Origin: Nostoc punctiforme PCC 73102
GTDB lineage: Bacteria; Cyanobacteriota; Cyanobacteriia; Cyanobacteriales; Nostocaceae
Reading direction: 5' to 3'
DNA length: 32,000 bases
Assembly: GCF_000020025.1 (NCBI RefSeq)
Contig: NC_010628.1
Span: forward strand, 4,620,001-4,652,000
In this document: positions 1-32,000 of the stretch, piece after piece
How positions within the stretch are numbered: the first letter of the stretch is position 1
How the letters are laid out: every line of letters starts with the position of its first letter
The notes under the pieces: generated by a model
Told to the model about the DNA's origin: nothing
Databases searched by the model: none
Seen by the model: the letters and a program-made list of their open reading frames with translations, nothing else
Position numbers and translations under genes: made by a program

Positions 1-433
1 TGGCTTGGCTATGGGCTTGGGTTGGTTAATTTTACCTGTAGTGTGGATTAGTCGTTACCACTTTGGCAAGAAGTTTCTCACAGCGCGTTATTGGATTGCA
101 GGTTGGCTAATTCCCTGTTGGCTAGCTTTGGCGACGATTGGTAGCATCGGTCTGTTAAGTGACTATAACCATGTTTTGAAAACTTTTTTACAACAAAGTG
201 CGATCGCTTCAACTCTCCAATCTCATCCTACCTACTATGTGGAAATAGACCAGAAAACCGAAGTATTATTTGAGTTCTATCTTCCTATTCATGCCCAGCA
301 AGTAGCCTCTATTTCGCAAATACCAGCTTTGAGCTATGCTTGGATCTATAGTGACCAATCCCCTAAATTATCTAGACCTCACCGTATTCTCGGCACTGTC
401 AAAGAGTACCAGTTGATCCAATTTCTTCCCTAA
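1..433 (+). CDS. hypothetical membrane protein (5' end may lie outside the window)
   Basis: ORF 5..433 (142 aa). The frame stays open back to the window edge. The N-terminal half is hydrophobic (LGWLILPVVWI, WIAGWLIPCWLALATIGSIGLL), suggesting about 2 TM helices. No family recognised. Confidence 0.4.
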   Translation, partial: GLAMGLGWLILPVVWISRYHFGKKFLTARYWIAGWLIPCWLALATIGSIGLLSDYNHVLKTFLQQSAIASTLQSHPTYYVEIDQKTEVLFEFYLPIHAQQVASISQIPALSYAWIYSDQSPKLSRPHRILGTVKEYQLIQFLP

Positions 434-485
434 GATAGATGCAAAGCACCTATTGCTAAAAAATGTTGATTTATATACTATAGAC

Positions 486-503
486 AATAGTACGCATACT
501 AAG
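486..503. promoter_or_regulatory. putative MarR operator box, copy 1 (aatagTACGCATACTAAG, contains perfect dyad TAGTA-CGCA-TACTA)
   Basis: Read directly from the sequence. It ends 12 nt upstream of the marR ATG (515). Two further copies lie upstream of the downstream efflux genes. Confidence 0.45.
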
Positions 504-514
504 TATTTTGCTAA

Positions 515-982
515 ATGGTTTCTACATCTAATCATTCCCCAGCTTTAGAGTCGTGGCAGCAAAATCTGGCACCATACAATTTGGGCTACAGAATCAAATT
601 AGTCTCACAATTGCTCAGTCGCAAGTTTACAGATAAGCTAGAACCCTTTGGACTTACACCATTTCACTGGTTGGTGTTGTGCTGTTTGTGGCAAGAAGAT
701 GGTTTACCTACTTCTAGTATTGGAGACAAACTCAAACAAGTAGGAGGAACTTTAACAGGCGTACTAGATCGGATGGAAGAACGTGGTTTGGTGCGTCGAG
801 AACGCGACACTCACGATCGCCGCATCTGGCGGATCTGGCTAACGGATGCAGGTAAAGAACTAGAAACTATCTTACCCCCAATCGCCGCCGCAGTCAGGGA
901 TGAAGCAATGGACGGTATTTCTTTTGCTGATCGAGAACTATTTTCCCAAATCTTGAATCGGGCGATCGCTAACCTCTCCTAA
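515..982 (+). CDS. MarR-family transcriptional regulator
   Basis: 155 aa. It has a winged-helix pattern typical of MarR (LTPFHWLVLCCLW..., TLTGVLDRMEERGLVRRERDTHDRRIWRIWLTDAGKEL). It sits directly upstream of an efflux cluster. Confidence 0.85.
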   Translation: MVSTSNHSPALESWQQNLAPYNLGYRIKLVSQLLSRKFTDKLEPFGLTPFHWLVLCCLWQEDGLPTSSIGDKLKQVGGTLTGVLDRMEERGLVRRERDTHDRRIWRIWLTDAGKELETILPPIAAAVRDEAMDGISFADRELFSQILNRAIANLS

Positions 983-1038
983 AGATGATCCCATAATCAC
1001 CCGACCGGGGGAAGTGTTGTAAAGATTTGTTTTGAGAT

Positions 1039-1056
1039 AATATTACGCATACTAAG
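1039..1056. promoter_or_regulatory. putative MarR operator box, copy 2 (aatatTACGCATACTAAG)
   Basis: Matches copy 1 at 17 of 18 positions. Lies 84 nt upstream of the HlyD-like start. Confidence 0.45.
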
Positions 1057-1077
1057 GAAATAAGATTTTTTTCAGGA

Positions 1078-1095
1078 AATACTACGCATTCTAAA
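1078..1095. promoter_or_regulatory. putative MarR operator box, copy 3 (aatacTACGCATTCTAAa)
   Basis: A degenerate third copy, 39 bp downstream of copy 2 and 45 nt upstream of the HlyD-like ATG (1140). Confidence 0.4.
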
Positions 1096-1139
1096 TAAAC
1101 GACTATCAATCAAATCATCGAACAAGCGAGTTAAGAATC

Positions 1140-2588
1140 ATGAAAACCAATACATTTAACGGACGCAACCAAAACAAAACCATAGTTATAGAAAAAGAAT
1201 TGATTCCTAATTCAGAGGCTTTAAAAGCTGTAACCGCAGAAGCACCTGTTGTAACTCCTGAGATTGAGAAAGAAGTTCCACCGAAGCGGAAAAAACCGAC
1301 TGGTTTGATTTTGGCAGGAATAGGTGTGGGTGCGATCGTCGCAGGTACTTTTGGTTATAACTATTGGCAATACGCCTCCACCCACCAGGAAACAGACAAC
1401 GCCACTGTTGCGGGAAATATTCACCAAGTTAGTAGCCGAATTCCCGGAACTGTAAGTCAGGTGCTTGTGAATGATAACCAATTGGTGCAACCGGGACAGT
1501 TGTTAGTGAAATTAGATCCACGAGACTATGAAAGTAAGGTACAGCAAGCACAAGCAGCCTTAGAAAATGCGCGTGGACAGGCCCAAGCAGCCCAAGCAAA
1601 TATTGCTTTAACTTCACAAACCACCACTGGTAAGACAACTCAAGCACAGGGAGATGTTAGCGGTGCGGTAGCAGCAATTTCCACAGCCCAAGCAGCAGTA
1701 CAAGAAGCCCAAGCTGGGATACCAGCCGCGCAAGCTGAAGTCAGATTAGCCGAAGCAGGGATTCCCGCCGCCCAAGCCCAGGTAGCGCAAGCAAATGCGA
1801 ATTTGGAAAATGCCCAAGCAGATTACAATCGCTACAACGAATTGTATAAAAACGGTGCGATCGCTCGTCAGCAGCTAGACGCAGCCAAGGCCGCTTTTAA
1901 TGTGGCTACGGCACAAAGAAACGCTGCTGTTCAGGGAGTAGAACAAGCTCAAGCCAAGTTAGCTTCTGCGAGAGTTGGTGTTGCCAAAGCCCAGTCTCAG
2001 CTAGCACAGGCGCAAGAAAATGTCACCAACGCCCAAGCTAAATTGGCAGCATCCAAGGGAGGATTGCAACAAGCTACCGCAGGCGGACAAGATACAACAG
2101 TAAAACGTAGTCAATACGAAGCGGCAAAAGCTGCGATCGCGCAATCGGAAGCATCGCTCAAAGACGCGCAACTGCAACTATCCTACGCCAATGTTACCGC
2201 CCCTAGTGCCGGACGAGTCGGTAGAAAAAACGTGGAAGTTGGCAACCGAGTTGCAGTAGGAACACCATTAATGGCGATCGTGGATAACGAGTATTGGGTA
2301 ATTGCGAACTTCAAGGAAACCCAATTAGAAAAGATGCGCCCAGGAGAGATGGCAGAAATCAAGCTAGATGCTTTCCCTCATCATACCTTTGTTGGTCGTG
2401 TTGAAAGTCTTTCGCCAGCTTCCGGCGCTCAGTTTGCCTTATTGCCACCAGATAACGCTACAGGTAACTTTACCAAAGTTGTCCAACGCATCCCAGTCAA
2501 AGTAGTTTTTGACCAAAAGAGCATTCAAGGATACGAATCGCGGATTACTCCGGGGATGTCTGCGGAAGTAGCTGTGGAAGTCAAGTAA
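1140..2588 (+). CDS. HlyD/EmrA-family membrane fusion (periplasmic adaptor) protein
   Basis: 482 aa. It has one N-terminal TM helix (LILAGIGVGAIVAGTF). A lipoyl-like half follows (GTVSQVLVNDNQLVQPGQLLVKLDPRDYE). Next is a very long Ala/Gln-rich coiled-coil hairpin, then a beta-barrel part (TAPSAGRVGRKNVEVGNRV...WVIANFKETQL). It lies upstream of the MFS pumps. Confidence 0.85.
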   Translation: MKTNTFNGRNQNKTIVIEKELIPNSEALKAVTAEAPVVTPEIEKEVPPKRKKPTGLILAGIGVGAIVAGTFGYNYWQYASTHQETDNATVAGNIHQVSSRIPGTVSQVLVNDNQLVQPGQLLVKLDPRDYESKVQQAQAALENARGQAQAAQANIALTSQTTTGKTTQAQGDVSGAVAAISTAQAAVQEAQAGIPAAQAEVRLAEAGIPAAQAQVAQANANLENAQADYNRYNELYKNGAIARQQLDAAKAAFNVATAQRNAAVQGVEQAQAKLASARVGVAKAQSQLAQAQENVTNAQAKLAASKGGLQQATAGGQDTTVKRSQYEAAKAAIAQSEASLKDAQLQLSYANVTAPSAGRVGRKNVEVGNRVAVGTPLMAIVDNEYWVIANFKETQLEKMRPGEMAEIKLDAFPHHTFVGRVESLSPASGAQFALLPPDNATGNFTKVVQRIPVKVVFDQKSIQGYESRITPGMSAEVAVEVK

Positions 2589-2707
2589 TACCAAGTTGCC
2601 TGCAAACCTCTTTCTTGTTGTGACATTCTCCTACATCTAGAGAGAGGCGTATAAAGATGAGGTGAAATGATATTTGTGAGAGCAGATTGGTATAAAACAA
2701 ACTTGAC

Positions 2708-3967
2708 ATGAAAAAACCATTACTACCTGCTTTAAGGTCAAAAAATTACCAACTGTTTTTTGCCGGACAAGGTGTTTCCCTAGTTGGGACATGGATGACG
2801 CAACTTGCGACGATTTGGCTAGTTTATAACTTGACAAATTCACCATTAATGCTAGGAGTTGTGGGATTTTCAAGTCAAATTCCGAGCTTTTTTCTAGCTC
2901 CCTTTGGTGGAGTATTTGTAGACCGCTTTTCTCGATATCGTACCTTAATTGGTACGCAAGTCTTGGCGATGATTCAATCCTTAACATTAGCAGTGTTGGC
3001 GCTGACTGGTGTAATTCAGGTATGGCACATCATCGCCTTGAGCTTGTGTCAAGGATTTATTAACGCCTTAGATGCGCCAGCCCGCCAAGCATTTGTACCA
3101 GAGTTAGTTGAACGCAGAGAAGATTTAGCCAATGCGATCGCCATTAACTCTACCATGATCAACGGTGCTAGATTAATTGGCCCTGCGATCGGAGGTTTAC
3201 TAATTGCTAGAGTTGGAACTGGCTATTGTTTTTTAATAGACGGTTTAAGCTACATTGCTGTACTCGCCGCTTTATTGGCAATGAAAGTTAAGCCTTGGAA
3301 AAATGTGGTGACTGACGGCAATCCCTTACAAAAAGTCAAAGAGGGATTTGTATATGCCTTTAGCTTTCCGCCCATTCGCTCGATTTTGTTGCTATCAACT
3401 TTAGTCAGTTTCATGGGACTGCAAAACACAATTCTCGTACCAGTTATTGCAGAACAAGTACTCAAAGGTGGTGCAGAGAGTTTGGGGTTTTTGATGGCGG
3501 CATCTGGAGTTGGAGCTTTAACTGGTGGGATTTATCTAGCTACGCGCCAAACAATCTTAGGAATTGGTAAATTGATTGCTTTAGCTCCAGCAATTTTAGG
3601 AGTTGCTCTAATTGCCTTTTCTTTATCTCGATATTTACCACTTTCTTTATTTACAATGTTATTTGTTGGCTTAGGTACAATTCTCCAGATTGCTGCTAGC
3701 AACACATTTTTACAAACAATTGTTGAAGATGACAAACGTGGGCGATTGATGAGCTTATACACAATGTCATTTTTGGGGATGATTCCCGTGGGCAACTTGC
3801 TAGGAGGTGTATTAGCCAGTCGTATTGGCGCACCTAATACTTTAATAATTGATGGTATAGCTTGTATTTTAGGTTCTATAATTTTTAGCAGACAATTGCC
3901 TGCCTTAAGGCAGATTATGCGTCCAATTTATGAGCAGAAGGGCATTGTAATGAGTAAGAGAGCTTAG
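2708..3967 (+). CDS. MFS transporter (MFS_3 / EntS-like family)
   Basis: 419 aa, about 12 predicted TM segments. The N-terminal pattern (LRSKNYQLFFAGQGVSLVGTWMTQLA...FGGVFVDRFSRYRTL) is typical of the MFS_3 transmembrane-secretion-effector family. Confidence 0.75.
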   Translation: MKKPLLPALRSKNYQLFFAGQGVSLVGTWMTQLATIWLVYNLTNSPLMLGVVGFSSQIPSFFLAPFGGVFVDRFSRYRTLIGTQVLAMIQSLTLAVLALTGVIQVWHIIALSLCQGFINALDAPARQAFVPELVERREDLANAIAINSTMINGARLIGPAIGGLLIARVGTGYCFLIDGLSYIAVLAALLAMKVKPWKNVVTDGNPLQKVKEGFVYAFSFPPIRSILLLSTLVSFMGLQNTILVPVIAEQVLKGGAESLGFLMAASGVGALTGGIYLATRQTILGIGKLIALAPAILGVALIAFSLSRYLPLSLFTMLFVGLGTILQIAASNTFLQTIVEDDKRGRLMSLYTMSFLGMIPVGNLLGGVLASRIGAPNTLIIDGIACILGSIIFSRQLPALRQIMRPIYEQKGIVMSKRA

Positions 3968-4041
3968 GATAAAAACAGCAAAGAGATGGTATAAAATTTA
4001 ATAACAATTTTGTTGCTTAACCTTAAAACTGGAACAACACT

Positions 4042-5622
4042 ATGGCTAATACATGTGTAATTCATCAGCAAGCACCACCAGAACGTGTACCGCTAAGAAC
4101 CTGGATTGGTGTATTAGCCAGTATGCTTGGGGCATTTATGGCGGTATTAGATATTCAAATAACTAATGCTTCACTGCAAGATATTCAAGCAAGTTTAGGA
4201 GCAACTTTAGAAGAAGGCTCTTGGATTTCTACCGCTTATTTAGTAGCAGAGATTGTGGTAATTCCTTTAACAGGATGGTTATCACGGGTGTTTTCTCTGC
4301 AACGTTATCTGTTAGTGAATACTGCACTATTTATTTTCTTTTCTATATGCTGTGCTTGGTCGTGGAATCTCAATTCCATGATTTTATTTCGCGCCTTACA
4401 AGGTTTTAGTGGAGGAGTCTTAATTCCTACCGCTATGACAGTTGTATTAACGACTTTACCCCAATCTAAGCAATCAGTTGGGCTGGCTGCTTTTGGCTTT
4501 AGTGCAGTGTTTGCACCATCAATTGGCCCAACATTAGGAGGTTGGTTAACAGAAAATTTTGGTTGGGAATACAACTTTTATATAAATGTAATTCCAGGCG
4601 CATTAATGCTAGCTGGAGTTTGGTACGGAATTAAACAAGAAAAACCCCAAATTAATTTACTGAAACAAGGTGATTGGTGGGGAATTATTGCAATGGCTAT
4701 TGGGTTAGGCTCCCTACAAGTTGTTCTAGAAGAAGGTAGCCGCAAAGATTGGTTTAGTTCAGCGCTGATTGTACGCTTAAGTGCGATCGCAGTAATTTTT
4801 CTGGCGATATTTTTCTTTATAGAATTAACTCGTAAGCAACCATTTATTAATTTACGACTTGTGTTTAGGCGGAACTTTGGTTTAGCCAGTATTGTTAATG
4901 TGTCCCTGGGGGTGGGATTGTATGGTTCAATTTATATTCTACCGTTGTATCTTGCCCAAATTCAAAAATACAATGCGCTACAAATTGGTGAAGTATTAAT
5001 TTGGGCTGGTATTCCTCAACTTTTTATTATTCCACTCATCCCTAAATTGATGCAACGCATTGATGTACGGTTAATGGTAGCTGTTGGCGTAACGTTGTTT
5101 TCCATCAGTGCATTTATGAACTCTGGAATGACTAATCAAACTGGATTAGATCAGTTACGCTGGTCGCAATTTGTGCGTGCAATGGGACAACCCCTAATTA
5201 TGGTACCGCTAACTTCTATCGCTACTGCTGGATTGAGTCCAAAAGAAGCAGGTTCAGCAAGTGGTTTATTTAATATGATGCGGAATATGGGCGGTTCTAT
5301 AGGAATTGCATCTTTAGCAACTTTATTAACTAACAGAGAGCAATTTCACTCAAATAGATTGGGTGATGGAATATCTTTATATAACCCAGAAACTCAACAG
5401 CGAATTGACCAAATGACACAGTATTTTGTCAGCAAAGGAGCAGATTTGAGTACCGCACAAAATCAAGCGATCGCATCCATATCTAATATAGTCCGCCGGG
5501 AAGCTTATGTAATGGCTTTTAACGATTGTTTCTACTTTATTGGCATTGCATTATTACTCAGTGGACTTGCCGTTTTATTCTTCAAAAAGGTGAAGCCAAG
5601 TGGTAATGCTGTCGCTCATTAG
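4042..5622 (+). CDS. DHA2-type (EmrB/QacA, 14-TMS) MFS drug:H+ antiporter
   Basis: 526 aa. The N-terminus resembles EmrB (FMAVLDIQITNASLQDIQASLGATLEEGSWISTAYLVAEIVVIPLTGWLSRVF). The length fits 14 TM segments. It shares a cluster with an EmrA-like adaptor and marR. Confidence 0.85.
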   Translation: MANTCVIHQQAPPERVPLRTWIGVLASMLGAFMAVLDIQITNASLQDIQASLGATLEEGSWISTAYLVAEIVVIPLTGWLSRVFSLQRYLLVNTALFIFFSICCAWSWNLNSMILFRALQGFSGGVLIPTAMTVVLTTLPQSKQSVGLAAFGFSAVFAPSIGPTLGGWLTENFGWEYNFYINVIPGALMLAGVWYGIKQEKPQINLLKQGDWWGIIAMAIGLGSLQVVLEEGSRKDWFSSALIVRLSAIAVIFLAIFFFIELTRKQPFINLRLVFRRNFGLASIVNVSLGVGLYGSIYILPLYLAQIQKYNALQIGEVLIWAGIPQLFIIPLIPKLMQRIDVRLMVAVGVTLFSISAFMNSGMTNQTGLDQLRWSQFVRAMGQPLIMVPLTSIATAGLSPKEAGSASGLFNMMRNMGGSIGIASLATLLTNREQFHSNRLGDGISLYNPETQQRIDQMTQYFVSKGADLSTAQNQAIASISNIVRREAYVMAFNDCFYFIGIALLLSGLAVLFFKKVKPSGNAVAH

Positions 5623-5670
5623 ATTTGTTGCATCTGTTAAACTGTTTGATAAAACTACTAAGGTACTAAA

Positions 5671-6234
5671 ATGGTCATCAGCCAAAGTGAGTACTATATC
5701 TCTCCACAAGAATATCTAGAAGGCGAGAAAGTAAGTGACATCAAACACGAGTATATTGATGGGCAAGTCTACGCAATGGCAGGGGCAAGTGATGCTCATG
5801 TCACCGTAGTAGGAAATGTGTTTATACTGCTGCGAAACCATCTGCGGGGTAGTGGATGCCGTGTCTACATGGCAGATATGAAAGCACAGATTGATGTGAT
5901 AAATCGCTATTTCTATCCTGATGTCATGGTGACTTGTGATACACGAGATAGAGAGTCTGAATATTTCAAATCCTATCCTTGTTTAATTATCGAAGTACTT
6001 TCTGAGTCAACAGAAGGCTTTGATAGGGGAAAGAAATTCGCTAGTTATCGACATTTAGAATCACTACAAGAGTATGTGCTAATTTCACCAGATCGAATGA
6101 GTGTCGAATGCTTCCGCCGCAATGACCAAGGACAGTGGGTACTTTATCCTTATGAACAAGAACAAGAAGTGCATTTAGCTAGCGTTGATTTTCGGTGTGC
6201 GATCGCCGAAATATATGAAGATGTATTAAGCTGA
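5671..6234 (+). CDS. Uma2-family (DUF820) restriction-endonuclease-like protein
   Basis: 187 aa with characteristic Uma2 blocks (KHEYIDGQVYAMAGAS..H, YPDVMVTCD, PCLIIEVLSEST...D...K...Y). This family is highly expanded in cyanobacteria. Confidence 0.8.
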   Translation: MVISQSEYYISPQEYLEGEKVSDIKHEYIDGQVYAMAGASDAHVTVVGNVFILLRNHLRGSGCRVYMADMKAQIDVINRYFYPDVMVTCDTRDRESEYFKSYPCLIIEVLSESTEGFDRGKKFASYRHLESLQEYVLISPDRMSVECFRRNDQGQWVLYPYEQEQEVHLASVDFRCAIAEIYEDVLS

Positions 6235-6268
6235 AAAGCATCTAAGTTGAATAATCAATTAATAGGTA

Positions 6269-7495
6269 TTATCGATTAGATGATATTTTTTCAATTTGCT
6301 TAGTAAAGTATGCTTCTTCATGTTTTAGTTGTTGTGCTATTTCCAACCCTTTTTTAAAAGCTGTTAATGCTTGAGGAAAATCTTTCTGTTCTAGATACAA
6401 TTGCCCAATTTGGTCATAAGCTTGCATTATCCCGTAAAAGTTGGCAGATTGCGTCTGTATCTGTACAAGGATTTGGCTAGCCTGCAAAGCCTCGTCTATT
6501 TGTCCTTGAGAACTGTACAGTGCAATTAACTTCTGCAAAGCGTCGCCAGCACGAACATACTCGCGTAATTGCCAAGCAGTGGTATAAGCTTCTTGATAAT
6601 TTTGAAAAGCTTCTAGCAGTAAGTTAGGATCTTTCTTGGCTAGAGATTCGTAATTTGCAGCGATCGCTAGCTTTAATTCTGGGATTTCTGTAAGATTATT
6701 TTCAGTAGTGTAAATTACTACTAACTTATTAAGTATATTCAATGACTGCTGCGGTTGTTGTGTCTGCTCATAAATGTAAGCCAGCCGTTGCAGATATGTT
6801 ACCTCATTTACACGTTGGCCTTCAGAAGTAGCTAAACTCAATAATTCTTCGTAGACTGGGGCGGCTTTGGTATAATCAAACCAAGTTAAATGCAATTCCC
6901 CAATTGTCTTAAGCATTTCTACTACTGCTGCCGTATCTTTTTGCTGCCGCACCACTAGCAAAACTTGGTCGTAAGCTTCTACAGCTAGTTTAATCGATCG
7001 CACATTTTGGTAAGCTTGGGCTAGCGATCGCCATAATTGCAGATCGACTTGGGCAGTTGTTTTCTGAGATTGCGCCTGCTTTTGAATTGCTTGCAATCGC
7101 TGCACAATATATTGTACTTCTTCCCCATCATTTTGCTTCCAAGCGATCGCCCCGACTCGTGATAGTGCTTGCACCTCTGCTAATGAACCTAAAAAGCGCC
7201 GCAAGCGAAGTTCCCGGTTCCAAATTTCAAACGCCGCCACCCGATCCCCTGCTTGCAGTTTCGCTGTTGCTTCTTGGTTTAAAGCATCTAGTGCTGGTTC
7301 TAAATTTTGCTGTTCTTGGAGAGTTAACGGCTGTTTATCCTTCGGCAAACGTGGTAGCAGTGGGTCGGGTGGGGTGATTTCTAGAGGACTAGGAGGAAAT
7401 TCATCCGGTGGTTTGGGCTTTTTAGTCTGTGCCAGCGTTAAGGAGTTGCTAAAGAGTATAGCGGCAGTAACAATCACAATTAAGCGCCTGAGCAT
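6269..7495 (-). CDS. secreted TPR-repeat protein
   Basis: 408 aa. An N-terminal signal peptide (MLRRLIVIVTAAILFSNSLTLAQT) is followed by a Pro-rich linker. Repeated TPR-like helices fill the rest (A..Y..A...Y pattern, e.g. AYDQIGQLYLEQKDFPQALTAFKKGLEIAQ). Confidence 0.75.
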   Translation of the reverse strand: MLRRLIVIVTAAILFSNSLTLAQTKKPKPPDEFPPSPLEITPPDPLLPRLPKDKQPLTLQEQQNLEPALDALNQEATAKLQAGDRVAAFEIWNRELRLRRFLGSLAEVQALSRVGAIAWKQNDGEEVQYIVQRLQAIQKQAQSQKTTAQVDLQLWRSLAQAYQNVRSIKLAVEAYDQVLLVVRQQKDTAAVVEMLKTIGELHLTWFDYTKAAPVYEELLSLATSEGQRVNEVTYLQRLAYIYEQTQQPQQSLNILNKLVVIYTTENNLTEIPELKLAIAANYESLAKKDPNLLLEAFQNYQEAYTTAWQLREYVRAGDALQKLIALYSSQGQIDEALQASQILVQIQTQSANFYGIMQAYDQIGQLYLEQKDFPQALTAFKKGLEIAQQLKHEEAYFTKQIEKISSNR

Positions 7496-7986
7496 GAGTA
7501 CTTCACCTTGCCTTGAGTTAGTTACATGAGGTAATTCCCCATGCCCTATTATTTTTACCTTATTTCAGCAATTCCGAGGCGTAATACTAATTCACGAAAA
7601 CTCTGATACATACAGATAGATTTGTCGTAGGGGTATGGCAAGCCCCTATTTCCCTACATTGCTTTATGTCTCTATCTAATCTACGTATCTTATAAGTCAA
7701 GTCAATATCAAGCTAATACAATCAAAAATTTTTAAGTGTAATTACTGGGGTTTTATATCACATTTGCCTGGCTGATGCAAGCGAAAATCTATTGAATCTA
7801 GCTGGGGAAATATACTGAATATTTGAATAAAATTTCTTATTTGCCTTCTTATGAGTCAGAAAATATACGCTCACAATAATTCACTAATATAGATATCCTT
7901 TATTAGAGCTAGTTTGCTCTACTCTAAAAGTTAAAAAATTTGGTATCAGTTAGCACGACTATGATGAGTAGTACCGTGAAAAACTT

Positions 7987-8102
7987 TTGGCATTGCTGAA
8001 TAAGAAGTATGAATCAAAAGGTAGAGACGCGATATATCGTATCTCTATATGGGTTTTGATATTAAACAAAATCATTTTCATACTTCTTATTCAGCAAGCC
8101 AA
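7987..8102. repeat. nested inverted-repeat (MITE-like or structured) element
   Basis: The outer arms are 7987-8013 (ttggcattgctgaataagaagtatgaa) and 8077-8102 (ttcatacttcttattcagcaagccaa). They share a 21-bp perfect core, extended to about 26 bp with one bulge. Inner arms are atcaaaa (8013-8019) and ttttgat (8054-8060). The central hairpin tagagacgcgatatatcgtatctcta lies at 8022-8047. Confidence 0.7.
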
Positions 8103-8270
8103 TTTTTTCATGGATATTGTTTGCTGGAACGAAAATATAGGCGCTTTCACTGGGGCACGAAGGGTGATGCTCTAATGCCAATATATAGCGACTGTTATCC
8201 GTTTAAAGAGCTGGCTTACTGTTTTTACTACTTTAGTCAACAGCTACTTTTTCAATTAGGAAGGTAAAAA

Positions 8271-9764
8271 ATGAAATGGGCTATTTACAAAAAGAATACG
8301 GGCAGTTTTGTAATAGCAGTAGCAATTATGACTGGTATCGGCGTAGTTTCGTATCTGAGTTTGCTTCAGTATAAAGAAAATGCTCAATGGGTAACACATA
8401 CACGCGAGGTACTTGAAAAGACAAAAGAAATAATGTCACAGATTAAGGATGCAGAAACTGGACAACGGGGCTATCTTCTCACGGGCAAAAAACGGTATCT
8501 CGAACCCTATCGCATAGCAACTGGCGAGATTGTTCAGCAACTTAAGGCTCTGCGCCAATTGACTGCGGATAACCCCAATCAGCAACGGCGGCTCGATCGC
8601 CTTGAACCCTTGATTACCAAAAAACTGGTTTTGATTGAACAGGCGATTAATGCAAGGAGCAAAGATTTAGAGTCCGCACTGCAAATAGTTCAGACAGATC
8701 GGGGTCAGCAGATTATGGAGGACATCCGAATGCTCACTACAGCTATGGAGAACGAAGAAAATGAGTTGTTGAAACAGAGGTCAATGGAGGCGAACGCCAG
8801 CGCTCATCAAACAACTGTACTGACTATTTTTGGCAGCATTATCGCTTCTGTCATCGTCGGTTTAGCAGCCACGATTACCAATCAGGAACTCGTCAAACGC
8901 AAGCGGATGGAAAATTCTCTGCAAAAAGCTCGCGCTGAATTAGAAATAGAGGTTAACAAACGGACTGCCGAACTGAGAAACACTAACGAAGAATTGCAAA
9001 CTGAAATTAATGAGCGCAAAAAGGCAGAGTCGGAGATTCTGCGGCTGAATGTCCAGCTTGAGCAGCGAGTTGCAGAACGCACGGCACAACTCGAAGCCAC
9101 TAATAAAGAGATGGAAGCATTTAGTTATTCTGTATCTCACGACCTGCGGGCCCCCTTGCGGAGTATCGATGGTTTTAGTCAAGCACTACTAGAAGATTAC
9201 GCTGATAAGCTAGACACACTAGGCCAAAACTACCTCCAGCGAGTGCGTGCAGCCACCCAGCGAATGGCACAACTGATTGACGATTTATTGAATCTGTCAC
9301 GATTGACGCGCAGTGAGATGCGTTGCGAAAAGGTTGATCTGAGCGCACTGGTGGAGGCGATCGCTACAGAGTTGCACAAAACCCAACCAGAACGCCAAGT
9401 AGAGTTTGCGATCGCGCCGGGATTGGTTACTAAAGGTGATGCTCATCTGTTACGGATAGTCCTAGAAAACCTGCTGGGTAATGCGTGGAAGTTTACAGGA
9501 AAACATCAAAAAGCCCGAATAGAATTTGGGCTTTTACAGCAAGATGACACCTATGTGTATTTTGTCCGTGATGATGGCACAGGCTTCGATATGGCCTATG
9601 TTGAGAAACTCTTCGGTGCTTTTCAGCGCCTGCACGCCATGACTGAGTTTGAAGGCACTGGCATCGGATTAGCTACTGTGCAAAGGATTGTTCACCGTCA
9701 TGGTGGCCGTGTCTGGGCTGAAAGCGCAGTAGAACAAGGCGCAACATTTTACTTCACCCTTTAA
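8271..9764 (+). CDS. CHASE3-domain sensor histidine kinase
   Basis: 497 aa. After an N-terminal TM helix comes a CHASE3 signature (WVTHTREVL...[20 protein letters not shown]). A second TM helix and a coiled coil follow. The H-box is [16 protein letters not shown], and the HATPase_c N/G boxes are [15 protein letters not shown] and GTGIGLATV. An AGGAAGG Shine-Dalgarno sequence precedes the ATG. Confidence 0.9.
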
Positions 9765-9783
9765 CTATAGGAAGATATACCAC

Positions 9784-10212
9784 ATGATTCTACTAGTAGA
9801 AGACAATCCTGACGATGAAGCGTTAACCTTACGGGCACTGAAGAAAAACAACATTATGAACGAGGTAGTGGTAGCACGCGATGGGGTACAAGCCCTAGAT
9901 TATCTCTTTGGTAAAGGTGTGTACGCTGACCGCGACATGAGCGTTATGCCGAATCTCATCCTGTTGGATTTGAAGTTGCCTAAAATGGATGGTTTGGAAG
10001 TTTTGCGACATCTACGAGCCGACGAAAGGACAAAAATTCTTCCCGTCGTCATTCTCACTTCGTCCAAGGAAGAGCAAGACTTAATCAATGGTTACAGCTT
10101 AGGTGCCAACAGCTATGTTCGGAAACCAGTAGACTTTTCCCAATTCAGTGAAGCAGTGCGACAACTAGGGTTGTACTGGTTTGTCTTAAACGAATCACCA
10201 CCAAGGGTATAG
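9784..10212 (+). CDS. single-domain response regulator (receiver only)
   Basis: 142 aa, 19 nt after the kinase stop. It has the acidic pocket (LLVEDNPDDE), the phospho-acceptor context (LILLDLKLPKMDG), and TSS / KP motifs. Confidence 0.9.
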   Translation: MILLVEDNPDDEALTLRALKKNNIMNEVVVARDGVQALDYLFGKGVYADRDMSVMPNLILLDLKLPKMDGLEVLRHLRADERTKILPVVILTSSKEEQDLINGYSLGANSYVRKPVDFSQFSEAVRQLGLYWFVLNESPPRV

Positions 10213-10221
10213 CTTACTAAA

Positions 10222-10363
10222 GAAGGCAGGGGGCAATACTTCTCGGTTAAATGGGAAAGGGGAAAGGGAAAGAAAAAACCTTTAACCTTTTCCCCAAACC
10301 CAATTCCGAGTTAAAAATGCACAAAGTGGGAAGTATTGGGTTCCAACTAAGCCTCCTGCCTCC
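10222..10363. repeat. long imperfect inverted repeat (about 140 bp) between two signalling genes
   Basis: Complementary blocks read by eye: ggcagg (10225-10230) with cctgcc (10355-10360); caatacttc (10234-10242) with gaagtattg (10330-10338); ctcgg with ccgag; ggggaaaggg with ccttttcccc. The bulges are asymmetric. Confidence 0.5.
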
Positions 10364-10386
10364 AAAATATACAAAGCTGACTTTCT

Positions 10387-10414
10387 GAATTACGAATTAC
10401 GAATTACGAATTAC
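10387..10414. repeat. heptamer tandem repeat (GAATTAC)x4, STRR-like
   Basis: Four perfect head-to-tail copies at 10387-10393, 10394-10400, 10401-10407 and 10408-10414. The array ends on the nucleotide before the ATG at 10415. Confidence 0.9.
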
Positions 10415-11452
10415 ATGGGTATACCACTGCGCGTATTACTTGTTGAGGATTCAGAAGACGACGCTTTTTTGTTGCTACGTGAACTGCAACGTGGTGACTA
10501 TGAAGTAGCCTTTGAAAGGGTTGATACACCCACAGCCATGAAAGCTGCGATCGCAGAGCAAATATGGGATATTGTCATCTGTGATTATTCCATGCCCACC
10601 TTTAGCGCTCCTGCTGCATTAAAGCAGGTTAAGGAAAGTGGACTTGATCTGCCATTCATTATCGTCTCAGGCACGATTGGTGAAGATACCGCAGTAGCCG
10701 CTATGAAAGCTGGTGCCCATGATTACATCATCAAAGGTAATCTAGCAAGACTTATCCCTGCTGTTGCTCGCGAGTTGCGTGAGGCCCAGGTGAGATTGGA
10801 ACGTAAACAAGCAGAGGAGCAGATTAAAGCATCGCTTCAAGAAAAAGAGGTGCTATTGAAAGAAATTCATCACCGGGTAAAAAATAATTTGCAGATTATT
10901 TCTAGTCTGCTCAACCTGCAAGCAGAGTATCTCAAGGACAATCAAGTCCTTGAGGTATTCAAAGATAGCCAGAACCGGATTGAAACAATGGCTCTGATCC
11001 ACGAGAAACTATATCAATCTCAAGACTTGGCAAAGATTAATTTTGCTGAATATATCCAAGATTTGGTAACTAATTTATTTTATTCATATAACGTTAATGC
11101 CAGCGCTATTACTTTAAAAATGAACGTTGAGGAGGTTTTTCTAGCTATTGATGCAGCTATTCCTTGCGGGTTGATTATCAATGAACTTATTTCAAATTCC
11201 CTAAAATATGCTTTTCCCCAAAGAGAAACGGGAGAAATTTGTATTGGCTTTTGCTCCATAGAGGCAAATTTATTTACACTTGCTGTCAGTGATAATGGTG
11301 TCGGTTTTGCCCAAGATTTTGACTTTCAAGCTACAGAATCGTTAGGACTGCGATTAGTAAAAGGTCTAACACATCAGCTACAAGGCAATATCGATTTTAT
11401 CAGCTATAACGGAGTGAAGTGTAAAATTATATTTCCAATTAAAAATATCTAA
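10415..11452 (+). CDS. hybrid response regulator / HisKA_2-type histidine kinase
   Basis: 345 aa. The N-terminal receiver has LLVEDSEDD and a [10 protein letters not shown] acceptor context. A coiled coil follows. The HisKA_2 H-box is [20 protein letters not shown], and the ATPase part has [20 protein letters not shown] and GLRLV. Confidence 0.85.
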
Positions 11453-11473
11453 TTTCATAAGATAAATAAAATC

Positions 11474-13948
11474 ATGAACCCAGTAAATATATTAGTTGTT
11501 GAAGATGAAATCATCGTGGCAATGGATATACAAAGTCGGCTAAGTAAATTTGGATACACTGTTCTGGGTCTTGCCGATTCTGGAGAAGAAGCAATTAAGA
11601 AAGCAGCAGATGATTCTCTAGATTTAGTTCTAATGGATATTCATCTCAAAGGAAAGATGGACGGTGTTGAGGCTGCTCAGATAATTCATAATATTTTTAA
11701 TGTTCCAATAATATATCTTACTGCTAATGCAGATGAATCAACCTTGGCTCGAGCAAAGGTAACAGAGCCGTTTGGCTACATTCTTAAGCCTTTCAAAGAA
11801 AAAGAATTAAAGTTTACTATTGAAATTACTCTTTCCAAACATCGGACGGAAAAAAAAATAAAACAGAATGAACAATGGCTGACTACTGTACTTAAAAGTA
11901 TTGGGGATGCTGTGATTACTAGCGACGCATCTGGAACTGTGACTTTTATGAATCCTATTGCAGAGGAACTGACGGGCTGGAATTATTCAGACGCGTTTGG
12001 TAAAGAAGCAACAGAAGTATTCAATATTGCTCATGAAGAAACTCGGATAATAATTGAAAGTCCGATAACGCAAGTCCTTCAGTCGGGCATTACTGTCGGT
12101 CTACCAGAACAGACTATACTTATTACTAAAAACGGTGCAGAAATCCCTATTGATGATAGTATTGCAGCGATTAAAGATGACAACGGTAACATCACGGGTG
12201 CAGTTCTTGTTTTTCAGGATATCACCGAGCGCAAGCAGATATTGGCGGCACTAGCGCGTCGCCAGCAAGAATTCAAAGCACTAGTTGAAAATGCACCTGA
12301 TATTATTTCCAGATTTAACACTCAATTGCGCTATGTTTACGTTAATCCAGCTATTGAAAAGGTTACAGGGATATCAGCCGAAACATTTATCGGTAAAACA
12401 AACGCAGAATTAAATCTACCGGAAGAATTTTGCCGGATGTGTGATCGCAAGCTTGGGCAAGTTTTCCAAACCAAGCAAGAAACCGAGTTTGAATGTACTT
12501 TAGCGATCGCTGCCCAAACAAGACATTACCATACCCGTCTTGTGCCTGAATTGGCTAGCGATGAGTCAGTATACTTTGTCTTGAGTATTTCTCGCAATAT
12601 TACTGCTCTAAAACTTGCGGAAGCACAATTAATTCATGATGCCTTTCACGATATACTAACCAGTCTGCCAAACCGCGCCTTGTTTATGGAACGGCTAGAA
12701 CGGGCGCTGATGTTGGCAAAACGACGTGCAGACTATACATTCGCTGTTCTGTTTCTAGATTTAGATCGCTTCAAAGTTGTCAACGACAGTCTCGGTCACA
12801 TGATTGGCGATCAACTACTAACTGCCCTTGCTCGCAGACTGGAAAACTGTGTGCGTGCTGGAGACACAGTTGCCCGGCTTGGGGGAGATGAGTTTACAAT
12901 TCTGCTTGATGATATCAACAACATCAATGACGCAATAGGCGTAGTGGAGCGGATACACGAAGCTCTGACATCTGCGTTCACACTCAGCGGATATGAAGTA
13001 TTTACCACCGTCAGCATTGGCATCGTCGTGAGCAAGGGTAGTTACAACCTACCAGAGCAGATCCTGCGCGATGCTGACATTGCAATGTATCGCGCTAAAG
13101 CATTGGGTAAGGCACGCCATGAGATATTTGACTCAACCATGTACACCCAAATAACGAAGCTATTAGAGTTAGAGATGGATCTACGACGGGCAGTTGAACG
13201 CCAGGAGTTTCAGGTTTACTACCAGCCAATTGTTTTATTAGAAACTTGTAAAATTATTGGCTTCGAGGCTCTCGTTCGCTGGCAACATCCACAGCACGGA
13301 TTAGTTCCTCCAGAAAGCTTTATTCCAATAGCAGAAGAAACTGGGTTGATTATCCCTCTTGGTTATTGGGTATTGGGGGAGGCTTGTCGGCAGATGCGTG
13401 CTTGGCAAATCCAATTTCCGACCGATCCACCCTTGACAATCAGTGTAAATCTTTCCACTAAACAGTTTTTACAACCCGATCTGATTGAGCAAATTAACCA
13501 AATTATGCAAGAGACTGCCCTGGAAGCCAGTAATTTAAAGTTGGAGATTACTGAAAGCGTACTGATGGAAAATATTCAGTCAGCAACTTTTATGCTCTTG
13601 CAACTACAACAGATGAATATCCAATTACACTTAGATGATTTTGGCATAGGCTATTCATCGTTGAGTTACCTGCACCGCTTTCCAAGTCATGCCTTGAAGA
13701 TCGATCGTTCTTTTATTACTAAGATTGGTGCTAATGGAGAAAACTTGGAGATTGTTCAGGCGATTATCACCCTAGCCGAGAGTCTAAATATAGATGTGAT
13801 AGCAGAGGGCATAGAAACGGTAGAGCAACTGTCACAACTTAGAGCCATGAAATGCAAATACGCACAGGGATATTTTTTCTCCCAACCCCTGGATAGCAAG
13901 TCGATAGAAACATTAATTGTATCTGGCATTCAGCCGAGACAAGGATAG
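11474..13948 (+). CDS. response regulator with PAS-PAS-GGDEF-EAL output (c-di-GMP turnover)
   Basis: 824 aa. The receiver has VVEDEIIVAMD and DLVLMDIHL. Two PAS domains follow. The GGDEF domain has an intact RLGGDEF motif and an upstream RAGD (RxxD I-site position). The EAL domain has EALVRW, EITES, DDFGIGYSSLSYL, KIDRSF, EGIET and QGYFF. Confidence 0.9.
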   Translation: MNPVNILVVEDEIIVAMDIQSRLSKFGYTVLGLADSGEEAIKKAADDSLDLVLMDIHLKGKMDGVEAAQIIHNIFNVPIIYLTANADESTLARAKVTEPFGYILKPFKEKELKFTIEITLSKHRTEKKIKQNEQWLTTVLKSIGDAVITSDASGTVTFMNPIAEELTGWNYSDAFGKEATEVFNIAHEETRIIIESPITQVLQSGITVGLPEQTILITKNGAEIPIDDSIAAIKDDNGNITGAVLVFQDITERKQILAALARRQQEFKALVENAPDIISRFNTQLRYVYVNPAIEKVTGISAETFIGKTNAELNLPEEFCRMCDRKLGQVFQTKQETEFECTLAIAAQTRHYHTRLVPELASDESVYFVLSISRNITALKLAEAQLIHDAFHDILTSLPNRALFMERLERALMLAKRRADYTFAVLFLDLDRFKVVNDSLGHMIGDQLLTALARRLENCVRAGDTVARLGGDEFTILLDDINNINDAIGVVERIHEALTSAFTLSGYEVFTTVSIGIVVSKGSYNLPEQILRDADIAMYRAKALGKARHEIFDSTMYTQITKLLELEMDLRRAVERQEFQVYYQPIVLLETCKIIGFEALVRWQHPQHGLVPPESFIPIAEETGLIIPLGYWVLGEACRQMRAWQIQFPTDPPLTISVNLSTKQFLQPDLIEQINQIMQETALEASNLKLEITESVLMENIQSATFMLLQLQQMNIQLHLDDFGIGYSSLSYLHRFPSHALKIDRSFITKIGANGENLEIVQAIITLAESLNIDVIAEGIETVEQLSQLRAMKCKYAQGYFFSQPLDSKSIETLIVSGIQPRQG

Positions 13949-14006
13949 CGTTACCTACACCACTCTCAATACGGTTCGGTTAAGGTTTTTTTTATGAAAA
14001 TCACAA

Positions 14007-14071
14007 AGACGCGATAAATCGCCGTCTCTACAAAGGACTGATTATTGTAAAGACGGCAATTTATCGCGTCT
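14007..14071. terminator. twin hairpin elements (AGACGCGAT..ATCGCCGTCT family) between convergent genes; possible bidirectional terminator
   Basis: 14007-14032 (agacgcgataaatcgccgtctctaca) and 14046-14071 (tgtaaagacggcaatttatcgcgtct) are reverse complements at 24 of 26 positions. Each arm is also internally self-complementary. A T-run (13986-13993) lies just upstream. Confidence 0.5.
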
Positions 14072-14151
14072 CTTCCCTTTCCCCGTCTCAGTCGTGGTCT
14101 AAATACCTGAAAACTGCTGTAAAAATTCGAAATCACCCAAGTTTAGGCGGG

Positions 14152-14616
14152 TCATTGACTTTCTTTTTCTCCTCTAGCTCGTTCCTGTGTCAAGCTATCA
14201 ATAGCATCACCCAAAGCAGTAGTAAGGCTATTGCGGGTTTGGCCATGATTATCCTGCTCAGTTTTCAAAGCTTGCAAGAGGCGATCGCGTTCTTTGATTA
14301 CGGCGATGAGTTTAGTTTGTAACTCCTCCACAGATTTTAGTTGTTCTATTTCTTGTTGAATCGCTGTTAGTGGTGTCCCAGCAGCCAGTGTCTCGACCTC
14401 AAGACCCCGGAGTTTATGCAAGTCTGCCTTGAGTGATGCGATCGCCTGTTGGGACAGTTGGGCATCTGTGCGGCGTTGTTCTGCTTCTGTATTGTAAAGC
14501 TGCCGCCATTTTTGGGCACTTTCCCAAGCTGTATCGCGATCGCTCTGAAGTGCCGCCATCTGCTCTCTGAGTTCCTGGATTTCTGTCAACCACTGTTGTG
14601 TAAAATCTTGATTCAT
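14152..14616 (-). CDS. hypothetical coiled-coil protein
   Basis: 154 aa, strongly heptad-like and charged (EIQELREQMAALQSDRD..., IEQLKSVEELQTKLIAVIKERDRLLQALK). No enzymatic motif found. The overlapping alternative ORFs are shorter and compositionally odd. Confidence 0.6.
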   Translation of the reverse strand: MNQDFTQQWLTEIQELREQMAALQSDRDTAWESAQKWRQLYNTEAEQRRTDAQLSQQAIASLKADLHKLRGLEVETLAAGTPLTAIQQEIEQLKSVEELQTKLIAVIKERDRLLQALKTEQDNHGQTRNSLTTALGDAIDSLTQERARGEKESQ

Positions 14617-14626
14617 AAATTAAATA

Positions 14627-14647
14627 GTCATTTGTCATTTGTCATTT
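14627..14647. repeat. heptamer tandem repeat (GTCATTT)x3 plus a degenerate 4th unit, STRR-like
   Basis: gtcattt gtcattt gtcattt gttattc, read directly. It begins 11 nt upstream of the start codon of the minus-strand gene 14152..14616. Confidence 0.85.
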
Positions 14648-14770
14648 GTTATTCTCCTCCTGCCTCCCCGCTCTCCCCACTCGGTATTATTGCGGTAAAA
14701 AGATAAATGCGATCGCTACGCAAAATTTGGCACAGTAGTTAAGAAACCTAACCAGTTTTAACTCTAAATT

Positions 14771-15670
14771 ATGCCAAAGCCTCGTTTTTTTCGCTTTTTT
14801 TACTACCTCAATTGGCGCACGCTCAAAAAAACTTTTGCTAGGACAATGGAAAGACGACTTTTGGGACTAGCGTCAGAAATCGCCTTCAATGCCATGTTAT
14901 CGCTGTTTCCAGCGATTCTTGCTGTCCTCACAGCCATTGGTTTATTGGCAGAATCTTTACAAGCTACCTTTAAACAACTAGCGGCCCAACTTAGTCAAAT
15001 CCTACCCGAAGAAGCCCTGGTTTTAATTCGTGATTTTGCTACCACAGAAATTACCAATTCTAGAAACAGTGGCTTATTTTCTTTGAGCTTTGTATTAGCA
15101 ATTTGGACTGCTTCTGGGGCGGTGAGTACCGCTATGACAGCCCTCGACCAAATCCATCAAATTCCTTCAGAAAATATGCGCCCCTTTTGGAAAGCCAAGC
15201 TCGTTTCTCTGGGATTAACAGTTGGTACTATGTTGCTTTTAGTGCTGGCTTCTTTCTTAGTGTTTACCAGTGATTGGCTTTTGGGAATGGTAGTACGCGA
15301 AAATGGTTCCTTGATCGTCTTATTACATCTTTGGCAGCTGTTACGCTGGCCTTTAGCTTTAAGTATTGTTGCTGTTGCTTTTGGCTTTGTCTATCGCTAT
15401 GGGCCAAGTGTATGGAACTCAGGCACGCCAATGATGCCTGGAGCAATTTTGGCAGCTGTTTTCTGGGCAATATTATCTGCCCTATTTCGGCTTTATGTGG
15501 CGAATTTTGGCAATTATAATAAAGTATATGGTGCTGTAGGGGCTGTGATAGTTTTAATGCTCTGGTTGTCGATGAGCGCTGCTGTACTGTTAATCGGCGA
15601 TCAGTTGAACGTGACAGTCGGTGAAGATATGCGTCTAAAAGCGCAGTCACAATCTAACGAAAAATATTAA
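14771..15670 (+). CDS. YihY/BrkB-family inner membrane protein (historically mis-named ribonuclease BN)
   Basis: 299 aa, about 6 TM segments. Characteristic blocks: LASEIAFNAMLSLFPAILAV, YRYGP, Y..YGA.GAVIVLMLWL..SA..LLIG...N. Confidence 0.8.
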   Translation: MPKPRFFRFFYYLNWRTLKKTFARTMERRLLGLASEIAFNAMLSLFPAILAVLTAIGLLAESLQATFKQLAAQLSQILPEEALVLIRDFATTEITNSRNSGLFSLSFVLAIWTASGAVSTAMTALDQIHQIPSENMRPFWKAKLVSLGLTVGTMLLLVLASFLVFTSDWLLGMVVRENGSLIVLLHLWQLLRWPLALSIVAVAFGFVYRYGPSVWNSGTPMMPGAILAAVFWAILSALFRLYVANFGNYNKVYGAVGAVIVLMLWLSMSAAVLLIGDQLNVTVGEDMRLKAQSQSNEKY

Positions 15671-15757
15671 TTTGTAAATCCTTGAGAAAACTTTTGCAAA
15701 AGCTCAGTAGGGGAGTAGAATATCTAACGATTCAATGCAAAATTAGCGATCGCCTTC

Positions 15758-16264
15758 ATGCCAGATTCTTCTCCTCGGTTTTCTATGATTGAACCTGATG
15801 CTAAAGCACCCACCTTAAAGCGCCTGCGTCAGTTAAGCCGCCTGCTAGATAATGTTATTACCATTCCTGGTACGAAGATTGGTTTTGGTCTAGATCCAAT
15901 TTTAGGACTTATACCTATTGGTGGTGATTTTTTGGGAGTCATGTTTTCTAGCTACATCATCCTAGAAGCAGCGCGGCTGGGTGTCTCTAGAGCCACTTTA
16001 GGCAAAATGGTTGTAAATGTGATCGTTGATGGGTTGGTAGGCACTGTCCCTGTTTTGGGAGACTTTTTTGATTTTGCCTGGAGAGCTAACACTAATAATA
16101 TCAAGCTATTGGAAGAATACTTAAAGTTTCCCAGCGAGCAAAAGAGTGCAGATAGGTTGTTTATTATTGCTCTTTTGGTTGGATTGTTGCTAATATCCAT
16201 TGTTTTAGTAGCATTACCCGTGATCCTAATTAGAATATTCTGGAACGCTTTAACTGGTGGTTAA
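15758..16264 (+). CDS. DUF4112-domain membrane protein
   Basis: 168 aa. Conserved core: LDNVITIPGTKIGFGLDPILGLIPIGGDFLG......LGDFFDFAWRANTNN. A C-terminal TM helix is present. Confidence 0.75.
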   Translation: MPDSSPRFSMIEPDAKAPTLKRLRQLSRLLDNVITIPGTKIGFGLDPILGLIPIGGDFLGVMFSSYIILEAARLGVSRATLGKMVVNVIVDGLVGTVPVLGDFFDFAWRANTNNIKLLEEYLKFPSEQKSADRLFIIALLVGLLLISIVLVALPVILIRIFWNALTGG

Positions 16265-17237
16265 ATTATTGATAGATAATGGAATGAAAGATTGGTGGCA
16301 AGCTACTTTTCCCAACGGACGGCAAACTTTAATTATTACTGATGCTAAAGGCTATCCTGTAGAAATTTCTTATGGCGAAAAAGGTAAAGGAAAACCGCTA
16401 ATTTTGTTACATGGCATGGGTAGTTGGAGCTATAATTGGCGACACAGCGTCACAGAATTATCTAAATATTTTCGGGTAATTTGTTTTGATGCCAAAGGTT
16501 TTGGCTTTTCTGAAAAACCATTGTCTCGTCGAGAACACAACGGTCATCAAGTTATTGAGTTTCAAAGAATTATTCAGGCATTATGTGATGAACCCGCAGT
16601 GATTGTAGCAGAATCTCTGGGGGGATTAGTTGCCCTTGCTCTTGCTCAAGAAAATCCGCAGTTAATCGGGCAGCTTGTAGTAGTAAATGTGCCTGTTTTT
16701 GCTAAACGTCTACCCCATTGGGCTATGGGATTACTTGCTCAAACCCCTCTAGAAATCATCCAAACAATTGACTCCTTACGGTTGGCATATTTCTTTGCAC
16801 CTCTATTAAGAGAAATTATGGCAATAGAAAGACGTGGGGTATTATTTGATCCGTCAATTTTGACAAAAGAAGATGTCTATTGGATAACTTACCCGTTTAT
16901 TGAATTTCCTGGTACGCTTGTCAAAGTTGCCGAAGAGTTACAAATAGCAGCGCGAGAAATTGAGAATTGGCAAGCAGATAAACCAAATATGCTTACCAAA
17001 ATTCAAAATAAACTAAGTATAATTAAGTGCCCTACACTAGTTTTGTGGGGCGATCAAGATAGTTGGTTTCCTGCTACTCATGGTGAAAAATTACATCAGC
17101 ATATCCCAAATTCCAAATTAAAAATTTTGTCTAACTGCTATCATGACGCTTCAACTGGTGCTTCTAAGGAGTTGAATGCAGCGATTCTGGAATTTTTACG
17201 GGATGGTAATACCGTATTAAGATCGCTTGATAGCTAA
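16257..17237 (+). CDS. alpha/beta-fold hydrolase
   Basis: 326 aa. Oxyanion-hole region PLILLHGMGSWSYNWR, nucleophile elbow VAESLGG, and a C-terminal His region (NCYHD). The GTG at 16257 overlaps the previous stop by 8 nt. The first ATG is at 16284, so the true start is uncertain. Confidence 0.8.
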   Translation: MVKLLIDNGMKDWWQATFPNGRQTLIITDAKGYPVEISYGEKGKGKPLILLHGMGSWSYNWRHSVTELSKYFRVICFDAKGFGFSEKPLSRREHNGHQVIEFQRIIQALCDEPAVIVAESLGGLVALALAQENPQLIGQLVVVNVPVFAKRLPHWAMGLLAQTPLEIIQTIDSLRLAYFFAPLLREIMAIERRGVLFDPSILTKEDVYWITYPFIEFPGTLVKVAEELQIAAREIENWQADKPNMLTKIQNKLSIIKCPTLVLWGDQDSWFPATHGEKLHQHIPNSKLKILSNCYHDASTGASKELNAAILEFLRDGNTVLRSLDS

Positions 17238-17882
17238 AGTTAGTCCATCGGCAATGGGCACAAGGGAGAGTGTTACCCGTTCATCATGATGTAACTTCTC
17301 ATTGAGTGCCCGAATCGATTGGGTGCTTTCATCTTGATTTTCCGGGTCAGCAACTTGTCCTGACCATAAAACATTATCAATCGCAATCAATCCACCTGGA
17401 CGCAACAATTGCAGCGATCGCTCATAATATCCATCATAATTTTCTTTATCAGCATCAATAAAAGCAAAATCAAATGTCTCTGCTTGGCCAGTTGCCAACA
17501 GCCGATCTAAAGTTTCTAAACCTGGAGCCAATCGTAAATCGATTTTATCGGCAACTCCGGCTTCTTGCCAATATCGGCGAGCGATCGCAGTAAATTCTTC
17601 ACTCACATCAGCAGCAATAATTTTACCATCATCAGGAAGTGCTAAAGCCACTGAAAGCGAGCTATAACCTGTAAATACACCAACTTCTAGGGTTTTCTTG
17701 GCTCCAATCAGCTGTACTAGCAGTCTCATAAACTGCCCTTGTTCTGGTGAAATCTGCATCGTGCTTCTGGGATGACTGGCAGTTTCTTGGCGCAACTTCA
17801 AAAGAATCTCTGGTTCCCGCAGTGAAACGGATAAAAGGTAATTATAGAGTTGATCGTCAAGACCTATAGACTGTTTTGGCAT
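17217..17882 (-). CDS. class I SAM-dependent O-methyltransferase (caffeoyl-CoA OMT-like, Methyltransf_3)
   Basis: 221 aa. SAM-binding motif LEVGVFTGYSSLSVALALP and metal/catechol-type motif FDFAFIDADKENY...GGLIAIDNVLW. Confidence 0.85.
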   Translation of the reverse strand: MPKQSIGLDDQLYNYLLSVSLREPEILLKLRQETASHPRSTMQISPEQGQFMRLLVQLIGAKKTLEVGVFTGYSSLSVALALPDDGKIIAADVSEEFTAIARRYWQEAGVADKIDLRLAPGLETLDRLLATGQAETFDFAFIDADKENYDGYYERSLQLLRPGGLIAIDNVLWSGQVADPENQDESTQSIRALNEKLHHDERVTLSLVPIADGLTLAIKRS

Positions 17883-17973
17883 GGTAGATGAGAGAATTGC
17901 AATAATCTACAGTTATACTATCGCCTAAAAGTGGTTTATCAAACATACAACAAGAGAACTTTTAAAATATCCT

Positions 17974-19542
17974 CTAAATTCTCACTTCGGAATCTTCCTT
18001 AAGCATATACCAAATACCATCATTCTTTTGACTTAAAATCTGATATTTTTTCTCAACAAATTCTAGCAGATTTGGAAATTTATCTTTAATTATAGCCTGG
18101 GGTTCGTAATCAATAAAAATATAAGGAGGCTTTGATAACTCTAACTGTTTTATAAGTGCTGACCATTGCTCAGATAGAAAATATTCAAGGGCCCAACCAC
18201 GTAGTATCGTTGCTTGAGTCCGACCAGAAAAATAGTAGATAGATGGATCGCCTGCTACATAAATATCACCAATAAGATTTCCTGGTTGAGATATAAAATT
18301 AGCTTCTGAACGAAGAGATGGATATTTGGGTCTAAAGACAGCCTGATATTGCAATCGTGCATCTTCAGTTAAAGCAAAATTATTATTAACCAGAGTAATA
18401 CTTTTTTTTACGAGAGTGAAAGAGAAAGGTAAGAACAATAAAAATACCAGCAAAATAGTTGGAATTCGAGACTTTAATCCTTTTAAGGAATCCCACAATA
18501 TATCTAATCCCTTAGTTGCTAAAATACCTATAGGTACAAATAATAGTAAGTAATGGTATTCCCACAATGCTGTTTCTTGTAAAAGAATAACAGACAAACC
18601 GAAAATGCACCAAACAACAAGTAGCAAAGTCAATATATTCTTAGACTTATACAATGATACATATACTGCAACAGCAGTCATTAAAATTAAAGAATAAAAA
18701 TTCTGTAATAACCATTTCATTCCCAAAACAAAATTAGTCTGATTAAATGCAGCATTAGCAACAATCATTGGTGGATATATAAAAAATGTCTTAAACACTA
18801 TCGCAAAACTATTAACCGAGATAAAGTAGCTGGCAACAACTAAAAGAGGAAATGTAACTCCTATAAAAATTGGGATAAAAATCTCAATGAAGTTTTTTTG
18901 GATAGTGTGGCGTTTTATCAGTATAGAATACATCAATATACTTAGCCATAATGAAACTAATATCACCAGAAATAAGAATTTAAATAGCAGAACAATTCCG
19001 CCTAAAAAGCCTGACATTAAAAGCAGATAAAATCTTTGCTTTCCTTCTTTTTTAAAAGATTTAAAAGTAACCCAAAGACAAAGGAATAAAGGAAAACCGA
19101 CTAGTGCTTCTACTTGAGTCAGATGCCAAGCACCGGAAACAATATAGTAAACGCCAACTGTTAACAAAGGTACTAGACTTGCAATTATCTGATGTCGAAA
19201 ATAGCTTTTTAGAGTCAGCAGCAATATTATCGAAAAAAATACCATGTAAATAAGTTCAAATACATGGATACCAATCTCATTAAAACCAAATAAAGTTCCT
19301 GCTAAAAAATAAAATGAGAAAATCCCTGGTTGTTTAATATCCCAAAAATCCCGATAAAGTACCTTTCCTTGTTGCATCTCCAAAGCACCTAGCCTAAAAA
19401 ATGCTTGATCTCCGTCAAATGGAAAAGGTAAATGTATCAGACCAATAATGACAATAACAATCAAAACTATAAAGTCAATTTTATTTAATTTAGTAATACT
19501 AATCATGAAATTTAAAGTTAGATTTAAGTGACTATTTCGCAA
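17974..19542 (-). CDS. GT-C-fold membrane glycosyltransferase (ArnT/PMT_2-like)
   Basis: 522 aa with more than 10 TM segments. The first-loop acidic motif (FPFDGDQAFF) and YRDFWDIKQPG resemble the D..KPP loop of ArnT/PMT_2 enzymes. A soluble C-terminal domain of about 130 aa follows. The start is TTG at 19542, with AGGA 10 nt upstream; an alternative ATG lies at 19506. Confidence 0.6.
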   Translation of the reverse strand: MRNSHLNLTLNFMISITKLNKIDFIVLIVIVIIGLIHLPFPFDGDQAFFRLGALEMQQGKVLYRDFWDIKQPGIFSFYFLAGTLFGFNEIGIHVFELIYMVFFSIILLLTLKSYFRHQIIASLVPLLTVGVYYIVSGAWHLTQVEALVGFPLFLCLWVTFKSFKKEGKQRFYLLLMSGFLGGIVLLFKFLFLVILVSLWLSILMYSILIKRHTIQKNFIEIFIPIFIGVTFPLLVVASYFISVNSFAIVFKTFFIYPPMIVANAAFNQTNFVLGMKWLLQNFYSLILMTAVAVYVSLYKSKNILTLLLVVWCIFGLSVILLQETALWEYHYLLLFVPIGILATKGLDILWDSLKGLKSRIPTILLVFLLFLPFSFTLVKKSITLVNNNFALTEDARLQYQAVFRPKYPSLRSEANFISQPGNLIGDIYVAGDPSIYYFSGRTQATILRGWALEYFLSEQWSALIKQLELSKPPYIFIDYEPQAIIKDKFPNLLEFVEKKYQILSQKNDGIWYMLKEDSEVRI

Positions 19543-19846
19543 TAGTTAATATCCTAATAAAATAACAAAAATTTCTGTCTTTTTTTATTACTCATAATGA
19601 CTAAAAACTGTAATCAAGAAAGATTATGAGTCTATTGGTACTTAAGTTTATGCTTAACTTTGCTATGTTTTACTACAACTTTTAGAGTTTGCAAATGTTT
19701 GCAGTGCAAGCAAAACTCTATCTTCATATATGATTGCAATAAGTAGGTGGGTATGAAACAATTGAACTATTTAAAGATATAGTATTTTGCAAAGAATTTA
19801 GGTACAAATGCAGAACTCACGCATCAGAGAAAGTTTATACCTCTTG

Positions 19847-20167
19847 CCTTCTCCTAAGGGGAGACGCTAAAAGCGATCTGTCTGTTGCCGTAATGCTGCA
19901 CGATCCTGCCTCAAAACCCGTAGCTCTTTGTACTTCATACAAGAGAAAACTGCTGTAAATAGGTAGGTGCAACGTACTAAACTATTGCTTTGAACAACTA
20001 TGAGTATATCGGTAACTATGTGATGTATATGTGAAGTATTAATGTAGATATAGGCTAATACCCTTGGGTTCTTGATATTTTGCCGACCACTCACTTGCTT
20101 GAATTGGAGGAACCTCTGACCTCGCAGACTAACTAACGCTTTCAGCGTCTCCTCTTTTTAAGGAGGG
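19847..20167. repeat. about 320-bp non-coding element bounded by about 30-bp imperfect inverted repeats (MITE-like)
   Basis: The left end is ccttctcctaaggggagacgctaaaagcg (19847-19875). The right end is cgctttcagcgtctcctctttttaaggaggg (20137-20167). The inner 16 nt (ggagacgctaaaagcg / cgctttcagcgtctcc) are complementary at 15 of 16 positions, and the outer ctcct/aggag blocks also pair. Confidence 0.5.
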
Positions 20168-20243
20168 TTAGGACGACCAAGCCTTAACTAGAACTTATTA
20201 GGATATAGACACAGCACAATAACTTTAAATATAGGAAATACTG

Positions 20244-20429
20244 ATGGAACGTTCAAAATTAATTGCTATTCTTACAGGTGCGATTTCGGTTATTTTGGCG
20301 ATCGCTTACCTGATCTTAGTCCAACTTCTGGACTACCGAGACATGAAACCCGCCCCCATCAGCCAATTTGACCAAGCGCCTGCTATTATTTCTGTTTTTT
20401 GGCAGATTGACAAAATTATCGAAGTGTAA
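20244..20429 (+). CDS. possible small membrane protein (61 aa)
   Basis: One clear TM helix (LIAILTGAISVILAIAYLILVQLL). A HIP1 site lies inside the ORF. A strong hairpin follows 25 nt after the stop. There is no clear Shine-Dalgarno sequence. Confidence 0.4.
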   Translation: MERSKLIAILTGAISVILAIAYLILVQLLDYRDMKPAPISQFDQAPAIISVFWQIDKIIEV

Positions 20430-20454
20430 TTCATATTTTGTTTTGCTGACTTGT

Positions 20455-20478
20455 AGAGACGCAATTGATTGCGTCTCT
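20455..20478. terminator. hairpin element agagacgcaattgattgcgtctct (11-bp stem), same family as 14007-14071 and 8022-8047
   Basis: The stem pairs perfectly except for the central 2 nt. It sits downstream of the 61-aa ORF. No strong T-run follows, so a terminator function is uncertain. Confidence 0.4.
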
Positions 20479-20606
20479 TGTCATTTATGTCAATAAGTAA
20501 AAACTCATGATGATTATTGATCAAACCAACGATAGATTCATAGATAAAAAACAATAGCTATTATTCATTACTCAAATGGTTTGTTATATAAGATTTCTTT
20601 AGAGCA

Positions 20607-20631
20607 TTTATCTCAGATTTGTTTAGATAAA
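20607..20631. promoter_or_regulatory. candidate LysR-type (T-N11-A) dyad: TTTATCT-N11-AGATAAA
   Basis: 7-bp perfect arms (20607-20613 and 20625-20631) with an 11-nt spacer, about 175 nt upstream of ndhF3. A second, weaker dyad AGAT-N11-ATCT lies at 20686-20704. Confidence 0.3.
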
Positions 20632-20803
20632 GTAATTCCTTTTTGACTGATATAACGGTAAGCTGTTTCTAACAAGATTAAATAAAGATAAATTTGTCTG
20701 ATCTGCATAGGCGTAGCCTGTCGTAGATATCTCTGGGTTAACAGGGATCAACGTAAGTTGATTCAAAACCCCAAACTTTTGATGGAAATTTAGAGGTAAG
20801 TTG

Positions 20804-22681
20804 ATGGCTCAGTTTCTACTTGAGACTGTTTGGCTAGTTCCTTGCTATGCCTTAATAGGTGGCTTGTTAGCCGTACCTTGGTCGCCGGGAATTATTCGGA
20901 AAACGGGGCCAAGACCGGCGGGTTACATAAACTTGGTGATGACATTTTTGGCGTTTGTGCATAGTGCGATCGCCTTACAAGCAACTTGGAATCATCCAGC
21001 CCAAGAAGTATTTATTCCTTGGTTATCTACAGCTGGTTTAGACCTCACCATTGCTTTAGAAATATCCTCAGTAAGTGTCGGCGCTTTAGTTGTGATTACT
21101 GGTTTAAATTTGCTGGCGCAGATTTATGCCATCGGTTACATGGAGATGGATTGGGGTTGGGGACGCTTCTATTCCTTATTAGGATTATTTGAAGCAGGAC
21201 TATGTGCCCTGGTTCTATGTAATAACTTGTTCTTCAGCTATGTAATTTTGGAAGTCCTCACACTAGGAACTTACCTACTAGTTGGCTTATGGTTTAGCCA
21301 GCCGTTGGTAGTCTCAGGTGCCAGAGATGCTTTCTTAACCAAGCGGGTGGGAGACTTATTCTTGCTGATGGGCGTGTTGGCATTATGGCCCCTAGCTGGA
21401 ACTTGGAGTTATCCAGAACTAGCTGAGTGGGCGGCGACTGCTAACGTCAACCCGACAACAATGGCACTGGTAGGTTTAGCCTTAATTGCTGGGCCGATGG
21501 GTAAATGTGCCCAGTTCCCTTTGCATCTGTGGTTGGATGAAGCAATGGAAGGCCCAGTTCCCAGTACAATTTTGCGGAATTCGGTAGTAGTTGCTAGTGG
21601 TGCATGGGTGCTGATTAAACTGCAACCTGTGTTAAGCCTGTCGCCCATAGTTTCCTCCGCTATGGTGGGCATTGGGGTAGTGACGGCGGTAGGTGCTTCT
21701 TTAATTGCGATCGCTCAAATTGATCTTAAACGCTGCCAATCCTATTCTGTCAGTGCATACATGGGTTTAGTATTCATCGCTGTGGGAACGCAACAAGATG
21801 AAGCAGCGCTGTTATTAGTACTTACCCATGCTATATCCGCAGCCCTATTGGTGATGAGTACCGGCGGAATTATTTGGAATAGCATCACCCAAGATGTCAC
21901 CCAATTAGGTGGGTTGTGGACACGTCGCCCGATTTCAGCAATAGCCTTTATCGTCGGCACTTTGGGGTTAATTGGTTTTCCACCACTGGGTAGTTTTTGG
22001 GCGCTAGTGAAACTATCAGACGGGTTGTGGGAAACGCAACCTTGGTTAGTGGGAGTAGTGATAACGGTAAATGCTTTGACAGCCGTGAGTTTAACCAGAG
22101 AATTCGGTTTAATTTTTGGTGGTAAAGCTACACAAATGAGTCAGCGATCGCCTGAAGCACACTGGCCGATGATTTTGCCAATGGTAATTCTACTTGGCTT
22201 TAGTCTACATCTTCCTTTAGTGTTGCAAAGCTTATCACTTTTACCCGATTGGGCAACTCTAAATAAAGATGTCGTGCTACTTTTAATTTGGTCAAGTATT
22301 TCCGGTTGCAGCATCACTGGGGTGGTTTATTTAGGGAATATTCCTAAACCAATTCGTCTCCCTTGGAAAGGTCTCCAAGACTTGTTTGCATACGACTTTT
22401 ATACCCCCAAACTCTATCGGATAACCATTATTTTTGGCGTTGCCAAGATTTCCCAACTTGCCGATATGATTGACCGCTTTGTTGTCGATGGCATCGTTAA
22501 TTTGGTTGGTTTATTTTCGCTATTAGGTGGCGAAAGTTTAAAATACAGCACCTCTGGACAAACCCAATTTTACGCCTTAACTGTCTTAATAGGAGTGAGC
22601 ATTTTAGGAATGTGGGTAGCTTGGCCATTTTGGGGTGTGCAGTTTTTAAATTTGATTTTTCCAATTTCGACAGTTGGTTAG
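20804..22681 (+). CDS. ndhF3: NDH-1MS subunit NdhF3 (CO2-uptake NAD(P)H-quinone oxidoreductase subunit F3)
   Basis: About 625 aa, with many TM segments of the NuoL/NdhF antiporter-like type (GKCAQFPLHLWLDEAMEGPVPSTILRNS). It lies in a cluster with ndhD3 and cupA. The ATG at 20804 is preferred over the TTG at 20801, and GAGGT lies 9 nt upstream of the ATG. Confidence 0.85.
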   Translation: MAQFLLETVWLVPCYALIGGLLAVPWSPGIIRKTGPRPAGYINLVMTFLAFVHSAIALQATWNHPAQEVFIPWLSTAGLDLTIALEISSVSVGALVVITGLNLLAQIYAIGYMEMDWGWGRFYSLLGLFEAGLCALVLCNNLFFSYVILEVLTLGTYLLVGLWFSQPLVVSGARDAFLTKRVGDLFLLMGVLALWPLAGTWSYPELAEWAATANVNPTTMALVGLALIAGPMGKCAQFPLHLWLDEAMEGPVPSTILRNSVVVASGAWVLIKLQPVLSLSPIVSSAMVGIGVVTAVGASLIAIAQIDLKRCQSYSVSAYMGLVFIAVGTQQDEAALLLVLTHAISAALLVMSTGGIIWNSITQDVTQLGGLWTRRPISAIAFIVGTLGLIGFPPLGSFWALVKLSDGLWETQPWLVGVVITVNALTAVSLTREFGLIFGGKATQMSQRSPEAHWPMILPMVILLGFSLHLPLVLQSLSLLPDWATLNKDVVLLLIWSSISGCSITGVVYLGNIPKPIRLPWKGLQDLFAYDFYTPKLYRITIIFGVAKISQLADMIDRFVVDGIVNLVGLFSLLGGESLKYSTSGQTQFYALTVLIGVSILGMWVAWPFWGVQFLNLIFPISTVG

Positions 22682-22735
22682 TTGAATACCGTTTTATTAC
22701 AAACAAGCAGACATTAATATTGTGAGGAGAATTCC

Positions 22736-23458
22736 ATGAGCATACAACATCCAAAAATTAATCTTTCCAGAAGAAGTTTATTCAAGTTTGGTGCAGGTGC
22801 CATCGGTACGGGTGTACTCACAGTTGGACTTGGCTCAAATTTACTTGCAGCCGAAAAAACCCCAGCAGCGCCAGCAGAAAATGATATTACCCCCGATAAG
22901 GCATTGCAAGAGTTATTAGATGGGAATGAAAGATTTGTCAAAGCAAAACGTCGCAATCCCAACCAAAGCCATTCACGTTTAGTTGAAGTTGCCAAAGGTC
23001 AAAAGCCCTTTGCCTCTGTTTTAGGATGTGCAGATTCACGAGTGCCTTCAGAGATTGTTTTTGACCAAGGACTTGGAGATTTATTTGTTTGCCGCGTAGC
23101 TGGTAATATTGCCACACGAGAAGAAATTGGTAGCCTAGAATTTGGCAGCTTAGTATTAGGCACTAAAGTCATCATGGTAGTGGGACATGAAAGATGTGGT
23201 GCGGTAGGTGCTGCTATTAAAGGCGCTCAAGTCCCAGGGCAAATTGGAAGTTTGCTTGAAGCAATTCAACCAAGTGTAGAAAGTACCAAAGGAAAATCAG
23301 GAGATAAGTTAGAAAATGTCTGTAAAGCAAATATTTTAGCGCAAGTTGGAAAATTGAAGTCATCGTCAGTTTTATCTGAATTAATCAAGGCAGAAAAACT
23401 GAAAATAATTGGTGGTTATTACGATTTAGATACTGGCAGAATCAGTTTAGTAAGTTAG
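22736..23458 (+). CDS. beta-class carbonic anhydrase with twin-arginine (Tat) signal peptide (EcaB-like)
   Basis: 240 aa. The N-terminus has NLSRRSLFKFGAGAIGTGVLTV (an S-R-R-x-F/L-x-K Tat motif plus an h-region, likely cleaved near LLA-AE). The beta-CA zinc and catalytic motifs are intact (GCADSRV and VVGHERCGAV). A GAGGAG Shine-Dalgarno sequence lies 5 nt upstream. Confidence 0.8.
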   Translation: MSIQHPKINLSRRSLFKFGAGAIGTGVLTVGLGSNLLAAEKTPAAPAENDITPDKALQELLDGNERFVKAKRRNPNQSHSRLVEVAKGQKPFASVLGCADSRVPSEIVFDQGLGDLFVCRVAGNIATREEIGSLEFGSLVLGTKVIMVVGHERCGAVGAAIKGAQVPGQIGSLLEAIQPSVESTKGKSGDKLENVCKANILAQVGKLKSSSVLSELIKAEKLKIIGGYYDLDTGRISLVS

Positions 23459-23462
23459 CTTT

Positions 23463-23512
23463 TTTGTCCTTTGTCATTAGTCATTGGTCATTACTAACGC
23501 ACAAAGGACAAA
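23463..23512 (+). promoter_or_regulatory. intra-operon hairpin (12-bp perfect stem) whose loop carries three STRR heptamers
   Basis: tttgtcctttgt (23463-23474) pairs with acaaaggacaaa (23501-23512). The loop contains gtcatta gtcattg gtcatta (23473-23493, overlapping the end of the left arm). A second direct copy of acaaaggacaaa lies at 23529-23540, 4 nt before the ndhD3 ATG. Confidence 0.6.
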
Positions 23513-23544
23513 TAATAAAGGAGAAATAACAAAGGACAAATATA

Positions 23545-25041
23545 ATGTTAAGTGTTTTAATTTGGCTCCCTATTTTAGCCGCCGCTATTATAGCAATATT
23601 ACCTGTAAGTTTCCCTAATCATCGCATTCGTCTAACAGCATTAATTTTTTCTGGAACAGTTCTTGCCTGGAACCTATTTATCCTGCTAAAATTTGATATC
23701 AGCAATCCAACGATGCAATTTAAAGAGTATTTGCCCTGGAATGAAACCCTTGGTTTGAGCTATCAAATAGGTGTTGATGGGCTTTCTATCTTAATGTTGG
23801 TGTTAAATAGCCTACTCACCTGGATTTCGATTTATAGCAGCAATAAAGAAACTGAACGCCCCAGGCTATTCTACTCGATGATTTTATTAGTGAGTGGAGG
23901 GGTTGCAGGTGCTTTTTTAGCGGAGAATTTGCTGCTCTTCTTCCTATTCTACGAACTAGAATTAATCCCCTTCTACTTACTAATTTCCATTTGGGGAGGG
24001 GCAAAACGGGGTTATGCTGGGATTAAATTCCTGATTTATACGGCGGTTTCAGGAGCATTAATTCTGGCGACATTCTTGGGTATGGTGTGGCTGAGTGGTT
24101 CTACCAATTTTGCTTTTGATGCAGTCTCTACAGAAAATCTGTCAACAGCAAAACAAATCCTTTTACTAGCAGGAATAGTCTTAGGTTTTGGTATTAAAAT
24201 TCCCTTGGTTCCCTTCCATACTTGGCTACCCGATGCTTATGTTGAAGCTTCAGCACCAATTGCTATTCTTCTTGGTGGTGTGTTAGCAAAACTGGGAACT
24301 TATGGACTGCTACGATTTGGATTGGGTATGTTTCCTCATGCTTGGAGTATTATTGCACCGACTCTGGCAATTTGGGGAGCAATCAGCGCTATCTATGGGG
24401 CGGTAATTGCGATCGCTCAAACAGATATCAAGCGCATGGTAGCATACAGTTCCGTCGGTCACATGGGTTATATCTTGCTAGCTGGTGCGGCTAGTACTCC
24501 CTTAGCACTCGTTGGTGCAGTCGCCCAAATGTTTAGTCACGGTATCATCCTGGCAATTCTCTTCCACTTGGTGGGAGTCGTGGAAGCCAAAGTTGGCACT
24601 CGCGAGTTAGATAAACTCAATGGTTTAATGAGTCCCATACGCGGTTTACCCCTAATTAGCGCCTTACTAGTCTTAAGTGGGATGGCTAGCGCAGGTATTC
24701 CCGGTTTAACAGGATTTATCGCGGAATTTATTGTCTTTCAAGGTAGTTTCTCTGCCTTCCCCATCCCGACTATTTTGTGTATAGTGGCTAGTGGATTAAC
24801 CGCAGTTTATTTTCTCATCCTCCTCAACCGCACCTGTTTTGGCAGACTCGATAACTTTGCCTACTATCCCAAAGTTCTTTGGTCTGAAAAAATCCCAGCT
24901 TTAATTTTGGCAGCTTTCATCATCTTTTTGGGAGTACAACCCACTTGGTTAGTACGTTGGAGTGAATCTACAACTACAACAATGGTCGCTGCAATTCCCC
25001 CTTTAGAAAAAACCGTAATCTCTGAAGTAGCGCTGAAGTAA
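23545..25041 (+). CDS. ndhD3: NDH-1MS subunit NdhD3 (CO2-uptake NAD(P)H-quinone oxidoreductase chain 4 paralogue)
   Basis: 498 aa of the NuoM/NdhD antiporter-like type (FGIKIPLVPFHTWLPDAYVEASAPIAILLGGVLAKLGTYGLLRF). It lies between ndhF3 and cupA. Confidence 0.85.
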   Translation: MLSVLIWLPILAAAIIAILPVSFPNHRIRLTALIFSGTVLAWNLFILLKFDISNPTMQFKEYLPWNETLGLSYQIGVDGLSILMLVLNSLLTWISIYSSNKETERPRLFYSMILLVSGGVAGAFLAENLLLFFLFYELELIPFYLLISIWGGAKRGYAGIKFLIYTAVSGALILATFLGMVWLSGSTNFAFDAVSTENLSTAKQILLLAGIVLGFGIKIPLVPFHTWLPDAYVEASAPIAILLGGVLAKLGTYGLLRFGLGMFPHAWSIIAPTLAIWGAISAIYGAVIAIAQTDIKRMVAYSSVGHMGYILLAGAASTPLALVGAVAQMFSHGIILAILFHLVGVVEAKVGTRELDKLNGLMSPIRGLPLISALLVLSGMASAGIPGLTGFIAEFIVFQGSFSAFPIPTILCIVASGLTAVYFLILLNRTCFGRLDNFAYYPKVLWSEKIPALILAAFIIFLGVQPTWLVRWSESTTTTMVAAIPPLEKTVISEVALK

Positions 25042-25082
25042 TAAATTTAGAGAGTTACGCATCGATACAGGAGGAAGAAAGG

Positions 25083-25673
25083 ATGAATTTCACATTAATT
25101 CCCAGTGGTCTTGTTTTATTTCGTTTTTTAATATCTCCATTCCTCCTATTAGATGCCTTGGATGGCAAAACCAGTATTTGGTTCATCGTCGGTTTTGTCG
25201 CAGCCTTTCTCTCAGATATTTTTGATGGCATTATTGCGCGACGATTAGGTGTCAGCACTGCCCAATTGCGCCAAGCCGATAGTTGGGCTGATGTCTGCCT
25301 TTTTAGCTGTATCTTCGTGAGTGCGTGGATAGTTCATCAAGATATTCTCGTTACTTATAGCGTCCCTTTGCTAATGATTGTTTTTGCTCAATTGCTGTGG
25401 TGGGTGGTGAATTTAGTGAAATATGGTAAACCCGCTAGCTATCACACCTACTCTGCAAAATTTTGGGGAATCACCCTTTTTATTGCCATTATTGCCTTAT
25501 TTGGCTTTGATTACGCCGGAGTTGCCTTATGGCTGACTTGTATTGCTGGTACAATTCACAGCGTCGAAGAAATTGCTATGACGCTAATATTGCCAGTTTG
25601 GACACATGATGTTTTAAGCATTTTTCATGCCTTGAATATTCGTCAAGAATCACTAACACCAATTACTAAATAA
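25083..25673 (+). CDS. CDP-alcohol phosphatidyltransferase-like integral membrane protein
   Basis: 196 aa, about 5-6 TM segments. The motif DIFDGIIARRLGVSTAQLRQADSWAD fits D-x2-D-G-x2-A-R...D-x3-D, except that the conserved Gly position holds Leu. An AGGAGG Shine-Dalgarno sequence lies upstream. The stop TAA (25671-25673) is 1 nt from the cupA ATG. Confidence 0.55.
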   Translation: MNFTLIPSGLVLFRFLISPFLLLDALDGKTSIWFIVGFVAAFLSDIFDGIIARRLGVSTAQLRQADSWADVCLFSCIFVSAWIVHQDILVTYSVPLLMIVFAQLLWWVVNLVKYGKPASYHTYSAKFWGITLFIAIIALFGFDYAGVALWLTCIAGTIHSVEEIAMTLILPVWTHDVLSIFHALNIRQESLTPITK

Positions 25674-25674
25674 T

Positions 25675-26982
25675 ATGACAGCAATTAAAACAGCAATTAA
25701 ATTACCTCCTTCAACGCACGAATTTGCTGATGTAATTCATCGCTTAGAAGCAGGCGGTGCAATGTTACCCGATACTCCAGAAAATTTGATGCAAATCATC
25801 GGTTTATATAAAGCTTATGCTGTACCGATGGATTTTTACTGGCGTGACCTGCTTTATATTGCTGAAAACGAGTTTTTAAACCCGGTTCCTTTCTTTAAAT
25901 ACTTCTTACCCAAAGAATATTTAGAACTGCATAATCACTATGCTGGCGATGATGCCGATTTACGTATTTGGCGCGGCGAAGCTACTGCACATCCAGAACT
26001 TTTGGCATTTATGGAAAAGGGTGAAACTTTCAAAATGCCAAAGTTATTGCATCACTTGTTCCACGATCGCATTAACATGGAGTTTGCTGAAGCTTGTATG
26101 CGGGCGATGTTATGGCATAGAGGGATGGGTGGACAATTTGACCCTTACCTAGATTCAGACGAATACAAAGCCAACGCTGACCGAGCAATTAAAGCTTATT
26201 TCCAACGGAACCCAGTAATGCTGGGGCTTTACAAGCTGTTCCCCGATATGTTTTTGGAACAGTGCCGCCAGATGTCATACTACGCTAATCTGGGCTTATT
26301 CTGGGAAGTCATGGCCCCGGTATTCTTTGAAATGTCAGACCGCTATGACGAAGGTACCATTAGCACCGTCCCAGAGGCAATGAGCTTCTTAGTTAATGGT
26401 ATATTTGCGATCGCAGGTCGTCCCATTTACCATCACGTTTATATTCGTGGCGAATGCTACGAAATTATCCCTAAATCAAAGGGTTTCATGTGGCTATACG
26501 AAGCCGCATTACCTTACGTAGAAGCTGTTTTCTACCGTACCGCACCCTTCCGGGGGACAAAATCTTATAATGCTCAAGCGCGTCAAGTACCGGAAGACCA
26601 AAAAGATTTTCACTATGGTATTCTTTACGCTGATGTATTTCCAGTCGGTACTGCTGGCATTCCTCCGACATTATTAATGCAAGATATGTTGCATTTTTTG
26701 CCACCATATCTTGTTAATTACTACAGCCAACATTGCCGGGGTGAAGAAGATATGTTGATTCAGTTGGGAGTAAGTTTTCAACGGTCAATGTACTGTGTCA
26801 CTTCTGCGGTAATTCAAGCTTTGCGAACTGCACTTTTATATCCATTAGATGACCAAAATCCCAAGCATTTACAAGCAAATCGAGATTTTTTTGAAATGCA
26901 GCTAAATCGCTTTACTCGACCAGACTATAATATTCGTGATGCTGCTCGTTTAGGGAGTATTCAAAAGCAAGATTATAGATAA
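25675..26982 (+). CDS. cupA: CO2 hydration protein CupA/ChpY
   Basis: 435 aa with ChpXY-family sequence blocks (GAMLPDTPENLMQIIGLYKAYAVPMDFYWRDLLYIAE, HHLFHDRINMEFAEACMRAMLWHRG, GIPPTLLMQDMLHFLPPYL). It lies adjacent to ndhF3 and ndhD3. Confidence 0.9.
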   Translation: MTAIKTAIKLPPSTHEFADVIHRLEAGGAMLPDTPENLMQIIGLYKAYAVPMDFYWRDLLYIAENEFLNPVPFFKYFLPKEYLELHNHYAGDDADLRIWRGEATAHPELLAFMEKGETFKMPKLLHHLFHDRINMEFAEACMRAMLWHRGMGGQFDPYLDSDEYKANADRAIKAYFQRNPVMLGLYKLFPDMFLEQCRQMSYYANLGLFWEVMAPVFFEMSDRYDEGTISTVPEAMSFLVNGIFAIAGRPIYHHVYIRGECYEIIPKSKGFMWLYEAALPYVEAVFYRTAPFRGTKSYNAQARQVPEDQKDFHYGILYADVFPVGTAGIPPTLLMQDMLHFLPPYLVNYYSQHCRGEEDMLIQLGVSFQRSMYCVTSAVIQALRTALLYPLDDQNPKHLQANRDFFEMQLNRFTRPDYNIRDAARLGSIQKQDYR

Positions 26983-26994
26983 GAGATCCCCCAA

Positions 26995-27022
26995 CCCCCC
27001 TTAAGAAGGGGGGCTTTTTTTT
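26995..27022 (+). terminator. intrinsic terminator of the cup operon
   Basis: cccccc (26995-27000), loop ttaagaa, gggggg (27008-27013), then c plus T8 (27015-27022). It begins 13 nt after the cupA stop. Confidence 0.8.
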
Positions 27023-27099
27023 GTGAATTACAATAAGTTTAATTTCTTCAGTGGCAATACTATAAATAAAATTAGACACTCAAATTCCCCTCTTTTTAA

Positions 27100-27123
27100 G
27101 GCTACGGTGTATACACCGTAGCC
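27100..27123. repeat. perfect 24-bp palindrome GGCTACGGTGTATACACCGTAGCC, followed by T5; a third half-copy lies at 27170-27185
   Basis: All 12 base pairs were checked by hand. A 16-nt identical half (tgtatacaccgtagcc) recurs at 27170-27185. The flanks gagatccccc (26983-26992) and gggggatctc (27131-27140) are reverse complements of each other. Confidence 0.85.
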
Positions 27124-27192
27124 TTTTTAGGGGGGATCTCAACGCTGTGGGAAAACTCTAAAAAACTTATGTATACACCGTAGCCATAATTC

Positions 27193-30100
27193 TTATAAAC
27201 CAGATAATACTCCTGCAATACTCGTCAATTCCATAATTTTCTCAAACTGGAAATTATGAGCCAAATTCTGAATAAAATTGCTCAACGTAGCATTTTCTGA
27301 AGGAATTTGTTCAATCAATTCTAAAATTAAGTCATCACTACATTGGGCTGCGGCAGTATACACCTGTTTCACCCATTCAGGCGACATTTCAGACAATAGA
27401 GGAACTAAATCTGTAAGCTTCAAGATTGATTCTGTTATTTGTTGGTTTGCATTTTTTATCTGATAGTTATCTTCTTGATAAATATATTTAACTTCTAAAT
27501 ATTCGCTCAATTTTTTTAATAATTCTTCTTCACGGAAAGGCTTGTTAATATAATCATCACAACCAGCTTTGATTGTTGCCTCTCGCTGTTCTTCAAAGGC
27601 GTTAGCGGTTAAGGCGATAATAATCGTCTTGCGATTTGGGATTGAAGTTTCTTCTCTAGCTTTAATAATTTTGGTGGCTTCGTAGCCGTCCATAATTGGC
27701 ATCCGCATATCCATAAAAATTAGGTGTGGTTGCCATTGTTGCCAAAGTGCGATCGCTTCCGTGCCATTTGCCGCTTCCTGGACTGCAAAACCAATAGATG
27801 TCAAGATTTTTACTAACACTAAACGGCTGTCTATAGAGTCATCAACCACCAAGATGCGGTATTCGTTTTGAGCAGGTGCTAAACTCAGAACTTGCCGTCT
27901 AATTTGTTGGATCTGGATTTCGCTGGCTGCGGCTAGATCAATTTGAATATCAAAGGCAAATGTACTTCCCTCACCAATAATGCTAGTCACGCTAATATCT
28001 CCGCCCATTAGTTCCACATATTTGCGGCTAATTGCTAAACCTAGTCCTGTTCCTTGTTGCGATTTTCTACCGGTTTCAGTTTGTCCAAACGCTTCAAACA
28101 GTAAGTTAATTTCCTGTGGCGCAATACCGCGACCAGTGTCTGTAACCTCGAAGAAGAGATGAGGAGGATGAGGTAAAATTTTCTCCCCCATATTCTCCAT
28201 TGCCACCCGTAACATAACTCTTCCAGTATCGGTAAATTTGATTGCATTTCCCAAGAGGTTAAGCAATACTTGACGCAGTTTACTTTCATCAGCTTGGATA
28301 TACTGCGGAAGGTAAGATGTATATTCAAAATTTAATTCTAAGCCTTTGGAAGTGGCGCGGAAACGCAACATCTCTTCGAGGTTTTCTAAGAGGCGAATTA
28401 AGTCAAAACTGTTGAGATTTAATGTTATTCTGCCGGCTTCAATTTTAGACATTTCCAGAATGTCGTTGATTAAGTTGAGGAGATGTTCGCCAGCACGATT
28501 GATGATTGCTAGATTTTGCTGATGTTCAGTAGATAAAGCCCGATCGTGGCTCATGATTTGGGTAAAACCGAGGATGGCGTTGAGTGGGGTACGCAGTTCG
28601 TGGCTCATGTTGGCGAGGAATTCGCTTTTGGCGCGGTTGGCAGCATCAGCTGTAATCACAGCTTCTTGCAATGCTTGTGACTGCCTTTGAGTCTGCGCCA
28701 GTAATTGTGCTTGCTGTAAAGCCACACCCAACTGATTGCCAATTTGAACTACAATGTTGATTTCTCCTGGTTTCCATTGGCGGGAATCAGAATTTTGATA
28801 ACTCGCTAGTAATCCCCAAATCTGACTACCATATAAAATGGGGACAATGATATAAGCTTTTGCCTGAAAGCGTTCTAAAAGGCTGATGTAAGAGGGATGA
28901 AACTCAGCATTGTAAATGTCTGGGACGCAGCGAAAAGTTGCGCCTTGTGCGTAAATGCCATCTTGAATTGCTTGCATATCAGCATCTTCCGCTTGATTAT
29001 CCCCACTATCCAAAATTTTTGCTAGGCAACGTCCTTGTTGTAAGACACCTTCTGTGAGATTAGGATCGTTGTTATGTTCTTCTATCAGAGAAATCCAACC
29101 ATTACCCACAGACTCAGAGACGAATTCGCCATTCCATTGAGGATTGAAACGATAAACAACAACCCGATCGCAATTGAGTACTTGCCGTAATTCTTGGGTT
29201 GTAGCTGCAAATATAGTCTCTAAATCCAATGTTTGGCGCATCCTTTGAATCACTTGGGCGATCGCTCTTTCCCGTTCTGCACTCTCACGCAGCGCTTCTT
29301 CTGCCAATTTTCTCTCGGTAATATCTGTAATCGTACCGATATAACCTTTTATTTCTCCATCATCTCGAAATTCTGGCAAAGCCTGACAAATTACCCAGAC
29401 AACTGTACTATCATCACACAAAAAGCGATGTTCGTACTTATACATAACTTTAGCAACTCTTGCTTGATTCCATGTCAACAATAGCTGCTCGCGATCGTCT
29501 GGATGTACGGCTTTTGTCCAACCGGTTCCCAGAGACTCTTCTAAATTGCATCCACTAATCTCACTCCAGCGTTGATTAAAATATAAGACATTACCATCCA
29601 CATCAGTGTGAAATATACAAGCTGGGGAGGTTTCTGCTAGCAGTTGATATCGCTGCCGACCTGTTTGTAAAGCTAATTCTGCCAGTTTAGCATCGTTGAT
29701 GTCTGTCCAATAACCGACACATTCTATAGGATTTCCAGTTTCGTCACGAATTAACCTCATCTTTTCGTAAAACCAGTGATAAGTTCCGTCAGCGTGTAAC
29801 CACCGATATTCGTAGGAAGTGTACTCTTGCTCAACCAGCTGGGAAAATTTTTCTGAAATCAGTTCAATATCTTCTGGGTGGACGTGATGCAGCCAGAAAT
29901 TAGGATTTTCGACAAATTCCTGCGCTTCGTAACCAACCATTGCCTTAACGTTCTTACTAATAAAGGTAGTGCTAAAATTGCCTAATGTTTTTTTGCTGCT
30001 ATAAATCACCACAGGGCTAGAAGTAAGCAGATATTGAAGGCGCTCGTTAGCTAAACGTAGTTCTTGTTCGACATGTTTGCGTTCGCGTAGCGCGGCTTGC

Positions 30101-32000
30101 CGTTCGCGTAGTGCTGCTTGCAGTTCGCTAATTTCTACTAAAACAGTGCCCACACCAGAGAGGCGATCGTCTTCACCAGGAATCGGAAAATAAGAAACTA
30201 AAAAGTGGCGGATAATATCTGGTTGTTTAATTGATGCGGCGCTTAATTCTTGATTGAGGATGGGTTCACCTGTCAATAGAACCTGTTGATAAAATGGTTC
30301 TACGACACTGGCTATTTTGGGTAAGGCTTCATGAATGGTCTTGCCAATATGAGCTTCCTGGGATATTCCATTAATTTCCGCTAGTACTTGGTTGATTTGC
30401 ACAAACCGCAGTTGGTTATCTACAATATTCATACCGACGGGAGCCCCTGTAAAAAAGGCATTGAGGCGAGCTTCCCTGAGTGCTAATTCTTGTTCTAGGG
30501 TTTTGCGCTCAATCAACCCACCTAACTGAGCAGCAACAGCATTTACTAGCAAGAGCAAACGTCTATCTACCAATACTGAACTACGTTTAAAAAACACTAA
30601 AACAGCTAATACTTTGTTTCCAGCCAGTATGGGAACACCAAAACCAGCTTTTAATCCTACCTTTGCTGCTTGTTGCGATCGCAAAAAAATTGGCTCTGTA
30701 ACTTCTGAAACATCTTCTATCCATTCTGGTTCCTGATTCTGCCAAACTCTTCCTGGTAGTCCCACTCCCAGAGGAAATTTCACAATTTGACTGTGGCGGC
30801 AAAATTCTTCTAAATTGCTTTGTTCACCATACCAGCCCAGGCTGTGTTCTAAAACACTACTATCTTCATTAGGTATCCATGCTTCACCAAAATCCCAGCC
30901 AATGGTATGACAAATTAAGCGTAAGACCAGTGCTAAAGAGCTATTGACATCATTAGCGCGAGTGATGGCTTGGGTTGTCAACAGTAACAAACGGCTTTCA
31001 TTTTCTGCCTGCTTGCGTTCAGTAATATCTTTCGCTGTGCCTAGTACGTAACATTTTCCATCAATCTCGATCATTTCCGCACTCAGCAAGGTTGTCCTGA
31101 TTTCTCCTGAACAAGTGCAGACATCAATCTCATAGTTACGAATAGCTTTAGTTTTTTGCAGCATCTGGGTAAGAAAATTATATTCTTCTGGATTCACCCA
31201 AATATTCAATTCTTGATCGGTGCGATCGATAACCTGAGAACGAGAATAACCAAAAAACCGACAAAAACTGTCGTTAACTTCGACGAAGCGTTTGTTAGGA
31301 ACAGTAATTAAGGCAATGGGATCGGGAGATGACCGAAAAGCTGATGCTAACTTTTCTTCAGAAGCCCTCCGCGCGGCTTCAGCGCGTTGACGTTCTTTTG
31401 CTTCCAGCACCAAAGATACTAAATTGCCCAGAGAGCGAGCAAAATTTTGATCTTCTAGCGTCCAATGATGAGCAACTCCCACTGCCTCCAAACATAAAAC
31501 CCCTACGGTTTTTCCCTCCTGCCTAATGGGTGTATAGAGTATAGAGGTAATATTTAATCTTGAGTAAGATGGGGAAAATTCTCTAATTCTGGGATCGGTA
31601 TGGGCATCATCTGCGGCGATTGGTTGATCTTGTTGCAAAGCTGCAAAATAAGCTGGATAGTCGGCCTCTGATAAAACAAGTCCTTCACTATGTTGATTGC
31701 GACTGCCCTCAAATAGGTCAAAACACTCGATTTTCAAGCCTGTTTCGTCATACAACCAAACACTGGCCCGTTCCATTCCAATATTTTTGACAGCTGTTTC
31801 TGTAATTTTACCCAAAGCTGCTTTCAAGTCACCCTGATAAAGGATCTGATTTTGCGCCAGTTGGGTTAGCACTAAGTTATGATTGCGGAGCTTAATCGCG
31901 CTCTCTTGGAGTAATTTTTCTATACCTCGACGCTGTGTAATATTACTAGCAGTGCCTGTCATACCTATGACTAAACCCTCTTCGTTGCGTAATGCGATCG
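27193..32000 (-). CDS. multi-sensor hybrid histidine kinase (GAF-PAS-GAF-PAS-PAS-PAS-GAF-HisKA-HATPase_c-REC plus a C-terminal helical tail), N-terminus outside the window
   Basis: The 1589-aa ORF starts at Met 31962, but the frame stays open to the window edge. The upstream residues IALRNEEGLVIG-MTGTASNITQRR read like the end of another PAS domain. The H-box is FLANMSHELRTPLNAILGF. ATPase boxes are LLGNAIKFT, DTGRGI and GTGLGLAISRKYVELMGG. The receiver has ILVVDDSIDSR and LIFMDMRMPIMDG. Confidence 0.9.
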   Translation of the reverse strand, partial: IALRNEEGLVIGMTGTASNITQRRGIEKLLQESAIKLRNHNLVLTQLAQNQILYQGDLKAALGKITETAVKNIGMERASVWLYDETGLKIECFDLFEGSRNQHSEGLVLSEADYPAYFAALQQDQPIAADDAHTDPRIREFSPSYSRLNITSILYTPIRQEGKTVGVLCLEAVGVAHHWTLEDQNFARSLGNLVSLVLEAKERQRAEAARRASEEKLASAFRSSPDPIALITVPNKRFVEVNDSFCRFFGYSRSQVIDRTDQELNIWVNPEEYNFLTQMLQKTKAIRNYEIDVCTCSGEIRTTLLSAEMIEIDGKCYVLGTAKDITERKQAENESRLLLLTTQAITRANDVNSSLALVLRLICHTIGWDFGEAWIPNEDSSVLEHSLGWYGEQSNLEEFCRHSQIVKFPLGVGLPGRVWQNQEPEWIEDVSEVTEPIFLRSQQAAKVGLKAGFGVPILAGNKVLAVLVFFKRSSVLVDRRLLLLVNAVAAQLGGLIERKTLEQELALREARLNAFFTGAPVGMNIVDNQLRFVQINQVLAEINGISQEAHIGKTIHEALPKIASVVEPFYQQVLLTGEPILNQELSAASIKQPDIIRHFLVSYFPIPGEDDRLSGVGTVLVEISELQAALRERQAALRERKHVEQELRLANERLQYLLTSSPVVIYSSKKTLGNFSTTFISKNVKAMVGYEAQEFVENPNFWLHHVHPEDIELISEKFSQLVEQEYTSYEYRWLHADGTYHWFYEKMRLIRDETGNPIECVGYWTDINDAKLAELALQTGRQRYQLLAETSPACIFHTDVDGNVLYFNQRWSEISGCNLEESLGTGWTKAVHPDDREQLLLTWNQARVAKVMYKYEHRFLCDDSTVVWVICQALPEFRDDGEIKGYIGTITDITERKLAEEALRESAERERAIAQVIQRMRQTLDLETIFAATTQELRQVLNCDRVVVYRFNPQWNGEFVSESVGNGWISLIEEHNNDPNLTEGVLQQGRCLAKILDSGDNQAEDADMQAIQDGIYAQGATFRCVPDIYNAEFHPSYISLLERFQAKAYIIVPILYGSQIWGLLASYQNSDSRQWKPGEINIVVQIGNQLGVALQQAQLLAQTQRQSQALQEAVITADAANRAKSEFLANMSHELRTPLNAILGFTQIMSHDRALSTEHQQNLAIINRAGEHLLNLINDILEMSKIEAGRITLNLNSFDLIRLLENLEEMLRFRATSKGLELNFEYTSYLPQYIQADESKLRQVLLNLLGNAIKFTDTGRVMLRVAMENMGEKILPHPPHLFFEVTDTGRGIAPQEINLLFEAFGQTETGRKSQQGTGLGLAISRKYVELMGGDISVTSIIGEGSTFAFDIQIDLAAASEIQIQQIRRQVLSLAPAQNEYRILVVDDSIDSRLVLVKILTSIGFAVQEAANGTEAIALWQQWQPHLIFMDMRMPIMDGYEATKIIKAREETSIPNRKTIIIALTANAFEEQREATIKAGCDDYINKPFREEELLKKLSEYLEVKYIYQEDNYQIKNANQQITESILKLTDLVPLLSEMSPEWVKQVYTAAAQCSDDLILELIEQIPSENATLSNFIQNLAHNFQFEKIMELTSIAGVLSGL

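Follow-up and report, generated by a model that had tools for sequence, protein, structure and literature searches.

Nostoc punctiforme PCC 73102 carries an inducible NDH-1MS operon that, in the reading we favour (probability roughly 0.6), represents an ancient long form, ndhF3-ecaB-ndhD3-ORF4-cupA, in which the two inserted genes are losable accessories and not core subunits; this figure includes the three-step mechanism proposed below. Within the window, the 32,000-nt stretch of DNA that was analysed, five plus-strand genes occupy positions 20804-26982 in the order ndhF3, beta-carbonic anhydrase (beta-CA), ndhD3, ORF4 and cupA. Direct reading of the sequence confirmed the intergenic gaps of 54, 86, 41 and 1 nt on which an earlier, sequence-only reading had based its proposal of an operon. 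The arrangement is not due to chance, as many genomes, drawn from several cyanobacterial orders, have the five genes in the same order.

Operon anatomy and expression signals

The core trio is that of the inducible CO2-uptake genes. ndhF3 (20804..22681, + strand) and ndhD3 (23545..25041, +) encode antiporter-like NDH-1MS subunits, and cupA (chpY; 25675..26982, +) encodes the CO2-hydration protein. All three products pass their subfamily models: NdhF3 scores 1030 bits against TIGR01960 (ndhF3_CO2; cut-off 589) and is also matched by PF00662 and PF00361, NdhD3 scores 917 bits against NF005611 (cut-off 764) and also matches PF00361, and CupA scores 769 bits against TIGR01964 (cut-off 294) and 554 bits against PF10216. 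The order of the trio is identical to that of Synechocystis sll1732-sll1736 and Nostoc PCC 7120 alr4156-alr4158. This known operon, ndhF3-ndhD3-cupA(-cupS-cupAR), encodes the NDH-1S module of NDH-1MS. Interface residues of CupA and NdhF3 are likewise conserved in N. punctiforme: NdhF3 retains R37, Y41 and E114, which line the interface site, and CupA H127, R132 and E136 correspond to Thermosynechococcus H130, R135 and E139.

N. punctiforme differs from the known cup operons in having ecaB (22736..23458, +) between ndhF3 and ndhD3, and ORF4 (25083..25673, +), which encodes a 196-aa protein of the CDP-alcohol-phosphatidyltransferase family, between ndhD3 and cupA. It also differs in having no cupS or cupAR downstream of cupA. 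The operon of PCC 7120 is plain, with cupS encoded at another site, and its ndhF3, ndhD3 and cupA are induced by CO2 step-down (PMC7699953). Additional genes are not without precedent, since the known operon already has extra co-transcribed members, cupS and cupAR (for CupAR, PMC11456788). A suggested link between the inserts and the loss of cupS did not hold, as cupS is missing after cupA in all examined Nostocales loci, whichever inserts are present.

Although the ORF listing begins ndhF3 with a TTG (20801), the correct start codon is the ATG three nucleotides further on (20804), because it is kept in relatives and has a GAGG 7-8 nt upstream. The Shine-Dalgarno sequences described previously are present (GAGGAG 5' of the beta-CA gene and AGGAGG 5' of ORF4), as is the close spacing of ORF4 and cupA, where a single nucleotide separates stop from start (TAA-T-ATG).

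Upstream of the operon, a 61-aa ORF read from the sequence (20245-20430, +) is followed by a hairpin with a 10-bp stem (20455..20478, +; terminator scan) that closes the upstream unit and delimits the operon region on its 5' side. The hairpin sequence is kept in many Nostoc loci, and an equivalent 61-aa gene is annotated upstream of ndhF3 in N. flagelliforme. The putative ndhF3 promoter and 5' leader region (20500..20803, +) is conserved: when 340 nt from 15 loci were aligned, long blocks were common to Nostoc, Tolypothrix and Mastigocladus, among them CATAGATAAAAA-CAATAG-TATTATT, TATATAAGATTT, TAACGGTAAGCT and AACAAGATTAAA, and such blocks amount to ~220 nt 5' of ndhF3 across Nostocales. A simple pattern search for ATAG-N6-10-CTAT returned no match in the ndhF3 leader region. 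At the other end the operon closes with an intrinsic terminator, CCCCCCTTAAGAAGGGGGG and a T-run after it (26995..27022, +). Its hairpin (26995-27013; 8-bp stem with 6 G-C pairs, then T8) is the top-scoring terminator-like site in a scan of 19400-27400, in agreement with the earlier view that the only strong terminator lies 3' of cupA, although the number of terminator-like matches in this interval (9 observed vs 8.0 +/- 2.5 expected) is not above chance.

Could the five genes be expressed separately, from internal promoters or through processing at structured spacers, with their adjacency being merely historical? Promoter-like hexamers are indeed scattered over the whole region, as often as chance would predict, and the spacer between the beta-CA gene and ndhD3 differs in length from one relative to another (41 to 438 nt). 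This spacer also contains a real hairpin of GTCATTA/GTCATTG heptamer repeats (23463..23512, +; dG -18.3 kcal/mol, z -3.4), which was rejected as a canonical terminator because its loop of heptamer repeats is long and a U-tract is missing. Separate expression is however highly improbable in our judgement: only 1 of 55 internal spacers is terminator-like, as against a terminator-like hairpin within 150 nt 3' of cupA in 35 of 83 related loci, the spacers are short and accompanied by Shine-Dalgarno sequences, gene order is conserved across orders, and the sole long conserved non-coding block sits upstream of ndhF3. By analogy with alr4156-4158 of PCC 7120, we postulate as the first step of our mechanism a single low-CO2-induced transcript, which would run from a promoter 5' of ndhF3 to the terminator 3' of cupA.

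Conservation and loss of the inserted genes

The synteny survey of cup neighbourhoods that had been proposed covered both inserts. Among 74 complete CupA-anchored loci, the beta-CA gene lies between ndhF3 and ndhD3 in 52 and an intact ORF4 lies between ndhD3 and cupA in 15. The full five-gene order is found also in Mastigocladus and Microcoleus, and both inserts are found in the same place and direction in Nostocales and Oscillatoriales alike. For beta-CA and ORF4 alike, identity between genomes tracks that of the flanking genes, a pattern indicative of vertical inheritance. The dN/dS values (0.13-0.32 for beta-CA and 0.08-0.17 for ORF4, compared to 0.03-0.12 for ndhF3, ndhD3 and cupA) indicate that both inserts are under purifying selection.

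All four operon forms are present among close relatives, and Fitch parsimony on a rough tree requires no fewer than 9 state changes for beta-CA and no fewer than 16 for ORF4. Loci L023, L035, L037, L038, L062 and L116 hold remnants or decayed copies of ORF4. Such remnants persist in several Nostoc, and in the complete genome of N. flagelliforme ORF4 is cleanly missing from the operon (ndhF3-ecaB-ndhD3-cupA). The sequence comparisons thus indicate that each insert has been lost repeatedly, through many independent losses, and is dispensable in many lineages. The earlier idea of a two-gene variant of the module therefore survives in part: both genes are embedded, conserved and under purifying selection, but their repeated losses are unlike the behaviour of core subunits.

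Frequent, independent loss of the inserts while ndhF3, ndhD3 and cupA stay would also fit a pair of co-regulated passengers, useful at low CO2 and sharing the promoter, neither of which acts on or with NDH-1MS. The exported carbonic anhydrase could, for example, assist bicarbonate transporters or help in pH homeostasis, and ORF4 could contribute to general membrane remodelling. Consistent with this alternative, five ORF4 orthologues unlinked to cup genes are equally conserved and have no other common neighbour, more distant members of the ORF4 subfamily are found in housekeeping gene contexts, and Synechocystis ecaB (slr0051) lies outside the cup operon, as deduced from the quoted gene identifiers, whereas that of N. 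punctiforme lies within it. On the other hand, each insert occupies the same site from one order to another. In the ORF4-anchored sample, ~18 independent contexts place the gene between ndhD3 and cupA, which are the sole recurrent neighbour of the ORF4 clade, and one unlinked ORF4 lies 1.4 kb from a cluster with a CupB-sized (376-aa) ChpXY gene. Published reports of an interaction of EcaB with CupA/CupB (PMC10096703) and of phosphatidylglycerol (PG) at a Cup-NdhF interface (bioRxiv 10.64898/2026.08.03.742399) also speak against mere passengers, and we consider this alternative unlikely, if plausible.

A probably exported EcaB-type carbonic anhydrase

The beta-CA is an EcaB homologue, as judged by sequence: it matches PF00484 with 134 bits, and its BLASTP alignment with Synechocystis EcaB (Slr0051; 214 bits, E 3e-74) covers 232 aa at 48% identity and brings the RR leaders of the two proteins into register. 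Matches to CcaA (5SWC, 43 bits) and M. tuberculosis Rv3588c (128 bits) are weaker. Together with the match of ORF4 to PF01066 (61 bits, cut-off 22), this places both inserted ORFs in the families first assigned to them. The Tat leader contains SRRSLFK at aa 11-17, with probable cleavage after NLLA, and the catalytic motifs CADSR (aa 98-102) and HERCG (aa 151-155) are intact; a twin-arginine leader, CADSR and HxxCG are likewise common to the protein and Slr0051. All 19 of the operon-embedded copies that were compared keep these Tat and catalytic motifs, a strict conservation that supports the export leader predicted previously. The Nostocales copies are predicted to be soluble once exported, because they have no lipobox cysteine; those of Oscillatoria carry an LGC lipobox.

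EcaB has been described as a beta-CA of thylakoid and periplasm which interacts with CupA/CupB and increases under low inorganic carbon (review PMC10096703), although its activity and location are disputed (PMC9865033). Since the interaction with CupA/CupB was previously reported, the carbonic anhydrase half of the proposed "undescribed variant" is not new. That functional link comes from Synechocystis, and direct contact with cytoplasmic CupA is hard to reconcile with a Tat-exported enzyme. As the second step of our mechanism, the Tat pathway would export the enzyme across the membrane, to the periplasm or thylakoid lumen, where it would speed HCO3-/CO2 interconversion and so replenish the CO2 drawn down by NDH-1MS. 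This CO2 would then cross the membrane, or enter via the gas tunnel that has been proposed in NdhF3 and is suggested to open toward the lumen (bioRxiv 10.64898/2026.08.03.742399), and CupA would trap it as HCO3- in the cytoplasm.

ORF4, a PgsA-like membrane protein

ORF4 appears from its sequence and predicted structure to be a PgsA-like six-helix member of an uncharacterised subfamily. The best fold match of its AF2 model (pLDDT 73.5) is S. aureus PgsA (7DRJ; probability 1.0, TM ~0.53-0.55) over near-full length. ORF4 shares with PgsA (CDP-diacylglycerol--glycerol-3-phosphate 3-phosphatidyltransferase; S. aureus, PDB 7DRJ/7DRK) its size, the six-helix fold, the catalytic signature DxxDGxxAR...DxxxD at the same position and a similar N-terminal P-x2-L-x3-R-x4-P helix, but identity is only 21-23% and the TIGR00560 score of 19 bits falls short of that model's cut-off (109). 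Assignment as PgsA, PssA or ClsA was rejected, the pgsA, pssA and clsA equivalog models all failing at ~19-20 bits versus cut-offs of 107-240; a role as the essential housekeeping PgsA is ruled out by related Nostoc without ORF4. The signature, D45-x2-D48-G-x2-A-R-x8-L62-R-x2-D66-x3-D70, aligns with those of PSS and PgsA with Leu in place of the second Gly, and family alignments reveal the specific blocks KPASYHTYSAK, EEIAMTL and LPxWxHD, the first and last of which set ORF4 apart from PgsA. Its substrates may be other than those of PgsA, because Leu-Arg replaces the second glycine and all characterised equivalog models failed. No equivalent was found in the searchable literature, and ORF4 in the cup operon is an undescribed, testable lead.

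The altered signature, together with the motifs of its own, could also mean that ORF4 has no catalytic function and serves the NdhD3/NdhF3/CupA module as a membrane subunit or assembly chaperone, one that binds or hands over lipid and is translationally coupled to CupA. The 1-nt spacing to cupA in the N. punctiforme clade and an 11-nt overlap in L043 and L044 would suit this possibility, yet tight coupling is not conserved (26-131 nt in other lineages) and ORF4 has been lost many times. Moreover, the subfamily comprises several hundred clusters, mostly outside cup operons, and throughout it the four catalytic Asp, the first Gly and the Ala-Arg pair do not vary, which speaks for conserved catalysis. 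A precedent is CupAR (Sll1736) of Synechocystis: this small membrane protein is encoded in, and co-transcribed with, the cup operon and binds NdhD3 and NdhF3 (PMC11456788). Both are accessory membrane proteins encoded with NDH-1S genes, but the 127-aa CupAR, with two TM helices, lacks a CDP-OH domain and is encoded downstream of cupS, whereas the enzyme-like ORF4 is a 196-aa protein with six TM helices and is encoded upstream of cupA; judged by size and architecture, the two are not homologous. We regard a non-catalytic ORF4 as distinctly doubtful.

In the third and weakest step of the mechanism we favour, ORF4 would be an active PgsA-like enzyme whose product is an anionic phospholipid, PG phosphate or a close relative, made where NdhD3, NdhF3 and CupA enter the membrane, which would help the module to assemble or to remain stable. 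Why a dedicated PG synthase should be needed is not obvious, since PG is an abundant thylakoid lipid and the product of housekeeping PgsA. We base this role on the PG bound at the equivalent CupB-NdhF4 interface of Thermosynechococcus, reported in a 2026 preprint (bioRxiv 10.64898/2026.08.03.742399), which makes the proposed function of ORF4 testable.

Composition and transcription of the ndhF3 operon

The cluster at 20804–26982 on the forward strand encodes, in order, NdhF3, a β-carbonic anhydrase (β-CA), NdhD3, the 196-aa protein ORF4 (25083–25673) and CupA. The five same-strand ORFs and their families, as proposed in the sequence-only reading, were borne out by ORF reading and HMM scans: NdhF3 (TIGR01960, 1030 bits), NdhD3 (NF005611, 917 bits) and CupA (TIGR01964, 769 bits) all scored above cut-off, and a family check on the two inserted genes matched the β-CA to PF00484 (134 bits) and ORF4 to PF01066 (61 bits). 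One strand thus encodes NdhF3-, NdhD3- and CupA-subfamily proteins together, which identifies an NDH-1MS operon. The locus is this known operon joined by a known partner, EcaB, in a position for which we found no description, and by an undescribed PgsA-like accessory gene. The observation made from the sequence is confirmed and its interpretation in part; within the proposed ‘undescribed variant’ of the module, EcaB itself was already known as a partner.

The intergenic spacers read 54, 86, 41 and 1 nt, as claimed, the reported Shine-Dalgarno sequences GAGGAG and AGGAGG are present, and the ORF4/cupA junction is TAA-T-ATG. The true start of ndhF3 is the ATG at 20804, which is conserved in relatives. 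A hairpin at 20455–20478 closes the upstream unit, and the strongest terminator-like site (26995–27013, followed by T8) lies directly 3′ of cupA, where the terminator had been placed. Transcription could instead end within the operon at the hairpin in the β-CA/ndhD3 spacer (23463–23512). This hairpin is significant (z −3.4), and the spacer, which spans 41 to 438 nt in relatives, is often strongly structured; however, the hairpin has no U-tract and its loop (23474–23500) is filled by the tandem heptamers GTCATTA, GTCATTG and GTCATTA, ruling it out as a canonical internal terminator. Across relatives, 1 of 55 CA–ndhD3 spacers has a terminator-like structure, whereas downstream of cupA 35 of 83 loci have one. 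The PCC 7120 orthologues are induced at low CO2 (PMC7699953). Taken together, the spacers, Shine-Dalgarno sequences, terminator distribution and conserved leader fit a single transcription unit, though such sequence features do not prove it. Just downstream of the heptamer loop, ACAAAGGACAAAT occurs twice.

The leader comprises ~220 nt 5′ of ndhF3 that hold long blocks conserved across Nostocales. An NdhR-type operator (ATAG-N6-10-CTAT) was looked for 5′ of ndhF3 and not found, and an Rfam scan of the window gave no match. A short element at 20706–20735 in the leader, ATAGGCGTAGCCTGTCGTAGATAT, is found only in some Nostoc loci (the window, L005, L006, L013 and L036, with an expanded form in L020) and is missing from the otherwise collinear leaders of other loci; it resembles a small mobile insertion.

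The genes flanking the operon in the window have no relation to carbon uptake. Directly 5′ lies a 61-aa hydrophobic ORF (20245–20430) followed by a conserved hairpin, and a 61-aa gene is called in the same place in N. flagelliforme (L122, 3483–3668). Further upstream, the reverse strand encodes a 522-aa polytopic membrane protein without Pfam match (17974–19542) in a low-GC stretch (31–32%, compared with ~42% nearby); N. flagelliforme has a similar 504-aa gene, also without Pfam match, at the equivalent position 5′ of its operon. A DUF4112 gene sits at 15758–16264, ~4.5 kb 5′ of the operon, and in four Hapalosiphonaceae loci (L065, L070, L074 and L085, the last at 10256–10657) such a gene lies immediately 3′ of cupA. 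The stretch that divides cupA from the convergent histidine-kinase gene holds a perfect 24-nt palindrome, GGCTACGGTGTATACACCGTAGCC (27100–27123), followed by TTTTTA, with a partial second copy 70 nt further on (27171–27186); the palindrome could serve to terminate the histidine-kinase gene or be a dispersed repeat.

Distribution and loss of the two inserted genes

A CupA-anchored scan of species-representative genomes yielded at least 570 loci, onto the best 80 of which (all with CupA identity ≥85%) the five window proteins were mapped. These loci are mostly from Nostocales, with some from Oscillatoria, Stenomitos, Leptolyngbyaceae, Gloeocapsopsis and Limnoraphis, and the frequencies of operon forms are accordingly weighted toward Nostocales. 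Among the 74 complete loci of these best 80, the order ndhF3–CA–ndhD3–cupA was the most frequent (42/74), followed by the plain ndhF3–ndhD3–cupA form (17/74), the five-gene form (10/74) and ndhF3–ndhD3–ORF4–cupA (5/74). The five-gene order is also present in Mastigocladus laminosus and Microcoleus FACHB-672, and Kamptonema has the form with ORF4 only. PCC 7120 carries the plain form (alr4156–4158), with cupS elsewhere (PMC7699953).

In the CupA-anchored loci, the operon of most Nostoc is without ORF4. Five loci (L023, L035, L037, L038 and L062) keep ORF4 fragments between ndhD3 and cupA, L116 has a copy with an internal deletion, and the N. flagelliforme operon is clean. Fitch parsimony on a rough neighbour-joining tree of concatenated NdhF3, NdhD3 and CupA required no fewer than 9 changes of state for the CA and no fewer than 16 for ORF4, and placed ORF4 at the root. 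The identity of each insert follows that of its neighbour genes, a sign of vertical descent. What emerges is an ancient long operon that underwent many independent losses of its inserts. One unusual locus, from Nostoc sp. CCY 9925 (L035), lacks ndhD3: at 5173–6207 the β-CA gene breaks off after its first half and runs straight into the latter half of ORF4. Either ~2.4 kb was deleted, which would leave the operon inactive, or the assembly is at fault.

Where they are kept, the inserts evolve under constraint, with dN/dS of 0.08–0.17 for ORF4 and 0.13–0.32 for the β-CA, alongside 0.04–0.12 for ndhF3 and ndhD3 and 0.03–0.08 for cupA. Between Nostoc and Microcoleus/Kamptonema, ORF4 is 70–74% identical, above NdhF3/NdhD3 at 65–70%. 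Both inserts are ancient, selected and dispensable. The suggested link between the inserts and loss of cupS did not hold up, as the only loci in which cupS comes after cupA are two of plain form, both outside Nostocales. Strict co-occurrence, as expected of a structural NDH-1MS subunit, fails for either insert given the many intact operons without it, and ORF4 is in addition found unlinked.

An EcaB-type carbonic anhydrase in the operon

The β-CA possesses the Cys, His and Cys zinc ligands and the Asp-Arg dyad (CADSR and HERCG), and SRRxL[LF]K, CADSR and HxxCG are retained in each of the 19 copies examined from within operons. Against Slr0051, the EcaB of Synechocystis, it gives a 232-residue alignment with 48% identity (214 bits, E 3e-74) that takes in the twin-arginine leaders; the Slr0051 sequence, taken from a paper's PDF supplement, has small OCR gaps. 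The closest solved structure is Rv3588c of M. tuberculosis (128 bits). Assignment as the carboxysomal CcaA was rejected, with 43 bits to the Synechocystis structure 5SWC compared to 214 to EcaB. By sequence, the carbonic anhydrase is EcaB-type.

Its N-terminus reads SRRSLFK followed by the hydrophobic stretch GAGAIGTGVLTVGLG, a leader that is of twin-arginine type on motif evidence. Every copy examined has the SRR motif, which lines up with the RR of Slr0051. In two Oscillatoria copies (L048 and L056) the Tat motif is followed by an LGC lipobox, and a VSEPTKGAVSE linker is repeated; these two are hence predicted Tat lipoproteins, unlike the Nostocales copies. The conservation of the Tat leader suggests that catalysis takes place on the far side of a membrane, limiting where an EcaB-type enzyme can act.

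In Synechocystis, EcaB has been linked to NDH-1(3/4); it reportedly interacts with CupA/CupB, becomes more abundant when carbon is limiting, and is found mostly at the thylakoids and partly in the periplasm (review PMC10096703). Its activity and location are disputed (PMC9865033), and one comparative study describes ecaB as scattered across the genomes that it covered (PMC9120777). Our literature search found no paper on ecaB within the ndhF3 operon. That many filamentous cyanobacteria retain ecaB inside this operon supports the contested link between EcaB and NDH-1MS with independent evidence from genomes. In the simplest role, the β-CA would equilibrate periplasmic CO2 and HCO3− and thereby make good the CO2 that NDH-1MS takes away; alternatively, it might be lumenal, at the proposed NdhF3 CO2 tunnel.

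ORF4, a PgsA-like gene, and a possible phospholipid link

ORF4 belongs to the CDP-alcohol phosphotransferase family (PF01066, 61.4 bits against a gathering threshold of 22). Its AF2 model (pLDDT 73.5) has six TM helices, and the top 23 Foldseek matches in the PDB are all CDP-OH transferases, with S. aureus PgsA the best. A direct search of the PDB with the ORF4 sequence gave nothing at E ≤ 1, solved structures being reached only through profile and fold searches. The characterised families were each rejected as an identity for ORF4: PgsA (TIGR00560, 19.2 bits vs a cut-off of 109.1), PssA (TIGR00473, 18.9 vs 107) and the cardiolipin synthase ClsA (NF053678, 20.2 vs 240). Nor can it be the essential housekeeping PgsA of all cyanobacteria, because close relatives do without it: N. 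commune, N. flagelliforme and N. sphaeroides were not among the Nostoc matches at 94–100% identity, although their β-CAs were found in the same database.

The ORF4 clade is 64–100% identical across orders, its invariants including D45, D48, G49, A52, R53, LRQADSWAD, KPASYHTYSAK, EEIAMTL and LPxWxHD. Profile alignment sets its signature exactly on that of PSS/PgsA (D-x2-D-G-x2-A-R-x8-G-x3-D-x3-D), with the first five of these residues, D66 and D70 invariant; the second glycine is replaced by Leu62, a position that is L, M or I across the subfamily and is followed by a near-invariant Arg. This subfamily is broad and uncharacterised (469 clusters at 50% identity, E ≤ 1e-10), and the four Asp, the first Gly, the Ala-Arg pair, H121, K126, P171, W173 and D176 persist throughout. 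On its sequence and model, ORF4 is probably an active enzyme of PgsA-like type, whose substrates may differ from those of PgsA. A profile search for distant relatives returned the same cyanobacterial clade, and a literature search found no paper joining ndhF3, cupA and the CDP-alcohol phosphatidyltransferase family.

When genomic contexts were sampled without reference to cupA, ~18 of the ORF4 clade lay between ndhD3 and cupA and five were unlinked, with no other neighbour common to the unlinked copies. Relatives at 43–55% identity occupy housekeeping contexts; a tie to cup genes is seen in the cyanobacterial clade alone. In one further context, a metagenomic orthologue with 74% identity (L088, 629–7621) is found 1.4 kb downstream of an ndhF–ndhD cluster with a ChpXY gene of 376 aa, the size expected for CupB; exbB and exbD intervene on the other strand. 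The unlinked Aphanothece copy is coupled to a 149-aa ORF, which was rejected as CupS for want of a family match, and as a conserved partner since other unlinked copies do not have it.

A recent preprint on Thermosynechococcus describes a fully resolved phosphatidylglycerol (PG) at the CupB–NdhF4 interface, a ‘molecular bolt’ occupying the site earlier assigned to a catalytic zinc in CupA–NdhF3 (bioRxiv 10.64898/2026.08.03.742399). Residues at the corresponding site are conserved in the window (H127, R132 and E136 of CupA; R37, Y41 and E114 of NdhF3). Together, the resolved PG and these residues would give ORF4 a concrete, testable role, namely supplying or loading an anionic phospholipid during assembly of the module. 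Against this link stand the abundance of PG in thylakoids, the frequent loss of ORF4 and the source of the PG structure, which is CupB–NdhF4 of Thermosynechococcus. We consider it unlikely that ORF4 is a dedicated synthase or loader of a phospholipid bolt at CupA–NdhF3 and that a lumenal EcaB makes CO2 from HCO3− at the NdhF3 tunnel mouth. If true, the former would imply a CO2-hydration module with an enzymatically supplied lipid cofactor, and the two together would make the long operon a two-sided CO2-handling machine.

The cyanobacterial CO2-concentrating mechanism depends centrally on NDH-1MS, a complex that is also a target in efforts to engineer carbon uptake into crops; the locus bears on where its active site lies and on whether EcaB works with it. 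ORF4 is strongly conserved yet unstudied, in an operon that ranks among the best studied of cyanobacteria. As N. punctiforme is genetically tractable and close relatives offer natural ORF4-minus and ecaB-minus operons, both ideas are directly testable.

Domain fusions in the ORF4 subfamily are too thin a clue to function. One distant member from the representative search (P0335, 540 aa) is fused to a fatty-acid desaturase (PF00487) and another (P0372) to Lcl_C, and several others of 340–390 aa carry C-terminal extensions without family match.

Follow-up and report, generated by a model that had tools for sequence, protein, structure and literature searches.

Why should a carbonic anhydrase (CA) bearing an export signal be encoded inside the gene cluster of a CO2-uptake complex, the hydrating subunit of which, CupA, sits on the cytoplasmic face of the membrane (PMC6981117)? 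This question is raised by an ORF at positions 22736..23458 (+) of a stretch of Nostoc punctiforme PCC 73102 DNA of 32,000 nucleotides, referred to here as the window. A preliminary description, made from the letters alone, took the ORF for a Tat-exported beta-CA and connected it with EcaB of Synechocystis (slr0051, UniProt Q55136). EcaB has been described as active, as increasing under low inorganic carbon and as interacting with CupA and CupB, and it has been detected in the thylakoid membrane, the plasma membrane and the periplasm (PMC10096703; PMC9283085; PMC11360081), but in some reports it was inactive, or its expression was unchanged at high CO2. The literature thus disagrees on the activity of EcaB, on its location and on its cooperation with the CO2-uptake complexes, and recent structural and mechanistic accounts of NDH-1MS do not mention an EcaB-type CA. 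The side of the membrane on which such an enzyme works bears on whether the CO2 used by CupA comes from the cytoplasm or from the lumen via the NdhF3 tunnel.

The carbonic anhydrase gene and its cluster

The ORF encodes a predicted beta-CA precursor of 240 aa, a putative EcaB ortholog. A Pro_CA HMM search, one of the checks proposed in the preliminary description, gave a match to Pfam PF00484 of 134.4 bits (E 5.4e-39, cut-off 25.7) that spans profile positions 2–156 of 156, and the protein is 100% identical to the database entry “carbonic anhydrase [Nostoc punctiforme].” The zinc ligands and the catalytic dyad, which had been claimed to be retained, were all found intact: Cys98, Asp100 and Arg102 in the motif C98-A-D100-S-R102 (codons C98, A99, D100, S101 and R102 at 23027..23041, +), and His151 and Cys154 in the motif H151-E-R-C154-G (codons H151, E152, R153 and C154 at 23186..23197, +). 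C98, H151 and C154 are the zinc ligands and D100/R102 the Asp-Arg dyad. C98, D100, S101, R102, H151, C154 and Q89 were invariant in three alignments of 13–32 relatives, and A99 was near-invariant (at least 90%) in the same alignments. In the AlphaFold model (pTM 0.72) the blocks of the domain had pLDDT values of 66–95, and residues 52–240 matched the structure 2a5v of Mycobacterium tuberculosis Rv3588c with a TM score of 0.85–0.89 and an rmsd of 1.8–1.9 Å. Judged by its sequence and its modeled fold, the ORF is a gene for a zinc beta-CA with both catalytic residues and fold intact.

Among solved structures, Rv3588c (CanB; 1ym3, 2a5v) comes closest (E 5.7e-36), and it has the same zinc site. 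Its solved chains, of 213–215 residues, align with residues 52–237 of the CA only and hold no counterpart of the N-terminal signal region, and unlike the window CA it has no link to an NDH-1 complex. The NCBIfam model NF011765 (PRK15219, “carbonic anhydrase family protein”) aligned from residue 9 to residue 238 with profile positions 8–243 of 245, the N-terminal region included; despite this full-length likeness, the score of 167.2 bits was below the cut-off of 221 that NCBI uses for membership.

The conservation of the active site weighs against the idea that the protein has retained the CA fold for sensing CO2/HCO3- or for regulation, with little catalytic flux. That idea would agree with the early work in which EcaB was inactive, with the activity of the Cyanothece EcaB being unverified in the literature, and with the GC3 of the CA gene, which was far under that of its neighbors in 12 of the 12 operon loci tested and could indicate low expression. 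Nevertheless, zinc ligands, Asp-Arg dyad and Q89 that are invariant in all the aligned relatives are what is expected of an enzyme, and later work reports a specific CA activity of EcaB (PMC10096703). A sensor is therefore considered highly improbable. Recent horizontal acquisition of the gene, which low GC3 might also have indicated, was rejected, because each of the 12 operon loci shows this low GC3 together with an old synteny.

As claimed in the preliminary description, the CA gene lies between ndhF3 and ndhD3, with a TIGR01960 match upstream, an NF005611 match downstream and then CupA. The first gene of the cluster, ndhF3 (20801..22681, +), encodes the NuoL-like subunit of the CO2-uptake complex NDH-1(3)/NDH-1MS, which scored 1030 bits against TIGR01960 (ndhF3_CO2, cut-off 589) and matched chain F of PDB 6tjv with E 3.9e-219. 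Its residues R38, Y42 and E115 match the positions Arg37, Tyr41 and Glu114 at which NdhF3 contacts the CupA zinc site (PMC6981117). The gene that follows the CA, ndhD3 (23545..25041, +), encodes the NuoM-like proton-pumping subunit of NDH-1(3) (Pfam Proton_antipo_M; NF005611, 917 bits, cut-off 764), and cupA (chpY; 25675..26982, +) encodes the CO2-hydration subunit of the cytoplasmic face (Pfam ChpXY, 554 bits; TIGR01964, 769 bits; PDB 6tjv chain P, Tlr0906, E 5.5e-220). Between ndhD3 and cupA, a gene at 25083..25673 (+) encodes a membrane protein of 196 aa from the CDP-alcohol phosphatidyltransferase family (Pfam CDP-OH_P_transf, 61 bits) that falls below every NCBIfam equivalog cut-off; among the matches listed, a gene of this type recurs in the same slot only in loci L006 (82% identity) and L089 (74%).

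All the genes of the cluster are on the same strand and are separated by spacers of 54 (ndhF3-CA), 86 (CA-ndhD3), 41 and 1 nt. The sole convincing terminator in the cluster, an intrinsic one with an 8-bp stem containing 6 G-C pairs followed by T8 (26995..27013, +), starts 12 nt past the cupA stop, and the next gene is convergent. Apart from this terminator, the promoter and terminator scans of the window gave no excess over shuffled controls. A search of the NdhR type for ATAG-N8-CTAT was at chance level (14 matches versus 14.8 expected), and the Rfam scan of the window gave no match. The 86-nt CA-ndhD3 spacer contains a hairpin (23463..23512, +) with an outer stem of 12–13 bp (TTGTCCTTTGT.../...ACAAAGGACAA), which encloses heptamer-like repeats and has no U-tract behind it; the terminator scan gave no call there. 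The RNA fold of positions 23450–23550 reached -19.2 kcal/mol (z -2.76 versus shuffles), and the hairpin is a possible candidate for a processing or stability element.

Gene order in other cyanobacteria and relation to Synechocystis EcaB

The position of the CA gene was compared in two sampled scans, one of genomes and one of metagenomes, that together are a sample and not a census, and in which loci were defined by a CA with an identity of 53% or more to the window CA. Among the matches listed, the CA was located directly 3′ of ndhF3 in 26 of 28 loci (11/11 genome loci and 15/17 metagenome loci). Wherever the contig continues, ndhD3 then follows the CA (24 loci among the matches listed), and ndhD3 is in turn followed by cupA on the sampled contigs that extend that far. 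The loci bearing this synteny cover Nostocales, Chlorogloea, Acaryochloridaceae and Laspinema; their NdhF3 identity goes down to 56–58%, and their flanking genes differ. A LysR regulator gene was observed upstream of ndhF3 in locus L013.

A CA that merely buffers periplasmic pH or inorganic carbon, or feeds a bicarbonate transporter, could have come to lie in the ndhF3 cluster by accident, and such a general housekeeping role has several points in its favor: Tat beta-CAs are common in non-photosynthetic bacteria (Bradyrhizobium, Acidobacteria, Pseudovibrio), two further cyanobacterial Tat-CA clades are usually located away from ndh genes, and in Synechocystis ecaB is not linked to ndhF3. An accidental position is difficult to reconcile, however, with a slot that is kept in 26 of the 28 loci among the matches listed in spite of an NdhF3 identity that goes down to 56–58%, with tandem CA duplicates that occupy the same slot (L090 and L093), and with paralogous Tat-CA clades, members of which came to lie in ndh/cup or sbtA clusters independently (L004, L033 and L115). 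The increase of EcaB under low inorganic carbon (PMC10096703) also speaks against it, and we regard a housekeeping CA as very unlikely. The conservation of position across several orders instead supports a functional tie between the CA and NDH-1(3) and is independent, genome-level backing for a tie that has been disputed, as the preliminary description had anticipated from the operonic linkage. No published description of the ndhF3-CA-ndhD3 synteny was found, although the primary paper on EcaB (Sun et al., 2019) may already mention it.

The relation to EcaB was analyzed with an approximate copy of Q55136, about 2–3 residues short. Counted from the functional start, EcaB and the window CA are both beta-CAs with a length of about 230 aa; each has a twin-arginine signal free of Cys, and they have in common the clade signatures DLFVCR(V/I)AGN, GSLEFG(S/T)LVLG.KV, VPGQIGS and (G/A)YY. 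The putative lipoprotein attachment site listed for EcaB in the literature is absent both from the window CA and from the recovered Q55136 signal. The two proteins are 48% identical (about 213–214 bits), and the top 27 matches of EcaB in the comparison set were all operon-embedded CAs, with 204–292 bits. The best of them, L095 and L096 (290–292 bits, 62% identity), are both encoded directly after ndhF3, whereas the other cyanobacterial Tat-CA clades reached at most 177 bits. The same preference was obtained with clade HMMs, on which EcaB scored 273.6 bits for the operon clade versus 204.7 and 196.9 for two other Tat-CA clades. These best scores with operon-embedded CAs make the link to EcaB stronger than the preliminary description had guessed, and the window CA is, on sequence comparison, best read as an EcaB ortholog rather than as an additional CA.

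A phylogeny against EcaB had also been proposed at the outset. In the neighbor-joining tree, EcaB, L095 and L096 were grouped in 87% of the bootstraps and were placed with the operon clade, but the nodes joining them to it, including that of the Nostoc sequences, had less than 40% support, and non-cyanobacterial sequences intermixed at low support. The genomic setting differs in Synechocystis, where slr0051 is unlinked from the ndhF3-ndhD3-cupA-cupS cluster (sll1732–1735), just as the preliminary description had stated.

Two other types of cyanobacterial Tat beta-CA with the same catalytic residues have to be distinguished from the operon copy: the MSRINGFxGRR type, to which the “EcaB” of Anabaena PCC 7120 (RUR88685) belongs, and the MKHFMERRDFLK type. 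Both are approximately 50–55% identical to the window CA, and they form separate clades that are usually found away from ndh/cup genes (L001, L016–L032); several members have a Tat lipobox (P0205, RUR88685). Besides the operon copy, CAs of these types are present in Nostoc genomes. The “EcaB” proteins of Anabaena and other model strains appear, by their sequences, to be paralogs and not counterparts of Synechocystis EcaB, and the results on “EcaB” from Anabaena or other strains should not be carried over to the Synechocystis protein.

The N-terminal signal and the side of the membrane

A Shine-Dalgarno-like GAGGAG (22724..22729, +) is located 6 nt 5′ of the ATG. Upstream there is an in-frame stop at 22715, and downstream no in-frame start occurs before codon 57, which means that the N-terminal extension is translated; a misannotated start that would simulate a signal is excluded by the upstream stop together with the good Shine-Dalgarno sequence. 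Codons 1–47 (22736..22876, +) have the pattern of a Tat signal peptide. An n-region with K7 leads to the motif S11-R12-R13-S-L-F-K17, which fits the Tat consensus S/T-R-R-x-F-L-K and has its RR codons at 22769–22774. It is followed by an h-region of 22 uncharged, Gly/Ala-rich residues (18–39, FGAGAIGTGVLTVGLGSNLLAA, mean Kyte-Doolittle value of 1.36) and by the c-region E40-K41-T-P-A-A-P-A47, with the basic residue K41. Since residues 1–97 contain no Cys, there is no lipobox. The twin-arginine signal without lipobox noted in the preliminary description was thus recovered, with C98 as the first Cys, while its LLA/AE cleavage site stands as one of two candidates: L-A-A39|E is possible, but A45-P-A47|E48 is an alternative that aligns with the A-[VI]-A site of most orthologs, the N-termini of which were read by eye.

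Generic profiles scored this region below their thresholds (Pfam TAT_signal, residues 9–28, 16.1 bits versus a cut-off of 22.7; TIGR02811, a generic Tat HMM, 14 bits), and residues 1–47 have pLDDT values below 50 in the AlphaFold model, with no fixed fold. For the ortholog, Synechocystis EcaB, SignalP 6.0 gave a Tat/SPI value of 0.98 (supplement of PMC9865033). R12 and R13 were invariant in the three alignments of 13–32 relatives, in orthologs and paralogs alike, and the RR and the h-region are kept in 12/12 genome-derived and 17/17 metagenome-derived operon-embedded copies (the latter from 15 loci, of which two have tandem copies), with variation in the neighboring residues. A chance RR motif was rejected: the window contains 60 ORFs with a length of 60 aa or more, and the CA alone among them shows such an N-terminal pattern, which is conserved in the orthologs. 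Export of the CA via Tat is accordingly inferred from N-termini that are conserved among distant orthologs, and this conserved signal argues that the predicted enzyme works across the membrane from CupA.

This placement is hard to square with the reported EcaB-CupA interaction, given that CupA, on the cytoplasmic face, is out of reach for a P-side protein. The interaction is usually drawn on the cytoplasmic face, and a corresponding role for the CA would require either that the uncleaved signal anchors it there or that a fraction of the precursor stays behind, binds CupA/CupB and modulates CO2 hydration. EcaB has indeed been reported together with CupA and CupB and mostly bound to the thylakoid membrane (PMC10096703; PMC9283085), CupA is on the cytoplasmic side (PMC6981117), and the conserved operon linkage fits a physical partner equally well. 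Against this, the RR, the Gly/Ala-rich h-region, the basic c-region and the AxA sites are conserved over large distances, and the h-region, with Kyte-Doolittle values of 0.85–1.6 across the operon-embedded copies, is not hydrophobic enough to act as a stable transmembrane anchor. The ortholog L012, the only clade member with a lipobox, has in it an anchor of the export side, and EcaB has been found in the periplasm (PMC10096703; PMC11360081). Moreover, a reversible CA that is active on the cytoplasmic side would run down the HCO3- pool, and the NDH-1MS structure reports no extra subunit (PMC6981117). A partner of CupA on the cytoplasmic face is consequently judged decidedly unlikely.

A putative P-side role beside NDH-1(3)

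The reading preferred here, to which we assign a probability of roughly 60%, is that the CA is a Tat-exported EcaB ortholog, co-expressed with NDH-1(3), which would equilibrate CO2 and HCO3- on the P-side of the membrane and in this way feed CO2 uptake. The enzyme would acquire its fold and its zinc in the cytoplasm and would then be carried in the folded state by the Tat translocase to the P-side, into the thylakoid lumen, into the periplasm or into both, and the signal would be removed after A39 or A47. Co-transcribed with ndhF3, ndhD3 and cupA, it would be made whenever the high-affinity NDH-1(3) is made. By holding CO2 and HCO3- in equilibrium on the P-side, it would keep CO2 constantly on hand for the membrane and for the hydrophobic gas tunnel of NdhF3, which would lead to the zinc site of CupA, where the removal of a proton would make the hydration one-way. 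A fast, reversible CA kept outside the cytoplasm would also leave the cytoplasmic HCO3- pool free from short-circuiting. A putative CO2 tunnel from the lumenal side of NdhF3 to CupA has been described (PMC6981117; bioRxiv 10.64898/2026.08.03.742399), and the expression of a cytoplasmic CA is lethal at low CO2 (PMC6981117).

Since NDH-1(3) also occurs in some cyanobacteria that have no such CA, the enzyme would be an accessory rather than a core subunit. In S. elongatus PCC 7942, EcaA is described as the single external CA (PMC11360081) and functional studies exist of its specialized NDH-1 complexes for CO2 uptake, so that an EcaB-type CA is not obligatory for CO2 uptake. Within the Nostoc operon, the CA copy is a clean target for genetic and localization work, N. 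punctiforme being genetically tractable.

A narrower form of the preferred reading would place the CA in the lumen as an NDH-1MS accessory, at or near the mouth of the NdhF3 tunnel, where the pumped protons would turn lumenal HCO3- into CO2 for CupA. If this were true, the debate on the origin of the CO2 used by CupA would be settled in favor of the lumenal route, and the ndhF3-ecaB-ndhD3 order would reflect co-assembly. An analogy is offered by CAH3 of Chlamydomonas, a CA of the thylakoid lumen with a twin-arginine-type signal that converts HCO3- into CO2 for the algal carbon-concentrating mechanism. CAH3 is a eukaryotic alpha-class CA, however, and feeds Rubisco in the pyrenoid and not a CO2-hydrating NDH-1. 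Its lumenal HCO3- is supplied by bestrophin-like channels, for which cyanobacteria are not known to have a counterpart, nor are they known to possess a source of lumenal HCO3-. The activity of Rv3588c drops at lower pH, and if the window CA shared this loss it would be a poor catalyst in an acid lumen. Both points also count against the preferred reading where it invokes the lumen. This lumenal form is tentative and is considered unlikely.

Finally, the pairing of the CA with a NuoL-like subunit calls to mind the DAB (DabA/DabB) pumps, in which a CA-type site is paired genetically with a NuoL/NdhF-like subunit for energized CO2 uptake. DabA is large and cytoplasmic, and its buried, divergent beta-CA site is bound to DabB, whereas the window CA is a small, canonical Pro_CA protein with a predicted export signal, and the site of vectorial hydration is CupA. 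A DAB-like pair of CA and NuoL was rejected on three observations: only PF00484 was matched, and not the DabA-type domain (PF10070/DUF2309); the protein has 240 aa; and an export signal is present.

The carbonic anhydrase gene and its neighbours

The ORF at 22736–23458 (+) encodes a beta-carbonic anhydrase (CA) of 240 aa, and its translation has 100% identity with an entry named 'carbonic anhydrase [Nostoc punctiforme]'. The family assignment made in the preliminary description was confirmed by the HMM search proposed there (Pfam Pro_CA, 134 bits, E 5.4e-39), and the residues that bind zinc (C98, H151 and C154) were found in the sequence at the positions first reported, as was the D100-R102 dyad. 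These residues were invariant in three alignments of 13–32 relatives each, and at the sequence level the enzyme, with its catalytic residues kept, is intact. The nearest solved structure was M. tuberculosis Rv3588c (E 5.7e-36); residues 52–240 of the AlphaFold model matched it with a TM of 0.85–0.89 and an rmsd of ~1.9 Å, and pLDDT was below 50 over residues 1–47. A GAGGAG lies 6 nt 5' of the ATG. Since the frame has a stop upstream at 22715 and its next start only at codon 57, the N-terminal extension belongs to the CA protein.

The gene had been placed between ndhF3 and ndhD3, and database matches of both neighbours upheld this: NdhF3 on the 5' side (TIGR01960 at 1030 bits; chain F of PDB 6tjv at E 3.9e-219) and an NdhD3-type subunit on the 3' side (NF005611, 917 bits). 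The last gene of the cluster encodes CupA (ChpXY, 554 bits; chain P of 6tjv, E 5.5e-220). The five genes share the + strand and are separated by 54, 86, 41 and 1 nt, and the sole convincing terminator lies 12 nt 3' of cupA. The next gene, beyond this terminator, is convergent and encodes a hybrid histidine kinase of 1589 aa (GAF/PAS/HisKA/receiver; 27193–31962, −). The gene cupS, which belongs to the operon in Synechocystis, was not found 3' of cupA (26983–27192 of the window). The genes flanking the cluster encode signalling proteins, a methyltransferase and transporters and have no relation to it.

The fourth gene (25083–25673, +), located between ndhD3 and cupA and ending 1 nt before the latter, encodes a CDP-alcohol phosphatidyltransferase-family (CDP-OH) membrane protein of 196 aa. 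Its catalytic motif, read by eye in the translation, is nearly complete (D-x2-D-G-x2-A-R-x8-L-x3-D-x3-D), and no NCBIfam equivalog cut-off was reached. The same slot is occupied by this gene in Calothrix anomala (L006, 12531–13103; 82% identity) and in a metagenome contig (L089, 8345–8896; 74%); among the matches listed, tblastn did not find it in the ndhD3-cupA slot of the remaining operon loci.

A stable hairpin (23463–23512, z −2.8) in the CA-ndhD3 spacer surrounds the heptamer-like repeats CATTAGT/CATTGGT/CATTACT, with two direct copies of ACAAAGGACAAAT 3' of it. The repeats resemble short repeats typical of Nostoc and could be an mRNA processing site. Additionally, an ORF of 61 aa (20244–20429, +) with one hydrophobic helix (MERSKLIAILTGAISVILAIAYLILV...) was observed ~370 nt 5' of ndhF3, followed by a terminator-like hairpin (20455–20478). 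It had no Pfam match, has counterparts at this place in L005 (90%), L007, L006, L009 and L086, and could be an unrecognised small protein tied to the CO2-uptake operon. A protein of 522 aa with many predicted transmembrane stretches (17974–19542, −; no Pfam match at E ≤ 1e-4) is encoded upstream of the 1.26-kb intergenic region ahead of ndhF3.

Conservation of the placement and of the predicted export signal

The placement of the CA inside the NDH-1(3) gene cluster was shown to be conserved in a genome scan (queried with an aligned set of diverse relatives, one genome being taken per species; at least 80 loci) and a metagenome scan, in which NdhF3, NdhD3, CupA and the CDP-OH protein were placed on the loci by tblastn. 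Both scans are samples and not censuses, and the counts hold among the matches listed. The order ndhF3-CA-ndhD3-cupA on one strand was found in 11/11 genome loci with a CA at least 55% identical to that of the window (two Nostoc MAGs, Calothrix, Pelatocladus, Chlorogloeopsis, two Nostocales MAGs, Chlorogloea, an Acaryochloridaceae MAG, Mastigocoleus and Laspinema). In the metagenomes, ndhF3 was directly 5' of the CA in 15 of the 17 loci with a CA at least 53% identical, and one of the two exceptions is cut by a contig edge. In two of the metagenome contigs the CA gene is duplicated in tandem between ndhF3 and ndhD3 (L090, 1581–3215; L093, 1010–2644), with RR signals intact in both copies. The ndhF3-CA-ndhD3 order is not universal: ndhF3 and ndhD3 are adjacent in Leptolyngbya sp. 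FACHB-261 (L004) and in the metagenome contig L115, and Synechocystis has consecutive locus tags sll1732-1735 (ndhF3-ndhD3-cupA-cupS) with ecaB apart at slr0051, in agreement with the preliminary description.

A fasciclin (FAS1) domain protein of 133 aa, with no obvious signal peptide and absent from the window, is encoded beside the cluster, in one orientation or the other, in seven loci. It lies just past cupA in six of them (L004, 8940–9341, −; L011, 13925–14338; L012, 7533–7934, −; L013, 7809–8210; L015, 13765–14166, −; L089, from ~10252), and in L094 (from ~60) it lies upstream.

After S-R-R-S-L-F-K at residues 11–17, the window CA has a Gly/Ala-rich stretch of 22 uncharged residues, with a mean hydropathy of 1.36, and then E-K-T-P-A-A-P-A. 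The twin-arginine N-terminus claimed earlier, with its h-region, holds at the sequence level, as does the lack of a lipobox Cys, the first Cys being C98. Such an N-terminus was unique to this protein among the 60 window ORFs of at least 60 aa. Cleavage could occur after A39, as first proposed, or after A47; when the sequences were read by eye, A45-P-A47 aligned with the A-[VI]-A motif of most orthologues, a few residues ahead of the conserved (I/L)TPD. The scores on generic Tat HMMs were sub-threshold (16.1 vs 22.7 bits for Pfam TAT_signal; 14 bits for TIGR02811). The twin arginines and h-region are kept in all operon-embedded orthologues among the matches listed, with varying neighbouring residues, and this conservation is considered a stronger argument for a Tat signal than the generic scores. 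The predicted Tat-type presequence is thereby shown to be conserved. In a Nostocaceae MAG (L012, 2603–3295) the signal of the operon CA ends in the lipobox LATAC|S, and this orthologue may be a Tat lipoprotein. In a Nostocales MAG (L010, 2316–3005) an in-frame stop directly past the signal peptide reflects a pseudogene or an error in the assembly.

Relation to EcaB

The Synechocystis sp. PCC 6803 EcaB sequence (Q55136) was taken from the supplement of PMC9865033, in a copy with 2–3 residues lost. Its best matches in the sequence set were operon-embedded CAs only, with 62% identity (290–292 bits) to those of L095 and L096, encoded after ndhF3, and 48% (213–214 bits) to the window CA, and the other cyanobacterial CA clades reached at most 177 bits. 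EcaB scored 273.6 bits on the HMM of the operon clade, and 204.7 and 196.9 on those of the two other cyanobacterial Tat-CA clades. In neighbour-joining, the group of EcaB, L095 and L096 had 87% bootstrap support, the deeper nodes being without resolution, and its signal peptide, IDRRQLIQYGGAFLGTSLMATILG, is close to that of L096, INRRNLLQYGGSFIGTSLMATVLG. The window CA belongs to a known family, the Tat-exported EcaB-type beta-CAs, and already carries a carbonic anhydrase annotation.

The Anabaena PCC 7120 'EcaB' (of the MSRINGFxGRR type, where a Tat lipobox is frequent) and the MKHFMERRDFLK type form clades of their own. Both types are normally encoded apart from ndh genes and are present in Nostoc genomes besides the operon copy. 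Members of the non-EcaB clades were also found beside CO2-uptake genes: one from each in L004 (sbtA-sbtB-CA-ndhF3-ndhD3-cupA-CA), one adjoining a cupB-ndhD4-ndhF4-like cluster (L033) and one 3' of cupA (L115), which points to repeated selection for this linkage. The L004 locus (1–8732) is a compact CCM supercluster that also includes a chpX-like gene ahead of sbtA, both its CAs being of Tat type. Comparative CCM genomics calls ecaB 'scattered'. The papers covered, which also included recent reviews and NDH-1MS papers, neither place a CA within the ndhF3 operon nor tell EcaB orthologues and paralogues apart; an earlier notice of either is possible.

Possible role at the CO2-uptake complex

The CA would be co-transcribed with ndhF3, ndhD3 and cupA and moved by Tat, folded and with its zinc, to the membrane side opposite the cytoplasm (P-side; lumen and/or periplasm). 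There it would equilibrate CO2 and HCO3- opposite CupA, making CO2 available to NDH-1(3). The literature places CupA at the cytoplasmic face, with a putative CO2 tunnel through NdhF3 that reaches its site from the lumenal side (PMC6981117; bioRxiv 10.64898/2026.08.03.742399); two hypotheses exist for the source of the CO2 (PMC10096703). EcaB has been reported to be active, to rise when inorganic carbon is low, to associate with CupA and CupB, and to be located mostly in the thylakoid membrane and also in the periplasm (PMC10096703; PMC9283085; PMC11360081). A P-side enzyme could not contact cytoplasmic CupA, yet EcaB is reported to associate with it; therefore, a model in which the CA acts as a CupA partner on the cytoplasmic face was kept as a rival. 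It is judged improbable: the hydrophobicity of the h-region is weak, the cleavage region is conserved, EcaB was detected in the periplasm, and a CA in the cytoplasm is harmful, abolishing growth at low CO2 (PMC6981117). The CA is an accessory, because S. elongatus PCC 7942 is without EcaB (PMC11360081).

Additionally, the third-position GC (GC3) of the window CA was 25.3%, vs 41.5, 37.7 and 36.9 for ndhF3, ndhD3 and cupA. The CA value was 6–21 points below those of ndhF3 and ndhD3, and also below that of cupA, in 12/12 operon loci tested (the window, L005–L009, L011, L013, L015, L085, L094 and L098). Since the same bias runs through all of them, recent transfer was rejected as its cause; fine-tuned translation of a Tat substrate or sub-stoichiometric expression may lie behind the low GC3.

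Follow-up and report, generated by a model that had tools for sequence, protein, structure and literature searches.

A putative phosphatidyltransferase-family enzyme with a non-canonical signature encoded between ndhD3 and cupA in Nostoc punctiforme and other cyanobacteria

Introduction

Why should a relative of the phosphatidyltransferases be encoded inside an operon for low-CO2 uptake? The question is raised by an open reading frame (ORF) that lies between ndhD3 and cupA in Nostoc punctiforme PCC 73102, within a stretch of 32,000 nucleotides (NC_010628.1, positions 4,620,001 to 4,652,000), hereafter the window, to which all coordinates refer (Table 1). A preliminary description of the window assigned the ORF product to the CDP-alcohol phosphatidyltransferases and proposed that it either supplies a lipid to the NDH-1MS complex or is a catalytically altered paralogue recruited as a membrane anchor for CupA. 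The CO2-hydration mechanism of NDH-1MS and NDH-1MS′ is under active dispute, and the CupB/NdhF4 pocket, formerly assigned as a Zn site, has just been reread as a phosphatidylglycerol (PG)-binding pocket, according to a preprint (bioRxiv 10.64898/2026.08.03.742399). A gene kept by selection directly before cupA could serve as a genetic handle on whether a specific lipid belongs to the CO2-hydration machinery. A literature search found no publication tying a phosphatidyltransferase to ndhD3 or cupA.

Table 1. Features of the ndhF3-ndhD3-cupA operon in the window
Feature	Position	Strand	Evidence
Small ORF, 61 aa, one predicted transmembrane (TM) segment, upstream of ndhF3	20244..20429	+	Conserved; no Pfam match
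ndhF3 (likely true start ATG 20804)	20801..22681	+	Proton_antipo_M 168 bits + Proton_antipo_N
Beta-carbonic anhydrase between ndhF3 and ndhD3	22736..23458	+	Pro_CA 134 bits
ndhD3	23545..25041	+	Proton_antipo_M 222 bits
Shine-Dalgarno AGGAGG of the CDP-OH ORF, 8 nt before the ATG	25069..25074	+	Sequence
CDP-OH ORF, 196 aa, six-TM, Leu-variant subfamily	25083..25673	+	PF01066, AF2, Foldseek, dN/dS
Signature D45-x2-D48-G49-x2-A52-R53-x8-L62-R63-x2-D66-x3-D70 in TM2, loop and TM3	25215..25292	+	Motif, PgsA alignment
TAAtATG stop/start junction with cupA, 1-nt gap; cupA ATG at 25675	25671..25677	+	Sequence
cupA (chpY)	25675..26982	+	ChpXY 554 bits, TIGR01964 769 bits
Intrinsic terminator-like hairpin (8 bp, 6 GC) and T-run, closing the operon	26995..27023	+	Hairpin/T-run

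The Gene and Its Operon

The ORF (the CDP-OH ORF; its orthologs are here called CDP-OH genes) runs on the + strand from an ATG at 25083 to a TAA at 25671-25673 and encodes 196 aa. It forms part of an operon in the order ndhF3, beta-carbonic anhydrase, ndhD3, ORF and cupA, all on the + strand, and no terminator-like site was found between ndhD3, the ORF and cupA; given this placement, it is expected to be transcribed with the low-CO2-inducible NDH-1S module. The terminator-like site after cupA closes the operon, and no cupS follows cupA in the window. R37, Y41 and E114 are conserved in the NdhF3 of the window, and H127-x2-H130-x-R132-x3-E136 in its CupA. The beta-carbonic anhydrase, which is present in the operon in 28 of the 51 linked loci described below, carries a Tat-like signal, SRRSLFKFG, with a weak TAT_signal match.

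The 196-aa ORF is a real, strongly conserved gene. Many Nostoc genomes encode an identical or near-identical protein, and orthologs sharing 70% identity or more are spread over Nostocales, Kamptonema and Microcoleus. Purifying selection on the ORF (dN/dS 0.07-0.15 against eleven orthologous loci) equals that on ndhD3 (0.07-0.115) and ndhF3 (0.06-0.11) in the same genome pairs, in which cupA gave 0.025-0.08.

The stop codon of the ORF does lie 1 nt before the cupA ATG, as the preliminary description had stated. No Shine-Dalgarno-like element was found within 25 nt upstream of cupA in the window, and every other gene of the operon has one 6-8 nt upstream. Given the TAAtATG junction and a cupA without a Shine-Dalgarno element, translation of cupA is likely coupled to that of the ORF by termination-reinitiation in the N. 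punctiforme genome. The 1-nt gap is found in the window and in seven Nostoc loci, and in three further loci the two genes overlap by 4-26 nt; in the remaining linked loci the gap is mostly 10-190 nt, reaching 882 nt, and where a spacer is present an AGGA element of its own usually precedes cupA, at -6 or -7. The tight junction is a derived trait limited to a Nostoc clade. The coupling proposed earlier is thus retained as likely for N. punctiforme, with a junction that is not conserved outside this clade, whereas the matched stoichiometry that had been drawn from it does not follow, since coupling is no proof of stoichiometry and so tight a junction occurs in one Nostoc clade only.

Signature and Predicted Fold

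The Pfam profile PF01066 (CDP-OH_P_transf) matches residues 5-156 of the ORF product over profile positions 2-150 of 152, which is near full-length coverage, and with 61.4 bits against a gathering threshold of 22 (E=1.7e-16) the match lies far beyond chance. The signature reads D45-IF-D48-G49-II-A52-R53-RLGVSTAQ-L62-RQA-D66-SWA-D70 and corresponds to the pattern D-x2-D-G-x2-A-R-x8-L-x3-D-x3-D, in which the four Asp and the DG..AR part are all kept; seven of the eight residues of the strict signature D-x2-D-G-x2-A-R-x7,8-G-x3-D-x3-D are present, the second Gly being replaced by Leu62. An AF2 model built on a 100-sequence alignment (mean pLDDT 97.1, pTM 0.90) contains six long TM helices and a short C-terminal helix, and shows the six-TM catalytic fold with the signature spanning TM2, loop and TM3.

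The best Foldseek match of this model in the PDB is Staphylococcus aureus PgsA (SaPgsA; 7DRJ/7DRK), with TM scores of 0.63-0.69 over the full length at 20% identity, and the top matches are all CDP-alcohol phosphotransferases, PgsA being followed by PIP synthases, AF2299 and IPCT-DIPPS. Comparison of the family profile with PgsA by hhalign gave 95.5% probability over 155 columns. When profiles were searched against the PDB, a narrow profile of 18 sequences recovered no CDP-OH structure, and the broader 100-sequence profile did recover such structures. By profile, fold and near-complete signature, the ORF product is a genuine protein of the CDP-alcohol phosphatidyltransferase superfamily; the family assignment, the polytopic topology and the Gly-to-Leu exchange given in the preliminary description were all confirmed.

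Comparison with PgsA and Other CDP-Alcohol Phosphotransferases

The ORF product shares with SaPgsA a size of about 190 aa and the six-TM fold. In an ungapped alignment to SaPgsA (7drj), L62 falls on Gly74 of D57xxD60G61xxA64R65...G74xxxD78xxxD82, and the four Asp, G61, A64 and R65 occupy the same positions in both proteins, so that the alignment suggested earlier as a check of the catalytic residues shows all four Asp and DG..AR to be kept. A basic residue follows the variant position in each (K75 in PgsA, R63 in the ORF), and SaPgsA Lys135 is probably kept as K/R116 in the Leu-variant subfamily defined below. In SaPgsA, Gly61, Ala64, Arg65 and Gly74 outline the nucleotide pocket and Asn5 binds the CDP moiety, and the 3′-phosphate on the head group of G3P is bound by Lys83, Arg110, Arg118 and Lys137 (PMC8640168). 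In yeast CPT1, the two Gly and the Ala of the signature pack against both faces of the cytosine ring (PMC11696302). The ORF differs from SaPgsA in the replacement of Gly74 by Leu62, of Asn5 by a position (8) that is W/A/L/V in the subfamily, and of Lys83 by V71 (T/L/V/A/I across the subfamily), all three within the confidently aligned part; R110, R118 and K137 also lack a match in the ORF, in a low-confidence stretch of the alignment. Invariant His121, Lys126 and Asp176, in turn, belong to the subfamily and not to PgsA. PssA (7POW/7B1K), the PIP synthases (6H53/5D92), AF2299, IPCT-DIPPS and CPT1 have the TM2-TM3 superfamily signature in common with the ORF but are weaker matches (E 2e-4 to >1, TM 0.4-0.53), and all of them retain the second Gly, stacking on the cytosine ring (PMC11696302), where the ORF has Leu62.

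Some automatic annotations, including JGI names such as "phosphatidylglycerophosphate synthase," treat such genes as coding for the housekeeping PGP synthase (PgsA); PgsA is indeed the structure that matches the ORF product best. This identity is nevertheless highly improbable. The pgsA equivalog model TIGR00560 gave 19.2 bits on the ORF against a cutoff of 109.1, and the pgsA model NF008090 gave 12.2 bits against 304. The NCBIfam models for pgsA, pssA, ClsA cardiolipin synthase and archaetidylserine synthase gave 18-20 bits against cutoffs of 107-240, and none of them came near its cutoff on 100 relatives of the ORF. The exchange of the G3P-phosphate-binding Lys83 for a hydrophobic residue also argues against this identity, as does the patchy distribution of the gene; PG is, to our knowledge, essential in all cyanobacteria. 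A housekeeping PgsA is largely refuted by the HMM scores together with the loss of Lys83, Asn5 and Gly74, and the ORF product is not a canonical PgsA/PGP synthase.

A Leu-Variant Subfamily

When 1.84 billion cluster representatives (clusters at 50% identity) were searched exhaustively with HMMER, full-length matches were obtained in 1327 clusters at E<=1e-3, of which 469 reached E<=1e-10 and 46 reached E<=1e-30. Among 128 representatives sharing 32-55% identity, D45, D48, D66, D70, G49, A52 and R53 are essentially invariant, and R63, H121 (invariant), K126, D176 and A183 are conserved as subfamily-specific residues. Position 62 is occupied by Leu in 105 of 129 subfamily sequences (Val in 10, Gly in 7); the exchange of Gly for Leu is therefore the hallmark of a large and old subfamily and not a degeneration of the N. 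punctiforme copy, and it long predates linkage to cupA. The metal-binding Asp are invariant in cupA-linked and unlinked copies alike. A catalytically altered paralogue recruited as an anchor, as had been envisaged, is not supported, given this invariance and the presence of Leu throughout the subfamily, also outside cyanobacteria.

The source names of subfamily members include Thermoanaerobaculia, Terracidiphilus, Saprospiraceae, Thiotrichaceae and other Gammaproteobacteria, and Chthonomonadales, besides one metagenome-assembled genome (MAG) labelled "Cyanobacteria bacterium"; by these names, the subfamily extends beyond cyanobacteria to Acidobacteria, Bacteroidota, Gammaproteobacteria and Chthonomonadales. 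Its members bear generic or conflicting annotations (PgsA, PssA or cardiolipin synthase at random), and a profile search for named members in other phyla returned generic names only. Mean column identity is 75% in the cyanobacterial clade versus 32% in the wider subfamily, and the clade has many invariant aromatic residues of its own.

We infer that the subfamily keeps the metal centre and phosphate handling, namely the di-metal centre of four Asp, the phosphate-binding DG..AR part and the basic residue after the variant position, and that both substrate pockets have been rebuilt: the nucleotide pocket by the change of the second Gly to Leu and of the cytosine-binding Asn to a hydrophobic residue, and the acceptor pocket by the loss of the equivalent of PgsA Lys83 and the gain of the subfamily's own invariant His121, Lys126 and Asp176. 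Since both pockets seem to be rebuilt, the subfamily probably departs from PgsA in its donor, its acceptor or both; a bulky Leu at the cytosine-lining Gly position could mean a different donor or poor activity. The subfamily of 469 clusters, with its non-canonical signature and no known substrate, is a candidate enzyme group, and once its chemistry is defined many annotations could be corrected and a new lipid or donor nucleotide might emerge.

Several observations concern members outside the operon. One subfamily member is fused to a fatty-acid desaturase (FA_desaturase), and on two gammaproteobacterial contigs the subfamily gene directly follows a gene for a CarS-like (CDP-archaeol-synthase-like) cytidylyltransferase; the fusion and the pairing appear to tie the subfamily to lipid metabolism. 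Among ten loci examined from other phyla, the gene mostly stands alone, and only the CarS-like pairing recurred. One long member contains an Lcl_C domain, and the domain-fusion search found mostly C-terminal extensions without a Pfam match in the other long members.

Distribution and Linkage among Cyanobacteria

A scan of one genome per GTDB species identified 80 loci with an ortholog. In 51 of these, the CDP-OH gene (X) follows ndhD3, precedes cupA or does both, the order being ndhF3-(beta-CA)-ndhD3-X-cupA, with ndhD3 upstream in all linked loci that reach that far. The linked loci span Nostocales, Microcoleus/Tychonema/Kamptonema, Aerosakkonema, Leptolyngbya FACHB-8 and an Elainellaceae MAG. 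Co-location with ndhD3 and cupA, like the identity and the conservation of the gene, is a direct observation. At the other 29 loci, neither ndh nor cup genes lie within reach of the ortholog (55-76% identity); these loci include Coleofasciculaceae/Allocoleopsis, Microseira, Planktothrix, Chamaesiphon, Nodosilinea, Stenomitos, Pseudanabaena and Spirulina, as well as Calothrix parasitica (two copies), Fischerella muscicola and Plectonema radiosum, which has kept the CDP-OH gene without ndhF3, ndhD3 or cupA beside it. Beyond lineage-local synteny, no conserved neighbours of these 29 orthologs were found. Co-occurrence with cupA, which had been suggested as a check, holds for 51 of the 80 loci and fails for 29.

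The cyanobacterial sequences group together as a single clade of a neighbour-joining tree; the basal branch of this clade is entirely unlinked, and its crown contains the linked copies, with several unlinked lineages scattered among them. The history that requires least is one ancient insertion of the gene into the operon, after which linkage was lost several times. Spacers have drifted, from 19 to 313 nt between ndhD3 and X and from -26 to +882 nt between X and cupA, and the gene order has remained constant, which speaks for selection on co-expression but does not prove it. A non-canonical phosphatidyltransferase subfamily has kept its place in the NDH-1S operon through deep divergences among cyanobacteria.

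The same distribution bears on whether the gene is a mere passenger, that is, an ordinary membrane-lipid enzyme whose place in the operon is a frozen accident without any particular functional connection to CO2 uptake, excision without harm to cupA being difficult. Such a history would agree with the unlinked orthologs and their variable neighbours in many cyanobacteria, with the wholly unlinked basal branch, with the mostly solitary genes of other phyla and with model strains that manage without the gene. It is unlikely, however: conservation of the order across very deep divergences while spacers vary is not expected under neutrality, and the gene has a strong Shine-Dalgarno element of its own, and cupA expression appears to depend on it in one clade.

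The operon of Synechocystis, sll1732-1736, consists of ndhF3-ndhD3-cupA-cupS-cupAR (PMC11456788) and that of Nostoc PCC 7120 of alr4156-4158 (PMC7699953); judged by their consecutive locus tags, neither contains a CDP-OH gene. The 29 unlinked loci and the model strains without the gene in the operon show that the CDP-OH protein is not an obligatory NDH-1MS subunit.

Relation to CupAR and CupS

A non-obligatory structural role is a separate matter. Whether or not it is catalytic, the protein might act in the manner of CupAR or CupS, as a structural accessory or a factor in assembly: bound to NdhD3/NdhF3 in the membrane, it would position or stabilise CupA. A precedent is CupAR (sll1736) of Synechocystis, a small membrane protein of the operon that interacts with NdhD3 and NdhF3 (PMC11456788) and that makes outdated the earlier statement that no additional membrane subunit has been described for NDH-1MS. 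CupAR shows that the ndhF3-ndhD3-cupA operon can acquire lineage-specific extra genes, but it is a negative regulator of 127 aa with two TM segments and no enzyme domain, encoded after cupS. The CDP-OH ORF was also considered as CupAR itself and was rejected on the grounds of this size and topology and the lack of a sequence relationship.

CupS resembles the CDP-OH protein in being an accessory component of the NDH-1S module that varies between lineages; unlike it, CupS is soluble, has a mass of 16 kDa and caps CupA from the cytoplasmic side (PMC6981117). Wherever the CDP-OH gene is present, cupS is absent from the operon, and no conserved cupS-like ORF was found downstream of cupA in the linked loci; this anti-correlation is confounded with phylogeny. 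Nostoc PCC 7120 has a putative cupS, alr1320, outside the operon (PMC7699953), and for this reason the CDP-OH protein is not regarded as a replacement for CupS, contrary to the compensation that had been suggested.

The position between two subunit genes, the probable coupling of cupA translation in the Nostoc clade, the missing in-operon cupS in every linked locus, and the far stronger constraint on the cyanobacterial clade with its invariant aromatic residues would all suit a structural role. We consider it unlikely all the same, since the catalytic residues are equally invariant in linked copies, unlinked cyanobacterial copies and the wider subfamily, 29 of 80 orthologs are unlinked, and the accessible parts of the published NDH-1MS and NDH-1MS′ descriptions mention no such subunit; the clade-limited junction and the putative cupS elsewhere in Nostoc PCC 7120 likewise tell against it.

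A Candidate Lipid Supplier for NDH-1MS

The cryo-EM structure of NDH-1MS′ reported in the 2026 preprint contains PG with a fully resolved head group in the CupB/NdhF4 pocket, hydrogen-bonded by CupB His88, Trp89 and Arg93 and by NdhF4 Arg37 and Trp454, with Tyr41 contributing through a water molecule; the binding residues are given as equivalent to CupA His130/Arg135 and NdhF3 Arg37/Tyr41 (bioRxiv 10.64898/2026.08.03.742399). Equivalents of the pocket residues are present in the CupA and NdhF3 of the window, and CupA is described as contacting several lipids in NDH-1MS (PMC6981117). With a PgsA-fold gene directly before cupA and PG in the CupB/NdhF4 pocket, the CDP-OH gene product becomes a credible candidate for the supplier of an interface lipid to NDH-1MS. 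The presence of such a gene inside a low-CO2 uptake operon suggests, but does not prove, a CO2-hydrating complex with its own lipid supplier. The published NDH-1MS structures are from Thermosynechococcus, and no CDP-OH-type subunit appears in the accessible parts of their descriptions (bioRxiv 10.64898/2026.08.03.742399, PMC6981117). Housekeeping lipid synthesis is presumably enough for the PG-containing NDH-1MS′, which, in the accessible text, is described without such an enzyme. A further limit on lipid supply is that the acceptor pocket of the enzyme is apparently not that of PgsA.

The product of the CDP-OH gene, and any role in NDH-1MS, we infer from the comparisons above. The explanation that we prefer, and hold tentatively, is that the ORF encodes a functional integral-membrane enzyme of the Leu-variant subfamily with a PgsA-like six-TM fold. 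Its gene would have been inserted between ndhD3 and cupA in the ancestor of a large filamentous cyanobacterial clade, and in the clade of N. punctiforme cupA translation would have become dependent on it through TAAtATG. On induction of NDH-1MS, the enzyme would synthesise or modify an anionic phospholipid of the thylakoid membrane, either PG-phosphate-like or with a related head group. The lipid would be needed for assembly or function where CupA, NdhF3 and NdhD3 meet at the membrane, and the protein would act as an accessory enzyme and not as a stoichiometric subunit. A bolder form of the idea, that the operon encodes its own lipid-cofactor synthase and that a specific anionic lipid in the CupA-NdhF3 pocket is part of the CO2-hydration site, is distinctly unlikely; were it true, the lipid (PG, or a new head group from a non-canonical donor) would be produced on demand together with the complex.

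A Small ORF Upstream of ndhF3

The 61-aa ORF at the upstream end of the operon is possibly part of the operon locus. In 23 Nostocales loci, a counterpart with 62-97% aa identity is present 340-630 nt upstream of ndhF3, and in one locus it is found 71 nt ahead of the CDP-OH gene itself.

Genes accompanying the NDH-1S operon

Within its ndhF3-ndhD3-cupA operon, N. punctiforme encodes a β-class carbonic anhydrase whose signal peptide is Tat-like; this insertion between ndhF3 and ndhD3 is shared by 28 of the 51 loci in which the CDP-alcohol phosphatidyltransferase-family (CDP-OH) gene lies beside ndhD3 or cupA. Carbonic anhydrases of the ecaB type are reported to be scattered across the genomes compared in PMC9120777; therefore, the presence of an exported enzyme within an NDH-1S operon merits separate study.

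A single-TM ORF of 61 aa, for which no Pfam match was obtained, is retained in 23 Nostocales loci, where it is separated from the downstream ndhF3 by 340–630 nt. At the Plectonema radiosum NIES-515 locus, ndhF3, ndhD3 and cupA are all absent, and the CDP-OH gene is located 71 nt downstream of the 61-aa ORF. This arrangement suggests either the remnant of a deletion or an earlier pairing of the 61-aa ORF with the CDP-OH gene. Further upstream in N. punctiforme, the 521-aa ORF gave no Pfam match at E ≤ 1e-3.

Features of the N. punctiforme window and of other loci
Feature	Location	Strand	Context
CHASE3 histidine kinase	window 8271..9764		upstream half
PAS-GGDEF-EAL protein	window 11474..13948		upstream half
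Response regulators	window		upstream half
521-aa ORF	window 17974..19542	-	between O-methyltransferase gene and small ORF/ndhF3 region
61-aa ORF, single TM, begins MERSKLIAILTGAISVILAIAYLILVQLLDYRDMKPAPISQ	window 20244..20429	+	conserved among Nostocales loci
β-class carbonic anhydrase, Tat-like signal peptide SRRSLFKFG	window 22736..23458	+	between ndhF3 and ndhD3
1589-aa ORF, putative hybrid sensor kinase	window 27193..31962	-	convergent with cupA terminator
61-aa ORF counterpart	L024 6729..6929		P. radiosum NIES-515
CarS-like (PF01864) + Leu-variant gene pair	L086 3496..4585		gammaproteobacterial contig
CarS-like (PF01864) + Leu-variant gene pair	L089 2472..3585		gammaproteobacterial contig

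Subfamily members in other contexts

Calothrix parasitica NIES-267 harbors two unlinked, nearly identical copies of the subfamily gene (loci L073 and L076), with no ndh or cup genes near either copy; an ORF located approximately 86 nt from each belongs to the same family as the serine/threonine-kinase-plus-pentapeptide-repeat protein of other loci. In two gammaproteobacterial contigs, one of them a Thiotrichaceae MAG, a member of the Leu-variant subfamily to which the CDP-OH gene belongs is positioned directly 3′ of a CarS-like cytidylyltransferase gene, which adjoins a divergently oriented Exo_endo_phos gene; this arrangement may constitute a self-contained pathway to a CDP-activated lipid. 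In addition, a 540-aa member from an ENA metagenome (P0215) carries a C-terminal fatty-acid desaturase domain (PF00487, 70 bits), and the C-terminal extensions of several other long members (340–414 aa) gave no Pfam match.

Signaling genes in the window

Judged by eye, the 1589-aa ORF resembles a multi-domain histidine kinase of the GAF/PAS kind that also has a receiver domain, and further two-component and c-di-GMP genes are also present in the upstream half of the window.
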